Below are positions 1 to 64,000 of a stretch of DNA of 64,000 bases, piece after piece. The DNA is from a bacterium (lineage in GTDB: Bacteria > Babelota > Babeliae > Babelales > RVW-14), in assembly GCA_043822925.1 (NCBI GenBank), contig JBDRBF010000041.1, positions 4,957 through 68,956 of the forward strand. The letters run 5' to 3'. The position numbers were made by a program, and so were the translations under genes. The notes beneath the pieces are model-generated. The model worked only from the letters and a program-made list of their open reading frames with translations, was not told the origin of the DNA and did not search any database. The number at the start of each line of letters is the position of its first letter. The first letter of the stretch is position 1.

Positions 1-1
1 T

Positions 2-373
2 AAAGAAAAAGCAAACCCCTTTGTTCAAGAAAATATTATCGAAGAATATTTTTTTGCACGTAAATGGTTACTCGTACGCTACTCAACAGCTTTTGTTATT
101 TTCCCCGGCGGATTTGGTACGCTGGACGAACTCTTTGAAATTGTAACACTCGCTCAAACAGACCACATGCAAAAAGCCCCCATTATTCTTATGGAATCTC
201 ATTACTGGCAACCAATTATTGATTGGGCTGAAACAAGAGCGTTAAAAGAAAATCTTATTACACTTGAAGACATTAAACTAATTCAAGTCGTCGATGACTC
301 TGAGACCGCTTTTGAAATTATTAATAAAAGCTTCATAAGAAAAAAAAACGGGAACCTAGATCATCAGATGTAA
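2..373 (+). CDS. LOG-family (TIGR00730-type) protein, C-terminal part; the 5' end lies outside the window
   Basis: Frame 2 is open from the window edge. Translation ...STAFVIFPGGFGTLDELFEIVTLAQT... carries the PGGxGTxxE LOG motif. The listed ORF 167..373 is only its tail. Confidence 0.7.
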   Translation, partial: KEKANPFVQENIIEEYFFARKWLLVRYSTAFVIFPGGFGTLDELFEIVTLAQTDHMQKAPIILMESHYWQPIIDWAETRALKENLITLEDIKLIQVVDDSETAFEIINKSFIRKKNGNLDHQM

Positions 374-394
374 TCGACTGAAACTTATTCCAGC

Positions 395-412
395 CTAGGG
401 TTGAAACCCTAG
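395..412. terminator. GC-rich hairpin between convergent genes, possibly a bidirectional terminator
   Basis: ctaggg-ttgaaa-ccctag is a perfect 6-bp stem. It lies between the LOG stop (373) and the secretin stop (417). There is no clear U-tract. Confidence 0.4.
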
Positions 413-416
413 ATTA

Positions 417-2843
417 TTACGCTTTACTCTTTTTTCTACGTTTGAGTGTCTCTTTACTTTTTTTGATCGTCTCAGAAGACCGATAATACGTATCTTCTTT
501 AATATTTACCATTTTGGGACGATCTTTGCCAAGTGCAAAATCATCAATAAGAGGAACTCTTCCTTTTGCAACATCTTCAAGTTTGCGTTTTACACTATAG
601 TGTTCTGGTTTAAAAAACCAACGCTGAATAGGGTCTTTATCTTTAGAAAATTCGTCGCTATTTATAATTTGATATTTTGCATAATCTAACTTTAACTGTG
701 TATATTCATCAGGAGCCCCTTCAAACTGAGGCTTAATAATACTTGGTCGTATAAAAATATATAAATTTTCGTCATCTTTTTTTTTGCTTTTCCATTTAAA
801 TAAATTTCCTAAAATTGGAATATCTCCCAAAATTGGTGTTTTAGAAATACTCATCTGTTGATTGGTTTTTTTCATACCGCCTAAAACAAGAACCTGGCCA
901 GCAAGTAAGCTTGTTTGTGTAACTATCGAACGCTTCATAGTGGTCGGAGTATCGGCGGCACTATCCGGAGTAAATTCATCAATGCATACCTCAATTTCCA
1001 AAATAACTACCCCGTCAGAATTAATATGAGGTTTTAATTTTACTTTATTCGTTGCCTTGGCCGAAACCCATGTATTTACCGTTTTTACACCTCCATCAGC
1101 CCGTTGCAAGCCGCCCTTTACTTGTCTATCTTCTCCAATTTCAACAGAACATTCTTGATGGTTATTTGCAACAACATACGGCTGAGAAATAATATGAGAA
1201 TTTTGTTGCCACAGAACACTTTTTACAAGCGCCCAAATATTCATAGACTCATCAGAATCAGAACGACCAAGTGTCATAAATGACGCATAACCATCTTTAT
1301 CACCAGATGCTATTTCAATAAACTTTGCCATAGGAATTGCCGTAGGATCTTTAGGCCGATCAGTTTTTTTCTCAGATAATTCTGCACCTGTAATATTCAT
1401 AAACTGCGTTCTATTAATACCCATACCGAGCTGTTTTCCATCTTTACTTTGCAACTGAGTACCCAACTCTTTTTCCTGCTTCTCATTAATAACAACCACG
1501 AGAACTTCAAATGCTACCTGAGCCTCAGGTTTATCAAGTTTATCGATAAATGTATTTAGACGAACCCAATCATCTTCATTACATGCAACAAGAAGTCTAT
1601 TACCACTACCTCTAACGCCTTCAGCTGCAGCTTCTGCAACGACTGTTGCATCTTCAAAAAACTTATATTTACCAACCAATATTCCCTTGCCCGTTTGTTG
1701 CCCTGCAGGAGGCTTTAAGATATCTTGCACTATTGCTTGTATATCTTCAGATTTTGCATAGCGAATTTCTTTAATATGAATTCGCGATTCAGCAGTACCA
1801 ACAGGCACATCAACATATTTGAAAATAAAGTCAGTTAAACGTTCAAGATTTTTTTCTGTCCCCAATAAAATAAGCGATTGCTTAATAGGGTCAGGAATTA
1901 TCTTTGTAGAAGACGAGAAATAAAAAGACTCTTTATGAGGCCCAACCGGAAACCTAAAACTTTTTTGTTTATCACCTTCTAATATTTTATCAAAAAGTTC
2001 TTTCACATCATGTGCATCTGCATAATTAAGACGAATAATTTTTATAGACTCTCGCAACCCACCAGTATCAAGTTCTTTAACGATTTTCATGGCAGCTTTA
2101 ATGTTAAAGCATTTTTCTTTAAGTATGACAGCCTGAAGATCTTGATTAATCTGAACGGCACCATCTTCAAGCAACTTACTCAAAATATCTTGCGCCATTT
2201 CTGGCTTTGTATTTTTGCAAAAATAAATATAGCGTACTATTAAGTCACTATCGGGTAAATTGTCAGAGTCTGTACCAGTTTTTGATGAATATATAGGTAA
2301 TGGCTGCATGCCACTTTCTTTATTTGAAACAACACGGAACAAATTATCAACTTTTACTATAGAAAAATTATTCATTTCAAGAAGCGTTAAAAGCACGTTC
2401 CAAGCACGCTCAAGCGTTAACGGATTACGTGTTGCAAGCGTAACTTTACAATTATCTAAATCTTTATGAGGCAGAATATTAATCTTTTTTTGTTCAGCAA
2501 GATAATTCATAACGCTGCCAAGTGACGTATTTTCAAAATTAAGATAAATATCTGAATCGCCCGTCTGCCCAGGAGCTAGTGGCGTTACATGTGGATGCGG
2601 CACTAATTGCATAATCGGCTGAGAAAGTGTTTTTCCTGTTACAACATTGCTCGGATTTACATCAATAGAAACGTTAGGTTCTGCAATATTTAATGGTTTT
2701 ACTGGCAAAAGTTGGGCGGCAGGAAGACTTATTGAGTTTGACGGCACTGATGGCATATCTAAAAGAAAAACAGACACGGGCATAAATAAAACTAGATATA
2801 AGACTAAAAAAAACAGACTAATTTTACGATTACTTAAAGCCAT
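417..2843 (-). CDS. Secretin, GspD/PilQ family (paralog 2, 808 aa)
   Basis: N-terminal hydrophobic signal. N0-like motif IYLNFENTSLGSVMNYLAEQKKINILP. C-terminal secretin core VLVLGGMKK...TPILGDIPILGNLFKWKSK...LYIFIRPSIIKP. Confidence 0.88.
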   Translation of the reverse strand: MALSNRKISLFFLVLYLVLFMPVSVFLLDMPSVPSNSISLPAAQLLPVKPLNIAEPNVSIDVNPSNVVTGKTLSQPIMQLVPHPHVTPLAPGQTGDSDIYLNFENTSLGSVMNYLAEQKKINILPHKDLDNCKVTLATRNPLTLERAWNVLLTLLEMNNFSIVKVDNLFRVVSNKESGMQPLPIYSSKTGTDSDNLPDSDLIVRYIYFCKNTKPEMAQDILSKLLEDGAVQINQDLQAVILKEKCFNIKAAMKIVKELDTGGLRESIKIIRLNYADAHDVKELFDKILEGDKQKSFRFPVGPHKESFYFSSSTKIIPDPIKQSLILLGTEKNLERLTDFIFKYVDVPVGTAESRIHIKEIRYAKSEDIQAIVQDILKPPAGQQTGKGILVGKYKFFEDATVVAEAAAEGVRGSGNRLLVACNEDDWVRLNTFIDKLDKPEAQVAFEVLVVVINEKQEKELGTQLQSKDGKQLGMGINRTQFMNITGAELSEKKTDRPKDPTAIPMAKFIEIASGDKDGYASFMTLGRSDSDESMNIWALVKSVLWQQNSHIISQPYVVANNHQECSVEIGEDRQVKGGLQRADGGVKTVNTWVSAKATNKVKLKPHINSDGVVILEIEVCIDEFTPDSAADTPTTMKRSIVTQTSLLAGQVLVLGGMKKTNQQMSISKTPILGDIPILGNLFKWKSKKKDDENLYIFIRPSIIKPQFEGAPDEYTQLKLDYAKYQIINSDEFSKDKDPIQRWFFKPEHYSVKRKLEDVAKGRVPLIDDFALGKDRPKMVNIKEDTYYRSSETIKKSKETLKRRKKSKA

Positions 2844-2866
2844 TGCGCGTACCCCTCTATTACGTT

Positions 2867-3403
2867 CTATTTTTCTTTTAACGTCGAAAGCGTTATATCA
2901 AACGTAATCCGCTTATTTTTTTCAGTTTTTATGTGCACTTTTTTTACATATACAATTTTAGTTTTATCTATTTCTTCCAATATCTTCACCATTTTTTCAG
3001 TCGTTTGATCTTTAAACGTAGCTGATAATTCCATTTCATCAAACTTTGAGTTAATGACATTTGGAGACTCTCGCCATCCGTCCTCAGGTTTAATATTTTG
3101 CCGCTTATAAAATGTTTCAAAATAACTATTAAGACTAAAATCTTTATTTTGAGCCAAAAGATCCGCCAACCGTACTTCTTCAGTTTGTATTTTCTCAAAT
3201 TGCTGACGCAAAATAAGAGCTTTATCTGACAATTTTTCTATCTTTTTAAAATGCATCATCAATTCATTATTTTGCGAATAAATATAATAGACTATACCTA
3301 TTACTATAACACCAACCCCCGCAAGAAAAATACCTAGATATCGTTGAAAATCTTTCTTACTCAAGTAATGAATTGTATCGGCAAGCTTTGAGATAAATTC
3401 CAT
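2867..3403 (-). CDS. GspM/PilO-like bitopic inner-membrane assembly protein (hypothetical)
   Basis: 178 aa with one N-terminal TM helix (YLGIFLAGVGVIVIGIVYYIY), then a coiled-coil-like region. It sits between the GspL-like gene and a secretin, 1 nt from the upstream stop. Confidence 0.45.
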   Translation of the reverse strand: MEFISKLADTIHYLSKKDFQRYLGIFLAGVGVIVIGIVYYIYSQNNELMMHFKKIEKLSDKALILRQQFEKIQTEEVRLADLLAQNKDFSLNSYFETFYKRQNIKPEDGWRESPNVINSKFDEMELSATFKDQTTEKMVKILEEIDKTKIVYVKKVHIKTEKNKRITFDITLSTLKEK

Positions 3404-3404
3404 A

Positions 3405-5078
3405 TTATTCTTCTTTTTTCGTAAGTTTTAAAGTGAATTGCACACCTTTTTCAGCAGCTGAATGCACTTCTTCTTCTTTGTCATCACGAACTAAAAGCCG
3501 AGAGTCATCAAAACGTTTTTTAAATTCAAAGAAAGCTTTAAAATGCTCCGCACCTTCACGTGATTTCAAAAAACCATCAACTGTAACTTCAGGCTTTCCT
3601 GCGATTTTTTCATCAATTGCAATTTCGCTAATATCAATATCAAACCGCTTTTTATCCATGATGCTGGTTAATTCAAAAAGAATATCAAGACAACGAACAC
3701 GCTCCTGGGCAAAAGGCGCACAAACTTCCTGTTTTTCTTTTAAAATTTTTTCAGCTTGAGCTATAACAGCAGCAAGCGACTTAGTTTTTGGTCTCTGAGC
3801 GCGAGGAATATTGTCTATGATCCGGCCAATTTCATTGTTTTCAATTTTGCTAACATATGCTGACAACTTACTTAATTGCAAGTAGCCCCGTACACCAATA
3901 AACGAAAGCAATATAAGCGCAAAAGAAAATCCAGCAATTAACTGTTTTTTAATTAACGGACGACGATCAAGAACAAACATTTTACGACGAAGATCAAATT
4001 CTACTTGTTCAGGTGATGGAATCGCCGTACCAAGAGCAATGGCATAATTACTTAAATTTGGGATTTGGCCAGAAATCTTATTCTGAATTAGCTTATTCAT
4101 AAAAAGCTTTAATGGATCAAATATTTCACAATGTACTTGAAGTATATCACTCGCAAATTGAGCCAAATCACTCACTTCTGCCGTTTTACCTGCAAATAAA
4201 ACTTTACTAACGCCTTTATAGTAATTTAATTTTAAACTAAATGAATTAAGCGTAAACTGAATATCATTAAAAAACTGCATCATGTATTTTTGAACAACGC
4301 GATCATATTCAAGGTCCCCCGTAGACTTAATCCCAATAGCTTTTAATTTTTTTAATACTTCTTCTTCTGTTACACTCGTATCTTTACTAATATGGTCGAC
4401 GATTGTTAATAAACCCTTTTGGATAGAACGCGTCAAACGCAATTTACCTTCATAAATAAACGAAATTTGTGTTACATTTACACCGACGTCAATCAAAGCG
4501 CTCCCTTGTTCAGTATTTTGATACTCAGGAATTTGCTGGTATAAACTATAAAGGGCAAATAAATCAAGCGTAATACTCTGTGGCTCTATGCCTGCTTGAC
4601 TAGTAATATCCAAAATACTTTGAATATCCTGATTTCTTACAGCAGCGACAAAAATATGCGAACTTTTCTGTTCTGGTAACTTTTCTGTCACTATAAAGTC
4701 AATACTTGCTTCATCGACAGAAAACGGCAACATAGACTCTATCTCATAATCAAGAACCATTCGTATACGCTCAGTATCAATAAACGGCACCACAAGTTCT
4801 TTAAAAACAGCGGCTGTCGGAATAGAAATACGAACCTGATCATAACGTTTAACCTGAGGCATTATTTTTTTTATTGCATCAATTGTACGCTGAGACTGTG
4901 TTTTTTCATCACCAGGCTCAAGAACTTCTTTAAACAATTTTTCTACTACTGTACAAGACCTTTTTGCATGCACAAGCGCTGCATACACCGTATCATCTTG
5001 CGTATCTATCGCCAAAATTCTCTGTGCATAAATACGTCGATTACCTATTCTTTCTGGAAGAAATAATTCTTTTATCAT
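3405..5078 (-). CDS. GspL-like (PilM-PilN fusion type) assembly-platform protein
   Basis: The N-terminal half has actin-like/PilM signatures (RILAIDTQDD..., ALIDVGVNVTQISFIYEGKLRLTRSIQKG). A central TM helix follows (LIAGFSFALILLSFIGV), then a periplasmic C-domain. The start overlaps the upstream secretin stop (ATGA at 5075-5078). Confidence 0.6.
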   Translation of the reverse strand: MIKELFLPERIGNRRIYAQRILAIDTQDDTVYAALVHAKRSCTVVEKLFKEVLEPGDEKTQSQRTIDAIKKIMPQVKRYDQVRISIPTAAVFKELVVPFIDTERIRMVLDYEIESMLPFSVDEASIDFIVTEKLPEQKSSHIFVAAVRNQDIQSILDITSQAGIEPQSITLDLFALYSLYQQIPEYQNTEQGSALIDVGVNVTQISFIYEGKLRLTRSIQKGLLTIVDHISKDTSVTEEEVLKKLKAIGIKSTGDLEYDRVVQKYMMQFFNDIQFTLNSFSLKLNYYKGVSKVLFAGKTAEVSDLAQFASDILQVHCEIFDPLKLFMNKLIQNKISGQIPNLSNYAIALGTAIPSPEQVEFDLRRKMFVLDRRPLIKKQLIAGFSFALILLSFIGVRGYLQLSKLSAYVSKIENNEIGRIIDNIPRAQRPKTKSLAAVIAQAEKILKEKQEVCAPFAQERVRCLDILFELTSIMDKKRFDIDISEIAIDEKIAGKPEVTVDGFLKSREGAEHFKAFFEFKKRFDDSRLLVRDDKEEEVHSAAEKGVQFTLKLTKKEE

Positions 5079-7912
5079 GGAACTGAACCCTCAGTTTTCA
5101 CAGGGATTTCTGAAAAAAACTTTTTGAGACTTTCTCTTTTCTCCTGCTGCACAGGAACTTCTTGTTGCACATTTTCTAGTTTGGGTTGGGAAAAAAATTT
5201 TTTAAGCTGCTCACGCTTTGGACTTTCAGAAATAAACTGTTTCAGCTTTTCTTTCTTATCTATCTGCCCATCTTGTACACTTTGAACACTAGTTATAGAA
5301 GCCTGTGAAAGAACATTTTTTAATTGTTCTCTACGCTCATCTAAATCAGTATCAACAACTGTTTGACCTGTATTATATATAGGCTCTTGCATAATAGGCT
5401 TTTGAGATAATTGCTTAAGTAATGGCGTTGTCCCCATTATTTCTTGTTTTTCAGGTGTTACTGGCGCCATAGGCTCTATTCTTGCTACTTTTTGCGCATC
5501 TGCCCCCGCAACAGAAACGGGACCAACAGGCATGTCTGCTTGAGTAAGTATTTTCTTATCTTGCACTGGCACCGTAATTCTTTCAGCTACTTCTTCTTTA
5601 AGCTCTTCGCGCTTTGTCTGAGATCTATAATACGGATCATTTTGCATGTCTACCGTTGTTGGCTGATAACGCGCATTGGCAAAATCAACAACTTTATGTG
5701 AATAATTTTCTGACTCAGCATCAAAGAACCAATTAAAAATTGGATCCCGAGTCTTTCTCGTCTCTACACCATTTTCAATACCCTCTGTAACTTGATGCAT
5801 TTTCATTTTGGTATACAATTCCATACCAGGCAACTGACGAGGCTTAATAATTGTTGGAGCCATAAAAACAAAAACATACGTTTTTGATATATCTCGTCTT
5901 TGTTTTTTAAATAACCACCCCAAAATTGGTATATCAGCCAAAATTGGCGTTTTTGTATTTTCATCCGATACTTTTGTTTTAACAAAACCACCAAGAACCA
6001 AAACCTGCCCATCAGCAACTGTCACCTGCGTTGTAAGATTTTTTGTCGTTTTATTCCCAGTATCTTCACGAATAAAATCATCAATGGTAAGCACTATGTC
6101 CATTTTAATAATTCCATCAAGATTTATTTGAGGGGTCAATTTAATGTTTGTATCTGCCTTAAGCGTAGTAAAACCTTTAGCTGTTGTGCTTGGATCAAGT
6201 TCCTGTGAAACACGAACCTCTTTACCAAATGATATTGTAGCTTCTTTCTTATTAGCTACCGTTAAAAAAGGCTTTGATAAAATAGTCGCATTCGTTTGAG
6301 TCTTAAGTGCCTGAAAAACTCCCCAAATATTAGCATTTTTTCCAAACGTTAATGTTGCAGCACCATGAGAAGCCGCAACTTGCCCAAGCATACGACCAAG
6401 TAAATTAAGCGGATTTGTATTATCCGGAGCAAAAGACGGACTTCCTGATATAGCTGCTGACTGAAAATTAATAGAATTTCCCAACTGTCCCTCTTTTTTA
6501 TTACGCAGAGCTCCACCGATATCTTTTATATTCGATGAATCAACCGACACAATAAGTGTTTCTATAGCAACTTGAGGCTGAGGTTTGTCCAAATCTCTAA
6601 TTGTTTTTTTTAGAAGCTTCCAGTCTTGTTTATCTGTCGAAGAGACAACAAGACGATTACCACTTTTATCTACCTTAAATTTCATCTGCTTAAAATATTT
6701 TACCCCACCGCGAATAGACCCATACTTTGCGGCCTCTGCACCCCCCTCACTCTCCGGAGCCGCAGTAACCTCCTGCAATATTTGAGCAATTTGAGTTGCA
6801 TCGGCATACTGTAGTTCAAAAATATGTAATGGCGATTCTACAGCTTTAAGTTCTGTATCAATATGATTAACAATAAAATCTTCAATTTTTTTAATAGGCC
6901 CAGCTGTCCCAAGCATTACTAAAGAATTTGTACGCGGTATCGTGAAAATTTTAATACCTGCCGGGAAATACTCTAACCCGCCCTCTGCTGCGCCACCAAA
7001 TAAACGAGCAAGCGCTCCACCTTCAGACTTTTTGGTCATCAAACCCTCAAGAAGCTCTTTCACGTCAGTTGCATTTGCATTTTTAAGCCTAAGAACAACA
7101 ACACTCTCTGACTGCCCAGACCGATCAAGCTCTTGTACTAATTTAACCGCAGATTTTATGTTAAGAGACTTATCTGTAATAATAAACCCGTTCACATCCG
7201 TTTGAGTTATTAACTGGTGCTTATCACTCAAAAGACTCTCAAGTAAAGTTGTGATTGACTCAGTCGGTAAATTTTGTAAGAAAAACACATAACGAATAGT
7301 TATGTCACTATCGGGAAGCGTTTCAGCCGGAACGTTAATATATGATGGTAAGGGTTCTGTAAGTTTTTTATCTTTTGGAATAACTTTATAAACATCGCCA
7401 ACTTGAACAATACTAAACCCAGCCATTTCTAGCACGGTTAAGAAAATTTTATACGCACCATCAAGCGTTAGGGGGTCGCGTATTGATAAAGAAATTTTTG
7501 CGCCTTCTAAAGCTTTATCTGGAATCAAATTAAATTTTTTCAGTTCTGCCATGTAGTTTACAAAATTTGATAATTCTGTATTTTCAAAATTCAAATAAAT
7601 ATCGCGCTCTTCTTTTACTTCTTGCTGACCAGTTTTTTTTATTTGATCTGAATCAGATTTTATTCGAGCATTAGATTTTAGACTTGCAGGCTGAAGAACT
7701 TCTAACTGCTTAGCCAAAACTTGATCTGACTTTTCTATTTTAGTTTGAGCCAATTGCGGCTGCACCTGAGCTGCAGAATCAACCTGAACTTGAGCTACAG
7801 TTATAGGCTGCTGCTGTATACTCTGAGCTGCTGGCATGGCACTTAACAATGGAAATAATCCACCAACAAAACATCCCACAAACAAGGCTCTCGTCTCGAA
7901 CAAAGCCCTCAT
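5075..7912 (-). CDS. Secretin, GspD/PilQ family (paralog 1, 945 aa) with long low-complexity N- and C-terminal extensions
   Basis: Signal peptide ...LLSAMPAAQS. N0-like IYLNFENTELSNFVNYMAELKKFNLIP. Secretin core VLVLGGFVKTK...TPILADIPILGWLFKKQRR...VFVFMAPTIIKP. Confidence 0.88.
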   Translation of the reverse strand: MRALFETRALFVGCFVGGLFPLLSAMPAAQSIQQQPITVAQVQVDSAAQVQPQLAQTKIEKSDQVLAKQLEVLQPASLKSNARIKSDSDQIKKTGQQEVKEERDIYLNFENTELSNFVNYMAELKKFNLIPDKALEGAKISLSIRDPLTLDGAYKIFLTVLEMAGFSIVQVGDVYKVIPKDKKLTEPLPSYINVPAETLPDSDITIRYVFFLQNLPTESITTLLESLLSDKHQLITQTDVNGFIITDKSLNIKSAVKLVQELDRSGQSESVVVLRLKNANATDVKELLEGLMTKKSEGGALARLFGGAAEGGLEYFPAGIKIFTIPRTNSLVMLGTAGPIKKIEDFIVNHIDTELKAVESPLHIFELQYADATQIAQILQEVTAAPESEGGAEAAKYGSIRGGVKYFKQMKFKVDKSGNRLVVSSTDKQDWKLLKKTIRDLDKPQPQVAIETLIVSVDSSNIKDIGGALRNKKEGQLGNSINFQSAAISGSPSFAPDNTNPLNLLGRMLGQVAASHGAATLTFGKNANIWGVFQALKTQTNATILSKPFLTVANKKEATISFGKEVRVSQELDPSTTAKGFTTLKADTNIKLTPQINLDGIIKMDIVLTIDDFIREDTGNKTTKNLTTQVTVADGQVLVLGGFVKTKVSDENTKTPILADIPILGWLFKKQRRDISKTYVFVFMAPTIIKPRQLPGMELYTKMKMHQVTEGIENGVETRKTRDPIFNWFFDAESENYSHKVVDFANARYQPTTVDMQNDPYYRSQTKREELKEEVAERITVPVQDKKILTQADMPVGPVSVAGADAQKVARIEPMAPVTPEKQEIMGTTPLLKQLSQKPIMQEPIYNTGQTVVDTDLDERREQLKNVLSQASITSVQSVQDGQIDKKEKLKQFISESPKREQLKKFFSQPKLENVQQEVPVQQEKRESLKKFFSEIPVKTEGSVP

Positions 7913-7942
7913 CGACTTTTCCTACCTATTTTTTTATACGGC

Positions 7943-9070
7943 CTATCTAACACGCGAATCATGCATGCGCATCTTCAAATTATTTAATAATCTTTCTCGT
8001 ATACGAGCTATCGCATCTTTTTGTTCTGTACTTGAATGCTGCTGCCTAAATTGTCTAATCATGTCTTCTCGTTTTTGCTGTCTACTTTGGTCAAAGACTT
8101 CCGGCTTCTTCTCTTCTGGCTTTCCACCGGTAAATATTTTTTGAGAAGCCTTACTTATCTTGGCAAATTCATACAATAAAGTTTCATCCTGGCCGCCTCG
8201 TTTGACGACTAAACTAAACTTATCACCAATCTTGCCATCTGCTATAGTATCATAAATATGTAATCTGCTCTTTAAGTCCGCTGTAGGAAGCTTATTGACT
8301 GACAATAGTATATCATTTTTTTGAAGGCCCAAAGCGCCCCCAATATCTCCTTGATCAAGTAGCCCAACTTTTAATCCAATCGGCTTACCAGTCTGATACG
8401 CCGTACCTATTATTGCTGCGCGTTCAATAAAGCTACCCAGTCCATCAATCTCGTCTTTAAAATTATCTGGATCTATTTGATATGTTCTATCTTCTATTCT
8501 TTTAACGATATACTTCCAACGCTCTTCTGGCTTAGAATTATCTTTAAGATCATCTTTTCTTAAATAAAAAATCTCTTGCTGACCATTACCCCGAAGCAAC
8601 ACAATTCTGTTACGTGCGATTTTAACAATTTGAGCATCTTTAATTTTTTCACCCAAATGATATAAGCCTTCTTTTTTAGTTTCATCTTCTATCATGGCAA
8701 CGTTTTGATTTTCATCAGCAGAAATTATAATCCCCTTAATAATTACTGTAAGAGGCGCAATAAACGACTGTTTTTGTAATTCAGGAACGGGAACGATTTC
8801 TGCCGGCTTTGGTTGTGGTACAGGAGTCACAAGCTCTTTTTTAACAAGCTCAACTTTTTCTGGTACATACGTATCAAAAAGATCTTCTTTGTATATTTTT
8901 TCCAAACTTACAGGAAAAACAGCTTCTTTTTTCTTTTCTAAATCAAGGCTCACTGTTTTTGGACGAAAAACGGGAATCTGCACTTGAACAAATTGGCCTG
9001 TTACAAATGCAACAACAAACATCATTAAAAGTGCACTGTTCAGCATCCACAATTGTGGCTTCATAACCAC
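7943..9070 (-). CDS. GspC-like protein (TM anchor, HR-like domain, PDZ domain)
   Basis: N-terminal TM (LNSALLMMFVVAFVTGQF). HR-like segment IIKGIIISADENQNVAMIEDETKKEGLYHLGEKIKDAQIVKIARNRIVLL. PDZ-like GLKVGLLDQGDIGGALGLQKNDILLSVN. Lies immediately upstream of a secretin. Confidence 0.6.
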   Translation of the reverse strand: MVMKPQLWMLNSALLMMFVVAFVTGQFVQVQIPVFRPKTVSLDLEKKKEAVFPVSLEKIYKEDLFDTYVPEKVELVKKELVTPVPQPKPAEIVPVPELQKQSFIAPLTVIIKGIIISADENQNVAMIEDETKKEGLYHLGEKIKDAQIVKIARNRIVLLRGNGQQEIFYLRKDDLKDNSKPEERWKYIVKRIEDRTYQIDPDNFKDEIDGLGSFIERAAIIGTAYQTGKPIGLKVGLLDQGDIGGALGLQKNDILLSVNKLPTADLKSRLHIYDTIADGKIGDKFSLVVKRGGQDETLLYEFAKISKASQKIFTGGKPEEKKPEVFDQSRQQKREDMIRQFRQQHSSTEQKDAIARIRERLLNNLKMRMHDSRVR

Positions 9071-9097
9071 TTACCCTTTTTGATAATGTCCCCTGTT

Positions 9098-10084
9098 TTA
9101 TGGGGAAGGCACCGTACGCAAAATCTGTTGAATAATCTGATCTGTCGTAATATTCTCAGCCTCAGCTTCGTACGTCAATAAAATTCTATGTCTCAAAATA
9201 TCTATAGCTACCGCTTTTACGTCATCTGGAATAACAAAATGCCGTTTTCTTAATAATGCATGCGCTCTGGCCGCGTGATTTAGCGCCAACGTCGCCCGAG
9301 GAGAAGCGCCATAATCAATAAAATATTGAATATCTTCAAGTTTATATTCTTGCGGACTGCGCGTCGCAAAAACAAGAGATAAAATATATTCAGTAACTTT
9401 ATCGTCAATGTAAACGTCTTGAACTAATTTTTTCGCCTCTTGCATCTCAAGCTTGCCCATAATACTAAATACTTCTTGAGGTTGAAAGACTTTCTTTATA
9501 ATTTGCTTTTCTTCACTTATCGTTGGATAATTTACCAATAATTTAAACATGAAACGATCCACTTGCGCTTCTGGAAGACGATACGTGCCTTCTTGATCTA
9601 TCGGATTCTGTGTAGCAAGCACAAGAAACTCATCTTCAAGCTTAAACGTCTGATCGCCAATCGTAACTTGTCGCTCTTGCATCGCTTCAAGCAATGCTGA
9701 TTGTACTTTTGCAGGGGCTCTGTTTATTTCATCAGCTAATAATAAATTTGTAAAAATTGGACCTTTTTTAGTCTGAAACTCTTGCGTCTTGGGATTATAC
9801 ACCAACGTTCCAATCAGATCTGCTGGAAGCAAATCGGGAGTAAATTGAATCCGCTTGAAACCCAAACGTAACGTTTTTGCAATAGTATTAACCAATGTTG
9901 TTTTAGCGAGTCCCGGAACACCCTCTAAAAGAATGTGCCCATTACAAAGCAACCCAATAAAAATACGATCTATAATATAATCTTGTCCGACTACAACTTT
10001 GCTAATTTCATTTTTTAGCGCAGTCCATTGAGCACTTTGTTCTTTTATTTTTTCTACTATTTGAGGTGAAACCTGATTTTCCAT
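9098..10084 (-). CDS. MoxR-family AAA+ ATPase
   Basis: Walker A LLEGVPGLAKT and Walker B/sensor LLADEINRAPAKVQSALLEAMQERQVT. The ~328 aa length is typical of the MoxR/AAA_3 family. Confidence 0.88.
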   Translation of the reverse strand: MENQVSPQIVEKIKEQSAQWTALKNEISKVVVGQDYIIDRIFIGLLCNGHILLEGVPGLAKTTLVNTIAKTLRLGFKRIQFTPDLLPADLIGTLVYNPKTQEFQTKKGPIFTNLLLADEINRAPAKVQSALLEAMQERQVTIGDQTFKLEDEFLVLATQNPIDQEGTYRLPEAQVDRFMFKLLVNYPTISEEKQIIKKVFQPQEVFSIMGKLEMQEAKKLVQDVYIDDKVTEYILSLVFATRSPQEYKLEDIQYFIDYGASPRATLALNHAARAHALLRKRHFVIPDDVKAVAIDILRHRILLTYEAEAENITTDQIIQQILRTVPSP

Positions 10085-10250
10085 GGTATTTTTCCCATAT
10101 GAAAATTATATTCTTTTTATTCTACACCTACCCAGAACTATCCAGGTACCTCTTCAATATATTTGAAAAAACAATATAACAAAATATAATTTTTGATAAA
10201 GTTGATCACAAAACTTTTTTAGCGTGAAATTAAGACCCGGACATAAACAA

Positions 10251-11555
10251 TTACTTTGCTTTATTTATATCAATATTTAACGCCAATAACTTAGCACGCA
10301 ACTGAGGAACCTCTAAATTCAACCGCTCACAAACTTGGCCCAAATCATAATGACTATTTTTTAAATGATAAAGTAAAAAATTTTTTTCGAAAGCCTTTGT
10401 GGCATCTTGCAACGTATTAAACGTAATAAATACCTGTTCATCAATAAATTGAGTATCTTTTTCACCCAAATATTTTCGCAAGACATCTGGCATTACTACA
10501 AAATCACCTTCTGGCGCAAGACAAACAATTTTTTTTATACACGAACGTAACTGAGCAACATTGCCAAGCCACGTATAATTTCGCATAAGCCGCACACTCG
10601 AATTTGAAAAAATAACAGATTTAGCCTGGAGTCCATTTTCAATATTAACAAAATAATTTATAAGCAATGGAATATCAAAGCGACGTTTACATAAAGACGG
10701 AATTTCGACTGGAATCATGTTTAACTTATGAAAAAGAGCACTACTAAACCGTTCTTTTCTCACTAAATCAAACAAAGACGCCGTTGACGATGCTATAATC
10801 TTCACAACGTTGAAATCGCACTGCTCAATTAAAGACAATATTTTTTTTTGATGCTCAAGAGAAAGTGCCTGTATATTTTTGAAATAAAGCGTCTTACTTG
10901 AAGTATCTATAATATAACTATCAAGCAACCCGAAATCAGGTTCTCCTGCGCAATTTATCTCAATAAACCGAGCAGAAGATAATTCACACGTCTTTAGATT
11001 TTTACGATGAACATAAGAAGCGATAAGACTTTTTCCACTCCCATGTGGACCATAAATAAGCAACGGCAAATTTAATGCTTCAATTTTTCTTACGTGATAC
11101 ATAAGCTCTTGAAACAAGAAACTTTTCCCCACAATACCATAATTCTCATAGTCGTGTTCATAGTTAATCTCAGAGTCCAAATCGCTAGAATTCTGTTTCA
11201 AGTCTGCCACTTTTGAAAGAATATCATCAAGATTTAATGGTTTTTCAATAAAATCGACAGCGCCTTTACTCACCGCTTGAAGCGCCATTGGTATATTACC
11301 AAACCCCGATATAATTATAACTTTTTGCTGAGGAAACTCTTTTTTTATACGCTCTAATAAATCTAACCCATTAATATTAGGCATAAAAATATCAAGAAAA
11401 ATAAGATCTGGAATAAACTTGCCTATAACTGCTATAGCTTTTGACGCATCAGCTACCGTCTGAACGATATAACCCTCGTCCTCTAAAACTTCTTGCAATG
11501 TTTTAAGAATTGCTTCTTCGTCATCTATAACAAGAATAACCGGTTTTTTGTTCAT
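10251..11555 (-). CDS. NtrC-like response regulator (receiver + degenerate AAA+ + Fis-type HTH)
   Basis: Receiver motifs VIDDEE, LIFLDIFMP, IIISGFG and FIEKP. Walker A GPHGSGKS. No GAFTGA motif, and the Walker B position reads TLYFKNI. The C-terminal HTH is DLGQVCERLNLEVPQLRAKLLALNI. Confidence 0.75.
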   Translation of the reverse strand: MNKKPVILVIDDEEAILKTLQEVLEDEGYIVQTVADASKAIAVIGKFIPDLIFLDIFMPNINGLDLLERIKKEFPQQKVIIISGFGNIPMALQAVSKGAVDFIEKPLNLDDILSKVADLKQNSSDLDSEINYEHDYENYGIVGKSFLFQELMYHVRKIEALNLPLLIYGPHGSGKSLIASYVHRKNLKTCELSSARFIEINCAGEPDFGLLDSYIIDTSSKTLYFKNIQALSLEHQKKILSLIEQCDFNVVKIIASSTASLFDLVRKERFSSALFHKLNMIPVEIPSLCKRRFDIPLLINYFVNIENGLQAKSVIFSNSSVRLMRNYTWLGNVAQLRSCIKKIVCLAPEGDFVVMPDVLRKYLGEKDTQFIDEQVFITFNTLQDATKAFEKNFLLYHLKNSHYDLGQVCERLNLEVPQLRAKLLALNIDINKAK

Positions 11556-11557
11556 TT

Positions 11558-12340
11558 TTATTGCCCATCGCCTGCAGAACTAGATCCTGATACCTGAACA
11601 TCACTCATCATAGGACCAGTTGGCAATCCACGAATAAATTGATACACATATGGATTATCCGATTCCCAGATATCTTTGGCTAGTCCCTTATACACAATTT
11701 TACCCATATGAAGCATGGCAACATGAGTCGCGTATTTAAAAACTTCTATGTCGTGCGAAATAACGATTGTCGTTGCTCCCAATTTATCATGAGTCTCTTT
11801 TATCAGTTCATGAATTAATCGTACTGTAACGGGATCTAGACCAGTTGTTGGCTCATCATAAATAAGAACACTTGGAGTTAACATTAACGTCCTGGCCAAA
11901 CCAACACGTTTTTTCATACCACCAGACAATTCATCCGGAAATTTTTCAAGAACATCTTCCCCTAATCCAACACTTTTTATTTTTTCAGCAACGAGTGGCC
12001 GCACTTTATCTGGATGCATACCGTCTTCAAGCAAAGTTATTCCGACATTTTCTAAAACATTAAGAGAATCAAGCAACGCTGCAAACTGAAATACATAACC
12101 ACATTTTTTAAAAACAGATTGAAGCTCTGAGCCCTTTAATAACGTTATATCTTGCCCGTCGATAAGCACATTCCCGCTATCCGGATGGATAAGTCCAATA
12201 ATTTGCTTGAGAAGAACAGATTTGCCTTCACCTGAACGACCAATAATTGCAAGAAATTCTCGATCTCCAATTTCAAGATCAAGATCCCTCGTAATAACTT
12301 TAGAACCAAAGGCTTTTCTTACTTTTTTTAATTCTATCAT
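11558..12340 (-). CDS. mlaF: ABC transporter ATP-binding protein, MlaF-like
   Basis: Walker A GRSGEGKS, signature LSGGMKKRVGLARTL, Walker B LIYDEPTTGLD. It is paired with an MlaE-type permease. Confidence 0.8.
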   Translation of the reverse strand: MIELKKVRKAFGSKVITRDLDLEIGDREFLAIIGRSGEGKSVLLKQIIGLIHPDSGNVLIDGQDITLLKGSELQSVFKKCGYVFQFAALLDSLNVLENVGITLLEDGMHPDKVRPLVAEKIKSVGLGEDVLEKFPDELSGGMKKRVGLARTLMLTPSVLIYDEPTTGLDPVTVRLIHELIKETHDKLGATTIVISHDIEVFKYATHVAMLHMGKIVYKGLAKDIWESDNPYVYQFIRGLPTGPMMSDVQVSGSSSAGDGQ

Positions 12341-12355
12341 TTTTAAAACAAAAAC

Positions 12356-13129
12356 TTAAAACAAAAACGAAGTTAATATGTAATTTGCGACAAACACCGT
12401 TACGTTAGAATAGACAACGCTCTCTGTCGTGGCGATTCCAACACCCTTAGAGCCGCCCTTAGTTACGTACCCTTTATAGGTACTAATAACCGTCAAAAGA
12501 AAACCAAAAGCTGTTGCCTTTATAAGACCAGAGGTAAAATCAGAAAACTCTACAGCTGCCCGTACCGCCTCAGAGTAAATCTCGGGATTAATATCAAGTA
12601 AATAAACCGATGTTAAATATCCAGCCGTAACGCCAAATAAAACACAACATATAGATAAAAATGGCAAAATTATAGTACCTGCAATAATACGCGGAACAAT
12701 AAGATACTGCTGCACATCTATACACAATGTCTGTAAAGCATCTATTTGCTCCGTAATTCGCATAGTTCCAATCTCAGCTGTCATTGCTGATCCAGCCCGA
12801 CCTATAACCATAATCGCCGTAAAGACTGGTCCAAATTCGCGCAACATAGATAAATAAACAATTGGCCCAACAAAATGCTCTTGCCCAAACCGATGCAAGC
12901 CAATATAGCTTTGAAGCGCCAAAACAGCGCCGCCGAGTATTCCAACCAATGCAACAACAGTCAAAGAACTCACACCGATATAGTGCATGTGGTAAAAAAC
13001 CTTCTTGACCTTTAGCCTCGTTGTAAACATAGTACGAAAAGAATCGATCAAAAATATTCCGATCTTTCCCATTCTTTCACAACTGTTTATCGCAATTCGA
13101 CCTACAAGATCAAGAAGTCTTACAACCAC
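12356..13129 (-). CDS. mlaE: ABC transporter permease, MlaE-like
   Basis: Polytopic membrane protein with the family-typical FGPVFTAIMVIGRAGSAMTAEIGTMRITEQIDAL segment. Confidence 0.8.
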   Translation of the reverse strand: MVVRLLDLVGRIAINSCERMGKIGIFLIDSFRTMFTTRLKVKKVFYHMHYIGVSSLTVVALVGILGGAVLALQSYIGLHRFGQEHFVGPIVYLSMLREFGPVFTAIMVIGRAGSAMTAEIGTMRITEQIDALQTLCIDVQQYLIVPRIIAGTIILPFLSICCVLFGVTAGYLTSVYLLDINPEIYSEAVRAAVEFSDFTSGLIKATAFGFLLTVISTYKGYVTKGGSKGVGIATTESVVYSNVTVFVANYILTSFLF

Positions 13130-13155
13130 TCTTTGATCCTAAAACTTTTATTTTT

Positions 13156-13611
13156 TTACTTTTTCTCAGACGCTTCAGGCGCTTTATTTTCTTCTGTTTT
13201 TTTTGACTCTGTATTTACTGCAGGTTCAACTGGAACCTGAGTTTCTGCCTGTTTTTTTTGTATAAGCTCATCTTTAATATCTTGAGCTTCTTGAACAGCT
13301 TGTGCATTCTGAGTCGTTGGCAAACTTTGCTCTTTTTGTACTTTTTGCGTTGCCACAAAATCACCAAGACGGGACTGACGAGTTTCTTTGGATTTTAATA
13401 TAGCAAGACCAAGTGAGCCCAAAATAAATATTGAACCAAGAATCCATGTCGTTCTTTGGAAAAACTCTTGGCCACCAGACCCACCAAAGAGCATTTGCGA
13501 ACCCCCGCCTAAAGCTCCAAGACCCATATCACCTTTACCCTGCTGCAAAAGAATAAAGAAACCAAGAACAACACACAGTATAATAAAAAGAACCATCAAA
13601 AATCCGTACAT
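13156..13611 (-). CDS. secG: Preprotein translocase subunit SecG with a charged C-terminal extension
   Basis: Two TM helices flank LLQQGKGDMGLGALGGGSQMLFGGSG. It lies directly downstream of tpiA, a common synteny. Confidence 0.8.
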   Translation of the reverse strand: MYGFLMVLFIILCVVLGFFILLQQGKGDMGLGALGGGSQMLFGGSGGQEFFQRTTWILGSIFILGSLGLAILKSKETRQSRLGDFVATQKVQKEQSLPTTQNAQAVQEAQDIKDELIQKKQAETQVPVEPAVNTESKKTEENKAPEASEKK

Positions 13612-13666
13612 GCTGTGACCTCTCGTTCATCTAAAAATATAATATGCTCGTTTTTTATCTTACGCC

Positions 13667-14452
13667 TTATTTAATAAGTGTACAGTGTACTATTTTTTTT
13701 AACTCTTGAAAATCCAAACTTGCCCCACCAATCAAAAAACCATCAATAAATTCATTTTTTGCTATAGAAACAATATTTTTTGATACCACACTACCCCCAT
13801 AAATAAGCTTCCAATCGATATATGGGGCAATTTTTTTCACTTTAACTGAAATCCAGGAAAATATGTTCTCTAGATGGTCTTTGGAGGGAACATCTCCCGT
13901 ACCAATCGACCAAACCGGCTCATAAGCAATACAAACAGACAAATTTTGATCTAAATACTGTTTTGCATTAATAGAATCCAAAATAGTATCCAGTTGCTGG
14001 GAGATAATATCTATAGTACGGCCAGACTCAAATTGGTCTTTACTTTCGCCTATACATATAATAGGCGTTATGTTTTCTTTAATTAATTGGGCAAATTTAT
14101 GGGCAATCATACTATCTGTCTGCCCAGACAACAACCGTTGCTCACTGTGCCCAATAATACAATATTCACAGCCAACTTGCTTAAGACTTTCCGCTGAAAC
14201 TTGCCCTGTAAATGCTCCCTTACTATGGTCCGAGCAATCTTGAGCCCCAAAAGCCATATTTGTTGTTTTGAAAATCTGAGATAAAGTACTTAGTACAATC
14301 ATCGATGGACATATTATAAGATTATGTTTTTCTCGATCTAAATCTATAACCAACTGGACAAGCTCATCATAATATTGAGTCGCAAAATCAATGCTCTCTT
14401 CAAACGTAAAATACATTTTCCAATTCAGAACAAACAAATATTTTTTCTTCAT
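13667..14452 (-). CDS. tpiA: Triosephosphate isomerase
   Basis: Motifs NWKMY, IIGHSEQR, AYEPVWSIGTG and YGGSV. The start is placed at MKKKYLFVLNWK (ATG at 14452), because the 40 extra residues of the ORF look non-homologous. Confidence 0.9.
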   Translation of the reverse strand: MKKKYLFVLNWKMYFTFEESIDFATQYYDELVQLVIDLDREKHNLIICPSMIVLSTLSQIFKTTNMAFGAQDCSDHSKGAFTGQVSAESLKQVGCEYCIIGHSEQRLLSGQTDSMIAHKFAQLIKENITPIICIGESKDQFESGRTIDIISQQLDTILDSINAKQYLDQNLSVCIAYEPVWSIGTGDVPSKDHLENIFSWISVKVKKIAPYIDWKLIYGGSVVSKNIVSIAKNEFIDGFLIGGASLDFQELKKIVHCTLIK

Positions 14453-14661
14453 GATTATTTCTTCGTTTTTTTTCAAATTGCTTCGGAGACTACTCTCTTT
14501 CAAACTTTTACTATTCTTTTGACATAAAATATATGATTTGTACACAAATTTTTCACTTCCTAACCCAATCAAAGATTCTTGACTAAAACTAAATTTAACG
14601 TAATCTCAAAACTTGCATTTGTAGGGTGTTTTTATTACATATTTTTATTCGGTGACAAAGA

Positions 14662-15981
14662 ATGATTTATAGAAAAAAAATTCAGGCACTTTTACTTACA
14701 GGATGTTTACTCAGCCTTTCAAGTCAATTACTTGCGAGTCATAATACCAGTAAATATTCACTCTTTCTGGAGCGTCCAGACAATTACTCATACAGAAAAA
14801 AGCCATATCTACATGCTTCGCTATTTTATACATCAGCATCGACGGCGTTTCATCGCTATGGTGGCAACGCAGGTTTATATGAACTTTCAGGAAAATACGA
14901 TTTACAAAACATTTTTGACAGCCTAAAAACCGCTCACGCAACAGATGTAGCACTTAAGCCACAATTAGATCTCTGGGAGAGACAACTTGCTGGCTATGCA
15001 AATAAAACCGAATTTACAGCAGAAGGCAAATGCAAAGCAAGAGGCTTTGCACTTCAATACGATTGCGATCTTAAATGGAACAATCTTGTGGTTGGAGCAT
15101 CTATTCCATTTATATCAATAAATACAACCAGTCGCCTTAATCCATCAAATAAATCTTTGTCTGCAAGCGACCAACTAAATCTCAGTAAGATACGAAGAGA
15201 AATTCATGACACACTTGATCTTCGCGAAAATAACTGGGACAAAGGCGGGATTGGTGACGTAGACGTTTATCTCCGCTGGAATTATTTTTTAGATCATAAG
15301 CTTTTAATGCGCAGTATTAATCTCAATTTCCAATTTGGTTGCCTAGCCCCTACCGGCATCAGCCAAGACACCTCATACTTTTCATCTGTTCCTGTCATGG
15401 GCAATGGACATTGCGGACTTTATCTAGACTTTGTTCCCGAATTTGAACTTAAACAAAATTTAAAAGTCGGCTTCATGGTCGGTAACATTTATCAATTCAA
15501 AAACACAAAAATAATGCGCTTGCCTACGTATAAAGAACCTGCAATTTTTAGCCCTATTGTTGGAGATGTTAGTATTGAGCCTGGCTACACACTTAAACTA
15601 GCTCCCTATGTGATTCTTGAAAATCTTACAAACGGTGTTCATTTTCAAGCCCGTTATTCTTATTTGCGCCACAGCACTGATTCATGGAAAGATGCTCGCT
15701 CGACCGACGAAAAAACAAGCACCCCAAGCTATTTAAATATGAAGCCAGACATTGCAAATAACATAACTCAGGAAAATATAAACGATAATATAGCAAGTAA
15801 GAAAAATTTAACAAAATGGCGCGCACACTACATCACGCTGCAATTTTTATATAACTCAAAAGATGCATTACATAATCTTGTTTTTGATCCCAACGTTTAT
15901 ATTTCCTATGATCTTCCAATTGCTGGTCGCGGTATAAGTAAAACACATCAGATTACACTCGGTGCTGAATTACACTTTTAA
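14662..15981 (+). CDS. Putative outer-membrane beta-barrel protein
   Basis: Signal peptide (LLTGCLLSLSSQLLA|S). Alternating-hydrophobicity strands throughout. The C-terminus is ...ITLGAELHF with a terminal aromatic residue, typical of BAM substrates. Confidence 0.5.
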   Translation: MIYRKKIQALLLTGCLLSLSSQLLASHNTSKYSLFLERPDNYSYRKKPYLHASLFYTSASTAFHRYGGNAGLYELSGKYDLQNIFDSLKTAHATDVALKPQLDLWERQLAGYANKTEFTAEGKCKARGFALQYDCDLKWNNLVVGASIPFISINTTSRLNPSNKSLSASDQLNLSKIRREIHDTLDLRENNWDKGGIGDVDVYLRWNYFLDHKLLMRSINLNFQFGCLAPTGISQDTSYFSSVPVMGNGHCGLYLDFVPEFELKQNLKVGFMVGNIYQFKNTKIMRLPTYKEPAIFSPIVGDVSIEPGYTLKLAPYVILENLTNGVHFQARYSYLRHSTDSWKDARSTDEKTSTPSYLNMKPDIANNITQENINDNIASKKNLTKWRAHYITLQFLYNSKDALHNLVFDPNVYISYDLPIAGRGISKTHQITLGAELHF

Positions 15982-16011
15982 TAAATACTTATAAAATTAA
16001 AGGGTCTTTAT

Positions 16012-17049
16012 ATGAAATTTTGGCCTGCACGCAAATTATTCGATCTCTTTTCAAACGATATGGCAATTGACCTTGGAACAGCAAACACTGTTATCTATAT
16101 AAAAGGCCAAGGTATTATTCTAGATCAACCTTCAGTTGTCGCCGTAAAAGCATCAACAAACGAAGTACTTGCAGCGGGAAACAAAGCCAAATCTATGTTA
16201 GGCAAAACGCCAGAAAGCATCATAGCCTGTCGCCCAATGCGCGACGGCGTTATCGCAAATTTTGAACTTACTGAAGCCATGCTTCGCTATTTTATTTTAG
16301 ACGCAAATAATAACCGTAAAACATTTGTCCGTCCCCGCATGATCATCGGCGTCCCATCAGGTATCACCCAAGTAGAAAAACGCGCTGTCGAAGATTCAGC
16401 AAAACAAGCTGGCGCTCGTGAAGTGTTTACCATCATGGAACCAATGGCTGCGGCTATCGGCGCCGGACTTCCTGTTGTAGAACCAACCGGAAACATGATT
16501 GTTGATATCGGCGGTGGCACCACTGAAGTTGCGATTATTTCTCTTAAAGACATCGTATATTGCAAATCTGTACGCGTTGGTGGCGATGAAATGGATCGCG
16601 CAATCGTTCAATACATTAAACGAAAATATAACGTTCTGATCGGTGAAAAAACAGCCGAATTAATTAAAATAACTATTGGTACCGCTATATTATCTGAAGA
16701 AGTAAGACAAATACCTGTTAAAGGGCGCGATTTAATAACTGGCGTACCAAAAACACTCTTACTCAGCGACACTGAAGTTTTCGAAGCCGTCGCTGAACCT
16801 ATTTCAGTAATTATTGACGCAGTCAGATCTGCTCTTGAAAATGCACCGCCAGAACTTTCATCAGACCTTGTTGACCGTGGCATCATGATGTCCGGCGGAG
16901 GCTCACTGCTCAAAAACTTAGATCTTTTAATTTCAAAAGAAACAGGATTGCCCGTTCAAGTGGCTAACGACCCACTACGTTGCGTTGTACTTGGCGCAGG
17001 GAAAGTTCTCGAAGAACTCGACTTCTTTAGAGAAGCAGTTTTGAGATAA
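16012..17049 (+). CDS. mreB: Rod-shape determining actin homolog MreB
   Basis: Motifs MAIDLGTANTVIY, DIGGGTTEVAIIS and GGGSLLKNLDLLISKETGLPV. Confidence 0.96.
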   Translation: MKFWPARKLFDLFSNDMAIDLGTANTVIYIKGQGIILDQPSVVAVKASTNEVLAAGNKAKSMLGKTPESIIACRPMRDGVIANFELTEAMLRYFILDANNNRKTFVRPRMIIGVPSGITQVEKRAVEDSAKQAGAREVFTIMEPMAAAIGAGLPVVEPTGNMIVDIGGGTTEVAIISLKDIVYCKSVRVGGDEMDRAIVQYIKRKYNVLIGEKTAELIKITIGTAILSEEVRQIPVKGRDLITGVPKTLLLSDTEVFEAVAEPISVIIDAVRSALENAPPELSSDLVDRGIMMSGGGSLLKNLDLLISKETGLPVQVANDPLRCVVLGAGKVLEELDFFREAVLR

Positions 17050-17083
17050 CACGTTACTCTAAAAACAAATTCTAACCTTAAAA

Positions 17084-17112
17084 GGCTCGTAAAATATTAC
17101 GGGCCTTTTTTT
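17084..17112 (+). terminator. Intrinsic terminator of mreB
   Basis: ggctcgtaa-aatat-ttacgggcc forms a 9-bp stem with one G-U pair, followed by ttttttta. Confidence 0.7.
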
Positions 17113-17235
17113 ATACAAAAAAAAGAACTCCTATATTCGCAAAGCTTTACAAGCAGTAATATTATAAGTAATACTAGAAAATATCTTGCGCATAAATTTA
17201 AAACAAAAGTCTTGAAGTGGACTTAAATAAGCGCT

Positions 17236-17262
17236 CGTGAATAACGTGAATAACGTGAATAA
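17236..17262 (+). repeat. Three perfect tandem copies of cgtgaataa directly upstream of the ribosome-binding site of the first A-type gene
   Basis: cgtgaataa x3 is read directly, followed by aAGGAG and an ATG at 17278. Confidence 0.9.
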
Positions 17263-17277
17263 AAGGAGAATAGTACA

Positions 17278-18969
17278 ATGACCAGAAATCTTTGTCATCA
17301 TTTTTACAAAATTCAAATCTTTTTATTCTTATCTCTTTTCTCTTCACCAGTAATCGCAAACATCTCTTTTCATAGCAAAAGTTCTGCCTGGATTGTAAGC
17401 GAGGGAGAAATTATTGTATCAGATACAACTCATCTTTATGGATGGAAAGATGCATCGGTAATAAAAGATAATGCTTATACCGGGAACAATTGGACTGGAT
17501 ACCCATCATCCCCCTGGAACTATGCAAATTTACCAAGTTTAGACGTCATAAACAATAGTAATGCCATAAATTACTATGCACCAACTATTAGAAATAACTC
17601 CCGCTTATTAAGCCAGACAAGCAACGCACTTATAACAGATATTGGCAACTTGCGAACAACAAGTAATGCCCTCCTATATGGACTAAGAATTAATAGTAAT
17701 GCTATCGTAACAAACGCTATTAATATCAAAACAAACAGTAACAGCATCGTAAAAAACAACATAGATATAAAATCGAACAGCAATGCCATTATTTCTCTGG
17801 CTGCATCTGGCATGGGAGTTCTCGCAACCCAAAATAGCAACGCCATAAATTACTACGCACCAATAATTAGAAACGATTCAAGATTATTAAAACAAACAAG
17901 TGATGCGTTTATATATAATCTTAACACAAGCGGCGCCGAGGGAATTAAAAACAATAGCAATGCAATAATAGTATTAGACAAGCTCACTAAACAAAACAGC
18001 AATGCTATAGTAAGTGGTGGCGGAGGAAGTGAAATAAACTATGAAGGCAACCTCACTATTGCTGGCCCAACCTATACATTGGCCCATAACCGATTTGCCA
18101 ACCCAGTTTCTTCAAATATTTACTTCACTGGAAATACAACTTTTAATGGCAATAATAATTATATACAATTCAGCGATAGTCCTAGCTCTATTCACGTATC
18201 TCCTGGTGTAACTGTTATTTTCTCAAATACCATATTTAAAGATCTTACTGATACAGTATTTAACTTAAGTGCCGGAGCTCAAGTAATATTTGATACAGGA
18301 ACCGTTATTGAAATAATGCGACCAACAACATTAAATCAAAACTGGATTTTCACAGGAGATTCTCTTATTTATGGTTACAATAATACACTCGATCTAGCAA
18401 ATTCTAACATTCAAATATCAAGCAATAGCACATTAACAATACACAGCCTAAATATAACTGGCCTCAAAAATAATAACTTATCGGCTACCAGCTCAAACGA
18501 CCGAATTACGCTACAAAATGCTGCACTTATACTCTCAAACAACTTTAGCTATAGCACCGGCGCATTAAGATTCGAAAACGATGTTTTAATTACCGGTACA
18601 AATACATTTACCTACGCAACAGATCAAATATCAACTATAGCATCGCAATCACACGTAATTCTGGATACCGGAGTAACGTTTGAATATAACGCCCCTATCG
18701 CAAATAGAGACCTACTGACCATGACAGATCAAACATCACGCTTAATCTTAAACGGCTGCACCCTATCTTCAACGACAACAGGCCTGCGTTTAACCAAAGG
18801 AACATTAGTTATTGAACACAAAAACAACCTATACAACACAGGCGCAACATCTTTATCAGAAGCTATTAACTTAGGTAACGGCACTCCAAATGGCGAACTG
18901 ACGATTGAAATAAAACCAGGAGCATCAATAGATCTTAAATCGGGAATCTTAAATTATGAAAATGTATAA
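17278..18969 (+). CDS. Exported repeat protein, type A1 (NSNAI heptad/14-mer repeat head plus a divergent copy of the shared C-terminal module)
   Basis: AAGGAG RBS and signal peptide ...FSSPVIA|N. More than 10 NSNAI/TSNAL repeats. The C-terminal part is alignable with the other three paralogs (FENDVLITGTNTFTY..., TGLRLTKGTLVIE). Confidence 0.85.
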   Translation: MTRNLCHHFYKIQIFLFLSLFSSPVIANISFHSKSSAWIVSEGEIIVSDTTHLYGWKDASVIKDNAYTGNNWTGYPSSPWNYANLPSLDVINNSNAINYYAPTIRNNSRLLSQTSNALITDIGNLRTTSNALLYGLRINSNAIVTNAINIKTNSNSIVKNNIDIKSNSNAIISLAASGMGVLATQNSNAINYYAPIIRNDSRLLKQTSDAFIYNLNTSGAEGIKNNSNAIIVLDKLTKQNSNAIVSGGGGSEINYEGNLTIAGPTYTLAHNRFANPVSSNIYFTGNTTFNGNNNYIQFSDSPSSIHVSPGVTVIFSNTIFKDLTDTVFNLSAGAQVIFDTGTVIEIMRPTTLNQNWIFTGDSLIYGYNNTLDLANSNIQISSNSTLTIHSLNITGLKNNNLSATSSNDRITLQNAALILSNNFSYSTGALRFENDVLITGTNTFTYATDQISTIASQSHVILDTGVTFEYNAPIANRDLLTMTDQTSRLILNGCTLSSTTTGLRLTKGTLVIEHKNNLYNTGATSLSEAINLGNGTPNGELTIEIKPGASIDLKSGILNYENV

Positions 18970-19067
18970 AAAATAAAAAAAACCTGGCTCCTGGATCCCT
19001 ACTACACCCAGGTGGCTTGGAAGGCCAGACGAGTCCTGGATAACAAGTAAAAAAGAAAGAGAGAGTT

Positions 19068-21068
19068 ATGAAGAAAAATATGAGACTATTTTTATACCTG
19101 TTTTTTGCACTATTCTTTATGCAGCAAAAAACTCATGCCTCGTTCTTTAATCCATCCCCATACACTCTAGATTACGGAACAACAGCGTCAACCGCTCGCT
19201 GGAATGCAAATGGCACATATCTAGCCGTCGGAGGAACTAACTTTCCAACCGATCTCACTATATACGGTTTTGATGGCACATACGTAACACCAAAAGCAAC
19301 AGAATCTTTTGGCAACGGAGCCTTTGCTGTCGATTGGTCACCAAACGGACAATATCTGGCCATTGGTGGAGACTACTCGACCAATGCTCTTATTATTTAT
19401 AAATGGGACGGAGTAGATACAACACTTAGCACATCAAAATATCACGGCTCATATGTAACTGCTGTCGCATGGAACCCCGCTGGAAACGCTCTTGCCGTTG
19501 GTGGCAACTGGAACAACAACAATCTTGCACTTTATAATTGGGATGGATATAACACGCTCTCGCTCACCACATCAAAATATTATGGCACACAGGTTAACGG
19601 CCTCGCTTGGAATCCAGCAGGAACTAAGCTAGCTGTTGCCGGTCAAAATCGTTACTGTGGACTAAGCCTCTACGACTGGAATGGCTCAACCCTTACGCTC
19701 ACCACATCAAAATATCACGGAATTTCCGCAAATGCTCTTGCCTGGACAAGTACCGGAACGTATCTCGCTGTTGGTGGAAACTATAATACAAACAATGTTA
19801 TTATCTATACTTTAAGCGGACCCTCATCACTCACACTCACAACATCGATTTCTTTTGGAACAAATGCTAACACGCTTTCTTGGAGTTATGATGACCGCTA
19901 TTTAACCGTCGGTGGAGACAATAGCTCTGCTGATTTGACAACCTACGAATGGAACGGCTCAACACTCACACCAATACCAAATTCACAAGCAAGTTACGGC
20001 AACGGAGTCTATGGTGCCAGCTGGAGCCCCTACTCAGATTATCTGGCTGTCGCTGGAAATAACAGCTCAAACGACTTCACACTCTATACAAGCAATGGTT
20101 ATTTAAATGGCACAAAAAATAACGTAACCCTCTCAAATCATTACTTATTTACAGATGGCGGCTATGCAAACGGTCTTGTTAATTTTACTAATGGTTGCAC
20201 CGTACTTCCTGGCAAAAAACTTAAACTTGCACTACTTACACCATTTTCCGGTGGTCTAGATTTACGAGACACAGCAACCTTACAACTTGAAGACGATTTA
20301 TATTTAGACGCAGACGTCACCCTCACAACTGGCGGCTATATTTATGGGCAAGGACATGCAATCTATTTAGAAAATGATTTAACAATTCCAGATAACACCA
20401 TCATGCACATCAGTAATGATACTATAATTGATGGAAATGGGCATAAACTTAACTTAGGACACGAAAGTCAATTATTTATAGATTGGGGAGTAACGCTCAC
20501 ACTTAGAAATATGACATTCAAAAACACCGTTAACAATCAAGATACTCCACCAGTAAGACTTAATGGAAAAACAAGCAAACTTGCTTTGGATAACATTCAT
20601 CTTGAATTATCCAGTGACTTCTCATTTACCTACGGCCAACTCTTTATTCATAACGATGTTTTAGTTACCGGCACTTCAAAGTTCAATTATCTCTCATCAC
20701 ATCAAAGCTACATAGATACATGCAGTACTCTTTACTTTGACCTTGGCACTACCTTTTCTTTTGCCCCATATTTATCGACTAATAAAGATCTTATTTACAT
20801 GAAAGATGCATCAGCGACACTATATCTTAATGGTACCACGCTTGCAATAACACACACTGGATTACGTCTAACCAGAGGCCGTTTATTAATAGATAATACA
20901 GTAACGTTCACCAGTCAATATTATGAAGGAAGTCACAAACAAGCACCAAGCAACGGGCTTATTTTTGGCAACGCTATATTTAGCGACTCTATATACGATC
21001 TAGATGTGCACCTTTTGGGTGGAGCAAATATTGGCCAATACACGTTAGTAAAAGTTGACGAAATATAA
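19068..21068 (+). CDS. Exported repeat protein, type B1 (7-bladed WD40-like beta-propeller plus shared C-terminal module)
   Basis: Signal peptide ...QQKTHA|S. Seven ~45-aa repeats of the form AWNPAGxxLAVGG...Y.W.G..LTLTTSKYHG. The C-module includes IIDGNGHKLNLG and LFIHNDVLVTGTSKFNY...NKDLIYMKD...LAITHTGLRLTRG. Confidence 0.85.
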   Translation: MKKNMRLFLYLFFALFFMQQKTHASFFNPSPYTLDYGTTASTARWNANGTYLAVGGTNFPTDLTIYGFDGTYVTPKATESFGNGAFAVDWSPNGQYLAIGGDYSTNALIIYKWDGVDTTLSTSKYHGSYVTAVAWNPAGNALAVGGNWNNNNLALYNWDGYNTLSLTTSKYYGTQVNGLAWNPAGTKLAVAGQNRYCGLSLYDWNGSTLTLTTSKYHGISANALAWTSTGTYLAVGGNYNTNNVIIYTLSGPSSLTLTTSISFGTNANTLSWSYDDRYLTVGGDNSSADLTTYEWNGSTLTPIPNSQASYGNGVYGASWSPYSDYLAVAGNNSSNDFTLYTSNGYLNGTKNNVTLSNHYLFTDGGYANGLVNFTNGCTVLPGKKLKLALLTPFSGGLDLRDTATLQLEDDLYLDADVTLTTGGYIYGQGHAIYLENDLTIPDNTIMHISNDTIIDGNGHKLNLGHESQLFIDWGVTLTLRNMTFKNTVNNQDTPPVRLNGKTSKLALDNIHLELSSDFSFTYGQLFIHNDVLVTGTSKFNYLSSHQSYIDTCSTLYFDLGTTFSFAPYLSTNKDLIYMKDASATLYLNGTTLAITHTGLRLTRGRLLIDNTVTFTSQYYEGSHKQAPSNGLIFGNAIFSDSIYDLDVHLLGGANIGQYTLVKVDEI

Positions 21069-21147
21069 AAAATCTATGCACAAAGTTAAAAATAAAACCT
21101 TAAAGTTAACTTTAACCGGCACCTGAAAATAAAGGGAGAAGAGTAAA

Positions 21148-23058
21148 ATGGCCAGAAATATTAATAGCCGTTTTTATAGCACTCGAATTTTATTATTTCT
21201 ATTTCTTTTTTTCTCAACAATAAATGCAAAAATAACTTTTCAGAACAAAAATTCAGATTGGGTTATATGCGAAAACAATACGCTTTATTTAAACACAGCA
21301 AACACCTATGGATGGCAAGCGTCATCAATTACAAAAAACAATGGGTACACAGGCGCAGCTAATACATGGACCGGATACCCAGCAGCACCATGGACCGCCA
21401 CAAACATACCAAGCTTAGATGTCATCAATAATAGTAACGCTATCAATTACAATACCCCCATTATCAGAACAAATAGCAACGCCATAAACTATTACGCCCC
21501 AATAATACGTAACAACTCATATCTTCTAAATCAAACAAGTAACGCTCTGGTCAAAAACACTCTTAATATCAGAACAAATAGTAACGCTCTGGTTAAAAAC
21601 ACTCTTGATATTAGAACCAACAGTAACGCAATACTCTACGGCGACAGAACAAATAGCAACGCCATAAACTATTACACCCCAATAATACGTAACAACTCAT
21701 ATCTTCTGAACCAAACAAGTAACGCTCTGGTCAAAAACACTATCGATACCAGAACAAATAGTAACGCTCTGGTTAAAAACACTCTTGATATCAGAACAAA
21801 TAGTAACGCTCTGGTTAAAAACACTCTTGATATTAGAACCAACAGTAACGCTCTGACGTACAATACCGATAACATCAAAAATAATAGTAATACTATCGTA
21901 GCGACTAATAGACTCACCAAACAAAATAGCAGCGCCATTATTAAAAATACGGCTGATATTTCTGCCATACCGAGCAATACAGTCGTCGTCGGGACAAGTA
22001 ACGCGATGGTTTATTATGCGCCTATGATCAGAAACAACTCATATCTTCTGAACCAAACAAGTAACGCTCTGGTCAAAAACACTCTTAATATCAGAACCAA
22101 CAGTAACGCAATACTCTACGGCGACAAAACAAATAGCAACGCCATAAACTATTACGCACCAATAATACGCAATAACTCATATCTCTTAAAACAAACGAGT
22201 AACTCCATAGCCAACCCACTTATAAAAACAAGCAACCATCTAAGTACAGGAGCCCTCATCCTAACCAGCGATTTACTGCTCACGGCAAACTGCACCGTAG
22301 ATCCCACCTCTTGCAACATCTATGGCAATGGCCACACGATTTACTTAGGCGGAGATTTAGTCCTTCCCGACGATTATATAATGCTAATTGGCAGCGACAC
22401 CATTATCGATGGTAATGGACATTCATTAATCTTAGGGAAAAGAAGTGAAATCGCTCCTGAATATACCCTCACTCTTACACTCAGGAATCTCACGCTCAAA
22501 AATATACTTAACCCACTACCTGACGCGACTCCTATTTATTTCGACGCTTCCAATTGCAACCTCGCGCTTGATAACGTCACTATGGCGCTAACCGATGACT
22601 TCCCTTTTGACAATTACAATAATGGCGCAAAACTATTCATTCACAATGACGTCATTTTCACCGGAACATCTAAGTTTATCTACCAATCCGATAAACCAGC
22701 ATACATAGATGGCAAAAGTACTTTCTATTTTGATAACAACACTACATTTTCTTTTGCTCCTCTCTCGACCAATAAAGATCTTATTTACATGAAAGATAAA
22801 ACATCAACGCTCTATCTTAATAACGCCACACTTGCAATAACACACACCGGGCTGAGACTAACCAAAGGCAACCTGTTACTGGAAAACAATGTAACTTTTA
22901 CCAGCCAACGCTACGAAGGATCCCATAAACAAGCGCTCTCAAATTCATTTGTTTTTGGTAACGCAACATTAGGTGAAAATTACGACTTAAACGTACAAAT
23001 ATTAAACAACGCGAAACTTAATGTAAAAGGCATGATTAAGAATAATAACATTAACTAG
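21148..23058 (+). CDS. Exported repeat protein, type A2 (expanded 14-residue repeat head plus shared C-terminal module)
   Basis: AGGGAG RBS and signal peptide ...FSTINA|K. Arrays of TNSNALVKNTLDIR repeats. The C-module is nearly identical in patches to B1 and B2 (IIDGNGHSLILG, LFIHNDVIFTGTSKFIY, NKDLIYMKD, LAITHTGLRLTKG). Confidence 0.85.
   Translation: MARNINSRFYSTRILLFLFLFFSTINAKITFQNKNSDWVICENNTLYLNTANTYGWQASSITKNNGYTGAANTWTGYPAAPWTATNIPSLDVINNSNAINYNTPIIRTNSNAINYYAPIIRNNSYLLNQTSNALVKNTLNIRTNSNALVKNTLDIRTNSNAILYGDRTNSNAINYYTPIIRNNSYLLNQTSNALVKNTIDTRTNSNALVKNTLDIRTNSNALVKNTLDIRTNSNALTYNTDNIKNNSNTIVATNRLTKQNSSAIIKNTADISAIPSNTVVVGTSNAMVYYAPMIRNNSYLLNQTSNALVKNTLNIRTNSNAILYGDKTNSNAINYYAPIIRNNSYLLKQTSNSIANPLIKTSNHLSTGALILTSDLLLTANCTVDPTSCNIYGNGHTIYLGGDLVLPDDYIMLIGSDTIIDGNGHSLILGKRSEIAPEYTLTLTLRNLTLKNILNPLPDATPIYFDASNCNLALDNVTMALTDDFPFDNYNNGAKLFIHNDVIFTGTSKFIYQSDKPAYIDGKSTFYFDNNTTFSFAPLSTNKDLIYMKDKTSTLYLNNATLAITHTGLRLTKGNLLLENNVTFTSQRYEGSHKQALSNSFVFGNATLGENYDLNVQILNNAKLNVKGMIKNNNIN
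21409..22228 (+). repeat. In-frame coding repeat array (7/14-codon periodicity with runs of near-identical 42-nt units)
   Basis: Near-identical units such as agaacaaatagtaacgctctggttaaaaacactcttgatatc recur in tandem at ~21535-21640 and ~21715-21850. A larger block (NSNAINYYAPIIRNNSYLLNQTSNALVKNTLNIRTNSNAILYGD) recurs at ~21478 and ~22010. Confidence 0.85.
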
Positions 23059-23062
23059 AAAA

Positions 23063-23080
23063 CCGGGGTTAAAACCCCGG
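23063..23080 (+). repeat. GGGGTT..AACCCC palindromic hairpin just after the A2 stop codon
   Basis: ccgggg-ttaaaa-ccccgg. It has the same core as the hairpins at 395-412 and 23208-23225. Confidence 0.6.
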
Positions 23081-23181
23081 CCTAACAAGAGCTTCGTGCT
23101 ACCGCACGAGAAAGCTTCGATGAACATGAAAACCGATAAATGTAAAATTCCTAAACCCTTACAATTAAAGGCGAGATCATC

Positions 23182-25263
23182 ATGCAGAGCCTGAAATTTG
23201 CAATAGCCTGGGGTTTTAACCCCAGACTGAAAAAAAAACTATTACTTCTGTTCCTGTTTTTTACTCTATTTTTTATAACACAAAAAATAGAAGCTTCTTT
23301 CTTTGATCCTTCTCCATTCACTCAAGATTATGGAGATGGCATTTTGCACGCCTACGCGACCCAATGGAACCCAGCCGGAACACACCTGGCCGTTGGTGGC
23401 ATAAATTATCCAAACGATGTAACGATATACGAATGGGATGGCCAGTATCTCGAGACAACAAATAGTATCAATTTTGGCGCAGGCGCTTTTGCACTGAGCT
23501 GGTCACCAAACGGGCAATATTTAGCCGTTGGCGGCGACCATAATTACAATTCACTTATTATTTATAAATGGGACGGCGTATCGCTCACGCTTACGACATC
23601 AAAATATCACGGCACACAAGTTAACGCTGTATCCTGGAACCCGGCTGGCGACACGCTCGCAGTCGGCGGCGTGTGGGGCAATAACCCGCTTGTTATGTAT
23701 AGTTGGGATGGCTTAAATTCGCTCACGCTCACGACGTCAAAATATCACGGCACGCAAGTTAATACGCTTGCCTGGCACCCAGACGGAACTAAACTGGCCG
23801 TGGGGGGAATTTATGGAACCCGCGACGTCATACTCTATGGCTGGAGCAACCCAACACTGACGCCTATAACATCTCTTGACCATGGGTCTGAAACCAACGC
23901 ACTTGACTGGAGCTCAACGGGTTCTTTTTTGGCTGTCGGCGGCGCCAACACGCCAAACGACATTGGGATCTATATGCTCAGCGGCTCTACGTTAATACAA
24001 AAAACAACTGCAACTTTCGGAACAAAAGCAAAAACACTCGCTTTTAGTTTTGACGACACGATACTTGCTGTCGGCGGCATTAATCCCGGCTCTGATTTGT
24101 TAGTATATCAAACATCTATCGTTTCTGCTTACCCAGGCTTCGCGTACCTCAACCCAGTGAGCAGTTCACAAACAAGTTATGGCAACGGTGTTTATAGTGT
24201 TGCCTGGACCCCATACTCAGATTATCTGGCTGTCGCTGGCGATAATGGCTCAAGCGATTTAACCATCTACAAAAATCACAACTACTTAAATGGCACTAAA
24301 AATAATATTACCCTCACAGACAAGTACGTATTTAGTGGTGATGGCGTCGGCTTTGTAATCGGTTCTGTTACATTCAAAAACGGCTGCGACATGGGAAACA
24401 CCTGGATAACAATGGCCCTTACCGAACCATTTTCTGGAGAACTTGCAAATGCTAGTGAGCTCATACTAGAAAACGATTTATATCTCAATTCAAACACTAC
24501 CATAGCCTCAGTAGAACTCGGGTTTTACGGTAACGGCCACACAATTCATTTGGGCGGAGATTTAATCATCCCGGATGCTTCAACATTCTACATCGATAAC
24601 GACACAGCCATTGACGGGAATGGACACTCGTTAATTTTGGGCAACCAGAGTAACCTTAATGTAGGCAACACGGTCACGCTCACACTCAGAAATCTAACAC
24701 TCAAAAACACGGTTAACACACAAGCTCTTCCCCCTATCGTTGCGTCTTCAAGTACCGCCAAAATCGCCCTCGATAACGTCAAGCTCGCGCTTACCGATGA
24801 TTTCTATTTCCCCACCGGCCAGCTCTTTATCCACAATGACGTTATGTTTACCGGAACATCGAAGTTTATCTACAAATCACCATATCAAAGCTATATTACC
24901 AAAAATGCAACGCTCTACTTCGGCCCACACACAATATTTAAGTACAATCCAAACTCAACAAATAATAATTTAATTGCTATGCAAGATGCTTCGTCAAGCC
25001 TGTATCTAGACGGCTGCACGCTACAACTTACACACACAGGGCTGCGCTTATCAAAAGGACAAATATACCTGGAAAATAGTGTCACATTCACCAGCCCATA
25101 TTCAGAAATAAACCCATCTGATGCATCAACAAGTTATCAGTCAGCATCTACTGGCTTAATTTTAGGCAATTCTATATTGGGACCAGATTATAACTTAAAT
25201 ATAGATGTTTTGGGTGGAGCGAATATTAATCAGCATTGTTTTGTAACATTTGATGAGGCATAG
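23182..25263 (+). CDS. Exported repeat protein, type B2 (7-bladed WD40-like beta-propeller plus shared C-terminal module)
   Basis: Signal peptide ...ITQKIEA|S and seven propeller repeats. The C-module includes AIDGNGHSLILG, LFIHNDVMFTGTSKFIY and LQLTHTGLRLSKG. The ATG at 23182 has an aaggcgag RBS. The 15-aa N-terminal extension relative to B1 contains a palindromic element, so the start is somewhat uncertain. Confidence 0.8.
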   Translation: MQSLKFAIAWGFNPRLKKKLLLLFLFFTLFFITQKIEASFFDPSPFTQDYGDGILHAYATQWNPAGTHLAVGGINYPNDVTIYEWDGQYLETTNSINFGAGAFALSWSPNGQYLAVGGDHNYNSLIIYKWDGVSLTLTTSKYHGTQVNAVSWNPAGDTLAVGGVWGNNPLVMYSWDGLNSLTLTTSKYHGTQVNTLAWHPDGTKLAVGGIYGTRDVILYGWSNPTLTPITSLDHGSETNALDWSSTGSFLAVGGANTPNDIGIYMLSGSTLIQKTTATFGTKAKTLAFSFDDTILAVGGINPGSDLLVYQTSIVSAYPGFAYLNPVSSSQTSYGNGVYSVAWTPYSDYLAVAGDNGSSDLTIYKNHNYLNGTKNNITLTDKYVFSGDGVGFVIGSVTFKNGCDMGNTWITMALTEPFSGELANASELILENDLYLNSNTTIASVELGFYGNGHTIHLGGDLIIPDASTFYIDNDTAIDGNGHSLILGNQSNLNVGNTVTLTLRNLTLKNTVNTQALPPIVASSSTAKIALDNVKLALTDDFYFPTGQLFIHNDVMFTGTSKFIYKSPYQSYITKNATLYFGPHTIFKYNPNSTNNNLIAMQDASSSLYLDGCTLQLTHTGLRLSKGQIYLENSVTFTSPYSEINPSDASTSYQSASTGLILGNSILGPDYNLNIDVLGGANINQHCFVTFDEA
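23208..23225 (+). repeat. GGGGTT..AACCCC palindromic hairpin inside the 5' end of the B2 ORF
   Basis: ctgggg-ttttaa-ccccag, read directly. Confidence 0.6.
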
Positions 25264-25310
25264 GGAAAATAGAACAAATGACAAATCAAGAACAGAACAA
25301 CATTCGATAA

Positions 25311-26849
25311 ATCGGGGAGGAGAAGCTCGCGCAAGCGGGCTTCGTCCTCCCACACCACCGTACGTACTCATCGTATACGGCGGTTTCTTCTAACTTTTTT
25401 TTCACAAAGATTCGAAAATCTCACAAATACTTATAAACCCGTTCATTCTCCACCATTCAACACCCATAGCTTTATGTGCTTGTGGGATAAGAGCTAATCG
25501 CCACCATCCATTTCCAGATGTTGCCGCCATCCAGGCTCTCGCCAGTCTAATGCCGCGTTGTATCAACATTGTTGCAATTGTCTTTGCTCTCTTTAATTGT
25601 TTTAGTCGATAACAGCGAAGTTTATGCCGAATCCATCCATCAAGTTCTTTCAATGTGCTTTCGGATTCTGCATACCTAAAGTATCACATCCATCCAGGCA
25701 AAATAGTGTTGATTTCTCGAATCACCTCTTCCAAACTCTTTCCACGATTTCTCTTTGTTGCCGCTCGCATTTTATCTTTGAATCGCTCGATACTTTGTTG
25801 CGCGATTCTTAAGATGCCTCTACGATCAATACGATAGCCAAGAAACTTCCGAGCCCCTACCGGGAGCCACCGTGCTTTTCTTCTGGTTGATTTTCAGCCT
25901 GAGCTTGGTTTCTAGAAATTCTCTAATTGATTGCATTACTCGTTCTCCTGCTCTTTCTGATTGCACATAGATATTACAATCATCTGCGTAGCGACAAAAT
26001 TTGTGTCCTCTTCTTTCTAGCTCCTTATTACCCGAGACATGAGAATATCGTGATTTACCCGATCAAAGAATTTCGCTAGATCAATATCAACGACCCATAG
26101 TCGATCCTCACGCACATATTCTTGTGCCTGTTTTATCGCTTGATGGGCACTTCTTCCAGGCCTAAATCCGTAGCTTGAATTTGAAAAAATATTGTTCGAA
26201 TATTGGAGAGAGCGCTTGAAGAAGCGCTTGTTGAACGAGTCTATCAATGACCGTCGGAATACCCAAGTCTCTTTGACCACCTCCTGGTTTTGGTATGCTT
26301 ACACGTTTTACCGGTTGCACTTTATACCTATCGCCCAAAAGAGAGTCTACTAATTCTTGTTCATTCTCAACGTACCATTGCTTCAGTGTATTAACGGTCA
26401 TTCCATCAACGCCAGCGGCGCCTTTGTTTGCCATAACACGCTGCAGAGCCTGCCTCAAGTTATCCCTTTGGCAGACTACCTCCATTTTTTTTCCGCTACT
26501 ACGGCTTCTGCTAACTTCTCTGCAACATCTCCATATTGTTGCCAATATAGCCGCTTAGTTTTACTCAGCTATTTGCAAAAATCTCCCGGGGTAATGCACA
26601 CTTCCTTCACATCGGCTCCACTGGATTTACTACCACGATATACGAGTGACTATATGGCTTCTTCGTCTATAGCCGAATTACCTATCGCGTAGGCCTTATA
26701 TCCAGTTTCTGTTCGTTGGATCCATGTTTTCGTCGTCAGCTTCCTTCAGATTTTACCTCACGGTGAACACCATTGCCTAGACGTAGAGTTCCGGTCACTC
26801 GGTCTGTGGGAGACTTTCACTCCTGGAAAGTGCGCCATGCCCGGCACAC
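25311..26849 (-). mobile_element. Degenerate group II intron (class C-like); boundaries approximate
   Basis: The minus strand starts GTGTGCCGGG at 26849. It encodes RT/maturase fragments. A domain V-like hairpin lies at ~25354-25385 (ACCGCCGTATAC...GTACGTACGGTGGT, with CGC in the triad position). A GC-rich domain VI-like hairpin lies at ~25314-25351. G+C is visibly higher than in the flanks. Confidence 0.75.
25402..26545 (-). pseudogene. Group II intron reverse transcriptase/maturase, disrupted
   Basis: Fragments: ...QRVMANKGAAGVDGMTV...IPKPGGGQRDLGIPTVIDRLVQQALLQ; then a frameshift; ...YGFRPGRSAHQA...VVDIDLAKFFDRVNHDILMSRV; a stop plus loss of the segment that normally carries the PQGG/SPLL block; ELERRGHKFCRYADDCNIYV; an in-frame TGA at 25684-25686; and the maturase tail LDGWIRHKLRCYRLKQ.... 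Confidence 0.85.
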
Positions 26850-26882
26850 TAATAAAAGGGCCCGTAATTTCTTACGGGCCCC
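26850..26882 (-). terminator. Intrinsic terminator of the 26955-27704 gene, abutting the intron 5' end
   Basis: The minus strand reads GGGGCCCGTAA-gaaa-TTACGGGCCC, followed by TTTTATTA, then the intron GTGTG. Confidence 0.7.
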
Positions 26883-26954
26883 AAATTAAAGACAAAAACT
26901 AGGAAACCAGGATAATAAAAAAAATATATACTTCACGTATTAACGTGTATAAAT

Positions 26955-27704
26955 TTATGCGCCAATATATGCAGGAAACACAACTTTAAAAAGCCCGCAA
27001 GCTTTTCCAAATGCGTCATACATAGCAGCAGTCATGGCAGTAACTAAAGCTCCAGGGGCTTTATCTATAACAAAATTAACATCAAAATTTTTTACGACAC
27101 GCTCTTGCAGCCTCGTTAATTTTTCTTTTAAAACAGGCGAACAACATTTAAAATTCACACAATCTTTCAATGTAGTTTTTAAACCAATAAGAACATTTTT
27201 AGTAATATTACCTGATAAATATGCCAAATATGGCACCAAAATTTTTGCCAGATTTTTTGTTAAAACAAAAGCATTACGTACATTAAATAAACCAAGAGAT
27301 AGATAAGTAAAAAGAACCACCATTAAAAATGCTTTAATAGCAAAAATAAATTGCGCCGTATTTATGCTTATTTTGTCAGTCTCTCGTATTTTATTATACG
27401 TTTCTTTAATAACTTCACGCGTAAGCTGACAAACGTCTTTAATCTCACTAAATTTATCAGAAACTTTATTTTGAATACTTTTTTCCAAATCAAACACAAA
27501 AGAGACTATTTTCTCAAATGTGCTATGCAAGCGCAGAGCACTCTCTGGTGTGATATTTTTTTCAAGATTAAATTCTCGAGTAGTTTCTTGATTATTAAGC
27601 ATAACGTTATTATTTTGACAATTATTAATCGATAAACAGATGATATTAAAAAGTAAAAACATACTTAAAAAAGGTGCATGTGTGCGCAAATAAGATAATG
27701 ACAT
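26955..27704 (-). CDS. Hypothetical membrane/exported protein
   Basis: 249-aa ORF with an N-terminal hydrophobic segment (FLSMFLLFNIICLSI), an internal TM (FIFAIKAFLMVVLFTYLSLGLF) and its own terminator. No recognisable family motif. Confidence 0.5.
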   Translation of the reverse strand: MSLSYLRTHAPFLSMFLLFNIICLSINNCQNNNVMLNNQETTREFNLEKNITPESALRLHSTFEKIVSFVFDLEKSIQNKVSDKFSEIKDVCQLTREVIKETYNKIRETDKISINTAQFIFAIKAFLMVVLFTYLSLGLFNVRNAFVLTKNLAKILVPYLAYLSGNITKNVLIGLKTTLKDCVNFKCCSPVLKEKLTRLQERVVKNFDVNFVIDKAPGALVTAMTAAMYDAFGKACGLFKVVFPAYIGA

Positions 27705-27828
27705 AATATAACCCCCTATTATTACTTAAAACCCATTTATAGGACAACTTTAAGTATAACAAATTGGCCAAATATGTCAAATAGGCAATATAGTATGATT
27801 TTAGGGTCCCTAGGTGGAAAAATAAAAG

Positions 27829-28068
27829 CTATATTTTTTCGGGTATTTTTAATAATTCGATTTTGCGATAAAGCGTACTCCGGCTAATACCAAGCATCTT
27901 AGATGCTACAACGTAATTATAATCAGTTTCCTGAAGCACAAGTTCAATAAGATATTTTTCTATTTCACCTATAATCAGTGGGTGTATATTGCCCTGGCCG
28001 TCTTTACCAATGCCAATGACCATCTGTTTTACTTCTTTTTTTAACAAATCATAGAGCGATACTGACAT
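27829..28068 (-). CDS. Fis-family small DNA-binding protein
   Basis: 79 aa ending in the Fis-type HTH NYVVASKMLGISRSTLYRKIELLKI. Confidence 0.7.
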   Translation of the reverse strand: MSVSLYDLLKKEVKQMVIGIGKDGQGNIHPLIIGEIEKYLIELVLQETDYNYVVASKMLGISRSTLYRKIELLKIPEKI

Positions 28069-28086
28069 AAAAACTCTCCCCCTACA

Positions 28087-29082
28087 CTAACTGGCCGTAG
28101 ATATAGACATGGTTAAAAAATGTTTACAATACATCAGATCTAACGCACCAGAAAAAGTTGTCCCCTTTTTAAAAGCAAAATCAATATCATACAAAAATTG
28201 ATGCAGAGATGTTAAATAATTCACATTTACACGCTTATAGTCACGGTCAATATATGAATGTGGCAACCGATAACCAACACGTCTGGCTTGTACAAAGTCT
28301 TTATCATACAAACACTTAGTAACATGATAAGCCTGCCAAAACTGCTCAGACCAAAAAGCTAACCAAAACATATCTGAATACGAATCTTTTATTAAAGCCC
28401 AGAGTTTAAAGAATTGTTGTGGCTTGCTTCCAAAAAAATACTCAGATAACTGGAATAATGACGGCTCGGCAGAAATACCAGCAGATAAATATATAAAAAA
28501 TTCGTCAGCAAACTTTACATTTATAAGTTCAAGATATTCGCATAAGAAACAGACAAAATCCAACTGAAGCTCTTTACTTTGAGCAAAAAATCGTTTAACC
28601 AATTCATATTTTTCTGAAGAAAAATTATACCCAAAAAATACTGCTATAGATTTAAATTCTAAGAACGTTACAGTAGTTTTGATATCGATGCGCGTAAATT
28701 GATTATTTTCTAATTTCCTACCCGAAACAAGCTTTGTTTCTGAAGAAAGAAAAAAAAGTGCAGTATTTGGTCCCTGATAATTTATAAGCAAATCTATTAT
28801 TTTTTTTTGAGCAGCTGCTTTTGCTTCAGAAATATCACCAAGCCAATAAAAACTATACTGGCCCAAGATACACTGATTTAAATACATGCATAATTGATCA
28901 TAGTCAGAAGAAATATGTGCTATCTTTTTAATAGAACAAGAAAGTATGTTTTTTCGCTCTAAATATCTAAACAGCAAAAAGAAAAACATATATGGATAAC
29001 TCTCACCTTGAAAACAAAAAGTTTTTTTTGTAGCCCAAAAAGATTGCTCTTTAGCTTCTTTTAAAAATTCGTTGAGATTCAT
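28087..29082 (-). CDS. Possible DNA polymerase III delta subunit (HolA-like)
   Basis: The 331 aa size fits. The position immediately after an LptE-like lipoprotein gene matches the proteobacterial lptE-holA arrangement. Sequence similarity is weak (N-terminal ...TFCFQGESYPYMF). Confidence 0.4.
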   Translation of the reverse strand: MNLNEFLKEAKEQSFWATKKTFCFQGESYPYMFFFLLFRYLERKNILSCSIKKIAHISSDYDQLCMYLNQCILGQYSFYWLGDISEAKAAAQKKIIDLLINYQGPNTALFFLSSETKLVSGRKLENNQFTRIDIKTTVTFLEFKSIAVFFGYNFSSEKYELVKRFFAQSKELQLDFVCFLCEYLELINVKFADEFFIYLSAGISAEPSLFQLSEYFFGSKPQQFFKLWALIKDSYSDMFWLAFWSEQFWQAYHVTKCLYDKDFVQARRVGYRLPHSYIDRDYKRVNVNYLTSLHQFLYDIDFAFKKGTTFSGALDLMYCKHFLTMSISTAS

Positions 29083-29108
29083 TGTTTTGTTTTTCTTTCA
29101 AAAAGTAC

Positions 29109-29744
29109 TCATGCTGCCGTGTCAGGCGAAGCCTGGAAACTTGCCTGCCTCGCCGAAGCTACACAAGAGCGTAGGCGGGTCGAAACATCGAAAGGCTTGC
29201 CCACAAAAGCATCTTTTAAATATGGTCTAAAATATTGTTCAATGCGTGGCACTGACCGTTTCATAAGCTTTTCATATTCAAAAATCAAGAAACTACTCGT
29301 AAGGATAGGATTTCTTGGTTTACATATCAAGGTAGAAAAATAAAATGTCTTTTCAGTAACAAGCTTTCGAGCAAAATTATATAATTGGCAGTGCAATTCT
29401 AATTTAACTTCCAGATGAAAAACAAGAACGTCTGGTGAAACATACTTTTGATAGGGATCTATTTTTTTAATTATCGTCTTCAAAGCGTACCCATTATTTT
29501 CTTGGCATGCAAGCGTATACCCAACTTTTTGAAAATGCTGAAATAACGCCTGATACATAAGAGGGGCAACGTTTTCAAACACAAAGTTACTTTGCGGCAT
29601 ACTTACAAAAACCGGAACATATTCGTGAGATTTGATACTCGTCGATATAAATGTTTTTTTATACACACACGAAGAAAGAGAGAGAAGAAGCGCTAACGCT
29701 AATAATAAACAAGAAACTAAAGTTCGATTTTTTAATATACACAT
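29109..29744 (-). CDS. Lipoprotein, possibly LptE-like
   Basis: Lipobox LLLSLSS|C after a hydrophobic leader, ~200 aa. Synteny with the holA-like gene. The start is set at MCILKN (29744) to avoid overlap with rph. The 3' end runs into a GC-rich patch. Confidence 0.4.
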   Translation of the reverse strand: MCILKNRTLVSCLLLALALLLSLSSCVYKKTFISTSIKSHEYVPVFVSMPQSNFVFENVAPLMYQALFQHFQKVGYTLACQENNGYALKTIIKKIDPYQKYVSPDVLVFHLEVKLELHCQLYNFARKLVTEKTFYFSTLICKPRNPILTSSFLIFEYEKLMKRSVPRIEQYFRPYLKDAFVGKPFDVSTRLRSCVASARQASFQASPDTAA

Positions 29745-29751
29745 AAATTTG

Positions 29752-30663
29752 CTAAAATTTGCCAATACGTTTACCAAGACTAAATGGCGCTACTTTAGCA
29801 TCAAAAGCTTCTTGTTCTGATTTTACCTGAGATTTTTGTTGATTTTGCTTTTGCTGGTAATTTTGTTTTTGTTGGCTTTGCTTTGTTTGATAAGCAGGTT
29901 GTATTTGTTTATTTTGATACAAAAGCGTTATGGGATGAAAATTCGTAGGAGCAGGAAACTGAGAACAAGAATCAAAAAGATCTTGAGCCCCTTTGATAGC
30001 AAGAACTTTAAAAGCATCAAAATGTTCCCATGCCAGAGGCATTTTTTCAGCCGTCCCCTGAATTTCTATTAATTTTCCAGATTTAGTTAAAACAAAATTA
30101 AAATCAGCATCAGTATTGTTATCTTCTTGACAGCACAAATCAAGACAAGAAATCCCGTCAAGATTGCCAACAGAAATCGCCGCAATAGAATCTTTAATAA
30201 CAGAAGCATCAAAGATAGAAGCTTGGATCCAGCGCTGACATGCAAGATTAAGAGCTAAACTCGCAGCTGTAATACAAGCGACACGGGTGCCACCATCAGC
30301 TTGCAAAACATCGCAATCGACAATAATTGTTTTTTCGCCAAGTTTATCTAGGTCGACAATAGATCTTAAACTACGACCAATAAGGCGTGAAATTTCAACG
30401 CTACGAGCATTTCTTTGTTGTTGCGTAGATTCTCTATCGCTACGCTTATGCGTCGAACAGGGGAGCATTGCATATTCGGCAGTAAGCCAACCAGTTTGTT
30501 GTCCTCTTAAAAAAGCGGGTACACCAATTTGCAAGTATACAGATGCCAAAACTTTTGTATGGCCGATAGAAAAAAGAACGCTCGCATTGGAGTATCCTAA
30601 AATATCATATTCCAAAGAAATAGGGCGCAACTGATTAGTTGCGCGCCCATCTATTCTTAACAT
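29752..30663 (-). CDS. rph: Ribonuclease PH with a Q/K-rich C-terminal extension
   Basis: Motifs RIDGRATNQLRP, TAEYAMLPCST and DCDVLQADGGTR. About 60 extra C-terminal residues (QTKQSQQKQNYQQKQNQQKSQ...). Confidence 0.92.
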   Translation of the reverse strand: MLRIDGRATNQLRPISLEYDILGYSNASVLFSIGHTKVLASVYLQIGVPAFLRGQQTGWLTAEYAMLPCSTHKRSDRESTQQQRNARSVEISRLIGRSLRSIVDLDKLGEKTIIVDCDVLQADGGTRVACITAASLALNLACQRWIQASIFDASVIKDSIAAISVGNLDGISCLDLCCQEDNNTDADFNFVLTKSGKLIEIQGTAEKMPLAWEHFDAFKVLAIKGAQDLFDSCSQFPAPTNFHPITLLYQNKQIQPAYQTKQSQQKQNYQQKQNQQKSQVKSEQEAFDAKVAPFSLGKRIGKF

Positions 30664-30674
30664 AAAATATCGAT

Positions 30675-32771
30675 TTATTTAGGTTCTACGAGACTGAGAC
30701 GAACTCTACCGGTGCTCTTTTCATAAGCAACGACTTGAACTTTGAGTTTGTCACCAGTTCTGTAGTTATCATTAAGATTTCTTTGTAAATCACGTGGTAT
30801 CGAAGATATATGAACTAACCCTTCTTTACCCGCAACGAGTTCAACAAATAAACCAAATTCAGCTACTTTTTTAATTATGCCTTCGAATTCAGAACCAACC
30901 TCAATTTCACCGACAAGAGTTCTGATCCAAGCTTCAGCAGCTCTTGCAGACTCTGTACTGTGAGCATATATATTTATTGTTCCATCATCTTCGATATCAA
31001 TTTGTGCTTCAGTCTTAGCAACAATTTCTTTAATATTTTTGCCACCAGGCCCGATAATAGCACCAATTTTATCTTGAGGAACTTTCATTGTAAATATTTG
31101 AGGAGCTAAGTCTGAAATCTTATCTCTTGGAGCGGTCATTGTTTTTCTCATCTCTTGCAAGATGTGAAGACGACCAACTTTTGCTTGAGTTAACGCTTTT
31201 ACCAAAAGATCCTGAGATAGCCCTATTTTACTTTTTACATCCAACTGAAACGCCATGATACCATGGTCTGTTCCAGTTACTTTAAAGTCCATAAGACCAA
31301 GAGCATCTTCTGTACCGAGAATATCGGTAAGAATATGATAATTGCCCGATGAATCTTTAATCATACCCATTGCAACGCCACTGACCATTTCTTTAATTGG
31401 CACACCAGCATCCATGAGAGCAAGCGTTGTTGCGCAAACTGTAGCCATTGATGATGAACCGTTAGATTCTAAAATATCAACGACAGCACGAATCGTGTAT
31501 GGGAAACTTTTTTGATCAGGCAAAACATTCATAAACGATTGCTCAGCTAAATATCCGTGTCCTACTTCACGTCTTCCCACTCCACGCATAGGCTTTACTT
31601 CGCCTGTTGCAAATGGCAAGAAATTATAATGAAGCATAAACGAACGTTCAATTGTTCCACCAAGAAGAGTATCTACTTTTTGAGCATCTTGAGCGGTTCC
31701 AAGCGTAAGACTTGTAATAGCCTGCGTTTCTCCACGAAGAAAAGTTGCAGAACCGTGAACACATGGAAGTAAACTTACTTCAGATGTGATCAGTCTGACT
31801 TCCTCAAAATTACGCATATCGATGCGTTGTTTTTTCTTGGCCATAACGTTTGGCATAACTTCTTTTACAAGTTCACCACAAAGATATTTAATTACTGACC
31901 CAGAAACAATTCCTGCTTCTATTTCTTTATTAAAAGTAGCAACTATCTCTGACTGCAATGCATCCAGAGCAGCGCTGCGCTCAGACTTTGTCTTACCAAA
32001 AACATTTTCTATAGCTTGCTCAGAGACAAGAGCTTTAACTTTAGTCGTCCAACCTGCCCAATCAATACCATCACCAGCGCTCATCTTTTCTTTTCCGCAC
32101 TCTTTTTGAATAGCTAACTGCCACTCAACTTGTTGCTTAATAAGATCATGAGCTGCCAATAAAAGCTTGATAAGCTCTTCTTCTGGAAGATTATTACAAT
32201 AACCTTCGACCATTGAGATACCTGTTTTTGTTCCTGCAATAGTAACCAGAGTATCTGAAGAAGATATTTGCGTATGACTTGGATTAAAATGCCATTCGTT
32301 AGCAATCCTGCACGCTTGAACAGCTCCAACTGGATCTAAAAATGGGATGTCAGAAATCACCAAAGCTAAAGATGAACCTATCATCGCCAGAATATCTACT
32401 GGAAAATTACCATCTGAAGAATACACAGTGGCAAGAACTTGAACTTCATTAAAAAAATCAGATGGAAAAAGAGGACGTATTGGACGATCAATAAGACGAG
32501 ATGTCAAAACTTCTCTATCAGACAGACGGCCCTCTCTCTTCAAATAACCACCCGGAATTTTACCTGCAGCAGAAACAAGTTCCCGATACTGTACAGATAA
32601 TGGGAAAAAGCCCATAAAGTCTTTTGGTTCTGAAGCTGCTACCGCTGTTGCCAGGACAATATTTTTACCGGATTTTATCCATGCTGCGCCATTTGCTTGA
32701 CGAGCAAATTTACCGATTTCAACTTCTAATCCTAACTCTGGAAGGCTAAATTTCTTAAGCATAATACTCAT
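30675..32771 (-). CDS. pnp: Polynucleotide phosphorylase
   Basis: Two RNase PH-like domains, a KH motif (GPGGKNIKEI) and an S1 domain (GIIKKVAEFGLFVEL). 698 aa, downstream of rpsO. Confidence 0.96.
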   Translation of the reverse strand: MSIMLKKFSLPELGLEVEIGKFARQANGAAWIKSGKNIVLATAVAASEPKDFMGFFPLSVQYRELVSAAGKIPGGYLKREGRLSDREVLTSRLIDRPIRPLFPSDFFNEVQVLATVYSSDGNFPVDILAMIGSSLALVISDIPFLDPVGAVQACRIANEWHFNPSHTQISSSDTLVTIAGTKTGISMVEGYCNNLPEEELIKLLLAAHDLIKQQVEWQLAIQKECGKEKMSAGDGIDWAGWTTKVKALVSEQAIENVFGKTKSERSAALDALQSEIVATFNKEIEAGIVSGSVIKYLCGELVKEVMPNVMAKKKQRIDMRNFEEVRLITSEVSLLPCVHGSATFLRGETQAITSLTLGTAQDAQKVDTLLGGTIERSFMLHYNFLPFATGEVKPMRGVGRREVGHGYLAEQSFMNVLPDQKSFPYTIRAVVDILESNGSSSMATVCATTLALMDAGVPIKEMVSGVAMGMIKDSSGNYHILTDILGTEDALGLMDFKVTGTDHGIMAFQLDVKSKIGLSQDLLVKALTQAKVGRLHILQEMRKTMTAPRDKISDLAPQIFTMKVPQDKIGAIIGPGGKNIKEIVAKTEAQIDIEDDGTINIYAHSTESARAAEAWIRTLVGEIEVGSEFEGIIKKVAEFGLFVELVAGKEGLVHISSIPRDLQRNLNDNYRTGDKLKVQVVAYEKSTGRVRLSLVEPK

Positions 32772-32847
32772 ACCTCACTAACAGCTACCAATATGGATAA
32801 ATCACAAGCCTAACAAAAGCGAGTAACCAAAAAACAAACTATTTAAA

Positions 32848-33123
32848 TTAAACAGCGCTGGTTGTTTTTTTCGTAGACTTCAAACAGCTCTCATAAAGAG
32901 CAAAATTTGTATTTTTTAAATATTTAAGTTGCTTGTTTCTTTTGCCAACAAGCCCAATTAAACCACGACGAGAGTGCGTGTCTTTAGGATAAACTTTTAA
33001 ATGTCCTGATATTTGCTCAATACGAGCTGTAAAAATAGCTATTTGAACTTCGCTTGAACCTGTATCGCCTTTAGTTCTAGCAGCTTTTGCCACTATGTTG
33101 CTTTTCTCTTCTTTACCTAACAT
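32848..33123 (-). CDS. rpsO: 30S ribosomal protein S15
   Basis: Motif DTGSSEVQIAIFTARIEQISGHLKVYPKDTHSRRGLIGLVGKRNKQLKYL. Confidence 0.93.
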   Translation of the reverse strand: MLGKEEKSNIVAKAARTKGDTGSSEVQIAIFTARIEQISGHLKVYPKDTHSRRGLIGLVGKRNKQLKYLKNTNFALYESCLKSTKKTTSAV

Positions 33124-33226
33124 GTCTATTATCTCCGAATTACAAGTAATTTTAATCTAACTGGTCTAATAATTATTATAACGACTTACACATACGTTAG
33201 CAAACGCCTCGGTTTACTTAACAATA

Positions 33227-33302
33227 TGGTAGGCACGAGCGGACTCGAACCGCTGACCCTTGCTACGTCAAAGCAATGCTCTACCAACTGAGCTACGCGC
33301 CT
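33227..33302 (-). tRNA. tRNA-Val (GAC)
   Basis: Hand-folded cloverleaf: AGGCGCG/TA/GCTC..GAGC/A/TTGCT-TTGACGT-AGCAA/GGGTC/AGCGG-TTCGAGT-CCGCT/CGTGCCT/A/CCA. Confidence 0.9.
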
Positions 33303-33312
33303 ATCAAATACC

Positions 33313-36300
33313 CTATTTATCTAGAGATATGCTATCTAAGCCTATCTCTAGCTCTTCTTCTTCTCGAGCTCTTTTTTCAAAATCCGAAAGCTCTTCGCCT
33401 ATGTATTTCAATCTAAAAGCTTCAACTCCAGTCCCAGCAGGAATCAGTTTACCAATAACTACGTTTTCTTTCAACCCATAAAGACAATCAACTTGACCAA
33501 CTAAAGAAGCCTCAGTTAAAACTCTTGTTGTCTCTTGGAAAGACGCAGCAGAAATAAAGCTTTCTGTTCCAAGCGAAGCTTTAGTTATGCCCATCAATAT
33601 AGGTTTCGCAACTGCAACTTTCTTACCTGCTTTAACCATAAGCCTATTAACAACTTGTAGATGATTTTTATCTACACGATCTCCAACAACAAACGTTGTA
33701 TCTCCAGGCTCGGTTACACGAACTTTTCTTAACATTTGTTTTACGATTACTTCAATATGCTTATCGTTAATTTCAACACCTTGCAAAGTATAAATTTCCT
33801 GAATTTCTTTTACAAGATATTGTTGAGCTTCATTTGGACCAAGAATCCGCAAAATATCATGAACATTAGGAACACCAGAACTCAAAGCTTCTCCAGCCTT
33901 TACAAATTCGCCGTCCTCTATGTTCAAATGTCTACTACGAGGAACGCTGTATTCAAACACTTCATTCGTCTCAGTTGTAACACTGATACGTCTTTGTCCT
34001 CGATGTAAACCGCCAAATTTTACCTGACCATCAACATCACTGATAATAGCCGTATCTTTAGGAATTCGAGCTTCAAAGAGTTCTGCAACTCGAGGAAGAC
34101 CTCCGGTAATATCTTTCGTTTTCTTTTCTTTTCTAGGTAACTTTGCAAGAACATCACCCGGCTTTACGCTATCACCATCATGAACAGTAAGAATAGCTTC
34201 TGTAGGCAAGAAATAACGACCTTCTTCTTCACCATATTCATTGACAACAGCGATACAAGGCTGCCTCTTTTCTTCTCTTCTTTCAAGAATCACTTTACTT
34301 GTTTGTTTTGTAGCTTCATCAAAGTGATCTTGATACGTAACATTCTCAACTAAATCTATAAAGCGCACTGTTCCAATTTTTTCTGTAACAATAACTTTAT
34401 ACGGTTCCCATTCAGCAAGCTTTTGTTTCGCTTTTATTTTTGTATTATTCTCAACAAGAATCACAGCTCCATACTCAAGACGAAACTCTTCAAGTTCTCT
34501 ACCATCATCAGAGATAATAACGAGGCTTGATTTTCTGTTCATAACTGTCCAAAAATTATCTCTATTTTTTACAGCACGAACATCTCTGTAGACAAGCGTA
34601 CCTGTCGATTTTGACAAATAAAACGGTTCTTCAACCAAACCACTAGCCGTACCACCAATATGGAAAGTTCTCATAGTAAGCTGCGTACCTGGTTCACCAA
34701 TCGATTGTGCAGCAATAATACCGACAGCGGCTCCTTTATCAACAGATTTTTGTGTCGACAAATCCATACCATAACACATAGCACACACACCACGTTTTGC
34801 CTGACACGTAAGAACAGAACGAATATTCACATGTGTAACAGCAGAATCACTAATTTGCTCTATAAGAGCATCTGTTAGCAATTGACCTTGTTGTACTATT
34901 AATTTACCCGTTATTGGATCCTTAAGATCCTCTGCAACAACTCTACCATAAATTCGTTTTGCTAATGATTCAATAACCGCACCCGATTCAGAAATATCGC
35001 TGACCGTGATATAACCAAGAGTATTACAATCCATTTGAGTAATAACAACATCCTGTGCTACATCAACAAGTCTTCTTGTTAAATATCCAGAATCTGCGGT
35101 TTTAAGTGCTGTATCTGCTAACCCTTTTCGAGCTCCGTGAGTTGAAATAAAATATTCAAAACAACTGAGACCTTCTTTAAAGTTTGCAAGAATTGGCGTT
35201 TCCATAATTTCACCGGACGGTTTTGCCATCAAACCTCTCATTCCAGCAAGCTGTCTAATCTGTTGATGAGATCCTTTTGCTCCGGAAGCCAACATCATAA
35301 ATACTGAATTAAACGGAAGATTTAGCTTATCTTCATTAAGATATGCATCATTATCAGACTTCTCAAGCACTGACATCATTTCGGCAGCAACCTCTTCCGT
35401 TGCACGCGCCCAAATCTGAACAATCTTATTATATCGTTCACCGTTGGTGATAACACCATCCATGTACAATTTTTCTGCTTGAGTAACTTCTTTTTTACAT
35501 TTCTTTAAGATATTTTCTTTTGTTTCAGGAATAATCAAATTATCAATAGAAAGAGAAATACCACCAGTTGTTGCATTAGAAAAACCAAGATATTTAATCT
35601 TGTCGAGAGTTATTACCGTCTCTTCTGCGCCAAACTTTTTATAAATTGTATAAATAAGCTTAACCAAATCTTTCTTTTTTACTGCTTTATTAATCCAACT
35701 AACATCAGAACCTTTTGGCAAAGCTTCAAATAAAAGCATTCGACCAACAGTTGTTTCAACAATTTCCTGCACAGACAACCGCACTGAAATTGGAGCCTGA
35801 ATATTTACCGCACCTCTTTGATACGCAAAAATAACTTCTTCTATTCCAGAAAACTTAAGACCTTCTCCCTTAACATTTTTTCGAGCTTTTGTCATATAAT
35901 AAAGCCCCAAAATCATGTCTTGAGATGGGACCGCAAGCGGTCTACCACTTGAAGGAGATAAAATATTCTTGACTGACAACATAAGATTTCTTGCTTCAGT
36001 CTGAGCTTTTTTACTTAACAATAAATGAACCGCCATTTGATCACCGTCAAAATCTGCGTTAAAAGCGGCGCAAACAAGAGGATGAATCTTAATAGCTTTA
36101 CCTTCTACCAATATTGGGAAGAAAGCTTGAATACCTAAGCGATGCAATGTTGGTGCACGATTCAACAAAATAGGTCTATCTTTAACTATTTCTTCAAGCG
36201 CTGCCCATACTTCTGGAGACATTTCTTCTACCATGCGTTTGGCAACACGTAAATTACTTGCGCATTCTGTACGCTGAAGTTCGACATACACATATGGTTT

Positions 36301-37428
36301 AAAAAGCTCAAGAGCCATTAATTTAGGCAAACCACATTGGTGCATCTTTAATTCAGGGTCAACAACAATAACTGATCGACCTGAATAATCAACGCGTTTA
36401 CCAAGCAAGTTTTGTCTAAATCGTCCCTGTTTTCCACGAAGCATCTCACTCAATGATTTTAGCGGACGACGATTTGAACCTCTAACAGGTTGACCTCTAC
36501 GACCATTATCAATAAGAGCATCAACGGCTTCTTGAAGCATTCGCTTTTCATTTTTTATAATAACACTTGGAGCTTCAAGTTCTATAAGTCTGCGTAATCG
36601 TATATTTCTATTCAGAACACGTCTATAAAGATCGTTTAAATCTGAGCTTGCAAACCGACCACCCTCAAGTGGAACAAGTGGACGTAAATCCGGTGGAATC
36701 ACCGGCAATTCTTCCATAATGATCCATTCTGGTCGAATATTTGCATGCACTAAACCTGCAAGAACTTTATAACGTTTTATCAAGCGATGCTTAACCGCCG
36801 CAGATGCCGTTTTCTTATATTCTTCTTCTATTCTTCGCACTTCAAAGTTTAGATCCATAGCTGAAAGAAGCGTGCGAATAGCTTCGGCACCCATTCCAGC
36901 CTGAAACGTTATATCTTCTTCGCTCGCCTTATTATATTCTTCATATTCTCGACTTCCAAGTAACGTCTTAACTGGATATGGCGAATGTCCCTGATTTAAA
37001 ACAATATAACTATCAAAATAAATTACACGTTCCAAATCACGAACAGTCATACCCAAGATCAAACTCAAATAACTTGGAATGCCCTTCAAAAACCAAATAT
37101 GACACACCGGTGAAACAAGATTAATGTGTCCCATACGTTCACGACGAACACGCGCTTGAATTACTTCAACACCACATTTTTCGCAGGTAACGCCACGATG
37201 TTTCATGCGTTTATATTTACCGCAATTACATTCCCAATCTTTAATAGGTCCAAAAATACGCGCACAAAAAAGACCATCACGTTCCGGCTTTAATGTGCGA
37301 TAATTTATAGTCTCTATCTTTTTTACTTCGCCATAGGAAAGAGATTTGATTTTTTCAGGAGATGCGATACTTACTCGCATCGCATTAAACTGAGAAGTGT
37401 TGATGTATTCTCGAAATCTCTCTAGCAT
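33313..37428 (-). CDS. rpoC: RNA polymerase beta' subunit
   Basis: Zn ribbon [23 protein letters not shown] and catalytic [12 protein letters not shown]. The start is set at MLERFREY (ATG at 37428, 4 nt after the rpoB stop) rather than the 19-codon longer ORF. Confidence 0.97.
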
Positions 37429-37432
37429 TCTG

Positions 37433-40400
37433 TTATTCACCAACCTGCTCCTTACTTGTCTTAAATAAATCAACTTGCAAACCAAGACTCTGAAGCTCTT
37501 TTACCAATACGTTAAACGATTCTGGTATTCCTGGCTCAGGGACCTCGTCGCCTCGAACTATCGCTTCATACGCTTTAATTCGACCGTTCACATCATCAGA
37601 CTTGACTGTTAACATTTCTTGTAAAGTATAAGCAGCTCCATATGCATACAGTGCCCACACTTCCATTTCTCCAAGTCTTTGTCCACCGAACTGCGCTTTA
37701 CCACCGAGCGGTTGTTGTGTAATTAAAGAATACGGCCCAACAGAACGAGCATGAAGTTTATCATCAGCTAAGTGATTCAATTTCATCATATAAATATAAC
37801 CAACAGTTACCGGTTGATCGAGTTCTTCTCCCGTCATGCCGTTATAAAGCGTGAACGTTCCATTAATTGGTAACCCAGCTTTTTTCAACATTGGTTGTAC
37901 ATCATCTTGATAATTTGCGCCTTCAAAAACTGGACTCTTTACAAATATCCCTTTTTTAGCCGTTTTCTGCGCAATATCATTAAGCGTTTCTTTTCCATAC
38001 GTTTTTTCAATATTATCGACGACTTCTTTGCCGTAATAATCACACAAATGTGCTTTTATTTCTTTATCAGAGAGATCATTAAGCTGTTTAGCAAAATCAG
38101 CACTAATCTTCTTACTTGCCATTCCTAACATTGTTTCTAATATCTGTCCTAAGTTCATACGAGCTGGCACACCAACAGGATTAAGAACTATATCAACAGC
38201 CGTTCCATCTTCAAGATATGGCATATCTTCAATGTTTACGATGCGAGAAACCACACCTTTATTACCATGTCGTCCAGCCATTTTATCACCAACAGATAAA
38301 TGTCTCTTCTTGGCAACATAAACTTTAACCATCTTAATAACACCGGACGGCAAATCATCGCCTTTTCTTAAGCGATTAATCTTCTCTTCTTTAAGAGCTT
38401 TTAGAATTAAAAACTGATTCGACAGCATTTCTTTATATTGTTTAATCTTTGCTGTAACATCTCTGTCTTTTGTTTCTATTTCAAGCAATTCATTAATTTC
38501 TGTATTCTTAAGCAACTCTTTTGAAAACTTATCTTTATTTAAAAATTTCTTATATGTTGCAACATCTTTTGGGGTCTGGTTATGGAGAAGCTCAAGCGTG
38601 CTGCTCTTTATTCTCTCATGTATAACATCTACCTGATAAGAAAAGTTTTCTTCAATTTTCTTTGTTTCTATTTGTACGACTTCTTTATATCGCTTGTCTT
38701 TTCGAATACCACTACGTGAAAATACTTTAACGTCGATAACAGTTGCTTCTACTCCAGGCGGTACTCTCAAAGATGTATCTCGCACTTCACGAGATTTTTC
38801 TCCAAATATAGCCCTTAATAATTTTTCTTCAGGTGAAACTTGAACGTCTCCCTTAAGAGTAACTTTACCAACTAAAATATCCCCAGGCTTTACACGCGTG
38901 CCTATTTTGACTATTCCATCATCATCAAGAGCTTCTAAGCTTTTTTCTGACACATTAGGAATATCACGCGTTATTTCTTCAGCTCCAAGTTTTGTATCTC
39001 GAGCTTCAACTACAAATTCTTCGACGTGAATAGAGGTAAAAACATCCTCAGAAACAAGACGCTTGCTTACAACAATAGCGTCCTCGAAGTTGTATCCATT
39101 CCATGGCATAAACGCAACCACGATATTGCTTCCCAACGCAAGCTCGCCATTTGTAGTAGCAGGACCGTCAGTAAGAACATCGCCTTTTTTAACCGTCTCA
39201 CCAACCTTGACAATAGGTCTATGATGAACCCATGTGTTATGACTTGATCGACCAAATTTCTTTAATTCATAAATATCGACAGCCCCAAGTAACCAATCTC
39301 TTTCCGTCAACTCTTGTGATCCAGGTCTTTCAACCCTAACAACAACTTTTTCTGCTGACACATAAATTACAGTTCCCGGGTTTTTGGCGATAAGCACAAC
39401 GCCTTCAGATCGACCAAGTTCTTTTTCCATACCAGTTCCAACGAGAGGAACCTCACACTTAACCAAAGGAACAGCTTGACGCTGCATGTTTGAACCCATA
39501 AGAGCTCGATTAGCATCGTCGTTTTCCAAGAATGGAATAAGTGAAGTCGGAACAGAAAACAATTGCCTTGGAGAAGCATCAACATAATTAACTTCTTCTG
39601 CTTCAACAAGAATATAATCACCATCTTTTCTAATCAAAACTCTTGGCTGCTCAAATCTATTTTTCGAATCTAATACTTCTGTTGATTGGGCAATTTTCTC
39701 ACCAATTTCTTCAAATGCATCCAAATACACAGTTTCTTCTTGAACAACACCATTTTTTACTTTTCTATACGGCGTTTCTATAAATCCAAGCTCATTAACA
39801 CGTGCATACGTTGCAAGCGAAGAAATAAGACCAATATTTTGACCTTCAGGAGTTTCGATTGGACAAATTCGTCCATAATGAGAAGCATGTACGTCTCGCA
39901 CTTCAAATGTCGCACGCTCTCGCGTAATACCGCCAGGTCCAAGAGCCGATAAACGTCTCTTGTGTGCCATCTCAGCAAGTGGGTTCGTTTGATCCATAAA
40001 TTGAGAAAGTTGGCCTGTTCCAAAGAACTCTCTTAACACAGCAGCCAGTGGCTTTACATTAAGAAAATCATATGGCATAAGAGCAGCTGAATTTTCTTGT
40101 AGTCTAAATCTTTCTTTAACAATTCGCTCTATACGCGCAAACCCAACATATAATTGACTTTGCAATAACTCACCAACTAATCGAATGCAACGGTTTCCCA
40201 AATGATCAATATCATCCAAAACGCCTTCGCCTCGTTCTTTCAATCCTATAAGATACTTGAGTGTCGCAACAATATCTTCTTTAGTTAAATGCGTAATAGA
40301 TTCATCAATCTTTAGACCCAGTTTTCTGTTCGTTCTAATACGTCCGACAATCGTTAAATCATAAAATCTAGGATTAAAAAACAAATTATTAATATACTCA

Positions 40401-41773
40401 ACCATGACCTTAGTATTTGGAATATCACCAGGCTTTAATTTACTAAAGACATCTTTAAGAGCTTCTTCATAAGAAGAAGTTTGATCATGAGCAAATGTTA
40501 ATGCCATACTTGGCTGTAAAAGATACCCTGATGATTTCACCAAATATATCGTGCAATCATCAAGACTAGCTATAACATCAATAATTTCTTCTGTGAGAAT
40601 CATTCCCTGACTAACAAGAACTTCTCCCGTTGAGGGATCGATAACATCTTGTGCAAGAATTTTACTGTTTAAACTATTTGTTCGAACCAAAAGAGTCTCA
40701 ACACCTTCTTTACGCATTTTCTCTACATCGGCTTTTGTAATACGCTTACCGATAGTAAATTTATCTTCAATATCTTTTGGCAACGAACCTATTTCTAAAC
40801 GTTGATCAACCAAATCTGAATCAACTTTTTTATAAAATATATTTTTTTTAAGATCTACTTTTTCAAAATCATAAAACGTAGACAAAATTGATTTTCTATC
40901 AATACCTATTGCTTGTAAAAAAGTAGAAACAAGAATTTTTTTCTTTTTATCTATTCTAACATATAAAAGATCATTATGATCATATTCAAAATCTACCCAC
41001 GAGCCCCTACTTGGAATAATTCGAGCAATGTGATAAGGATAACCTCGAAAATCTTTTATTTTTTTACTTAACGAGAACATGACGCCCGGAGCTCTATGAA
41101 TTTGACTAACAACAACACGGTCTACGCCATTAATAAGAAACGTACCCTGATTTCCAAGATTAAAAACATCTTCCGAATCTTCATACAAGTCAACCATGAC
41201 AGGAAAATCACAAAAGAACACATCTTGCTCTTTTATATCACGAACAACTTTTTTTGCAGTTTCTGGATCAACATCCCAACTCACCAATTGCATTTTAACT
41301 TTTAACGGCATAGAAAACGTTTTGCCACTAAATCTGCTTTCGGTAACAGTTAGATCTGTCTTAATAGAAACACGAGAAAAACATTTTTTACAATGAATAT
41401 AACTCGCTGTAGACTTTTTACATTCTGGACACTTTGAATCTTTTAGTTTACTGCATCCACCCTTTTTGCACGAAGAGCATGTCCATTTATAACGATTTTC
41501 AATCCCTGTAAGCACGCCACAAACGCATGCCCAATTACCAAGTTCATAACTAACGTATTCTAATGATATACGATCATTGTGTTCAATAGGAAAAGTATCA
41601 TGTAATACTTTTTCTAATCCCATATTTTTACGTTCAGACGGAAGACAGTCCAACTGTACAAAGTTATTAAACGACTTCGACTGAACTTCTATAAGATTGG
41701 GCAATGAGACAGCCTCATTGATTTTACCAAATGACTTCCTTAAAGAACCCTCACCTCTGCCAAATTGAGACAT
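37433..41773 (-). CDS. rpoB: RNA polymerase beta subunit carrying a Cys-rich N-terminal insertion
   Basis: Motifs GTFLINGVDRVVVSQIHRAPGV, GDKMAGRHGNKGVVS and GGQRLGEMEVWAL. 1446 aa. Confidence 0.97.
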   Translation of the reverse strand: MSQFGRGEGSLRKSFGKINEAVSLPNLIEVQSKSFNNFVQLDCLPSERKNMGLEKVLHDTFPIEHNDRISLEYVSYELGNWACVCGVLTGIENRYKWTCSSCKKGGCSKLKDSKCPECKKSTASYIHCKKCFSRVSIKTDLTVTESRFSGKTFSMPLKVKMQLVSWDVDPETAKKVVRDIKEQDVFFCDFPVMVDLYEDSEDVFNLGNQGTFLINGVDRVVVSQIHRAPGVMFSLSKKIKDFRGYPYHIARIIPSRGSWVDFEYDHNDLLYVRIDKKKKILVSTFLQAIGIDRKSILSTFYDFEKVDLKKNIFYKKVDSDLVDQRLEIGSLPKDIEDKFTIGKRITKADVEKMRKEGVETLLVRTNSLNSKILAQDVIDPSTGEVLVSQGMILTEEIIDVIASLDDCTIYLVKSSGYLLQPSMALTFAHDQTSSYEEALKDVFSKLKPGDIPNTKVMVEYINNLFFNPRFYDLTIVGRIRTNRKLGLKIDESITHLTKEDIVATLKYLIGLKERGEGVLDDIDHLGNRCIRLVGELLQSQLYVGFARIERIVKERFRLQENSAALMPYDFLNVKPLAAVLREFFGTGQLSQFMDQTNPLAEMAHKRRLSALGPGGITRERATFEVRDVHASHYGRICPIETPEGQNIGLISSLATYARVNELGFIETPYRKVKNGVVQEETVYLDAFEEIGEKIAQSTEVLDSKNRFEQPRVLIRKDGDYILVEAEEVNYVDASPRQLFSVPTSLIPFLENDDANRALMGSNMQRQAVPLVKCEVPLVGTGMEKELGRSEGVVLIAKNPGTVIYVSAEKVVVRVERPGSQELTERDWLLGAVDIYELKKFGRSSHNTWVHHRPIVKVGETVKKGDVLTDGPATTNGELALGSNIVVAFMPWNGYNFEDAIVVSKRLVSEDVFTSIHVEEFVVEARDTKLGAEEITRDIPNVSEKSLEALDDDGIVKIGTRVKPGDILVGKVTLKGDVQVSPEEKLLRAIFGEKSREVRDTSLRVPPGVEATVIDVKVFSRSGIRKDKRYKEVVQIETKKIEENFSYQVDVIHERIKSSTLELLHNQTPKDVATYKKFLNKDKFSKELLKNTEINELLEIETKDRDVTAKIKQYKEMLSNQFLILKALKEEKINRLRKGDDLPSGVIKMVKVYVAKKRHLSVGDKMAGRHGNKGVVSRIVNIEDMPYLEDGTAVDIVLNPVGVPARMNLGQILETMLGMASKKISADFAKQLNDLSDKEIKAHLCDYYGKEVVDNIEKTYGKETLNDIAQKTAKKGIFVKSPVFEGANYQDDVQPMLKKAGLPINGTFTLYNGMTGEELDQPVTVGYIYMMKLNHLADDKLHARSVGPYSLITQQPLGGKAQFGGQRLGEMEVWALYAYGAAYTLQEMLTVKSDDVNGRIKAYEAIVRGDEVPEPGIPESFNVLVKELQSLGLQVDLFKTSKEQVGE

Positions 41774-41830
41774 CCACTCGCTCCTAACCAGTAATTGCCC
41801 AACACATTACTAAAAACAAATTCACATGAT

Positions 41831-41881
41831 AAAAGAGTCCCATTTTAAAAACTCAATTATAAGTTTTTAAAATGGGGACTC
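41831..41881 (-). terminator. rplL-rpoB intergenic hairpin with U-tract (attenuator/terminator)
   Basis: On the minus strand, GAGTCCCCATTTTAAAAACT-tataattg-AGTTTTTAAAATGGGACTC is followed by TTTTAT. It sits at the position of the known rplL-rpoB attenuator. Confidence 0.65.
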
Positions 41882-41915
41882 AAAAACGAATCACTCTTAC
41901 AAAATTGAATTATGC

Positions 41916-42287
41916 TTAAGATAACTCAACTTTTGCACCAGACTCTTCCAAAGCTTTCTTTATTTTTTCAGCTTCTTCTTTAGTTGTTGATTCACTAATA
42001 ACGAAAGGTGTATTTTCTACAGCTTTCTTTGCATCACCAAGATTCAAAGTCGTTACTGAACGCAACGCTTTAATAACCTTTATTTTTTCGCCAGGTGCAT
42101 CCTTAAGAGTCACAGTATATGAACTCTTTTCTTCTTGCTCAGCAGGAGCAGCAGCAGCTGTTGCAGCTGCAACAGGAGCAGCAGCAGCCATATCAGGAAT
42201 ATTAAAGGTTTCTTTAAGTTCTTTAATAAGTCCTGCAAGTTCCATTACGGACATTTTACCTATTTCTTCTACGAATTTTGATGACAT
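41916..42287 (-). CDS. rplL: 50S ribosomal protein L7/L12
   Basis: Ala-rich hinge AAAPVAAATAAAAPA, and C-domain KIKVIKALRSVTTLNLGDAKKAVE...EEAEKIKKALEESGAKVEL. Confidence 0.95.
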   Translation of the reverse strand: MSSKFVEEIGKMSVMELAGLIKELKETFNIPDMAAAAPVAAATAAAAPAEQEEKSSYTVTLKDAPGEKIKVIKALRSVTTLNLGDAKKAVENTPFVISESTTKEEAEKIKKALEESGAKVELS

Positions 42288-42332
42288 AATAGTAACTCCT
42301 TAAAGTATAATAAAATCAGTTTTAAATAATAA

Positions 42333-42866
42333 CTATTCGCTTTTTTGGTTGCTAATTTGTTCTAAAGAATAAACAAATTGGGTCAACAAAGCTTGCAAAG
42401 AGTGCGTAAGGTGCATTGTTGGTCCGCGCATAGCAAGTAAGAGCATAGCCAACAAAACATCTCTGGACGGAAGAGAAGCCAAAGCAACTACATCTTCCTT
42501 TGTCATCACTCTTGATTCAAACAAAGCAGATAAAACCCGTAAATTTTCAGTTTCTTTTGAAAAATTTACAAGTTTTTTCGCAAGAGAAGATACATCACCA
42601 TTAGCGAAAACTACTCCGACTTGATTTTTAAAGTGCTCTTGAAAAGCATCAACGCCACCAACTTCCTGAGCAACGTTTTGCGCTGCTTTTTTCATAAGTC
42701 GGGCCTTCATCACTCTAAAAACGCCGTCAACATCTCGCAATTGCTTTCTAAAGTCTCGCGTCAAAGGAACATTAAGACCTTTGTAATCCACCAAAAAAGC
42801 CGCTTTTGACTGTACAAACAATTCTCCAAAATCAGAGACAACTTTTTCTTTTTCTTGACGATTCAT
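42333..42866 (-). CDS. rplJ: 50S ribosomal protein L10
   Basis: 177 aa with the N-terminal motif EKEKVVSDFGELFVQSKAAFLVDYKGLNV. Lies between rplA and rplL. Confidence 0.9.
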   Translation of the reverse strand: MNRQEKEKVVSDFGELFVQSKAAFLVDYKGLNVPLTRDFRKQLRDVDGVFRVMKARLMKKAAQNVAQEVGGVDAFQEHFKNQVGVVFANGDVSSLAKKLVNFSKETENLRVLSALFESRVMTKEDVVALASLPSRDVLLAMLLLAMRGPTMHLTHSLQALLTQFVYSLEQISNQKSE

Positions 42867-42887
42867 TTTTTCAATACCTCTTGAAAG

Positions 42888-43580
42888 TTATATCATCTCG
42901 TCAGGTACTATTGATACACCAACCCCCATGGAAGATGAAATAGTAATTTTTCTAATAAATCTACCCTTAGAAGATGCAGGCTTACTTGACTGAATTGCTC
43001 GAATGAGAGCCTGATAATTGTCCAACAACTTTTCAATTCCAAATGAAACTTTTCCAAATGGCGCGTGAAGCACTCCTCCCTTATCATTTCGGAAGGAAAC
43101 ACGCCCTTTTTTCAAGTCAGATACAATACTTGCAACATCAAATGTAACTGTTCCAAGCTTTTTATTTGGAAGCAAACCTCGGGGCCCAAGAATTTTAGCA
43201 ACTTTTCCAACAAGCCCCATCATATCAGGAGTTGCTACAGCTACATCAAAATCCATCCAACCAGCAAGTATCTTATCTATGAGATCGTCAGATCCAACAA
43301 AATCAGCACCTGCCGCTTTTGCTTCATCTTCATATGTGCCTTTTGTAAAGACAAGAACTTTGAGCTTTTTGCCTGTTCCATGCGGCAAAAGAACAGAACC
43401 TCTCACGGTTTGCTCGCCTTTTAATGGATCTATACCAAGAACAATACTTACATCAACTGTTTCATCAAATTTTACATGAGCATTGCTTACAGAAAACTGT
43501 AAAGCCTCCCGTGCATTAGTAATCTTAATAGACGCCAATTTTTCTTTGGCATCTGCGTGCTTTTTACCTGCCTTGCTCAT
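42888..43580 (-). CDS. rplA: 50S ribosomal protein L1
   Basis: Motifs FDETVDVSIVLGIDPLKGEQTVRGSVLLPHGTGK and GPRGLLPNKKLGTVT. Confidence 0.95.
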   Translation of the reverse strand: MSKAGKKHADAKEKLASIKITNAREALQFSVSNAHVKFDETVDVSIVLGIDPLKGEQTVRGSVLLPHGTGKKLKVLVFTKGTYEDEAKAAGADFVGSDDLIDKILAGWMDFDVAVATPDMMGLVGKVAKILGPRGLLPNKKLGTVTFDVASIVSDLKKGRVSFRNDKGGVLHAPFGKVSFGIEKLLDNYQALIRAIQSSKPASSKGRFIRKITISSSMGVGVSIVPDEMI

Positions 43581-43628
43581 AAGAAAGCCCTATCTCAAAA
43601 TTAACATCGTTACTTATTATCAACAACC

Positions 43629-44063
43629 TTAATCAACAACCGCAAGGCCCATGCTCTTAGCACTACCTGCTATACTTTTTTTTGCAGCATCTAAATCAAA
43701 CGCATTCAAATCTGGCAATTTTATCTTTGCGATTTCTTCTACGTCTCTCATCGAAATTGTACCAACTTGTTGTTTTCCAGGCGTACTCGCCCCTTTGGTT
43801 ATTTTCGCTCTTTTAAAAATGAGCTCAGAAACAGGAGGAGTTTTTGTAATAAAATCAAATGTCTTATCTACATAAACCGTAATCTGTACGGGAACCGTTT
43901 CTCCCTTACGGCTCGCAGTCAAGGCATTAAATTTCTTACAAAAATCCATTATGTTCGCACCATGCTGACCCAAAGACGATCCAACAGGAGGGGCAGGAGT
44001 AGCTCCACCAGCCGGAATCTGAAGCTTAAGATTAGCTTTTATTTTTTTGCCATAATCAATCAC
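43629..44063 (-). CDS. rplK: 50S ribosomal protein L11
   Basis: Motif [33 protein letters not shown]. Confidence 0.95.
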
Positions 44064-44086
44064 CTAACATCGTTTACGCGATAACT

Positions 44087-44605
44087 TTACTTTTTAATTT
44101 GATCGAAACCAAGCTCGACGGGAGTAAGCCTTCCGAAGATACTGACCAAAACAGTTAAACGCTCTTTATCTTCATCAACCTTATCCACAATTCCAACAAA
44201 ACCCGAAAAAGGACCACTGTTGATGTGCACTTCGCTCCCAACTGAAAAAACTTCTTTTTCGCTCGCCAGAGCCAACTTGCCTTCCATTTGGGAGAAAATT
44301 CTGTCAACTTCTTTATCAGAAAGGGGAACTGGACTTTCACCCCCTAAAAAACGCGTCACTCGCGGAGTTGATAAAACTATTCTAAAAGCCTCAGGAGCTG
44401 ATTCCAGATTAACAAGTAGATACCCAGGAAAAATCTTCTCTTTCTTTGTCCCTGTGTCAGAGAAAAAAGAAGCCATTTCACCTTCTGGGATTAATATATC
44501 TCCGATAAGGTCTTCAGCGTTCTCTTCTTGAGCCCGCATCTTTAAATCGTTCTTTACGAACTCTTCAAACCCTGTGTATACCTGTACTACATACCAACGC
44601 TTCAT
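44087..44605 (-). CDS. nusG: Transcription termination/antitermination factor NusG
   Basis: N-terminal KRWYVVQVYTGFEEFV and KOW motif GSEVHINSGPFSGFVGIVDKVD. secE-nusG-rplK synteny. Confidence 0.93.
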   Translation of the reverse strand: MKRWYVVQVYTGFEEFVKNDLKMRAQEENAEDLIGDILIPEGEMASFFSDTGTKKEKIFPGYLLVNLESAPEAFRIVLSTPRVTRFLGGESPVPLSDKEVDRIFSQMEGKLALASEKEVFSVGSEVHINSGPFSGFVGIVDKVDEDKERLTVLVSIFGRLTPVELGFDQIKK

Positions 44606-44671
44606 TCTGACCTACAAACTCTGCGACTAACGAGTCACCTATCTGATACAACTTACTTATTTTAATAACGC

Positions 44672-44854
44672 TTAAAGAATAAAATGTCTTATAACATAGT
44701 TAAAAATAAAATCCATAGATCCAAGAATAAATGAAAAAATCAGTGTTACTATGCATACTATTATCGTTGACCCGACTAATTCATCACGGCTAGGCCATGT
44801 AATTCTCTTAATTTCATTTTTAACTTCGTTAACAAACGTTATAACTTTATTCAT
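44672..44854 (-). CDS. secE: Preprotein translocase subunit SecE
   Basis: 60 aa with VKNEIKRITWPSRDELVGSTIIV followed by a single TM helix. Synteny. Confidence 0.85.
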   Translation of the reverse strand: MNKVITFVNEVKNEIKRITWPSRDELVGSTIIVCIVTLIFSFILGSMDFIFNYVIRHFIL

Positions 44855-44879
44855 CCTTTACAACCCTCGGTCGATTTTG

Positions 44880-44955
44880 TGGCAGGCCAGGAGGGACTCG
44901 AACCCCCAACACGCGGATTTGGAGTCCGCTGCTCTACCATTGGAGCTACTGACCT
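44880..44955 (-). tRNA. tRNA-Trp (CCA)
   Basis: Cloverleaf AGGTCAG/TA/GCTC..GAGC/A/GCGGA-CTCCAAA-TCCGC/.../CTGGCCT/G/CCA. Confidence 0.9.
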
Positions 44956-44973
44956 TCAAAACAACTCTCAAAC

Positions 44974-45132
44974 CTACTTCGTCTCTTTGTGCGCAGAATG
45001 CTTTCTGCAACCAGCACAAAACTTCTGCAGCTCCAGTTTCCCGAAAGCTCTCTTCTTAGAAACTTTTTTGCTGTAGTTTCTAATCTTACAAATCCCACAT
45101 TCAAGATGAACTATCGTTCTATTTTTTGCCAT
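44974..45132 (-). CDS. rpmG: 50S ribosomal protein L33
   Basis: MAKNRTIVHLECGICKIRNYSKKVSKKRAFGKLELQKFCAGCRKHSAHKETK. The start is taken at MAKNR, not at the longer ORF. Confidence 0.9.
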   Translation of the reverse strand: MAKNRTIVHLECGICKIRNYSKKVSKKRAFGKLELQKFCAGCRKHSAHKETK

Positions 45133-45181
45133 AGTAAAAAACTTTCTATCTAACCTTGGGGCTGAAACCACAAACTGCAAG

Positions 45182-45257
45182 TGGAGCCCGCGACCGGGAT
45201 TGAACCGGTGACCTCTCCCTTACCAAGGAAGTGCTCTACCAACTGAGCTACGTGGGC
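45182..45257 (-). tRNA. tRNA-Thr (GGT)
   Basis: Cloverleaf GCCCACG/TA/GCTC..GAGC/A/CTTCC-TTGGTAA-GGGAG/.../CGCGGGC/T/CCA, with one A-C mismatch in the acceptor stem. Confidence 0.85.
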
Positions 45258-45463
45258 AACAATTTATGCCTATAAACAATCAATCCACATAATCCACAAA
45301 TCTATAAGGCAACCAATCATTAAATATCGATATAAAACACTCTTTGTTTTTATATCTCATAATCTAATTAGAATCTTAAAAAATTTAGCACATTCCAACG
45401 GTTATAACAAGCACTATTTACATTGCAAAACACAATTTACACCGAAAGAACATGTCTTATTCA

Positions 45464-45539
45464 TGGAGCTGGCAACTGGACTCGAACCAGCGACCTGCTG
45501 ATTACAAATCAGCTGCTCTACCAACTGAGCTATGCCAGC
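45464..45539 (-). tRNA. tRNA-Thr (TGT)
   Basis: Cloverleaf GCTGGCA/TA/GCTC..GAGC/A/GCTGA-TTTGTAA-TCAGC/.../TGCCAGC/T/CCA. Confidence 0.9.
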
Positions 45540-45547
45540 ACTCGTTC

Positions 45548-45624
45548 TGGAGCGGGAAACGGGGCTCGAACCCGCAACCTACAGCTTGGAAGGCTGTCGC
45601 TCTAGCCAATTGAGCTATTCCCGC
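45548..45624 (-). tRNA. tRNA-Gly (TCC)
   Basis: Cloverleaf GCGGGAA/TA/GCTC..GAGC/G/ACAGC-CTTCCAA-GCTGT/.../TTCCCGC/T/CCA. Confidence 0.9.
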
Positions 45625-45681
45625 TTATAAAATTTCTATTTCAATAGCATTTAACTGCACCAATCATCTTTTCCAAAGAGA

Positions 45682-45766
45682 TGGTGGGGAGAACAGGATT
45701 CGAACCTGTGAAGGCGTAGCCAACGGATTTACAGTCCGTCCCCTTTGACCGCTCGGGAATCTCCCC
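45682..45766 (-). tRNA. tRNA-Tyr (GTA), long variable arm
   Basis: GGGGAGA...ACGGA-CTGTAAA-TCCGT, a long variable arm, ACAGG-TTCGAAT-CCTGT, then TCTCCCC/A/CCA. Confidence 0.9.
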
Positions 45767-45962
45767 TATTTATATATATTTCACACCTAAAAACCGAGAA
45801 TCTCACAATAAAAACAACGCTTTAGCGCCACCTACTGCAGGTACCGACTATAGGCACTCTTATTCAAGTGACAATAATGATAAATGCTTTAATCAAAGAT
45901 TTCAACTTTTAAATTAAATTTTTCACGCTTTTTACCACATTTACTAATCACACAGTCTTAAA

Positions 45963-46439
45963 CTAAAACTTCACAACCCTTTTATGTATATTTTCATTGT
46001 GATAAGAAATATCGATTTTACGTACTTTTTCATACAATGCAAGAGATTCTAATAACGAACTTATAATTTCTGGCCATTCGATAAAATTAAAAGTGTTTGG
46101 AGCGCACAAAAACTCATCAAATCCCGCATGCACAAATGACTCCAAAGAATCAAGACGATAAAGATCAAAATGATTGTAAGTCACACCGCCAGATCCTTTA
46201 TAGCTTTTTACATAACCAAAAGTCGGACTATTTACAACCTCTGTAACGCCACACTGCTTTAATATTTCTTTAATAATTGTTGTTTTCCCCGCACCTAATG
46301 GGCCATTGAATGCAAAAATTGCATGTGTTTTCAAACACGGCACAAATCCCTCTTTTACTACTACTTCAAGTTGATCAAAAGAAAATACAATCTCTACTTC
46401 TTCTTTAACCTGCTTTATATTCTTCATAATCTCACACAT
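45963..46439 (-). CDS. tsaE: tRNA t6A37 biosynthesis ATPase TsaE
   Basis: ~158 aa with P-loop FNGPLGAGKTTIIKEIL, followed by SPTFGYV and NHFDLYRL motifs. Confidence 0.8.
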   Translation of the reverse strand: MCEIMKNIKQVKEEVEIVFSFDQLEVVVKEGFVPCLKTHAIFAFNGPLGAGKTTIIKEILKQCGVTEVVNSPTFGYVKSYKGSGGVTYNHFDLYRLDSLESFVHAGFDEFLCAPNTFNFIEWPEIISSLLESLALYEKVRKIDISYHNENIHKRVVKF

Positions 46440-46443
46440 ATTA

Positions 46444-47097
46444 TTATCGTATTTTTTTCAGAACAGAATAAATCTTACGCTCTTGCTTAGATAACTTCGT
46501 TGAACTTTTATTTATTTTCTTATTAATTAATTCATCGTCACTCTTTTTATCTTTTACAAAAATATGAAAACTAGCTTGCTCCATCAACAAATCAAGCGCC
46601 TTGCTGTCAATTTTTCCTTGACCAACAACATCTTGATCATGCTTAAACTTTTTAAATTCAGAAGAAACTTCAAGAGAACTTTTACACTCTTGCCCTTTTA
46701 TTATACTATCTTTAACAATCGCATAAAACTCAAAAACGTCCATAGAAACTGTATTATATTTTTCACATCGCCGAATAAGTTCACGGTCAAGTGTTACGAG
46801 TAGTTTTTCTTGATCTTTATATCTTTCTACGTATTCCTCAATCCAGTCATCAGCGGTACTTTTTTGCCCAGAAAACATTACAACAACACCGCCACAAACA
46901 TCTCGTGTAGCATGAGAACAAGGCCCAGCATCAAACACTACAATCACATCTTTAAGCTCTTGCCCCTTTTTTTGCCTATAATATGCCAAAAACTTAACAA
47001 AATGCTTTCGTTGCCCTTCCAGGCAACCCTTGACTCGCGGGTACACTTGCCGCAACAAATTATAGCCATCTATAATTATAATCATAAAAAACCACAC
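46444..47097 (-). CDS. YacP/Rae1-like NYN-domain protein
   Basis: N-terminal IIIDGYNLLRQ and VVFDAG... motifs typical of YacP-type NYN nucleases. The start may be the internal M at 47085. Confidence 0.6.
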   Translation of the reverse strand: MWFFMIIIIDGYNLLRQVYPRVKGCLEGQRKHFVKFLAYYRQKKGQELKDVIVVFDAGPCSHATRDVCGGVVVMFSGQKSTADDWIEEYVERYKDQEKLLVTLDRELIRRCEKYNTVSMDVFEFYAIVKDSIIKGQECKSSLEVSSEFKKFKHDQDVVGQGKIDSKALDLLMEQASFHIFVKDKKSDDELINKKINKSSTKLSKQERKIYSVLKKIR

Positions 47098-47276
47098 TAT
47101 AACTCAAATACTCACTTTTATACTACCCTATGCTAGTTTAGCATAATGAACAGGAACAAAAGAACATTGTTACTCTTTTCATTTGTAAAACAAGTTTTTT
47201 TTGACTACTTTAATGCTATAAACATTAAACGTTCAACCAACCTCTCTTTCAAATGCTAAGAAAATAAGGAAATATA

Positions 47277-48227
47277 GTGTCGCAACTTATACAATTACGA
47301 CAAAAAATCAAAGCCATCAAAAATACCCAAAAAATAACACACGCCGTTCGATTAGTATCTATGTCTTTATACGCTAAACTCGAAAAAAAACACATAGCAT
47401 TACGATATTACATGCAAAATATTAAAAAACTTTTTGCCCAGACCATTGTGCAAGTTCCCAAATGGAAAAATCCACTTCTCTTTCCTGATGACATTTGCGA
47501 TAAAAACCCACTTTTTGTTATTGTTTCTACTTCAAAGGGATTATGCGGAAGCTTAAATCAAAATCTTTTTCATTACATCGACCAATCACTTACTATCGAT
47601 CCAAAACAAACCCCTCACTTTATAACCATTGGCAAAAAAGCAATCAACTTTTTACAACCAAAATATCCAGACAATATTTTATGTAATTATACTGAATTAA
47701 ACTCAAACAATTACACTATCATAGCAAGCGATCTAATAGATAAAATCATGCTTGGACCCATTAAATTTTCATCGGTAACATTTTACAGCAGCCAACTCAA
47801 AAACACCTTTTTCGTACAAATGCCGAAAAAATCAACCCTCATCCCGTTTGTATACGATGAATTAGAAGAAAAATTAGATAAAAACGAAAAAGCATCGAAA
47901 ACGACTCAAATAAGCACAAAAGCTGAAAATGAAGACATTAAAGATCTGCAAACTCCTACATCAGAATTAAAAAACACAGATCTCATTTGGGAGCAAGATT
48001 TTGTTGAAACTCTCGATTATTTAGCGACATGCTACGTAAAAGAATTTATCACGAATTTACTCTATCAAGGTCTTTTAGCTGAGCAAGCTGCACGATTTAT
48101 AGCAATGGACGGTTCAACAACCAATGCCAATAAATATCTAGAAAAACTTACCTTAATCTATAATAAACAAAGACAAGCGCTGATAACCCGCGAAGTTTCC
48201 GAACTATCAGCTGCCTCAGCAAAATAA
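47277..48227 (+). CDS. atpG: F-type ATP synthase gamma subunit (solitary gene, GTG start)
   Basis: N-terminal helix LRQKIKAIKNTQKITHAVRLVSMS, then VSTSKGLCGSLN. C-terminal helix AEQAARFIAMDGSTTNANKYLEKLTLIYNKQRQALITREVSEL. Confidence 0.85.
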   Translation: MSQLIQLRQKIKAIKNTQKITHAVRLVSMSLYAKLEKKHIALRYYMQNIKKLFAQTIVQVPKWKNPLLFPDDICDKNPLFVIVSTSKGLCGSLNQNLFHYIDQSLTIDPKQTPHFITIGKKAINFLQPKYPDNILCNYTELNSNNYTIIASDLIDKIMLGPIKFSSVTFYSSQLKNTFFVQMPKKSTLIPFVYDELEEKLDKNEKASKTTQISTKAENEDIKDLQTPTSELKNTDLIWEQDFVETLDYLATCYVKEFITNLLYQGLLAEQAARFIAMDGSTTNANKYLEKLTLIYNKQRQALITREVSELSAASAK

Positions 48228-48270
48228 TATTAAAGTTACGTAAATAAGTTATAGAGCGACAGAGCAGAAA

Positions 48271-49578
48271 CTACTCGCTCTTAGAAGAAAACAACGTTAT
48301 ATGTGCTCCTAAAACATGTAGCTTTTCTTCAAGATTATCATACCCGCGTCTCCAATGATGATCCCCTATAATTTTTGTTTCGCCTTCAGCAACAAAACCA
48401 GCCAAAACCAACGCACACGAAGCTCGAATATCAGTCGCAATAACTTCGCACCCATATAAATGATCAACACCTCTAATCACAGCTTTAGAGCCCTTGAGCG
48501 TAATTTGCGCCCCCATTTTCTGCAACTCTTGAACATGAATAAGTCTATTCTCAAAAACAGTTTCTTCTACCGTACTTGTCCCATTCGCCAAACACAATGC
48601 AGCCATAAGCGGGGCCTGCAAATCTGTTGGAAAACAAGGATAAGGCCCCGTTTTAACAGAAATAGCACGAGGCTCTCTCGTTGCTTGTAAACGGATACCC
48701 TGTAAAGGCAACTCTTGTGTTGCATTTGTCCCGCATGTGATTAAATGACCCATTTCTTTTAGTTTTTCTAAAAACGTATCCATATGATCAGCTCGTGCAG
48801 TAGGTAAATCAATAGTGCCACCGGTCATAGCAGCGCTTAATAAAACAGCTCCAGCTTCAAGGCGATCAGGGATCACCGAATGTTCTACACCAGACAAGAC
48901 ATCAACGCCTTGAATAGTTATAATAGAGCCTTCATAAACTATCTTAGCGCCCATTTTTCTTAGTAAATCAATTAAATCAAGCACTTCTGGCTCAAGAGCT
49001 GCATTAACAATAACAGTCAGTCCTGGCTGTAGAGTTGCAAACATCATAATATTTTCCGTTGCCCCAACGCTTGGATATTCAAGAACTATGCGTCGAGACA
49101 AATTTAAACCAGTACCTGCTATCTCTGCATCAAGAAACGGGATATTGTCTTCAGTCTTTACACCCATCTGCCGAAAGCCCTTTAAATGATAATCGATTGG
49201 ACGTGCGCCTATTAAACACCCGCCAGGCAAAGCAACTTTAGCTTTACCAAAACGAGCCAGAAGTGGCCCCATAACAAGAATAGACGCCCGCATCTTATTC
49301 ATAATTTCAGGCTTTACTTCAAAACTGTTAATACTTGAAGTGTCAGCTATCAATATTTTAGCTTTCGCATCAAATTCTATATGAGCACCCAAATCACGCA
49401 ACAGCATAATCATATACTGAACATCCACAGAGCTGGGTACATTAGAAATTATTGATTTGCCCCGGGTCAAAATTAACGATGCGATAATAACAAGCACCGC
49501 ATTTTTTGCCCCAACCAATTCGACAGATCCATTTATGACAGGAGACTTACGAACAAGAAGATATCCGTGTGCTGGCAT
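48271..49578 (-). CDS. murA: UDP-N-acetylglucosamine 1-carboxyvinyltransferase
   Basis: Motifs VELVGAKNAVLVIIAS and active-site LPGGCLIGARPIDYH. 435 aa. Confidence 0.95.
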   Translation of the reverse strand: MPAHGYLLVRKSPVINGSVELVGAKNAVLVIIASLILTRGKSIISNVPSSVDVQYMIMLLRDLGAHIEFDAKAKILIADTSSINSFEVKPEIMNKMRASILVMGPLLARFGKAKVALPGGCLIGARPIDYHLKGFRQMGVKTEDNIPFLDAEIAGTGLNLSRRIVLEYPSVGATENIMMFATLQPGLTVIVNAALEPEVLDLIDLLRKMGAKIVYEGSIITIQGVDVLSGVEHSVIPDRLEAGAVLLSAAMTGGTIDLPTARADHMDTFLEKLKEMGHLITCGTNATQELPLQGIRLQATREPRAISVKTGPYPCFPTDLQAPLMAALCLANGTSTVEETVFENRLIHVQELQKMGAQITLKGSKAVIRGVDHLYGCEVIATDIRASCALVLAGFVAEGETKIIGDHHWRRGYDNLEEKLHVLGAHITLFSSKSE

Positions 49579-49719
49579 ATGAATTCCTATAAATTTACTT
49601 TTCTCTATTTTATGTCAAACTTAATTACACTTTTTATTATAATTTTCTTATTATAAAAGGCTTTTATTACACCACATTTTAAATATATTTTAAATAAAAA
49701 CTTTTGGAAACTTTTAACT

Positions 49720-50487
49720 ATGCTTAAAAATAAAAAAATTGCCTGCATTATTCCAGCTCGTCTGGCTTCAACACGCTTTCCACGTAAAATGCTTGCTACT
49801 ATACTCGGCAAACCACTTCTCGAATGGGTATGGATCGCAACTCAGCAAGTAAAACATTTTGATTACGTCGGGTTCGCAATAGACTCTCAAGAAACAGAAG
49901 CTATTATAAAAAAAATAACACCTAATTACATTATGACATCGCCTGAATGCCCATCAGGGACAGACCGTATTATTGAAGTTCTCAATACAAACAAGATAGA
50001 AGCTGATATTTGGGTAAATTGGCAAGGTGACGAACCATTCATCTCACCAGCCATGATCGATACACTTTTACAGTCAATAGACAACCCTTCAAATAAGCCA
50101 AACCAAATTTGGACCCTAAAAAAGAAAATATGTAACGAAAACGAGATACCTTCTCCAAACTTTGCCAAAGTAGTATGCGACATCAACGATAATGCGCTCT
50201 ATTTTTCGCGTAGCGCAATCCCGTTCTACCGAGAACCTCTTAATAGCCCAGAAAAAACATACTACAAACACGTTGGCATTTATGCATATACACCGCAAGC
50301 TCTCAAAGAGATAGAGCAAATGGCCCCAAGTCCACTGGAAGACGCTGAAAAACTTGAGCAACTGAGATACATACAAAACGGGCTATCGATTAAAATACAC
50401 GAAACTAACGAAGAAGTTATCGGCATAGATATCCCAGAACATCTTGAGGCAGCAACCGAACGCATGCGCAAACAACTCGGATTATAA
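49720..50487 (+). CDS. kdsB: 3-deoxy-manno-octulosonate cytidylyltransferase (CMP-KDO synthetase)
   Basis: Motifs IACIIPARLASTRFPRKML, GTDRI, WQGDEPF, HVGIYAY and EQLR. Confidence 0.9.
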   Translation: MLKNKKIACIIPARLASTRFPRKMLATILGKPLLEWVWIATQQVKHFDYVGFAIDSQETEAIIKKITPNYIMTSPECPSGTDRIIEVLNTNKIEADIWVNWQGDEPFISPAMIDTLLQSIDNPSNKPNQIWTLKKKICNENEIPSPNFAKVVCDINDNALYFSRSAIPFYREPLNSPEKTYYKHVGIYAYTPQALKEIEQMAPSPLEDAEKLEQLRYIQNGLSIKIHETNEEVIGIDIPEHLEAATERMRKQLGL

Positions 50488-50607
50488 CAGCAACTATAAA
50501 AATAATTTCTAAAAGAAAACTTTGCGAGCATTTTAAAAGCACCACAAGACTCTTCACGGCTTAAGCCTCAGTTTACGTTAAAACTCAGCTTGTTAAATCT
50601 CGAGTTA

Positions 50608-50637
50608 TTGACTTCTTTCTGTTTAACACGCTACAAT
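50608..50637 (+). promoter_or_regulatory. Sigma-70-type promoter of duplicated cassette copy 1
   Basis: TTGACT, 18 nt, TACAAT. The same architecture is conserved upstream of copy 2. Confidence 0.5.
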
Positions 50638-50710
50638 AACATTCATAAATCTTAAATGCCCGGGGTGGGTCATTAAAAAACACAGTAAATTAGATATAGA
50701 AAGGCTCGAT

Positions 50711-52030
50711 ATGTTTAGCGTAGCCAAAAAAACAATACTCGCAATATCACTTATTTTTTCACTTATGTGCAGAGAAATTTCCCCAATAGATTCACAAATT
50801 TTAACAATAAACTCCCAAACACCCCCTGACAATCAAAAAAACATAGATTTAACAGATTGCCCAATAACCCCAAGCATAGATTCAACCCAAAACCCAACCA
50901 TGAAAAATACACCAAGAATATTCAACATGAGCTCTCTCTTAAATATGATTCGCGACTCAAAAGGTGCTTTAGATTTCCAACGTCTATCAAAAAGAGACGA
51001 AATAATAATCGCTCTGGGAGAACTTGTAAAAAATGACTTTTTCCCAAAAAACTTCGATAACAACTTAATACTTGACCCAAATGTCTATGGGGATCAAGAA
51101 AAAATCTTACAGTTAATCGAATATCTAGATAACAATAAAAACAACTCCGCAAGCACAGAGCTTTTGGACCATTTAAACGAATTTTACCATATCTGGCTGT
51201 ATCAATTTATTATCAGCGACATACTTATGCCTAAAGATCTTTCTATCTCACTAAATACGTACTATGACGAACTTTATAATAAAAAAATAATAACACAAAA
51301 AAATGACCCGATTTTCCCATTCAGAACAACACTAGCAAAAATCATGATCTATATTTTAATCATTAATGGCAGTAACGATTCTTATCGCGTCAAACAACAA
51401 AACCTCGTTTATTTATTAAATATCATCAAAAACGAATTAATTGAGATAAATGACAAACTAAAAAATCAAATACCTGAACAAAACATTATCGAACTCATCA
51501 AGACACTACAAGCACATACTCTTGACGTCCCAGCCATTCAACCTAAAAATGTAAGAAAATGGGTAATCGGAGGAACAGTTATTGTCACAGCAACTGTTTT
51601 AACTTATGTTTTAATGCAAGAACCAGTCCAAGACTATATAAAAAATAAATACCAAAAAGCTAAAGCCGAAGTAAAAGACTGGATCAAAGAAGTAGTGAGA
51701 GAATTTGGTAAAGAATTAACCAATGGTATCTTGGAAAATGAAGAATTTCAAAAAGCTCTAGATCAAAGCGCTGAAAAAGTATCTCAAAAGGTAGGCAAAG
51801 GGGTTGTAATCGGGCTAAACGAAGGGGCAAAAGAAGTAGGATCAGAAGCTGTAAACACAATCGTGGAAAAAACAAAAGCATTGGGAAATGGGATAAAAAA
51901 TGGGGCCTCTGACGCATGGGACAAAACCAAAGAATGCGTCGTTAGCACTAAAGATTTCATAAAAAATTGGTTGAGCCCTAAAAACCAAGAAACAACCCCC
52001 GATCAAACACCAACTACAACAAATCAATAA
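50711..52030 (+). CDS. Hypothetical bitopic membrane protein, tandem paralog C1
   Basis: 439 aa with an N-terminal signal/anchor and a conserved ~270-aa domain shared with C2 (KGALDFQR..., DFFPKNF, YGDQEKILQLIEYL, FPFRTTLAKIMIYILIIN). TM helix WVIGGTVIVTATVLTYVLM, then a charged tail. Confidence 0.7.
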   Translation: MFSVAKKTILAISLIFSLMCREISPIDSQILTINSQTPPDNQKNIDLTDCPITPSIDSTQNPTMKNTPRIFNMSSLLNMIRDSKGALDFQRLSKRDEIIIALGELVKNDFFPKNFDNNLILDPNVYGDQEKILQLIEYLDNNKNNSASTELLDHLNEFYHIWLYQFIISDILMPKDLSISLNTYYDELYNKKIITQKNDPIFPFRTTLAKIMIYILIINGSNDSYRVKQQNLVYLLNIIKNELIEINDKLKNQIPEQNIIELIKTLQAHTLDVPAIQPKNVRKWVIGGTVIVTATVLTYVLMQEPVQDYIKNKYQKAKAEVKDWIKEVVREFGKELTNGILENEEFQKALDQSAEKVSQKVGKGVVIGLNEGAKEVGSEAVNTIVEKTKALGNGIKNGASDAWDKTKECVVSTKDFIKNWLSPKNQETTPDQTPTTTNQ

Positions 52031-52066
52031 TAAAAAATTAAAAGCCTACCTAATTTCTAAACACAA

Positions 52067-52103
52067 ATCCCTGATATGCATCAAAAAAGCGCATATCAGG
52101 GAT
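52067..52103 (+). terminator. 13-bp hairpin downstream of C1
   Basis: atccctgatatgc...gcatatcagggat. The same arms recur after C2. The U-tract is weak (taacttttc). Confidence 0.45.
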
Positions 52104-52186
52104 TAACTTTTCAATACACTATCTCGTTACAAGTAAAAGATAAACTCAAACAAACAAGCCCATTTAATCAGTTAAATCTCCACTTA

Positions 52187-52216
52187 TTGACAGGCTTCTA
52201 CTTAACGCGATACAAT
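52187..52216 (+). promoter_or_regulatory. Sigma-70-type promoter of duplicated cassette copy 2
   Basis: TTGACA, 18 nt, TACAAT. Confidence 0.5.
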
Positions 52217-52332
52217 AAATGCCCAATCTAAAAAACTCTTTAAATAAATATTTTTGAATATTTAGCAACACGCTACTCTTATAAAAAATATAAACACTAA
52301 ATTAAGCTTAATTAATAACAGAAAGACTCAAT

Positions 52333-54081
52333 ATGTTCAAAGTAGCCAAAAAAATAATACTCACAGTTTCTCTTATATTTTTGTTTATATGGGCACAAAC
52401 TTTACCTGCCGATCAAAAAAATAATATAGATCTAACCAGATGCCCAATAACCCCAAGCGCAGAATCCATACAAAACTCAACCATAAAAAATACGCCGAAA
52501 ATTTTCAACTTAAACGCCCTATTAAATCTCGTTCGCGACTCAAAGGGAGCTTTAGATATTCAGCGCCAATCAAAAAGAAATGAAATAATCTCTACAATTG
52601 GTGAATACATAAAAAACGACTTTTTCCCAAAAAACTTTAATGTCAACCTAATATTTGACCCAAACATTTACGGCGATCAGGAAAAAATTTTACAGTTAAT
52701 AGAATACCTAGAAAACAACACCAATAACCCATCCAGCGCAGAATTACTAAGCATATTTAACGAGTTTTACCATGTCTGGCTATATCAATTTATTTTAAGC
52801 TACACAAGTATGCCTAAAGATCTTTCTGTGCCCCTCAATACATACTATGACGAACTTTATAATAAAAAAATTAACGCACCGAACAATAATCCAGCCTTCC
52901 CGTTTAGAACAACTCTATCAAAAATCATGATCTATATTTTAATCATCAATGATAGCAGCAGCAAAGATCCGTACCGTGTCAGACAAGAAAATTTTGTCTA
53001 TTTATTAAATATTATTAAACAAGAATTGATTGAGATAAATAAAAAACTAAATGATCAAATCAAAGAACAAAATATTATTGACCTAATCGAAACACTACAA
53101 ATACATGCTTTTGATGAACCGACCCTACAACCTAAAAACATAAAAAAATACGTCATTTACAGTTCTCTTATAATAACAATAGCAATTATATGCTATATAG
53201 CTTATGACAATGACCTTCGAGAACGATTAAAAACATCTATAAGTGAATTTTGGCTATGGGACGTCTTAAAAGAAAAAGCGGGAAACATTGTTGAATTTAT
53301 CGCAGAAAAATTCTTTGATGTTGCTGAACGACGTGCGGCAAAAACTGGCCAAAACTTTACAGCCGGCGCCATAAAAGGTGTTGCCCAAGGTAAAAACAAA
53401 ACAGAGCCAAACCAGACAGCAAATCCCAGTGCAATCAAAACTGAAAAAGAACCCAACGCAATAGACCATTATAAAGAAAAAGCAGAAGACATCGCTAAAT
53501 TTACCTCGGAAAAATTCTTTGATGTCGCTGAACGGCGAGAAACCAAAACGGTGCAAAATCTTGCTAACAGTAACATAAGGGGGATTGAATCTAACGAAGT
53601 TAAAACAAAAAACGACATAAAAATAAACCCTGACATTGAATTACTCTTGGAACGCTTAGAAAAAACATGTCCAAATATTGGTCAAAAAATTATTGATGGC
53701 ATACTTCATAAGATCGATTTTCCAGATGAACCTAATCCAAAACTTGAACTCTTGCTTCAAGGCCTTTTAACAGAAAAAAATCTAAAATTATTAGACGAAG
53801 CAGGACTTAGAGCCGGAGACAATTTATTAAACAATCTTCCTGGTTGGGCAGGCGGCGGCAAAGGCCACAAAATAGAACCCACCGCTCAACAAAATAACAG
53901 CGTTACCCAACCAAACATTGCCACACAAAACATGAACCCAAATAAAAATACACAGCCTATAAACCCTGCAAACGTGCAATCGCAATCTTCTTGGAAAATT
54001 CTTCACCCAACAACCTGGCCCATTTTTAAACCCAACGAGGTAAGCGAAGCTGACATCAAAAAACAGGCTTGCCTTCAATAA
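52333..54081 (+). CDS. Hypothetical bitopic membrane protein, tandem paralog C2
   Basis: 582 aa. The N-terminal domain is colinear with C1. TM helix YVIYSSLIITIAIICYIAY. A longer tail carries an internal duplication (EKFFDVAERR x2). Confidence 0.7.
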   Translation: MFKVAKKIILTVSLIFLFIWAQTLPADQKNNIDLTRCPITPSAESIQNSTIKNTPKIFNLNALLNLVRDSKGALDIQRQSKRNEIISTIGEYIKNDFFPKNFNVNLIFDPNIYGDQEKILQLIEYLENNTNNPSSAELLSIFNEFYHVWLYQFILSYTSMPKDLSVPLNTYYDELYNKKINAPNNNPAFPFRTTLSKIMIYILIINDSSSKDPYRVRQENFVYLLNIIKQELIEINKKLNDQIKEQNIIDLIETLQIHAFDEPTLQPKNIKKYVIYSSLIITIAIICYIAYDNDLRERLKTSISEFWLWDVLKEKAGNIVEFIAEKFFDVAERRAAKTGQNFTAGAIKGVAQGKNKTEPNQTANPSAIKTEKEPNAIDHYKEKAEDIAKFTSEKFFDVAERRETKTVQNLANSNIRGIESNEVKTKNDIKINPDIELLLERLEKTCPNIGQKIIDGILHKIDFPDEPNPKLELLLQGLLTEKNLKLLDEAGLRAGDNLLNNLPGWAGGGKGHKIEPTAQQNNSVTQPNIATQNMNPNKNTQPINPANVQSQSSWKILHPTTWPIFKPNEVSEADIKKQACLQ

Positions 54082-54129
54082 TTTACTTATAATTAGTAGT
54101 TAAAAAGCCAAAGCTTTTTGCAAACACAA

Positions 54130-54169
54130 ATCCCTGATATACTTCAAAAAAACATCGTATATCAGGGAT
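54130..54169 (+). terminator. 12-bp hairpin downstream of C2
   Basis: atccctgatata...tatatcagggat, preceded by the same acacaa flank as the hairpin at 52067. Confidence 0.45.
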
Positions 54170-54198
54170 TAAATTTTGGAATAAAACTGGAGAAAAAA

Positions 54199-54843
54199 GT
54201 GAAGACAAACATAAGACAAAAAGGGTCTCTGGAGGTCGTCTGTGGCTCAATGTTTTCAGGAAAAACAGAAGAACTTATGCGGCGCCTAAAACGTGCGGAA
54301 TTTGCTAAACAAAAAGTTTTGACCATCAAACATTACATCGATGTTCGAAAAAGCCACACGTGCATCGTCTCTCATGATGGCAAAGAACGCGCAGCTTTCC
54401 CAATAGGACAAAACGACACCGGAATTGAGCAAATTTTAGAGCTAGCAAGCAGTGACATAGATGTAGTAGGCATAGACGAGGTCCAGTTTTTTCCAAGCTC
54501 TATCGTCTCAATTGTGTCTTATTTAGTCCAACATGGAAAACGCGTTATTGTTGCTGGGCTTGATTTAGATTTTCGAGGCGAACCATTTGGCACAACCCCA
54601 ATTCTTATGTCACTGGCTGACAAAGTAACAAAACTCAAAGCTGTTTGCGTCGTATGTGCACAAGAAGCACATCATACTCAACGCTTAATTAATGGCAAAG
54701 CAGCTAACTATGATGATCCAATAATTTTAGTCAGTGGAACAGAATATTACGAAGCCCGCTGTCGCAACTGTTTCCAGATAGATAAACAGCCCAAAATAGA
54801 CATTTTAATACAAAAAAATAAGATTACGAGTGTCCAAATATAA
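54199..54843 (+). CDS. tdk: Thymidine kinase
   Basis: P-loop GSMFSGKTEEL, then VGIDEVQFF, and zinc ligands CVVCAQEAHHTQR...ARCRNC. The start is set at GTG 54199 (GGAG 6 nt upstream), because the longer TTG-initiated ORF would run through the upstream hairpin. Confidence 0.88.
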   Translation: MKTNIRQKGSLEVVCGSMFSGKTEELMRRLKRAEFAKQKVLTIKHYIDVRKSHTCIVSHDGKERAAFPIGQNDTGIEQILELASSDIDVVGIDEVQFFPSSIVSIVSYLVQHGKRVIVAGLDLDFRGEPFGTTPILMSLADKVTKLKAVCVVCAQEAHHTQRLINGKAANYDDPIILVSGTEYYEARCRNCFQIDKQPKIDILIQKNKITSVQI

Positions 54844-54939
54844 GAAACTAGATGCCCCTTCGACAAGCTTCCCCCTACGCTAAATCTGTCGACGGACTAT
54901 GTAGCGCTACAAAAAAACCAAGAACTAACAGGAAAAAAT

Positions 54940-56316
54940 TTGGCAAAAAACAAAATACACTATGAGTGCAGCAATTGTGGACAGTCGAGCTTAAGATGGA
55001 TCGGCTGCTGCCCATCTTGTAGTGAATGGAATAGTTTTGTCGAGCACATAGAGCAGCCTGAAGGCTCACTTCTTACGGGAACATTATCAAGCAAAAACAC
55101 GGGAACAGCACCAGTAAATCTATTACTCTTCTCTCAAATACAAACAGAATCACAAGAACGCATGCTTTCTGGCATCAAAGAATGGGATAGAGTTTTAGGC
55201 GGTGGGATATTACCAGGATCTTTTACAATTTTAAGCGGGGACCCTGGCATCGGTAAATCGACGTTACTATTACAAATTGCAGACAAAATTGCACAAAATC
55301 ACAACGTAATTTACTTTTCTTCAGAAGAATCTCTAAATCAAATAAAAAACAGAGCTAACAGGCTCAATACAGCTGATTCAAAACTTTTACTTTCAGATCA
55401 AGCATGCTTACAAAATATTATTCAAATTAGTGTGGAAAAAAAACCCGACCTAGTAATCCTAGATTCTATTCAAAACTGCTATATATCTCTTGATTCATCA
55501 ACTATCCCTGGAACTATTGGACAGCTGAGAGAAGCGGGATTTCACCTGATGAGACTCGCCAAAGAGCATAATATCGCCATTCTTATTACAGGACACGTCA
55601 CAAAAGACGGCAATTTAGCTGGACCCAAAGTACTTGAACACATAGTCGACGCCGTTTTTTATCTACAAGCTGAAGACCGCTGGCAAACAAGAATTTTACG
55701 GTCAGTAAAAAACAGATTCGGGGCAATAAACGAAGTTGGTTTTTTCCAAATGTGTGAACAAGGCCTAGAAGAAGTATCAAACATAAATAAGCAATTGCTA
55801 GAAGAAACAACATATACACCCGGGGCAGTACTTGTATGCAGTATTGAGGGAATACGGCCCATATTATTAGAGCTACAGGCACTATGTATAACCTCAAAGT
55901 TGGGCTTTGCGCAACGAGTTGTAACCGGGGTTGACCCCAAGCGTGTTGTCTTAATCGCAGCTATTCTTGAGAAATACTTACACGTGCAATTAAGTAATCA
56001 GGATATATTTTTTAAAGTGAGTGGTGGATTAAAGATAAAAGATAGTTTAAGTGACCTGGGCATAGCTTTAGCACTACTTTCAAGCTACTTTCAAAAACCA
56101 TTGCCTCAAAAATCGGTCGCTCTTGCAGAGATCAGTTTAACAGGGCAAATTAAGCCTATAAACCAAATTGATACCTGTATCAAAGAAGTAGAAAAATTCG
56201 GACTCGAAAACATTCTTATCGCTCAAAAACAGAAGGTCAAAAGCTCTTGCTCAAAGCTTTTGACCTTCTCTAATGTCTATGAATTACTTAGGTTGTTTCC
56301 AGAAACTGGAAATTAA
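54940..56316 (+). CDS. radA: DNA repair protein RadA (TTG start)
   Basis: Zinc finger YECSNCGQSSLRWIGCCPSCSEWNSF, Walker A GDPGIGKST, KNRFG motif (VKNRFGAINEVGFF) and a Lon-like C-domain. Confidence 0.93.
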   Translation: MAKNKIHYECSNCGQSSLRWIGCCPSCSEWNSFVEHIEQPEGSLLTGTLSSKNTGTAPVNLLLFSQIQTESQERMLSGIKEWDRVLGGGILPGSFTILSGDPGIGKSTLLLQIADKIAQNHNVIYFSSEESLNQIKNRANRLNTADSKLLLSDQACLQNIIQISVEKKPDLVILDSIQNCYISLDSSTIPGTIGQLREAGFHLMRLAKEHNIAILITGHVTKDGNLAGPKVLEHIVDAVFYLQAEDRWQTRILRSVKNRFGAINEVGFFQMCEQGLEEVSNINKQLLEETTYTPGAVLVCSIEGIRPILLELQALCITSKLGFAQRVVTGVDPKRVVLIAAILEKYLHVQLSNQDIFFKVSGGLKIKDSLSDLGIALALLSSYFQKPLPQKSVALAEISLTGQIKPINQIDTCIKEVEKFGLENILIAQKQKVKSSCSKLLTFSNVYELLRLFPETGN

Positions 56317-56317
56317 C

Positions 56318-56647
56318 TTAGTATCCACCGCGTGAGCGATATCCACCGTCGCGAGATCCGCCGCCGTCACGAGATCCACCAGTGCGAGGGCCACCTTCAC
56401 GTGATGTTGCTAAATCAACTTTTAATTTTCTGCCATCACATTCATGGTCATTCATTTTTTCAATTGCTTGACGAGCTTCTTCTTCAGAAGACATTTCAAT
56501 GAAACCAAAACCACGTGAACGGCCAGTCATGTTATCTTTAATGATTTTTACTGATTCAACTGTACCAGCTTCTTGAAATAAATCGCTTAAGCTGCTTTCT
56601 GTTGTTGAATAAGGAAGATTTGCTACGAATAGCTTTTTGTTTGACAT
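56318..56647 (-). CDS. RRM-domain RNA-binding protein with RGG-type tail, copy 1
   Basis: RNP2 LFVANLPY and RNP1 RGFGFIEM, with tail GGSRDGGGSRDGGYRSRGGY. The start is at MSNKK (GGAGAA RBS). Confidence 0.88.
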   Translation of the reverse strand: MSNKKLFVANLPYSTTESSLSDLFQEAGTVESVKIIKDNMTGRSRGFGFIEMSSEEEARQAIEKMNDHECDGRKLKVDLATSREGGPRTGGSRDGGGSRDGGYRSRGGY

Positions 56648-56746
56648 GAAATTCTCCAGATCGTTAAAAAAATATAAAAAGGAACAAATAGTACAAATAC
56701 TAACGCGTACCAAGCAAAGCTTTAGTAACGCTTACGAACGATACGA

Positions 56747-57103
56747 TTATCTACCGTAGCCGCCATTACCACCACGTGAACCATACCCACCGCCATCGCG
56801 AGATCCGCCACGAGATCCGCCATCGCGAGATCCACCTGTGCGAGGTCCACCTTCACGTGAAGTAGCCATATCAACTTTTAATTTTCTACCATCACATTCA
56901 TGGTCGTTCATTTTTTCAATAGCTAAACGAGCCTCTTCTTCAGTAGACATTTCAATAAAACCAAAACCACGTGAGCGGCCGGTCATATTGTCTTTGATAA
57001 TTTTTACTGATTCGACTGTGCCTGCTTCTTGGAACAAATCGCTCAATTGTGTTTCTGATATTGAATAAGGAAGATTAGCTACGAACAATTTCTTACTTGA
57101 CAT
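56747..57103 (-). CDS. RRM-domain RNA-binding protein with RGG-type tail, copy 2
   Basis: The same RNP1 and RNP2 motifs, with tail GGSRDGGSRGGSRDGGGYGSRGGNGGYGR. Confidence 0.88.
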   Translation of the reverse strand: MSSKKLFVANLPYSISETQLSDLFQEAGTVESVKIIKDNMTGRSRGFGFIEMSTEEEARLAIEKMNDHECDGRKLKVDMATSREGGPRTGGSRDGGSRGGSRDGGGYGSRGGNGGYGR

Positions 57104-57201
57104 AAAGTTCTCCAGGTCATTAAAAAATAAAAAAATATAAACAAGTACAATTTCTAATGCGAGCCGAGCAAAGCTTCAGCACCACTTACTAACTAATACG
57201 C

Positions 57202-57561
57202 TTATCTACCGTAGCCACCGCCGTTACCGCCACGTGAACCATATCCACCACGAGATCCGCCATCACGAGATCTACCGCCATCGCGAGATCCGCCCGTACG
57301 AGGTCCGCCTTCACGTGTTGCTGCGATATCAACTTTTAATTTTCTACCATCGCACTCATGGTCGTTCATTTTTTCAATAGCTTGACGAGCTTCTTCTTCT
57401 GTAGCCATTTCAATGAACCCAAAACCACGTGAGCGGCCGGTCATGTTGTCTTTGATAATTTTTACTGATTCAACTGTTCCGGCTTCTTGAAATAAATCGC
57501 TCAATTGTGTTTCTGATATTGAGTAAGGAAGATTAGCTACGAACAATTTCTTGCTTGACAT
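57202..57561 (-). CDS. RRM-domain RNA-binding protein with RGG-type tail, copy 3
   Basis: The same RNP1 and RNP2 motifs. The start is at MSSKK (ATG at 57561, GGAGAA RBS) rather than the longer ORF. Confidence 0.88.
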   Translation of the reverse strand: MSSKKLFVANLPYSISETQLSDLFQEAGTVESVKIIKDNMTGRSRGFGFIEMATEEEARQAIEKMNDHECDGRKLKVDIAATREGGPRTGGSRDGGRSRDGGSRGGYGSRGGNGGGYGR

Positions 57562-58027
57562 AAAGTTCTCCAGACTATTTTTAAGTACTATTGCTAGATT
57601 CAAACTACCTAAGCACAAGCGCCCAGAGAAGTTACCTCAAACTAATACTACTTATTTTACATATCATTTATTAAAACTAATAATTACTACAAATTTAACT
57701 ATTTTTTACTTATTTATTATTAAAATCTCTTGGGGACCCTTTCTAAATTACTCGTACTGGAACTCACAAATACGCTCAAAACTTAAACTAACTGCCGGAA
57801 TAAGGTACATAGACGTACGTAGTTTGAAAGAGACCCCTAATCCAGACCTTATATATTTTACTAAATTTCAAAAGCAAAAACACAAATTTCAAATATCTTT
57901 CTATCTGTACTACTATACTAGCATAAAAACAAAGTAACTTTTTGCCATTTCCCAGCTGCTCTATTGTTTATTATAGGAACAGAAACCAAAAGTCGCAAGT
58001 CTATTCCCTTTTTTGCCATTTTTGCCA

Positions 58028-59905
58028 CTATTCAACCGTTACCGACTTTGCTAAATTTCTTGGCCTATCAACAGGATGATTCAATTTCTTCGTAATATGA
58101 TACACAAAAAACTGAACTAACCCTGTCATTGCTAACGGTCCAAGAAGCGGCTTAACACGCGGAATTATAAAGGCATAGTCCGCAAGCTTAATAAGCTCTT
58201 TTTGCCCCTCAAAGGCAAATACCAATAAATGTCCCTTACGAGCCCTGACTTCTTCAGCATTTGATACAATTTTCCAATACACAACGTCATCAAGCGTCGA
58301 AAAGATTACAACAGGAGTCAATTGATCAACCAATGCAATAGGACCATGCTTTAACTCTCCTGCCGGATAACATTCTGCAAAGATATACGCTATTTCTTTG
58401 ACTTTAAGAGCAGCCTCAAGGGCAAGGGGGTAACTAATATGTCTGCCCAAAAAAATATATCTATCAAACTTCGAATATTTTTCGGCTAATTCTTGCGTAA
58501 TTTTTAATTTATATGTTTCGATTGTTGTTTCCAAAATTTCAGCAGTAACAAACAAATCTTCTTCAGCTTCGCGCATTTCAGAAATGCTCACAAGCCCCTT
58601 CTGCAAAGCAATTCGATGCGCTAACCAATACAACATAGCTAATTGCGTCGAAAAGGCCTTTGTAGAAGCTACTGATATCTCAGGACCAGCTTGCATTGGT
58701 AAAAAACCTGCAGCCTCACGAACAATAGTACTCGAAGCTACATTAGTCAAAGCAATGGTCGAAATATTATATGAATTTACCAAACGCATAGCCTGAAGCG
58801 TATCTGCCGTTTCACCAGATTGCGAAATCGCTACATACACACCATTTTCACCTGGAAAAAATGGCATATGCAAAAATTCTGAAGCCAAATGCACCCGTAC
58901 TGGAATTTTACAAATATATTCGAAAAAAAACTGAGCGACTCGTGCCGCATGCCACGAAGTTCCGGCTGCAACAAAACCTATATGTGTTAAATTTTTTACC
59001 TGCTTACTCGTTAATCCCATTTGGCGCCAAAGACCATCTCCTCCAAGGCTACTCTGGTTTTTTCCAGAATCCCCAATAATCTTGCAAAAATTAATCGATC
59101 TCGTAATAGCCTTTTTTTGTTCATAAATTTCTTTAAGCATATAATGCTCAAAGCCCGACCTATCAATACTCTCATACTGAGTATCTATTTTTTCAAACGC
59201 AATATCCATCGGATTTCCATCAAAGTCAAAAAGCTCGATAGATTCTCTTTTTATAATAGCAAAACTCGAATCAGGAAGAAAAAGAACATCAGAAACTTTA
59301 TCAGAAAAAGCGAGAAAATCTGATGCTACAAATTTTTCATCCTGTCCAACGCCTACCACTAAAGGAGATCTGCGCCGAATCACTATAAGTTGATCTGGAT
59401 ATTTTTCCATAATAAAAACAAGCGCATACGCACCTCGAAGTCTTTGAACCAAGGTAAGTATCGCTTGTTTAAGAGATGGTTGTGTTTTCAACAAACAACC
59501 AAAAAGATGAACTATGACTTCAGTATCCGTAGAAGATTCAAAAACATGCTTATCTGCAAGCAATTCTTCCCGGATCTTTTCGCACTCTTCGATAATGCCA
59601 TTATGAACAACAGCTATACTCTTATTACAATTAAAATGCGGATGAGCATTTTTAGTATCAACTATACCGTGAGTAGCCCAACGCGTATGGCCCATGCCTA
59701 TATAACCATCAAAAGGGGCATTTTCACCAAGACGCTTAACGATATCCACACCACCAGCTTCTTTGTGATAACTAAAATGCTTATGCTTCGAATCAATAAA
59801 AACTATCCCTGCCGAATCATACCCACGATATTCAAGTCTCGCTAAACCCTCAAGTATAAATTCGCGACACTTTCTATTACCAACATAAGCAGAAATTCCG
59901 CACAT
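58028..59905 (-). CDS. glmS: Glutamine--fructose-6-phosphate aminotransferase
   Basis: N-terminal MCGI nucleophile, HTRWATHG, two SIS domains, and the C-terminus ...LAKSVTVE. Confidence 0.96.
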   Translation of the reverse strand: MCGISAYVGNRKCREFILEGLARLEYRGYDSAGIVFIDSKHKHFSYHKEAGGVDIVKRLGENAPFDGYIGMGHTRWATHGIVDTKNAHPHFNCNKSIAVVHNGIIEECEKIREELLADKHVFESSTDTEVIVHLFGCLLKTQPSLKQAILTLVQRLRGAYALVFIMEKYPDQLIVIRRRSPLVVGVGQDEKFVASDFLAFSDKVSDVLFLPDSSFAIIKRESIELFDFDGNPMDIAFEKIDTQYESIDRSGFEHYMLKEIYEQKKAITRSINFCKIIGDSGKNQSSLGGDGLWRQMGLTSKQVKNLTHIGFVAAGTSWHAARVAQFFFEYICKIPVRVHLASEFLHMPFFPGENGVYVAISQSGETADTLQAMRLVNSYNISTIALTNVASSTIVREAAGFLPMQAGPEISVASTKAFSTQLAMLYWLAHRIALQKGLVSISEMREAEEDLFVTAEILETTIETYKLKITQELAEKYSKFDRYIFLGRHISYPLALEAALKVKEIAYIFAECYPAGELKHGPIALVDQLTPVVIFSTLDDVVYWKIVSNAEEVRARKGHLLVFAFEGQKELIKLADYAFIIPRVKPLLGPLAMTGLVQFFVYHITKKLNHPVDRPRNLAKSVTVE

Positions 59906-60033
59906 TCTTCTACTATTTCTCTTCTAAATTTCTAAAAATAAAATCACCGCCAAGACAATATCGCCCTACAAAAAACGAATATTTCTCAGCTATAAGCAAA
60001 CACAAGTTCGCCGAAAAAACAGATCGCAAAAGA

Positions 60034-60450
60034 TTATCTCTTGACAAACTGGAACTTTTTACGAGCGCCTTTTTGTCCGTATTTTTTACGTTCTTTGACT
60101 CGCGAATCTACCGTTAAAAGACCATTTTTACGGAGTATTACGCCGAGAGATTCATCATATGCAAGCAAAGCACGTGCTATACCTAAACGAACAGCTTCTG
60201 CTTGCCCTTTGAGTCCGCCGCCTTCTGCAGTTACTTTTGCATCGAATGCTTTTTCGAGCTGAGTAACCTTAAATGGCACGCCGACGAGACTACGCGAAAT
60301 ATCGGTATCAAAATAATTACCATATTCTCTGCCATTAACCAAAATAGAGCCTTTCCCGCCCTTTTTTAGCCATACGCGAGCAACAGCTTTTTTCCGACGA
60401 CCAACACCGTGTATAGTGAAAACATCTTGTTTTACTTGAGCTTTTTTCAT
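60034..60450 (-). CDS. rpsI: 30S ribosomal protein S9
   Basis: Motifs GVGRRKKAVARVWLKKG and GGGLKGQAEAVRLGIARAL, ending ...KKFQFVKR. The start is at MKKAQVK (60450). Confidence 0.93.
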   Translation of the reverse strand: MKKAQVKQDVFTIHGVGRRKKAVARVWLKKGGKGSILVNGREYGNYFDTDISRSLVGVPFKVTQLEKAFDAKVTAEGGGLKGQAEAVRLGIARALLAYDESLGVILRKNGLLTVDSRVKERKKYGQKGARKKFQFVKR

Positions 60451-60580
60451 ATTTTTTTCAACCTGAATCATCAAAAACACGCCTGCTTTGTTAAGAAAAT
60501 TAACTAATTTCAATACGTTACCCATGCTACCCCACAAAAAGCACTTTGTCAAAATTTAACAAGTTAAATTCAGCTTTTTA

Positions 60581-60655
60581 TGGAGCCGATGATCGGATTT
60601 GAACCGACGGCCTACTGATTACGAATCAGTTGCTCTACCCCTGAGCTACATCGGC
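60581..60655 (-). tRNA. tRNA-Thr (CGT)
   Basis: Cloverleaf GCCGATG/TA/GCTC..GAGC/A/ACTGA-TTCGTAA-TCAGT/.../CATCGGC/T/CCA. Confidence 0.88.
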
Positions 60656-60752
60656 GCTACTACTAAAACTACTTAGCCTGTCAGCTATGATACAACCAAA
60701 ATATACTATAGAGCAGGCAAAAGCAATATTATAAACAAGCCTTTTGGGTTTA

Positions 60753-61100
60753 TTATTGACCCTCAAACGCCTCTTGGCAAACAATACAACGAGCAGCATA
60801 TGGTGAATTTTCTAATCTTTTTTCCGAAATAGCCTCACCACAATCAATGCACAAGCCAAATTCACCACGAGAAATACGCTTAAGCGCATCATCTATAAGG
60901 CGCAATTCATCAATTTCTGTCTGCTCTAGCGAGTTCTTAATTTTCTCCATGCTCAAAGACAAAGCTTCATCTCCACTATCTTGTACCTGATCTTCAGTTA
61001 CTCGTTCTTGTGTCGACTTAGTCAAGATGGTTGTCATCTCATTTTTTCTTAAATAAAGCTTATCCTTGATCTCGCTAATAAAATTTTCCCTTCGCTTCAT
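60753..61100 (-). CDS. DksA/TraR-family C4 zinc-finger protein
   Basis: Coiled-coil N-terminal part and C-terminal CIDCGEAISEKRLENSPYAARCIVCQ. Confidence 0.8.
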   Translation of the reverse strand: MKRRENFISEIKDKLYLRKNEMTTILTKSTQERVTEDQVQDSGDEALSLSMEKIKNSLEQTEIDELRLIDDALKRISRGEFGLCIDCGEAISEKRLENSPYAARCIVCQEAFEGQ

Positions 61101-61349
61101 AACTTCACCCTTTCTCTTTTTTTAGTCTCTTTTTTAGCAACTTGTCCTACTCTTTGCATTACACGAATCCTATTTATTACTTATTTTTAATACTTTCTCA
61201 ACATATTAATACAATTGGATACATTTACCCACCCAAATGACTCTAGGCTTAAATACACAAGCGACAATGATATCATAAAATAAAAAACGTGCAATATTTT
61301 GACCAGCACGTCTTTTTACAAAACTTAATACTATTTATTTAAAATTATT

Positions 61350-61811
61350 TTAATGATTTTTTTTTCGAAGATTCTTAAAAAAGCTTTTTAAAAGCTTCAA
61401 ACTTTCTTGTTCTTTAATCCCGCCCTGAATAATCAGAGTTTTAGCATAAGTAGGTAACTTGGACACATCACTAAGAGATGCGCCAAAAAGCGTGGACTTA
61501 GCTCCGTACACAAGGCCCGCTATGCGACTAATTTGAATTAAGCCCAAGCACATTAAACACGGTTCAAGTGTTACATATATAGTGCATCCAGCAAGTCGCC
61601 AATCTCCAAGTTTTTTACATGCTTTTTGAATAGCAAGTACTTCTGCATGCGCAGCCTGAGAACCCAACGTCTCAACTTTATTATGCGCACGTGCAATAAT
61701 CACCCCATTTGAATCAACAATAATTGCCCCAATAGGAACTTCCCCTTTTTCAAGAGCTTTTTGCGCTTGAATAAGAGCTTTATCCATGAATTTACAAATT
61801 TCTTTATTCAT
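61350..61811 (-). CDS. tadA: tRNA-specific adenosine deaminase
   Basis: Motifs HAEVLAI and TLEPCLMC. ~150 aa. Confidence 0.9.
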   Translation of the reverse strand: MNKEICKFMDKALIQAQKALEKGEVPIGAIIVDSNGVIIARAHNKVETLGSQAAHAEVLAIQKACKKLGDWRLAGCTIYVTLEPCLMCLGLIQISRIAGLVYGAKSTLFGASLSDVSKLPTYAKTLIIQGGIKEQESLKLLKSFFKNLRKKNH

Positions 61812-61881
61812 AAAACTACACTTTGATACAATGCGACATCAATGTTATACTGTGTACAAAATTCTACATTATTTTAGATAA

Positions 61882-64000
<2,119 letters not shown>

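What the first reader, a model, noticed from the sequence alone, without database searches (positions are those of the whole stretch)
417..9070. Two paralogous secretins in one gspC-D-L-M-D' operon with no ATPase, platform or pseudopilin genes
Seen: on the minus strand the order is GspC-like (TM+HR+PDZ), a 945-aa secretin, a GspL-like PilM/PilN fusion, a GspM/PilO-like protein and a second 808-aa secretin. Spacing is tight (ATGA overlap at 5075-5078, 1-nt gap at 3404). Both secretins share the N0 motif IYLNFENT..L...NY.AE.KK.N..P, the secretin core, and a post-core motif (DPI..WFF ... YYRS). Established: T2SS and T4P loci normally carry a single secretin, and T2SS operons continue with gspE/F and pseudopilins, which are absent here. 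The flanks are MoxR and a convergent LOG gene. Inference: this could be a non-canonical outer-membrane conduit with two channel types, or a hetero-oligomer, sharing one inner-membrane C/L/M scaffold.
Basis: partly seen in the sequence, partly recalled or inferred. Interest (0 to 1): 0.62.

Follow-up and report, generated by a model that had tools for sequence, protein, structure and literature searches.

The report
Two-secretin secretion operon of Dependentiae
This is the conserved envelope-spanning core of the only secretion machine of Dependentiae (TM6) bacteria, and it carries two full-length outer-membrane channel genes around a single inner-membrane scaffold; the missing motor, platform and pilin genes are not absent from Dependentiae but lie scattered elsewhere in relatives' genomes.

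Summary
On the minus strand, 417-9070 encodes five proteins in order:
- a GspC-like protein
- a 945-aa GspD-type secretin (A)
- a PilM-TM-periplasmic fusion
- a 178-aa bitopic protein
- an 808-aa GspD-type secretin (B)

Both secretins have N0, N1-N3 and a complete secretin core. A MoxR ATPase gene about 30 nt upstream probably belongs to the same transcript.

The window comes from a Dependentiae (TM6/Babeliales) MAG. The order MoxR-C-A-PilMN-178-B recurs in every one of 32 Dependentiae loci that hold gspC, down to 27-35% identity. It is therefore a phylum-wide trait, not a local rearrangement. A and B are sister paralogs from a duplication inside the phylum, not a merged T2SS plus T4P pair.

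No GspE, GspF or pilin gene lies in the window or within 10 kb of the operon in any relative. However, published COG tables for Babela and TM6SC1 list 2 PulE, 2 PulF, pilins, 1 PulO and 1 PilM elsewhere. The "ATPase-less conduit" reading therefore fails.

Yeoh et al. (2016) already reported two gspD copies in all TM6 genomes and left their role open. The shared single-scaffold operon appears undescribed. The most likely model is two separate channels on one C/L/M scaffold; a hetero-oligomer is not excluded.

The parts
9098..10084 (-). MoxR-family AAA+ ATPase. Probable first gene of the transcript; possible accessory or chaperone, role inferred only.
   Evidence: AAA_3 2.1e-65 and AAA_lid_2 5e-23. 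The stop codon lies about 30 nt before the gspC-like start, with no terminator between. It sits directly upstream of gspC in 30 of 32 Dependentiae loci at 60-79% identity.
7943..9070 (-). GspC-like protein: N-terminal TM helix, HR (secretin-N0-binding) domain, PDZ domain.
   Evidence: Pfam T2SSC 2.1e-08, 34.5 bits, above the cut-off of 27, at residues 106-167. PDZ_2 and PDZ_6 hits are weak. NCBIfam GspC_delta 2.8e-22, below cut-off. Present in 32 of 32 loci. The likely true start is the ATG at 9064.
5075..7912 (-). Secretin A (GspD-type, 945 aa): signal peptide, P/Q-rich linker, N0-N1-N2-N3, secretin core, conserved post-core region, variable low-complexity tail.
   Evidence: N0 3.9e-13, Secretin_N 7.7e-22, Secretin 8.1e-34 (1-169/169). 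TIGR02517 gspD 307.7 bits against a cut-off of 351. Best PDB matches are full-length T2SS GspD/XcpQ at 1.6e-40. The orthologs form a clade with 100/100 bootstrap support.
3405..5078 (-). PilM actin-like cytoplasmic domain fused to a TM helix and a roughly 150-aa periplasmic domain (GspL-like topology; PilM plus PilN in one chain).
   Evidence: PilM_2 8.5e-25; T2SSL 2.8e-04, below cut-off. Amuc_1101 family 2.3e-22 over residues 22-475. A profile of 37 orthologs hits Myxococcus PilM at 2.9e-26 and no GspL. It overlaps secretin A by 4 nt.
2867..3403 (-). 178-aa bitopic protein in the GspM/PilO position: TM helix at about 22-42, long helix, small alpha/beta C-terminal domain. Family not established.
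   Evidence: No Pfam, NCBIfam, PDB or hhalign similarity. The AF2 model has pLDDT 59, with a helix at 16-85 followed by a-b-a-b-b. Foldseek gives nothing significant; PilO (3jc8_O) ranks 9th at E=0.24. Present in 31 of 32 loci.
417..2843 (-). Secretin B (GspD-type, 808 aa): signal peptide, linker, N0-N1-N2-N3, secretin core, conserved helical post-core region.
   Evidence: N0 2.5e-07, Secretin_N 1.3e-09, Secretin 5.9e-35 (6-169/169). gspD HMM 260 bits. PDB GspD 1.2e-39. The AF2 model (66-sequence MSA, pLDDT 72.7) shows four N domains, the barrel and C-terminal helices. The top Foldseek hits are PulD, GspD, ExeD, EpsD and XcpQ at 1e-34 to 1e-25. The orthologs form a clade with 100/100 support.
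10251..11555 (-). Receiver plus sigma-54-activator-type response regulator (NtrX-like). A conserved upstream neighbour and possible regulator; not shown to belong to the system.
   Evidence: Response_reg 5e-30 and Sigma54_activ_2 2e-20. Found upstream in 21 of 32 loci, with a median gap to moxR of 22 nt. No -24/-12 promoter match lies upstream of moxR or gspC.

Best explanation
The locus is the outer-membrane channel and alignment module of the Dependentiae T2SS-like (type IV filament) nanomachine. Published genome analyses describe this machine as the only secretion system of these host-dependent bacteria.

Proposed working:
- GspC-like, the PilM-TM-periplasmic fusion and the 178-aa bitopic protein form one inner-membrane scaffold.
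- The HR domain of the GspC-like protein docks the N0 domain of a GspD-type secretin.
- The ATPase (GspE/PilB), platform (GspF/PilC), (pseudo)pilins and prepilin peptidase that drive the piston or filament are encoded elsewhere in the genome.
- The two secretins come from a duplication inside the phylum and have been kept side by side ever since.
- Most likely each forms its own homo-oligomeric channel, and both use the same C/L/M scaffold. This gives one machine two outputs, for example effector secretion and a pilus or second substrate class, perhaps matched to the two GspE and two GspF paralogs.

Shown:
- gene content, domain completeness, phylum-wide synteny and the paralog phylogeny
- absence of E/F/G nearby
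- presence of E/F/G/O in the Babela and TM6SC1 genomes

Inferred:
- docking of both secretins to one GspC
- two separate channels rather than one mixed ring
- pairing with the E/F paralogs
- any role for MoxR
For: Domains and structure:
- Both secretins are complete GspD-type proteins.

Synteny:
- The order [RR]-MoxR-GspC-SecA-PilMN-178-SecB is conserved in all 32 Dependentiae loci that hold gspC, including deep lineages at 27-35% identity.
- Gene junctions are tight or overlapping. Median gaps are C-A 13 nt, A-PilMN -4, PilMN-178 3 and 178-B 13.5.

Phylogeny:
- All Dependentiae secretins are monophyletic against E. coli GspD, HofQ and five outgroup secretins (100/100).
- The A clade and the B clade each have 100/100 support.
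- Both copies are always retained in these reduced genomes.

Shared docking partner:
- N0 is the domain most conserved between A and B of the same genome (0.45, against 0.25-0.39 for the other domains).

Scaffold and motor counts:
- PilM is single copy in Babela and TM6SC1, while PulE and PulF are each present twice and PulD 3 and 2 times.
- Babela GspF is a stand-alone gene.

Literature:
- Two gspD copies occur in all TM6 genomes and pilQ is absent.

Distance correlations (weak evidence):
- After removing MoxR distances, the B-GspC correlation (0.58) is at least as strong as A-GspC (0.49).
Against: - E/F/G/O were not checked in this MAG itself; only the 64-kb window is available.
- The evidence for E/F/G/O rests on Babela and TM6SC1 COG tables plus one verified GspF.
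- No tool here could test oligomeric state. The A-B distance correlation is the highest of all pairs (0.90 raw, 0.76 partial), and the post-core region is shared. Both facts would fit a mixed ring equally well.
- The 178-aa protein is not demonstrably GspM/PilO.
- The periplasmic half of the PilM fusion matches nothing.
- No pili were seen on Babela by EM (quoted in PMC4776705), and PilT is absent. A pilus output is therefore speculative.
- Placement of the deep-lineage copies is unresolved (bootstrap 58/30/15), so the duplication could have occurred more than once.
Confidence: 0.6

Rival explanations
1. The two secretins co-assemble into one composite outer-membrane channel, either a mixed ring or two stacked or concentric rings. 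The operon would then encode a single hetero-oligomeric conduit.
For: - The two genes are always co-encoded and probably co-transcribed.
- They share a conserved post-core C-terminal region and an N3 ring domain.
- They show the highest pairwise distance correlation of any gene pair in the operon (0.90 raw, 0.76 partial).
- Neither copy is ever lost.
Against: - No hetero-oligomeric secretin is known (my knowledge; literature searches found none).
- The barrel regions that form the subunit interfaces are among the least conserved between A and B: 0.25 for residues 451-534 and 0.35 for the core.
- Correlated rates are expected for paralogs under the same structural constraints.
- Two E and two F paralogs fit two outputs better.
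Confidence: 0.17
2. One reading: a non-canonical outer-membrane conduit that works without an ATPase, platform or pseudopilins.
For: No E/F/G/O homolog and no prepilin-motif ORF lies in the window or within 10 kb of the operon in about 49 Dependentiae loci.
Against: - Babela and TM6SC1 encode 2 PulE, 2 PulF and 1 PulO each, plus pilins, elsewhere in the genome.
- Babela GspF was verified as a stand-alone gene.
- The PilM domain and the GspC HR domain are parts that, in known systems, couple to exactly those missing components.
Confidence: 0.05
3. One copy is a redundant or decaying duplicate with no separate role.
For: - B scores lower than A on the N0, Secretin_N and gspD models.
- B evolves somewhat faster: within-clade identity is 0.48 against 0.54.
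Against: - Both copies are full length with complete cores in every species sampled across a phylum of strongly reduced genomes.
- 93 columns are at least 90% identical across both paralogs.
- L050 even carries a third copy.
Confidence: 0.05

Closest known systems
Canonical type II secretion system (Klebsiella Pul, Vibrio Eps, E. coli Gsp; gspC-O operon)
   Same: - A GspC with an HR domain and a PDZ domain.
- GspD-type secretins with N0-N3, the core and a C-terminal helical region; they are the best sequence and fold matches.
- An L-like bitopic protein with an actin-like cytoplasmic domain.
- A small bitopic protein in the M position.
   Different: - Two secretins instead of one.
- E, F, G-K and O are not in the operon (compare L063).
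- The L-position protein is PilM by sequence, not GspL.
- The M-position protein is unrecognisable.
- Both secretins fall below the GspD equivalog cut-off.
- A MoxR gene lies upstream instead of gspA/B.
Type IVa pilus pilMNOPQ alignment-plus-secretin operon (Pseudomonas, Myxococcus; E. coli hofMNOPQ)
   Same: - The operon holds only the alignment subcomplex and the secretin.
- The motor, platform and pilins are encoded at other loci.
- A PilM domain is present.
   Different: - PilM and the PilN-position domain are fused.
- A GspC-like protein (HR plus PDZ) stands in place of PilP.
- The secretins are GspD-type with N0 and without AMIN domains.
- There are two secretins.
- No PilT is found in Babela or TM6SC1.
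Akkermansia Amuc_1098-1102 pilus-like cluster (NCBIfam Amuc_1101 PilM-like, Amuc_1098 secretin)
   Same: A long PilM-like protein that extends beyond the actin-like domain: the Amuc_1101 family model matches residues 22-475 at 2.3e-22. It lies next to a secretin.
   Different: Scores are far below the family cut-offs (79.6 against 650; 50-56 against 750). Only one secretin hit was seen in the Akkermansia locus L055, and a pilin gene lies nearby.
Two gspD copies reported for candidate phylum TM6 (Yeoh et al. 2016, PMC4776705; Deeg et al. 2019, PMC6561590)
   Same: These are the same genes. The papers note that pilQ is absent, that two gspD copies occur in all TM6 genomes, and that one copy may stand in for pilQ. 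They also mention a 'derived pulD channel' for T4P proteins.
   Different: In the text I could read, those papers do not describe three things:
- both copies sit in one operon around a single GspC/PilM-fusion scaffold
- they are sister paralogs of an in-phylum duplication
- E/F/G are never adjacent

Membership tests
T2SS secretin GspD (TIGR02517 / Pfam Secretin + Secretin_N + type_II_gspD_N0) | Complete C-terminal secretin core domain | tested here: met
   PF00263: A covers 1-169/169 at 8.1e-34; B covers 6-169/169 at 5.9e-35.
T2SS secretin GspD (TIGR02517 / Pfam Secretin + Secretin_N + type_II_gspD_N0) | N0 domain plus N1-N3 ring-building domains | tested here: met
   The N0 model is above the cut-off of 27 in both (49.5 and 30.9 bits), and so is Secretin_N. 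The AF2 model of B shows four N domains. PDB GspD alignments run from N0 to the end of the core.
T2SS secretin GspD (TIGR02517 / Pfam Secretin + Secretin_N + type_II_gspD_N0) | Score above the curated equivalog cut-off (351 bits) | tested here: not met
   A scores 307.7 bits and B 260.0 bits. They are divergent GspD-type proteins, not equivalogs.
T2SS secretin GspD (TIGR02517 / Pfam Secretin + Secretin_N + type_II_gspD_N0) | Encoded with gspE/F/G-K in one T2SS locus | tested here: not met
   No E/F/G/O lies within the window or within +-10 kb in about 49 Dependentiae loci. These genes are present elsewhere in Babela and TM6SC1.
T4aP secretin PilQ (TIGR02515) | PilQ subfamily score above cut-off (284 bits); AMIN domains; no GspD-type N0 | tested here: not met
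   Scores are 174 and 152 bits. No AMIN hit was found, and a GspD-type N0 is present. PDB PilQ matches cover the core only.
GspC | HR domain (Pfam T2SSC) after an N-terminal TM helix, with a C-terminal PDZ or coiled coil | tested here: met
   T2SSC scores 34.5 bits against a cut-off of 27. The PDZ hits are below cut-off (18 and 17 bits). The NCBIfam GspC models are below cut-off (79.9 against 150).
GspL | Match to the T2SSL model; bitopic protein with a cytoplasmic actin-like domain and a periplasmic ferredoxin-like domain | tested here: inconclusive
   T2SSL scores 20.8 bits against a cut-off of 25.5. No PDB GspL hit was found even with a 37-sequence profile. The topology (PilM domain, TM helix near residue 390, 150-aa C-terminal domain) fits GspL.
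PilM | PilM_2 actin-like ATPase-fold domain | tested here: met
   PilM_2 scores 87.8 bits against a cut-off of 27. The ortholog profile hits Myxococcus PilM at 2.9e-26. TIGR01175 scores 91.6 against 133, below cut-off.
GspM / PilO | Sequence or fold similarity to GspM or PilO (bitopic, coiled coil, ferredoxin-like domain) | tested here: inconclusive
   - No Pfam or NCBIfam hit.
- No PDB hit with a 38-sequence profile.
- hhalign against E. coli GspM, HofO and HofN gives probability below 1%.
- The AF2 model has pLDDT 59.
- In Foldseek, PilO ranks only 9th at E=0.24.
- Only the position, size and TM-plus-helix-plus-a/b layout agree.
Complete T2SS / type IV filament machine | Genome also encodes the GspE/PilB ATPase, GspF/PilC platform, major and minor (pseudo)pilins, and a prepilin peptidase | not testable with these tools
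   The rest of this MAG could not be read. In relatives the Babela/TM6SC1 counts are PulE 2/2, PulF 2/2, PulG 3/0, PilV 2/0, PilE 1/1, PulO 1/1 and PilT 0/0. The Babela T2SSF gene was verified.

The most novel reading that the evidence does not exclude
One inner-membrane scaffold (GspC, PilM fusion, 178-aa protein) serves two different outer-membrane secretins. It could do so either as a dual-output machine that switches between two channels with two motor/platform sets, or as the first hetero-oligomeric secretin channel. Either way it would be a type IV filament architecture with no described counterpart, fixed across a whole phylum of intracellular parasites that have no other secretion system.
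Probability: 0.55. Interest if true: 0.65.

Novelty: new variant of a known kind. Interest (0 to 1): 0.42.

Why it matters
Dependentiae are widespread obligate parasites or symbionts of protists. A very large share of their proteins carry signal peptides (44% of CDS in Chromulinavorax). The published genome analysis of Babela detected no secretion system other than this T2SS-like machine.

How effectors leave these cells, and why every genome keeps two secretins, has been an open question since 2016. Three results turn that question into testable alternatives, namely two channels on one scaffold or one mixed channel:
- both secretins lie in one conserved operon with a single scaffold
- they are in-phylum paralogs
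- their N0 domains are the part most alike

For the secretin field, a natural system in which two GspD paralogs share one GspC would be a useful model for channel-scaffold specificity.

Tried and rejected
1. Merged T2SS plus T4P loci. Rejected because both secretins are GspD-type and form one Dependentiae clade, and the tandem order is universal.

2. E/F/G inside the window among unannotated ORFs. NCBIfam and Pfam on 19 further ORFs, blastp with 20 E. coli Gsp/Hof references, and a prepilin-motif scan all found none.

3. Identifying the 178-aa protein as GspM/PilO. None of the following was conclusive:
   - Pfam and NCBIfam scans
   - a profile search against the PDB
   - hhalign against E. 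coli GspM, HofO and HofN
   - AF2 followed by Foldseek

4. Lipoprotein (self-piloting) secretins. The N-termini of about 70 orthologs show ordinary signal peptides and no conserved lipobox Cys.

5. A sigma-54 promoter upstream of moxR or gspC that would link the neighbouring response regulator to the operon. No match in the right place.

6. Direct retrieval of a Dependentiae GspE. No query was available. The Babela supplement file holding the protein sequences is truncated before that gene.

7. Literature on tandem or hetero-oligomeric secretins. Nothing relevant was found.

8. The repeat motif in the tail of secretin A ([KR]E.LK.F[FI]). It occurs only in the window and two close relatives, so it is not a family feature.

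Full report
**Observation**

- 7943-9070 (375 aa)
- 5075-7912 (945 aa)
- 3405-5078 (557 aa)
- 2867-3403 (178 aa)
- 417-2843 (808 aa)

There is a 4-nt overlap at 5075-5078 and a 1-nt gap at 3404.

Pfam and NCBIfam give the following results.
- Both large proteins have a GspD-type N0 domain, Secretin_N domains and a complete secretin core. A covers 1-169/169 at 8e-34; B covers 6-169/169 at 6e-35.
- The first gene has a T2SSC (HR) domain above Pfam's cut-off, plus weak PDZ hits.
- The 557-aa protein is PilM by sequence (PilM_2, 87.8 bits). Its T2SSL hit is sub-threshold.
- The 178-aa protein matches nothing.

A and B are 34% identical over 719 residues, including the region after the core.

The flanks are MoxR (9098-10084) and a convergent LOG gene (2-373). 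Only the label 'GspM/PilO-like' is unverified.

**Source organism and conservation**

- Secretin B is identical to an NCBI MAG protein (ABH827_03895, contig of 69,954 bp).
- Its 120 best homologs (43-58% identity) are named Dependentiae, Babeliales or TM6 wherever a name exists.
- A scan of one genome per GTDB species returned about 49 Dependentiae loci.
- I called ORFs in all of them and mapped them by blastp against the window proteins. Every one of the 32 loci that contain gspC has the order GspC - secretin A - PilM fusion - 178-aa protein - second secretin.
- Median intergenic gaps are 13, -4, 3 and 13.5 nt.
- MoxR is directly upstream in 30 of 32 loci, at 60-79% identity.
- A receiver/sigma-54-type response regulator lies upstream of MoxR in 21 of 32 loci.
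- The order holds even in three deep lineages (L050-L052) at 27-35% identity. L050 carries a third secretin in tandem.

The arrangement is therefore an ancestral, phylum-wide trait.

**Origin of the two secretins**

- Both match the GspD HMM best (308 and 260 bits, against 174 and 152 for PilQ).
- Both match solved T2SS secretins over their full length, N0 to the end of the core (1e-40). PilQ, pIV, InvG and RcpA match only the core.
- An AF2 model of B (66-sequence alignment, pLDDT 72.7) shows N0-N1-N2-N3, the barrel and C-terminal helices.
- The best Foldseek hits for that model are PulD, GspD, ExeD, EpsD and XcpQ.
- I built a neighbour-joining tree of 91 secretins from the loci plus E. coli GspD and HofQ (715 columns, 100 bootstraps).
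  - All Dependentiae secretins form one clade (100).
  - The main-lineage A clade (100) and B clade (100) each stand alone.
  - The deep-lineage first and second copies each form a clade (100), but their attachment is unresolved (58/30/15).
- Mean identities are A-A 0.54, B-B 0.48, A-B 0.33, A or B to E. coli GspD 0.25/0.24, and to HofQ 0.21/0.19.

The two genes are in-phylum paralogs, not one T2SS and one T4P secretin brought together. Caveats: the tree is distance-based and the outgroup sample is small.

**Where the paralogs are alike**

- Across 29 same-genome pairs, N0 is the most conserved domain between A and B (0.45).
- It is followed by N3 (0.39), N1 (0.37), the core (0.35) and N2 (0.34).
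- The first part of the barrel is least conserved (0.25).
- The post-core 90 residues are strongly conserved within each paralog (0.39-0.66) and recognisably shared between them (0.30-0.31). AF2 predicts helices there at low confidence, as for an S-domain.
- In known T2SSs, N0 binds the GspC HR domain (established knowledge; for example the PulD-PulS-PulC HR structure 6hcg, which is the top fold hit).
- The high N0 similarity fits both paralogs docking on the single GspC. This is an inference.
- Both proteins have ordinary signal peptides and no conserved lipobox.

**The missing genes**

- No homolog of E. coli GspE/F/G/H/I/J/K/O, HofB/C or PpdD occurs in the window or in any Dependentiae locus. 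No ORF there carries a prepilin motif.
- The same searches do find E, F and G beside the secretin in the outgroup loci from Acidithiobacillus, an unclassified bacterial bin (L058) and Omnitrophota.
- The genes nevertheless exist in the phylum. Pagnier et al. [quoted passage not shown]
- Their COG table lists the following counts:

| COG family | Babela | TM6SC1 |
|---|---|---|
| PulD | 3 | 2 |
| PulE/PilB | 2 | 2 |
| PulF | 2 | 2 |
| PulG | 3 | 0 |
| PilV | 2 | 0 |
| PilE | 1 | 1 |
| PulO | 1 | 1 |
| PilM | 1 | 1 |
| PilT | 0 | 0 |

- I took the Babela PulF sequence from their supplement and found it in the protein collection as a T2SSF-family protein of Babela.
- It is a stand-alone gene at 517.9 kb of HG793133.1, with no T2SS neighbours. 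A 35%-identical homolog on another contig is likewise isolated.

The system is therefore a dispersed T2SS/type IV filament machine. The operon is its channel-and-alignment module, comparable to pilMNOPQ lying apart from pilBCD. I could not read the rest of this particular MAG, so for this genome the presence of E/F/G is inferred from relatives.

**Prior knowledge**

- Yeoh et al. 2016 (PMC4776705) wrote that pilQ is absent in TM6, that two gspD copies were identified in all genomes, and that one copy may have replaced pilQ. They called this 'an open question'.
- Deeg et al. [quoted passage not shown]
- I found no paper that describes the shared operon, the single scaffold, the paralog phylogeny or any hetero-oligomeric or tandem secretin.

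**Mechanism**

Best-supported model: one inner-membrane scaffold (GspC-like, PilM fusion, 178-aa protein) couples the dispersed motor, platform and pseudopilins to GspD-type channels.

Both channels are functional and non-redundant. Both are retained as full-length genes in every sampled species of a phylum with strongly reduced genomes.

A single PilM alongside two E, two F and two or more D paralogs suggests two outputs that share one scaffold.

I rate the claim that this is the channel module of a dispersed T2SS-like machine at about 0.85. I rate two separate homo-oligomeric channels at about 0.45-0.5, a mixed channel at about 0.17, and a redundant copy or an ATPase-less conduit at about 0.05 each.

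Distance-matrix correlations among the six operon proteins in 24 genomes give the following:
- A-B is the highest pair (0.90 raw; 0.76 after regressing out MoxR distances).
- B-GspC (0.58) is at least as high as A-GspC (0.49).

This is weak evidence, because paralogs share constraints and no significance test was done.

**MoxR**

- Its near-universal position about 30-90 nt upstream suggests co-transcription and a possible assembly-chaperone role. In the window there is no terminator in between.
- That role would be loosely analogous to the AAA+ protein GspA/ExeA, which helps secretin assembly in some T2SSs (my knowledge).
- However, housekeeping neighbours (MlaE/F, SecG, TIM) are also syntenic in many loci. 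Adjacency alone is therefore weak evidence.

**Verdict**

- The finding is real and correctly described at the gene level.
- Its most provocative element, the absence of an ATPase, platform and pilins, is explained by gene dispersal.
- The existence of two gspD copies in TM6 is already in the literature.
- What remains unusual and undescribed is the fixed two-secretin, one-scaffold operon.
- I class it as a new variant of a known kind, of moderate interest.

Noticed in passing
window 14662-25263 (+): Five consecutive genes encode proteins with N-terminal signal peptides. Four form two alternating paralog pairs by their N-termini (563/636 aa and 666/693 aa). The 666- and 693-aa proteins carry WD40 beta-propellers and a pectate-lyase-like adhesive domain; the other two have no Pfam hit. 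They are eukaryote-like candidate secreted effectors lying 5.6 kb from the secretion operon.
   Followed up: partly
window 26596-26767 (-): A group II intron D1-D4 RNA match (RF02001, 125.9 bits, 1.8e-25). The neighbouring ORFs (26162-26545 and 26955-27704) have no reverse-transcriptase or any other Pfam hit, so this is possibly a degenerate or ORF-less intron.
   Followed up: partly
window 10251-11555 (-): An NtrX-like response regulator with a sigma-54-activator AAA+ domain. By eye it lacks a GAFTGA loop and a canonical Walker B motif. It is conserved upstream of moxR in 21 of 32 loci (median gap 22 nt), but no -24/-12 promoter is seen nearby.
   Followed up: partly
L050 8170-10212 and adjacent (MAG MFD09206.bin.2.34): This deep-branching Dependentiae locus carries three secretins: one A-position copy of 1142 aa and two tandem copies of 815 and 789 aa after the PilM fusion. 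Babela is also listed with three PulD genes.
   Followed up: partly
window 5075-5600 (-), residues about 781-945 of secretin A: The low-complexity C-terminal tail has three copies of a [KR]E.LK.F[FI]S motif. The motif is found only in the window and two close relatives (L007, L010). Tail length varies from about 780 to 1142 aa among orthologs.
   Followed up: yes
L003 21610-22454: A ComEC-like competence channel gene (DUF4131 plus Competence domains) lies about 9 kb downstream of the operon in one relative. It hints that DNA uptake could be one use of a pilus-like output.
   Followed up: no
window 33313-41773 (-) and 44880-45766 (-): Two very large ORFs of 1390 and 1446 aa lie tail to head, followed by ORFs of ribosomal-protein size and a cluster of five tRNA genes. 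By size and order this looks like an rpoB/rpoC-type housekeeping neighbourhood, but these ORFs were not searched. GC skew is negative across the whole window.
   Followed up: no

Follow-up and report, generated by a model that had tools for sequence, protein, structure and literature searches.

A tandem array of four putatively exported proteins sharing a predicted beta-helix module belongs to a very large, apparently undescribed family of Dependentiae

What are four consecutive genes whose large products carry two kinds of N-terminal head on one recurrent C-terminal region, how did they come to stand side by side, and what might they do? These questions are raised by a locus in the 64,000-nucleotide stretch of bacterial DNA analysed here (GCA_043822925.1, JBDRBF010000041.1:4957-68956; hereafter, the window). 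The open reading frames lie exactly where the original prediction had placed them, all on the plus strand and in the order A1, B1, A2, B2 (Table 1); they correspond to NCBI proteins MFH1831930-33, encoded on a MAG contig of 69,954 bp, and the ribosome binding site claimed for each gene is seen as a purine-rich, RBS-like motif before every ATG. All four share a C-terminal module of ~320 aa. The MreB encoded in the window shares 82-86% identity with proteins that bear the name Candidatus Babeliales or Dependentiae; by this similarity, and by its two GspD secretins, a pair found in every TM6 genome, the source organism is assigned to a Babeliales/Dependentiae (TM6) MAG.

Table 1. Features of the array and its flanks, with nucleotide positions counted from the first letter of the window.
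Feature	Position (nt)	Strand	Position (aa)	Description
Hairpin after mreB	17084-17112	+		Terminator-like, GGCTCG...CGGGCC + T-run; read from sequence; left edge of insertion
CGTGAATAA repeat	17236-17262	+		Three tandem copies (TRF), directly upstream of the A1 Shine-Dalgarno AAGGAG
A1	17278-18969	+		563 aa ORF
A1 signal peptide			1-27	Candidate
A1 N-terminal segment			~28-93	Conserved
A1 NSNA repeats			94-245	7/11/14-residue repeats
A1 module			~280-563	Predicted beta-helix; different module subfamily
B1	19068-21068	+		666 aa ORF
B1 signal peptide			1-24	Candidate
B1 propeller	19146-20087	+	27-340	Seven-bladed WD40 (predicted)
B1 module	20088-21065	+	341-666	Predicted beta-helix, contiguous
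Mosaic tract, 3' third of B1 module	20673-21065	+		Nearer A2 (22666-23055) than B2
A2	21148-23058	+		636 aa ORF
A2 signal peptide			1-27	Candidate
A2 N-terminal segment				Conserved
A2 NSNA repeats			96-355	
A2 DNA tandem repeats	21465-21890			42-bp + 180-bp units, inside NSNA repeats
A2 module			to 636	
B2	23182-25263	+		693 aa ORF
B2 signal peptide			1-38	Candidate
B2 propeller			41-362	Seven-bladed WD40 (predicted)
B2 module			361-693	Predicted beta-helix
Group II intron	25311-26770	-		Apparently decayed: D1-D4 RNA, broken RT/maturase, weak D5/D6
249-aa ORF	26955-27704	-		No family match; within insertion, absent from syntenic relatives
Fis-like HTH_8 gene	27829-28068	-		Right edge of insertion; tblastn 66% identity to L026 HTH_8 protein

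The C-terminal module is what unites the array. BLASTP aligned the modules of B1 and A2 with 49% identity over 337 aa (E 1e-78), those of A2 and B2 with 51% (E 1e-73), and that of A1 with those of B1 and B2 at 35-37% (E 1e-22 to 1e-23); the A2 copy lacks the N-cap, which makes up the first ~45 residues in B1 and B2. Columns are invariant over an alignment of 22 module sequences, and polar motifs (IDG-x-G-H/N, TLTLRN, F-I-H-N-D-V, TGLRLTKG) are conserved family-wide. The C-terminal LGGANI.Q, which had been described as common to all four, is conserved in B1 and B2 and not in A1 and A2. Asn, Thr, Gly and Leu abound in these sequences, and the window has an AT-rich base composition, but the notion that the module is a mere N/G/T/L-rich compositional similarity or an annotation artefact is refuted by the BLASTP values (E 1e-22 to 1e-78 with composition-based statistics), by a profile whose homologues number in the thousands and whose E values go as low as 0, by the invariant columns and by a confident fold in two independent models, and we give it practically no credence. 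The module had been proposed as a real common unit, and profile matches at E<1e-100 together with the confidently predicted fold uphold this.

As to the fold, the AlphaFold2 model of the B1 module (pLDDT 92.3, pTM 0.91) has about 11-12 rungs of three strands each, that of the A1 module has pLDDT 85-98, and the array proteins end in beta-helix cap strands in these models. The beta-solenoid suggested earlier thus agrees with the models, according to which the module is a parallel, pectate-lyase-like and presumably right-handed beta-helix. The top Foldseek matches are all right-handed beta-helices (TibA/Ag43 passengers, pectate and alginate lyases, tailspikes) and all weak (E at least 0.01, TM 0.2-0.35), and a profile search of the PDB with the module gave no match and no close solved relative. 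The novelty claimed for the module withstood comparison with characterised families, the one borderline match being PF20585, itself a 'putative' adhesive domain: at full length, B1 attains 24.0 bits and B2 20.0 bits, short of the gathering score of 24.3, while the B1 module taken by itself reaches 25.6 bits with ~60-70 of ~320 residues aligned (module 91-152), A1 and A2 have no match, and 12 of the 22 family members match at E<=0.1.

The heads are of two types. Aligned from end to end, B1 and B2 share 53% identity, and their heads score 55.0 and 63.6 bits against PF00400 (WD40; cutoff 27), many other propeller families in Pfam matching as well. With seven W-x-P-x-G-x-x-L-A-V-G-G blades readable in each, as had been reported, these heads are classified by sequence as seven-bladed WD40 propellers. 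The heads of A1 and A2 are homologous to each other (36-41% identity, E 6e-53) and have the order of parts described for them, a conserved segment and then repeats; the segment measures ~70 aa here, and the repeats are Asn/Ser-rich with units of 7, 11 or 14 residues. The 180-bp units of A2 are 93-97% identical to one another, and its internal repeats appear to have been duplicated recently. Could these repeats form a trimeric coiled-coil stalk with N@d (asparagine-at-d) layers, so that A1 and A2 would be homotrimeric fibres bearing three beta-helix modules? The best PDB sequence match of the A2 head is a SadA coiled-coil fragment (2WPQ, E 0.064), whose TNsNalvkNTlDIrTN aligns with NTADITTNTNSINQNTTDIATN; this head has 26 heptads of the form [ILVM]xxN[TSN]xx, spaced by 7 and 14, where shuffled sequences have 6.8+/-2.4, the spacing in related heads alternates between 11 and 14, and N@d layers are known from the stalks of trimeric autotransporter adhesins (Hartmann 2009, cited from PMC4786415). 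However, the PDB match is not significant, in-phase spacing is automatic in any tandem repeat, the repeats include Pro, Gly and Tyr-Tyr, the AlphaFold2 monomer of A1 has a head with pLDDT <50 and no helices, and the isolated heads have no match to YadA_stalk, Hep_Hag or the YadA anchor in Pfam at E<=10. We therefore regard a trimeric stalk as conceivable and somewhat unlikely.

The signal peptides of AxA type that had been read on all four proteins were borne out by a heuristic judgement: in each, a basic n-region is followed by a hydrophobic h-region (Kyte-Doolittle mean over 10 residues 2.45-3.05) and then by an A-x-A-like site, with candidate cleavage (slash) at VIA/N, THA/S, INA/K and IEA/S. 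Equally in line with the original prediction, a heuristic scan found no later TM segment or lipobox in any of the four, and none matched an autotransporter barrel (PF03797), a T9SS CTD or another sorting domain in Pfam and NCBIfam at E<=1. By this heuristic, the four proteins are candidates for Sec-dependent export of the SPase I type. Across the family, 122 of 131 representatives (93%) have hydrophobic, signal-peptide-like N-termini, and a lipobox was found in 0 of the 131. It has been reported that 44% of the proteins of C. destructans, a cultured member of Dependentiae, have signal peptides, and that putative effectors are Sec-exported (PMC6561590).

Run against public data, our profile of the module matched 2,686 cluster representatives with E<=1e-3, of which 1,423 reached E<=1e-30; the named ones are nearly all Dependentiae by their submitter labels. 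The 23 genome loci all come from MAGs whose labels read Babeliales, TM6, 'bacterium' or 'uncultured Pseudomonadota', and the loci with this last label have flanking genes in common with Babeliales loci. Going by submitter labels, the family is apparently specific to Dependentiae (TM6/Babelota). One homologue is labelled Lokiarchaeota and lies on a 2.4-kb contig. A search of 2.9 million viral contigs found no relatives. Neither Pfam nor NCBIfam holds a curated domain model covering the family, and no description of the beta-helix module, the propeller nesting or the NSNA head was found in two papers on Dependentiae (PMC4776705, PMC6561590) or by full-text search; this very large family, without a curated domain model, is apparently undescribed.

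At most loci examined, the genes form same-strand tandem arrays of 2-6, and no conserved neighbour or partner gene was found across the 23 other loci. In other proteins, the module may stand by itself, be repeated in series (M-M-M, M-M-M-M), be joined to a WD40 or BNR propeller, or come before or after the NSNA-repeat head, and some family proteins consist of 3-9 tandem modules. These combinations support a module fused to swappable partners; they lend no support to its proposed use as a common delivery or anchoring device. The module forms the family's core scaffold, and in many cases there is nothing else in the protein. That the array has two head types holds, but the heads are unequally foreign to the module, WD40 being its habitual partner. 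In the usual architecture, the propeller is inserted inside the module near its C-terminus, and the propeller-first order of B1 and B2 is rare, so that these two represent a reshuffling of familiar parts and not a fresh fusion.

An origin by duplication and domain shuffling had also been suggested. Head and module relationships are incongruent among the four genes, and the 3' third of the B1 module is a mosaic tract: sliding identity is 69-79% between B1 and A2 vs 50-60% between B1 and B2, and the informative sites shift from 8/15/18 to 32/19/9 at the tract (Fisher p=0.0008), which looks like an old recombination or gene-conversion event. Both observations support domain shuffling, and from these comparisons the array is reconstructed as the product of duplication, head/module exchange and partial gene conversion. 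The A1 module, which had been called much more diverged, does have the lower identity to B1 and B2 given above (35-37%); however, it lies closest to foreign proteins, in a different subfamily, so that simple divergence does not describe it. We hold the structural, family and evolutionary account as a whole with high confidence.

The array lies within a 10.8-kb insertion missing in two syntenic Babeliales genomes, which confirms its accessory character; in relatives, the next gene begins 4 bp after mreB and the HTH_8 gene abuts mreB. The flanks are those originally named, an mreB terminator and a decayed group II intron. The first is a hairpin not flagged by a simple terminator scanner. The second matches RF02001 in D1-D4 (125.9 bits at 26596-26767), RF01998 (34.7 bits) and RF00029 in D5/D6 (26.9 bits at 25311-25385, below the gathering score of 40), and its reverse transcriptase/maturase is split into four frameshifted pieces; it is interpreted as a decayed copy. 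Variation was also seen within the species: in another sample (L028), the 9-bp repeat CGTGAATAA has 4 copies, no other indel separates the samples over 12.3 kb (99.82% identity), and the A1 SNPs between the two samples are 4/4 nonsynonymous, with tiny numbers (7 vs 6 substitutions, p=0.06).

It had been considered plausible that the array is cargo of a nearby secretin system. Two GspD genes, a GspC-like gene and a PilM gene lie 7-17 kb upstream. Two gspD copies occur in all TM6 genomes (PMC4776705). The GspD...MreB block is conserved in relatives without the array and represents housekeeping synteny, so proximity to the secretin carries no information; arrays at the 23 other loci have no neighbour in common either, and the proposal is not supported. 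Type II secretion of the array proteins is possible on general grounds only. Type II secretion substrates are not known to carry a linear sequence signal.

What these proteins do is the more tentative part of our account. A Sec-type signal peptide without anchor, lipobox or barrel points to soluble, folded proteins that would be released to the periplasm and could cross the outer membrane by the phylum-conserved type II secretion system or by vesicles. In this obligate intracellular parasite of protists, their place of action would lie beyond the bacterial cytoplasm, where they would serve as adhesin-like proteins or effector scaffolds: a rigid beta-helix would display a protein-binding propeller or fibre to host targets, and the paralogue arrays would be a source of variation in host range or evasion. 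For TM6, WD40 domains and further repeat domains have been read as mediating contact with the host (PMC4776705). Judging from their sequences, the proteins probably have the host or the cell surface as their site of action; a host-interaction function proper we rate as nearly an even call, and this function jointly with the structural, family and evolutionary reading as moderately probable. A beta-helix is just as characteristic of enzymes that break down polysaccharides.

Two other functions were weighed. First, the module could be a carbohydrate-active enzyme (a pectate-lyase-fold lyase, hydrolase or epimerase) degrading host or prey glycans, with the propeller or fibre as targeting domain, as in phage tailspike depolymerases. 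The fold matches include pectate, alginate, fucoidan and chondroitin lyases, GH110, GH28 and tailspike depolymerases, polar motifs are conserved over the family, and type II secretion is the classical export route of beta-helix pectate lyases; but every fold match is weak (E at least 0.01, TM 0.2-0.35), there is no PDB profile match and no CAZy-type Pfam match, the sole profile match being to an 'adhesive' beta-helix domain, the proteins of 3-9 tandem modules seem structural rather than catalytic, and the conserved motifs could be structural Asn/Thr ladders, which makes an enzyme unlikely. Second, and less likely still, the proteins could serve the cell's own envelope as periplasmic or outer-surface structural parts (a TolB-like scaffold, a surface layer). 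They have a Sec signal peptide only and no recognised outer-membrane export signal, the propellers are weakly similar to TolB (E 0.01-0.06), and cell-shape and envelope genes (mreB, mla, secG) adjoin the array; however, the TolB scores are 13-15 bits vs cutoffs of 343-405, the adjacency stems from an insertion missing in close relatives, and numerous, strongly divergent paralogues (35-55% identity) of varying architecture would be unusual for envelope proteins with a housekeeping role. Host interaction is the function we prefer.

Among known systems, PF20585 (Pectate_lyase_5, 'putative pectate lyase-like adhesive domain') is likewise a parallel beta-helix and is matched above cutoff by the isolated B1 module, but the match spans about a fifth of the module, full-length B1 and B2 miss the cutoff, A1 and A2 do not match, and this domain is itself functionally uncharacterised. 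Pectate-lyase-fold enzymes and tailspike depolymerases share the general right-handed parallel beta-helix architecture and many weak Foldseek matches, whereas the module has no significant sequence or profile similarity to them and no recognisable catalytic signature. The passengers of type V autotransporters (Ag43, TibA; chlamydial Pmp) are exported beta-helix proteins too, they provide the best, though weak, fold matches (TibA 4q1q, E 0.011, and Ag43), and autotransporter/Pmp beta-helix proteins form paralogue families in host-associated bacteria; the array proteins differ in ending in a conserved beta-helix cap without a C-terminal barrel, with TM-scores of ~0.3 and ~10% sequence identity to the module. 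A classical type V autotransporter or Pmp was rejected (no PF03797 barrel in Pfam/NCBIfam at E<=1), as was T9SS cargo (no CTD family at the same threshold). The Asn-rich 7/11/14 repeats of the A heads, with [ILV]xxN[TS]xx heptads, resemble the SadA stalk (2WPQ) and the NSVAIG head repeats of YadA, but they precede a beta-helix rather than a membrane anchor and come without YadA neck, anchor, stalk or Hep_Hag families; A1 and A2 were accordingly rejected as canonical trimeric autotransporter adhesins (no YadA_anchor, YadA_stalk or Hep_Hag at E<=10; SadA match at E 0.064). The eukaryote-like repeat proteins of Dependentiae/TM6 (ankyrin, WD40, LRR, F-box) are discussed as host-interaction effectors from records of domain presence only (PMC4776705, PMC6561590), and the array proteins resemble them in phylum, WD40 domains, signal peptides and expanded families.

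The four adjacent genes A1, B1, A2 and B2 were read from the window as consecutive ORFs on the same strand, at exactly the coordinates of the original prediction, and their products are identical to NCBI MFH1831930-33 from a 69,954-bp MAG contig, where they are labelled only 'hypothetical' or 'WD40 repeat domain-containing'. The proposed composition, two types of head on one shared C-terminal module, agrees with our BLASTP comparisons: full-length B1 and B2 show 53% identity, the heads of A1 and A2 are homologues (36%, E 6e-53), the C-terminal ~330 aa are common to B1, A2 and B2 (49-51%, E 1e-73 to 1e-78), and in its C-terminal region A1 shows 35-37% identity (E ~1e-22) to B1 and B2. Each B head is a WD40 propeller with seven readable blades (PF00400, 55 and 63.6 bits, cutoff 27). 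Heuristic prediction gives all four proteins a signal-peptide-like start, with likely cleavage between VIA and N, THA and S, INA and K, and IEA and S, and a scan of the same kind found neither a later hydrophobic segment nor a lipobox in any of them. Likewise, no autotransporter barrel, T9SS domain or any sorting domain was found in the four proteins with Pfam and NCBIfam at E<=1. Consensus scans for promoters and terminators over the array gave matches no commoner than in shuffled sequence.

Coordinates of the array genes and of other features in the window
Feature	Position	Strand	Description
GspD-like secretins (two)	417-2843 and 5075-7912	-	flank a PilM-like gene; a GspC-like gene adjoins
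Signal-peptide protein near mreB	14662-15981	+	439 aa; signal peptide; no family match; ends ...AELHF
9-bp tandem repeat CGTGAATAA	17236-17262		three copies, directly upstream of the A1 Shine-Dalgarno
A1	17278-18969	+	563 aa
B1	19068-21068	+	666 aa
A2	21148-23058	+	636 aa
B2	23182-25263	+	693 aa
Decayed group II intron	25311-26770	-	D1-D4 strong (RF02001, 125.9 bits); D5/D6 weak (26.9 bits)
RT/maturase of the intron	26162-26545, 26017-26280, 25826-25966, 25402-25653		four out-of-frame ORF pieces
Orphan ORF	26955-27704	-	249 aa; hydrophobic segments
Fis-like HTH_8 gene	27829-28068		
Paralogue pair, first	50711-52030	+	439 aa; signal peptide
Paralogue pair, second	52333-54081	+	582 aa; signal peptide

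In the A heads, the signal peptide is followed by a ~70-aa segment (…TGWS-x-SSI-x-K…) with conserved counterparts in other genomes, and then by repeats that start (T/N/Q)NSNA(I/L) and have unit lengths of 14, 11 and 7 residues. Pfam and NCBIfam searches with the heads returned noise only, with isolated heads tried to E<=10, and Fourier analysis of their hydrophobic periodicity was uninformative. The heptads follow the pattern [ILV]xxN[TS]xx, which in the stalks of trimeric autotransporters is known as the asparagine-at-d motif (Hartmann 2009, as relayed in PMC4786415); this motif occurs 26 times in A2 versus 6.8+/-2.4 in shuffles, and the best PDB match of an A head is the SadA fragment 2WPQ, but with an E of only 0.064. 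A trimeric coiled-coil fibre with Asn layers is a possible structure that we propose tentatively; however, the A heads match no Pfam family of trimeric autotransporter adhesins (TAA), and the AlphaFold2 monomer model leaves the A1 head at pLDDT <50 and without helices, so the coiled coil is kept as a sub-hypothesis only. In the stalk of A2 there are 42-bp units as well as a 180-bp duplication whose copies are 93-97% identical, and such near-identical repeats indicate that its length is still evolving.

For the shared module, a beta-solenoid had been proposed, and this proved right given the AlphaFold2 models, the Foldseek matches and the only curated family that the module touches. The B1 module was modelled from a 22-sequence alignment as an all-beta solenoid with about twelve rungs of three strands each (pLDDT 92.3, pTM 0.91), with a low-confidence segment at module residues ~277-303, and the full-length A1 model has the same fold at aa ~280-563 (pLDDT 85-98). 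Foldseek against PDB and BFVD gave weak matches only (E>=0.01, TM 0.2-0.35), every one of them a beta-helix: the TibA and Ag43 passengers, pectate, alginate, fucoidan and chondroitin lyases, and tailspikes. Sequence searches of the PDB with the module (phmmer and profile) gave nothing meaningful. The curated family is PF20585, 'putative pectate lyase-like adhesive domain', which scores 24.0 bits with full-length B1 (gathering score 24.3) and 25.6 bits with the isolated B1 module, and which matches 12 of the 22 homologues at E<=0.1 over only ~60-70 residues of the module. The module is a distinct family inside a known fold class. The lyases among the Foldseek matches would suit a glycan-degrading enzyme, a role that we consider unlikely; the nearest profile, PF20585, is that of a putative beta-helix of adhesive type.

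A word-indexed search recovered only 18 homologues of the module, and an exhaustive profile search recovered 2,686 cluster representatives at E<=1e-3 (1,423 at E<=1e-30), which range from 338 to 4,562 aa. The scan of one genome per species gave 23 loci, in MAGs labelled Babeliales, TM6, 'bacterium' and 'uncultured Pseudomonadota', the last of which share syntenic flanking genes with the Babeliales loci; among the named members, those from Ca. Dependentiae are called 'hypothetical' and those from Ca. Babeliales 'WD40 / beta-propeller lactonase family'. A hydrophobic N-terminus is present in 122 of 131 representatives and a lipobox in none of the 131. The genes usually stand in same-strand tandem arrays of 2-6, and no conserved partner gene was found beside the arrays in the 24 loci compared. 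Since no relatives were found in viral contigs, an origin from giant viruses or phages was dropped. One representative, P0085 (793 aa), lies on a 2.4-kb contig labelled Candidatus Lokiarchaeota, and its inserted propeller is of the BNR/sortilin-Vps10 type, not WD40; this contig is short, and its archaeal label is probably a binning error.

We mapped architectures by running the module HMM over the family proteins, and their variety bears out a modular family with exchangeable partners. The commonest form (~700 aa) consists of a signal peptide, module positions 1-295, a WD40 propeller of ~330 aa and the last ~45 residues of the module, so that the propeller nests inside a beta-helix loop, at the place where the B1 model has its low-confidence segment. 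Also found are the module alone (~340 aa), three (~1,200 aa) or four (~1,650 aa) modules in succession, a propeller followed by three modules, giant fusions, and one member with a BNR/sortilin-type propeller. The NSNA-repeat head precedes a module with nested propeller in two loci (L010 8917-12036 and L015 2387-5542) and stands behind a distant module in P0030. The longest representative is P0036 (4,562 aa), and a 2,951-aa ORF (L009 11998-20850) with four successive module-propeller-tail units is apparently a tandem gene array fused into one protein. In the stand-alone module P0002 (L004 870-2102), one WD40-blade remnant sits exactly at the loop that holds the full propeller in other members, which suggests that some 'module-only' proteins arose by propeller loss. 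The order of B1 and B2, with the propeller first and the module contiguous, is rare among the top matches. Their propellers are 41% identical to the nested propellers of other members, so that this order is a rearrangement of habitual partners and not a new acquisition. A shifted gene boundary in an array of nested forms was rejected as the origin of B1 and B2, as there is no tail remnant between propeller and module. Taken as a whole, this is a modular, exported beta-helix family that has expanded in Dependentiae, has no curated domain model and is apparently undescribed. In a limited check, the literature on Dependentiae gave no description of the module, the nested propeller or the NSNA head, and no paper was found with 'Dependentiae' and 'beta-helix' together in its full text; WD40 proteins in TM6 have been recorded previously (PMC4776705).

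The MreB of the window shares 82-86% identity with proteins that carry the name Candidatus Babeliales or Candidatus Dependentiae, and we compared synteny with two relatives (CP064957.1 and JAIEPG010000002.1). Both have the order GspD, T2SS-C, MoxR, sigma54 regulator, ABC, MlaE, SecG, TIM, an unknown gene and MreB, followed 4 bp on by a Fis-like HTH_8 gene and then by two unknown genes, RNase PH, PNPase, S15, RpoC and RpoB. Given the position of the HTH_8 gene in the window, the stretch 17050-27830 is a 10.8-kb insertion, as the original prediction of an accessory stretch had anticipated. It contains the four-gene array, the decayed group II intron, whose weak D5/D6 is separated from the stop codon of B2 by just ~50 nt, and the orphan ORF, which is missing from the syntenic relatives. 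The 439-aa signal-peptide protein near mreB is kept (43% identity) directly upstream of mreB in related Babeliales genomes, and its C-terminus resembles that of outer-membrane barrels. The adjacent paralogue pair further downstream, 53% identical over ~400 aa, lies in a region of high AT skew, has no Pfam match and is unrelated to the beta-helix module.

Duplication with domain shuffling, also proposed originally, is visible within the array. The B1, A2 and B2 modules are mutually nearest (51-55%), about level with the foreign stand-alone module P0001 (54%). For the A1 module the closest matches are foreign proteins (P0040, 42%; L024, ~40%), versus 35-37% to its array neighbours, and the A1 and A2 heads are each other's best matches; the histories of heads and modules are therefore incongruent. 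Over the last ~130 module columns, sliding identity is 69-79% for B1-A2 versus 50-60% for B1-B2, and the informative-site counts shift within the module from 8/15/18 to 32/19/9 (Fisher p=0.0008), a pattern that would indicate an old recombination or conversion tract between these adjacent genes. The array of this genome is accessory and recombining. In a different sample, a Logan contig (L028) keeps the mreB-A1-B1 order and shows 99.82% identity to the window over 12.3 kb; the sole indel between the two is in the CGTGAATAA repeat, with three copies in the window versus four in L028. All four substitutions in A1 are nonsynonymous, and a faster evolution of the array genes than of their flanks is suggested but falls short of significance (p=0.06), in numbers from two samples that are too small for inference. 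These differences fit a variable, contingency-like locus, and the repeat may modulate A1 expression or act as a phase-variation element.

The two secretins of the window agree with the published observation that every TM6 genome carries gspD twice and lacks pilQ (PMC4776705). Their proximity had been read as a hint that the array proteins are their cargo; since the order from GspD to MreB is conserved in both relatives, it is housekeeping synteny and uninformative on cargo. [quoted passage not shown]

Dependentiae (TM6/Babelota), of which very few members have been cultured, are ubiquitous as obligate protist parasites, and attention has so far been given to their ankyrin and other generic repeat proteins; to our knowledge, their attachment to hosts and manipulation of them are essentially unknown. 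This signal-peptide-bearing family, found almost only in Dependentiae, provides concrete adhesin or effector candidates, and with its module defined, thousands of proteins that are now called 'hypothetical' or 'WD40 repeat' could be annotated better. The propeller that nests within a loop of the beta-helix, and that has moved to the N-terminus in B1 and B2, is also a tidy case of domain rearrangement. In view of the lifestyle of the phylum, and of the export of its presumed effectors through Sec (PMC6561590), we infer that the array proteins work on the cell surface or within the host, where the propeller would serve as a protein-binding platform; a self-directed envelope role is improbable. 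Beyond action at the surface or in the host, it is conceivable, if rather doubtful as a joint claim, that the module superfamily, phylum-specific and thousands strong, serves Dependentiae as their main secreted or surface system of host recognition. Its signature architecture, not described before, would be a propeller inside a beta-helix, which a trimeric fibre with Asn layers might carry in some members; the proteins would be exported via Sec and the type II secretion system of the phylum. The tandem arrays would then be contingency loci tuning host range, with composition varied by head/module shuffling and stalk-length changes, and expression by the copy-variable CGTGAATAA repeat before A1. 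Nothing in these results contradicts current concepts: the array proteins fall among the exported beta-helix repeat proteins of host-associated bacteria, and the way in which their paralogues have diversified appears to resemble what is seen in the surface families of other intracellular bacteria.

Follow-up and report, generated by a model that had tools for sequence, protein, structure and literature searches.

A group II intron relic of 1,539 nt, extending from GUGUG to GAU, was found on the minus strand at positions 25311-26849 of the window, the whole 64-kb stretch of DNA analysed, which comes from the metagenome-assembled genome (MAG) of an uncultured member of the Dependentiae (TM6), a host-dependent bacterial phylum whose genomes are reduced. 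The element is very probably a decayed intron of class C (IIC), the class being assigned on the basis of solved-structure RTs and RNA hallmarks. It is a fresh member of a known IIC kind, an ordinary genomic fossil, and leaves the current understanding of group II introns unchanged. A class C-like group II intron had been proposed for this region from the letters alone (the sequence-only reading), and the proposal is upheld by the RF02001 score, by the best match of the rebuilt RT to the GsI-IIC RT, by the CGC triad and by the terminator hairpin. The features of the element are reported in Table 1.

Table 1. Features of the intron relic and of its insertion site, with window positions and the basis or a remark for each.
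Feature	Position	Strand	Basis or remark
Stem-loop forming the intrinsic terminator of the 249-aa gene, with a 10-bp stem and a GAAA loop	26858..26881	(-)	Sequence, terminator scan, folding
T-rich tail UUUUAUUA	26850..26857	(-)	Last 4 nt, AUUA (26850-26853), are IBS1
Whole intron relic	25311..26849	(-)	RF02001, RF00029, rebuilt RT
Distal domain I, with IIC-type AGGAA bulge (26741-26745) and EBS1 loop	26596..26767	(-)	RF02001
Domain II and 5' half of domain III	26497..26553	(-)	RF01998
Junction of the ~205-nt deletion (GCGG and A-run)	26486..26496	(-)	GTAGTA-RT spacing, motif loss
RT fragment A, MEVVCQRDNL...SPIFEQYF, RT motifs 0-2	26186..26485	(-)	Alignment with homologues
T6 run with +1 frameshift	26184..26189	(-)	One extra T
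RT fragment B, SNSSYGFRPGRS...NHDILMSRV, RT motifs 2a-3	26029..26184	(-)	Alignment, RT match
Junction of the 53-codon deletion; frame shifts, RT motif 4 (TPQGGPLSPLLAN) gone	26027..26028	(-)	Eight intact homologues
RT fragment C, KELERRGHKFCRYADDCNIYV...KSTVAP, motifs 5-7, with YADD (RYADDCNIY)	25862..26026	(-)	Alignment, RT match
Second +1 frameshift, ccc-g-gta	25861..25864	(-)	Homologues
RT fragment D, thumb/maturase (X) domain and C-terminus, natural stop at 25402-25404	25402..25860	(-)	PF08388 GIIM, E 5.7e-20
Domain V, CGC at 25380-25382 replacing the AGC triad, 2-bp distal stem (AC/GU)	25355..25383	(-)	Alignment
Domain VI, GC-rich hairpin	25313..25352	(-)	Branch-site position 25317 is C, not A

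Class C introns are described as having a CGC triad, an AGGAA bulge and a domain V distal stem shorter by 2 bp, and as targeting terminators (PMC1702495). The traits that define IIC and are not found in IIA or IIB introns are the CGC triad, the AGGAA bulge, the terminator target, an EBS1 loop of 3-4 bp and the lack of an endonuclease domain. The window copy carries the CGC triad, the AGGAA sequence, the short distal stem of domain V and a terminator hairpin 8 nt upstream. Its architecture is shared by at least about 80 uncharacterised IIC introns (L001-L080), found in MAGs and genomes of many phyla; matches to RF02001 and RF01998 were present in all of the 20 loci scanned. All of these relatives keep an open RT frame and the branch A and are 1.87-1.93 kb long, and the window copy differs from them in all three respects.

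The 5' boundary, where GUGUG starts at 26849, is in register with 15 relatives, and the 3' boundary, where ...CGAU ends at 25311, with 78. The 5' end, GUGUGCC-GGCAUG, is common to the Bacillus halodurans intron B.h.I1, which serves as the IIC reference for splicing and for the targeting of terminators and whose primers read GTGTGCCAGGCATGC (PMC1702495). The 3' boundary is placed at 25311 because the final hairpin is the domain VI common to about 78 relatives. The sequence-only reading had left room for the hairpin at 25314-25351 being the terminator of B2, with the intron ending elsewhere; this is ruled out by the occurrence of GTGGTGTGGGAGGA...TCCTnCCCGAT in the same relatives, and the hairpin should be annotated as intron domain VI and not as a terminator.

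The arms of the upstream terminator read GGGCCCGTAA-GAAA-TTACGGGCCC; the structure is GC-rich, is accompanied by a T-run, folds at -21.1 kcal/mol and, with 11 pairs (7 of them G-C), ranks first in strength among the 4 terminator-like sites of the scan. Along the minus strand the hairpin is followed by TTTTATTA at 26850-26857 and then by GTGTGCCGGG from 26849, with the 5' splice site between 26850 and 26849. A terminator hairpin directly preceding a GUGYG-type 5' end had already been recognised from the letters, and it is indeed found, with GUGUG 8 nt further on; this distance fits the 3-11 nt spacing from the hairpin reported for IIC splice sites (PMC1702495). The intron lies in sense orientation, the hairpin and the 249-aa gene, which has its stop codon at 26955, sharing one strand. 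Among the 14 relatives for which the upstream flank was read, most (at least 10, by eye) also come after a hairpin and a T-run. The terminator stem-loop is the structure recognised as the intron target. The window copy resembles B.h.I1 in its insertion a few nt past such a stem-loop, as well as in the CGC triad, the AGGAA bulge and the short EBS1. B.h.I1 has no IBS2; in the window, the position held by IBS2 in IIA and IIB introns is taken by the terminator hairpin.

EBS1 was located at 26668-26671, in the loop GC-UAUA-GA, its column having been picked out because it covaries with the 5' exon across 15 relatives. UAUA pairs with the IBS1 sequence AUUA at 2 of 4 positions, or at 4 if one exon U is bulged. 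Perfect pairing over 4 bp is seen in 8 of the 15 relatives, the others pairing at 3 of 4, and the pairing in the window is the weakest of the 16 introns compared. The site may be an ectopic one, or it may have drifted since the insertion. An alternative EBS1, the UAAU within GGUAAUUCGG, is complementary to AUUA and was rejected, the GGUAA/GGUGA motif being conserved in all relatives and the covarying EBS1 loop lying 8 nt further on.

Ligated exons would read ...UUUUAUUA joined to UUAUCGAAUG, and the uninterrupted site would read ...GGGCCCTTTTATTA followed by TTATCGAATG... A metagenome scan for the empty site, by using an exact 31-nt pattern across the terminator, gave no match, and the nearest relative (L082) lacks the entire segment and so offers no comparable site.

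The distal part of domain I is well preserved in score: RF02001 (group-II-D1D4-3) is matched over the full model (1-170) with 125.9 bits, the gathering score being 32, and 19 of 21 complete copies score between 109 and 150 bits (relative L016 gives 63.9). In the alignment to this Rfam model, UCUGAAGGAAGC at 26739-26750 is matched to the consensus UCUGAAGGAAgc and supplies the conserved AGGAA of the putative epsilon-prime bulge; AGGAA is also present in 14 of 15 relatives, the remaining one (L009) reading AGGGA. Broken domain I consensus pairs amount to 10 of 71 in the window vs a median of 3 (range 0-15) in the relatives, a count that is sensitive to the alignment, as misalignment gives poor counts to intact but divergent relatives too.

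The following domains are damaged. RF01998 reaches 34.7 bits (gathering score 35) vs 45.6-79.3 bits in the relatives, and downstream of 26497 the model has been stretched over what is really RT coding sequence. GTAGTA and RT codon 1 are 11 nt apart in the window, vs 198-260 nt in 15 relatives, where the median is 216. The corresponding deletion, of about 205 nt, took the 5' arm of domain IV and the domain III 3' strand to which the conserved GAAGGNCCGAA belongs; this motif was sought in the window copy and is absent.

Domains V and VI, by contrast with this loss, retain every helix pair. In an alignment with 34 relatives the window copy forms 21 of 21 pairs, including all 11 of the domain VI helix; the fold is 98.6% paired, and 11 pairs show compensatory changes. 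The CGC triad, already read as such from the letters, pairs as C-G, G-U and C-G in all 35 aligned sequences. The consensus of the relatives is AACCGCCG...GGTGGTGTGRGAGG...CCTACYCGAT. The covariance-model check proposed along with the sequence-only reading supports it through RF02001; RF00029, the model for domains V and VI, stays below its gathering score of 40 over 25311-25385 (26.9 bits, E 0.011 in a 1.9-kb local search), but all 21 pairs form, and of 20 intact relatives this model brings just 7 to that score.

The GC-rich domain VI hairpin had been described as having no bulged A, and this is confirmed, the bulged base being C. The branch position is A in 34 of 34 relatives of the curated alignment and C in the window only. 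In a wider set it is A in every correctly delimited relative copy (78): the regular expression used returned 78 A and 2 C, the latter being the window copy and one mis-delimited match (L050). The C is best read, from these comparisons, as a probable mutation inside a family member, and not as evidence against ancestry.

Since self-splicing by hydrolysis, with no branching, is reported for at least one IIC intron (PMC1702495), the loss of the branch A alone is not lethal, and the element might still splice in this way, as an ORF-less IIC intron, and be mobilised in trans by an intact RT encoded elsewhere in the genome. The domain I score, inside the range of intact relatives, and the intact pairs of domains V and VI agree with such a view. 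However, the deletion of the domain III 3' strand and the domain IV 5' arm prevents closure of the ribozyme's central wheel; the EBS1-IBS1 pairing is of just 2 bp, the number of broken domain I pairs exceeds the median of the relatives (with the alignment sensitivity mentioned above), and no second RF02001 copy is present within the window. Continued splicing is accordingly regarded as very unlikely, and a dead ribozyme is preferred.

The RT/maturase is broken into fragments lying in alternating frames. RT fragments with YADD and a frameshift near 26162-26280 had been noticed in the sequence-only reading; the latter corresponds to the extra T of the T6 run, and with one T less the sequence becomes EQYFSNSSYGFRPGRS, collinear with the homologues. 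The segment between NHDILMSRV and ELERRGHKF, whose loss had been estimated at about 55 aa, measures 53 codons in comparison with eight intact homologues. At the second frameshift KSTVAP is followed, in another frame, by VGARKFLGY, where the homologues read KSAVAPVxERKFLGY. The in-frame TGA reported at 25684-25686 is present as well, and gives GWM-stop-YFRYA vs GWVTYFRYA in the homologues, which have a Thr codon there. Reading TGA as Trp (genetic code 4) was rejected, as rpoB, rpoC and PNPase are long ORFs under table 11.

The rebuilt RT scores 319.6 bits with TIGR04416 (cut-off 300), and its only protein domains are RVT_1 and GIIM, the endonuclease domain being absent. The best match among solved structures is the GsI-IIC RT of Geobacillus stearothermophilus (6AR1, 6AR3; E 2.5e-102, 345.7 bits), with which it is collinear over residues 5-157 and 206-412, and with which it shares the RT, the thumb/maturase and a short C-terminus without endonuclease domain. 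With respect to GsI-IIC, the window copy has nothing corresponding to residues ~158-205 (RT motif 4), carries two frameshifts and a stop, and has lost part of domains III and IV. Group II intron RTs of Eubacterium rectale and Roseburia intestinalis give 207-249 bits; these two chains we take to be of class IIC and from the species named. Lower scores are obtained with a IIB RT (TeI4h, 117 bits, 7e-33) and with the IIA RT LtrA (85 bits, 5e-23).

Weak partial matches to the retron St85 and Drt2 models could suggest another intron class or a non-intron RT (retron, DGR, Drt, group II-like) found beside a terminator by chance. Those matches, however, amount to 37-52 bits vs cut-offs of 235-390, and it is TIGR04416 whose cut-off is passed; group II ribozyme domains lie on either side of the RT, and the CGC triad, AGGAA, terminator target, EBS1 loop of 3-4 bp and missing endonuclease are IIC features. 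Such an origin is next to impossible, and a non-intron RT is already refuted. The RT comparison that had been advised for class assignment favours the IIC intron, its RT being nearest to IIC RTs, with retron and Drt models far under their cut-offs.

RT identity to the relatives is 43-54%, none exceeding about 54% among the matches listed, and the window intron therefore belongs to an unsampled sub-lineage. The intron of a Candidatus Babeliales MAG (L076), at 45% identity, is not specially close to it. A scan of genome contigs with the rebuilt RT gave a best identity of about 50% among the matches listed, and no close copy; a search for closely related intact copies with the back-translated lineage-specific peptide KQWYVEN returned one chance match, which is not an RT.

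Altogether six lesions are counted: the ~205-nt deletion, the 53-codon deletion, two +1 frameshifts, the TGA and the change of the branch A to C. The two deletions (~205 and ~157 nt) account for the gap between the 1,870-1,933 nt of intact relatives and the length of the relic. The sequence-only reading was right about one frameshift, the RT deletion and the TGA, but its list was incomplete and the decay is heavier, the ~205-nt deletion, the frameshift at ~25861-25864 and the branch-site change being additional. Neither an uninterrupted RT ORF nor a complete six-domain ribozyme is found in the window copy. In comparison, B.h.I1 is intact, multi-copy and self-splicing, while the window copy is single in 64 kb, shortened, with a branch-site C and a 2-bp EBS1-IBS1 pairing.

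From these lesions, the relic would be unable to make its protein, and active ribozyme folding, splicing and mobility have almost certainly been lost. It would now be inert intergenic DNA between two convergent genes, transcribed at most through terminator read-through. For annotation, this 1.5 kb between convergent genes is a dead mobile element rather than several small ORFs or some unknown RNA. The element adds a documented IIC relic to the Dependentiae, and provides a worked example of IIC decay, in which internal deletions hit domains III/IV and the RT palm and the branch A was lost.

As the source is a metagenome bin, the decay could be only apparent, the real genome carrying an intact IIC intron. 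Both frameshifts are of typical error types, one lying in the T6 homopolymer, where an assembly error could have produced it, and the other being a single extra base. An artefact would nevertheless have to produce six independent lesions, including two clean deletions (~205 and 157 nt), a stop at a Thr codon and the change of an invariant base, in a region where the neighbouring genes (PNPase, rpoB, rpoC and the 693-aa gene) are uninterrupted. Assembly errors are an unlikely source for either deletion, for the stop codon or for the branch-site change, and the artefact as a whole is judged extremely unlikely; true decay is retained.

In class C introns generally, arrival starts with a particle formed by the intron RNA and its own RT/maturase; the RNA reverse-splices into DNA a few nt past a hairpin and is then copied into DNA, so that the intron ends up beyond the end of the transcription unit, with little harm done. 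Here, the intron would have landed 8 nt past the terminator of the 249-aa gene, in the same orientation, in a variable segment by the WD40 array; the copy then decayed by deletions, frameshifts, the TGA and the branch-site change.

The variable segment, of about 10.8 kb, is missing from the closest relative (L082) and adjoins an array of WD40 surface-protein paralogues. The intron had been thought to mark the edge of this accessory island; it is instead interior to the segment, because the upstream 249-aa gene, whose terminator precedes the intron, is also missing from that relative. The 249-aa gene is lineage-specific, no homologue besides itself having been found among 5.8 billion proteins.

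Two related hairpins, sharing the stem GGCCCGTAA...TTACG, bracket the A/B array and the intron: one lies beside MreB (17088-17105), and the other is the intron target (26863-26880). The relic and the two hairpins could be traces of the acquisition or rearrangement of the WD40 A/B array, in which case the relic would be more than a passive insertion and would mark a scar of recombination; repeats residing in terminators, or copies of the intron, may have recombined with each other. This explanation is highly improbable, and insertion at the terminator followed by decay is preferred.

The G+C content of the element is 44.6%, vs 37.4% for the window. The contrast with both flanks claimed by the sequence-only reading holds for the right flank only (31.5%), the left one, with the 693-aa WD40 gene, being at 43.6%; within the element, single 60-nt lines span 33% to 63%, with a mean of 44%, and not 45-57%.

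The element at 25311-26849 (minus strand) had been read from sequence alone as a class C (IIC) group II intron that settled behind a terminator and can no longer move, and the analysis supports this interpretation; the element belongs to a well-known kind of intron. The hairpin, the tail and the GUGYG-type 5' end were all confirmed at the positions listed in the table. The hairpin, with a folding energy of -21.1 kcal/mol, is the strongest of four terminator-like sites identified in the region by a simple scan; a 249-aa ORF encoded on the same strand has its stop codon (26955) 74 nt ahead of it. The stem-loop and the intron are separated by 8 nt; a spacing of 3-11 nt has been reported for IIC introns (PMC1702495).

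Boundaries and lesions of the intron.
Feature	Position	Strand	Basis
Terminator hairpin GGGCCCGTAA-GAAA-TTACGGGCCC, 10-bp GC-rich stem	26858-26881	-	sequence reading
Tail UUUUAUUA between hairpin and intron	26850-26857	-	sequence reading
Intron 5' start GUGUGCCGGGCAUGG	from 26849	-	sequence reading
~205-nt deletion, domain III 3' strand and domain IV 5' arm	junction 26486-26496	-	spacing vs 15 relatives
First frameshift, one extra T in T6 run	26184-26189	-	frame analysis
53-codon RT deletion, losing ...LARRVADKRLLR...TPQGGPLSPLLANLLLDDLD including RT motif 4	junction 26027-28	-	homologue comparison
Second frameshift, one extra base	~25861-25864	-	frame analysis
In-frame TGA; Thr in homologues (GWVTYFRYA)	25684-25686	-	homologue comparison
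Domain VI bulged branch-site base, C	25317	-	alignment with relatives
Intron 3' end ...AACCGCCGUAUAC-GAUGA-GUACGUACGGUGG-UG-UGGGAGGA...UCCUCCCCGAU	ends 25311	-	sequence reading

Covariance models supported the ribozyme in part: RF02001 (Rfam group-II-D1D4-3) covers 26596-26767 end to end with 125.9 bits (gathering score, 32), whereas RF00029 (domains V/VI) reached only 26.9 bits at 25311-25385 (local-search E 0.011), below its gathering score of 40. The domain V/VI fold was evaluated on an alignment of the window copy with 34 distinct relatives, where it is 98.6% paired, compared with 40-49% when the partners are slid; compensatory changes occur at 11 of the 21 pairs, and the observed covariation score was reached by none of 500 shuffles. 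All 21 covariation-supported pairs form in the window copy; domain VI is therefore the hairpin at 25313-25352, and the intron ends at 25311. The predicted folds therefore held, and the earlier caveat, that this hairpin might be the terminator of the neighbouring type B gene, B2, is ruled out. Counts of broken domain I pairs did not clearly separate the window copy from its relatives.

Three-frame translation of the element shows reverse transcriptase (RT)/maturase pieces in alternating frames, including RYADDCNIY, and every coding feature claimed previously (the pieces, YADD, a frameshift, the TGA and the missing segment) was seen. Joined into one RT, the four fragments score 319.6 bits with NCBIfam TIGR04416 'group II intron reverse transcriptase/maturase', above the cut-off of 300, and the rebuilt protein carries the Pfam domains RVT_1 and GIIM, the maturase domain; no endonuclease domain was found in it by domain search. 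Retron and Drt models score far under their cut-offs, and these identities were rejected.

Among the class C hallmarks (PMC1702495), domain V has a CGC triad and a distal stem of 2 bp, and the AGGAA bulge sequence is found in domain I (UCUGAAGGAAGC). The solved structure closest to the rebuilt RT is the GsI-IIC RT (E 2.5e-102, 345.7 bits). The next matches, at 207-249 bits, are chains named 'Group II intron reverse transcriptase/maturase' and 'Retron-type reverse transcriptase', which we take to be the class IIC intron RTs of Eubacterium rectale and Roseburia intestinalis. RTs of other classes stand well behind (a IIB RT, 117 bits; LtrA, IIA, 85 bits), and the RT comparison thus bears out class C.

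A genome scan identified, among the matches listed, at least 80 loci with RTs 43-52% identical to the rebuilt RT; the RF02001 plus RF01998 architecture was present in all 20 loci tested. Upstream flanks were inspected by eye for 14 relatives: in at least 10, GTGYGCC directly follows a hairpin and T-run, and some form tandem arrays, their start adjoining domain VI of another copy. Such tandem IIC introns occur in loci L038 (1812-4330; 7 kb of this locus hold three domain V/VI ends), L061 and L047 (...CCTACCCGAT|TGTGCCAGGCATG), and are consistent with domain VI serving as a hairpin target. Every correctly delimited relative 3' end carries AACCGCCG...GGTGGTGTGRGAGG...CCTACYCGAT. Many of the relatives' RT gene calls are of about 471 aa, with a conserved N-terminal extension of about 57 aa (…GDQLYLFEG…VRPGAGGKGGTR…) running through the domain III/IV RNA region, while others, of 414-415 aa, start at MEEVC; the extension is either translated or a mere trace of conserved RNA sequence.

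The copy is dead, and more heavily decayed than first reported. The frameshift, missing RT segment and TGA noted earlier stand, but that list was incomplete: the ~205-nt deletion, the second frameshift and the branch-site C are new. The window copy measures 1,539 nt against 1,870-1,933 nt for intact relatives, about 350 nt being missing because of two deletions (~205 nt and 157 nt). From GTAGTA of domain III to RT codon 1 there are 11 nt, versus 198-260 nt (median 216) in 15 relatives, and the conserved GAAGGNCCGAA is gone. This deletion accounts for the low RF01998 (D1D4-1) score, 34.7 bits at 26464-26553 in local search versus 45.6-79.3 in relatives; the 3' part of that match comes from RT coding sequence that the model was made to fit. 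At the 53-codon deletion the protein reading jumps from ...NHDILMSRV to KELERRGHKF. The branch-site base is A in all 78 correctly delimited relative copies; apart from the window copy, the regex count gave a single C, from a mis-delimited match (L050). The EBS1 loop, found by covariation with the 5' exon, forms 4-bp pairing with IBS1, the last 4 nt of that exon, in 8 of 15 relatives and pairs at 3 of 4 positions in the rest; in the window (UAUA versus AUUA) 2 of 4 positions pair, which could reflect drift after insertion, or ectopic insertion.

The reported G+C contrast held on one side. The element (44.6%) exceeds the window mean (37.4%) and ranks among the highest 1.1% of stretches of its size, and the right flank is low (31.5%), but the left flank, a WD40 gene, has 43.6%. 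Among 5.8 billion proteins no RT was found to exceed about 54% identity to the rebuilt one, nor were the target site or close copies found in two metagenome scans. The closest RTs are spread across many phyla; L076, the one Babeliales intron among the matches listed, shows only 45% RT identity. The raised G+C and these RT identities fit horizontal acquisition: the intron would have come from an unsampled sub-lineage, then stayed for long.

Flanking proteins appear in NCBI as 'MAG: ... [bacterium]' (locus tags ABH827_). Named PNPase homologues, 60-66% identical, belong to Candidatus Babeliales, candidate division TM6 and Dependentiae, one being labelled Epsilonproteobacteria. The nearest available relative, L082 (GCA_043800995.1; PNPase 72% identical), keeps the order rpsO, pnp, RNase PH-like gene, 174-aa gene, ~320-aa gene, Fis-type HTH gene; there the HTH gene is followed after about 110 nt (5244-5352) by a convergent mreB, and the two genes share one hairpin. 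The HTH gene and mreB (86% identical to that of L082) are separated in the window by about 10.8 kb of DNA that is lineage-specific (17050-27828); besides the 249-aa ORF with its terminator, this segment contains the intron and an alternating set of four paralogues (563, 666, 636 and 693 aa). Since ORF, terminator and intron all lie within the segment absent from L082, the intron, although adjoining the paralogue array, is inside the segment and does not mark the edge of an accessory island, as had been proposed. In the more distant genome L083 other genes follow the HTH gene, so synteny within the clade breaks at this position.

The paralogues lie in tandem at 17278-25263 (plus strand), parts of the array reaching 48-54% G+C versus 37% for the genome. 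Type A proteins (563 and 636 aa) have internal 42-nt and 180-nt DNA repeats and no Pfam match; type B proteins (666 and 693 aa, 53% identical mutually) have a WD40 beta-propeller and, after it, a pectate-lyase-like adhesive domain. C-terminal similarity extends across all four: identity is about 50% over ~260-340 aa among the 636-, 666- and 693-aa proteins, and falls to about 36% (~160-190 aa) with the 563-aa protein. The 249-aa ORF (26955-27704, minus strand; 28-33% G+C) has no Pfam domain, and a search of 5.8 billion proteins gave no homologue beyond itself. Beside mreB there is a second terminator-like hairpin (17075-17116, minus strand; AAAAAAGGCCCGTAA-TATT-TTACGAGCCTTTT, -14.1 kcal/mol), which shares with the intron target hairpin the stem GGCCCGTAA...TTACG in the same orientation; across the 64 kb this pattern occurs at no other site (chance expectation, 0), and the two hairpins flank the array and the intron.

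Directly downstream of PNPase (30675-32771, minus strand) is a gene (29752-30663, minus strand) for a protein of 303 aa that has RNase PH domains, an arrangement kept in L082 and L083. Seven tRNA genes are present in the window, five of them clustered at 44883-45766 (minus strand), upstream of the rplK-rplA-rplJ-rplL-rpoB-rpoC region; other sites include 33230-33302 and 60584-60655 (both minus strand).
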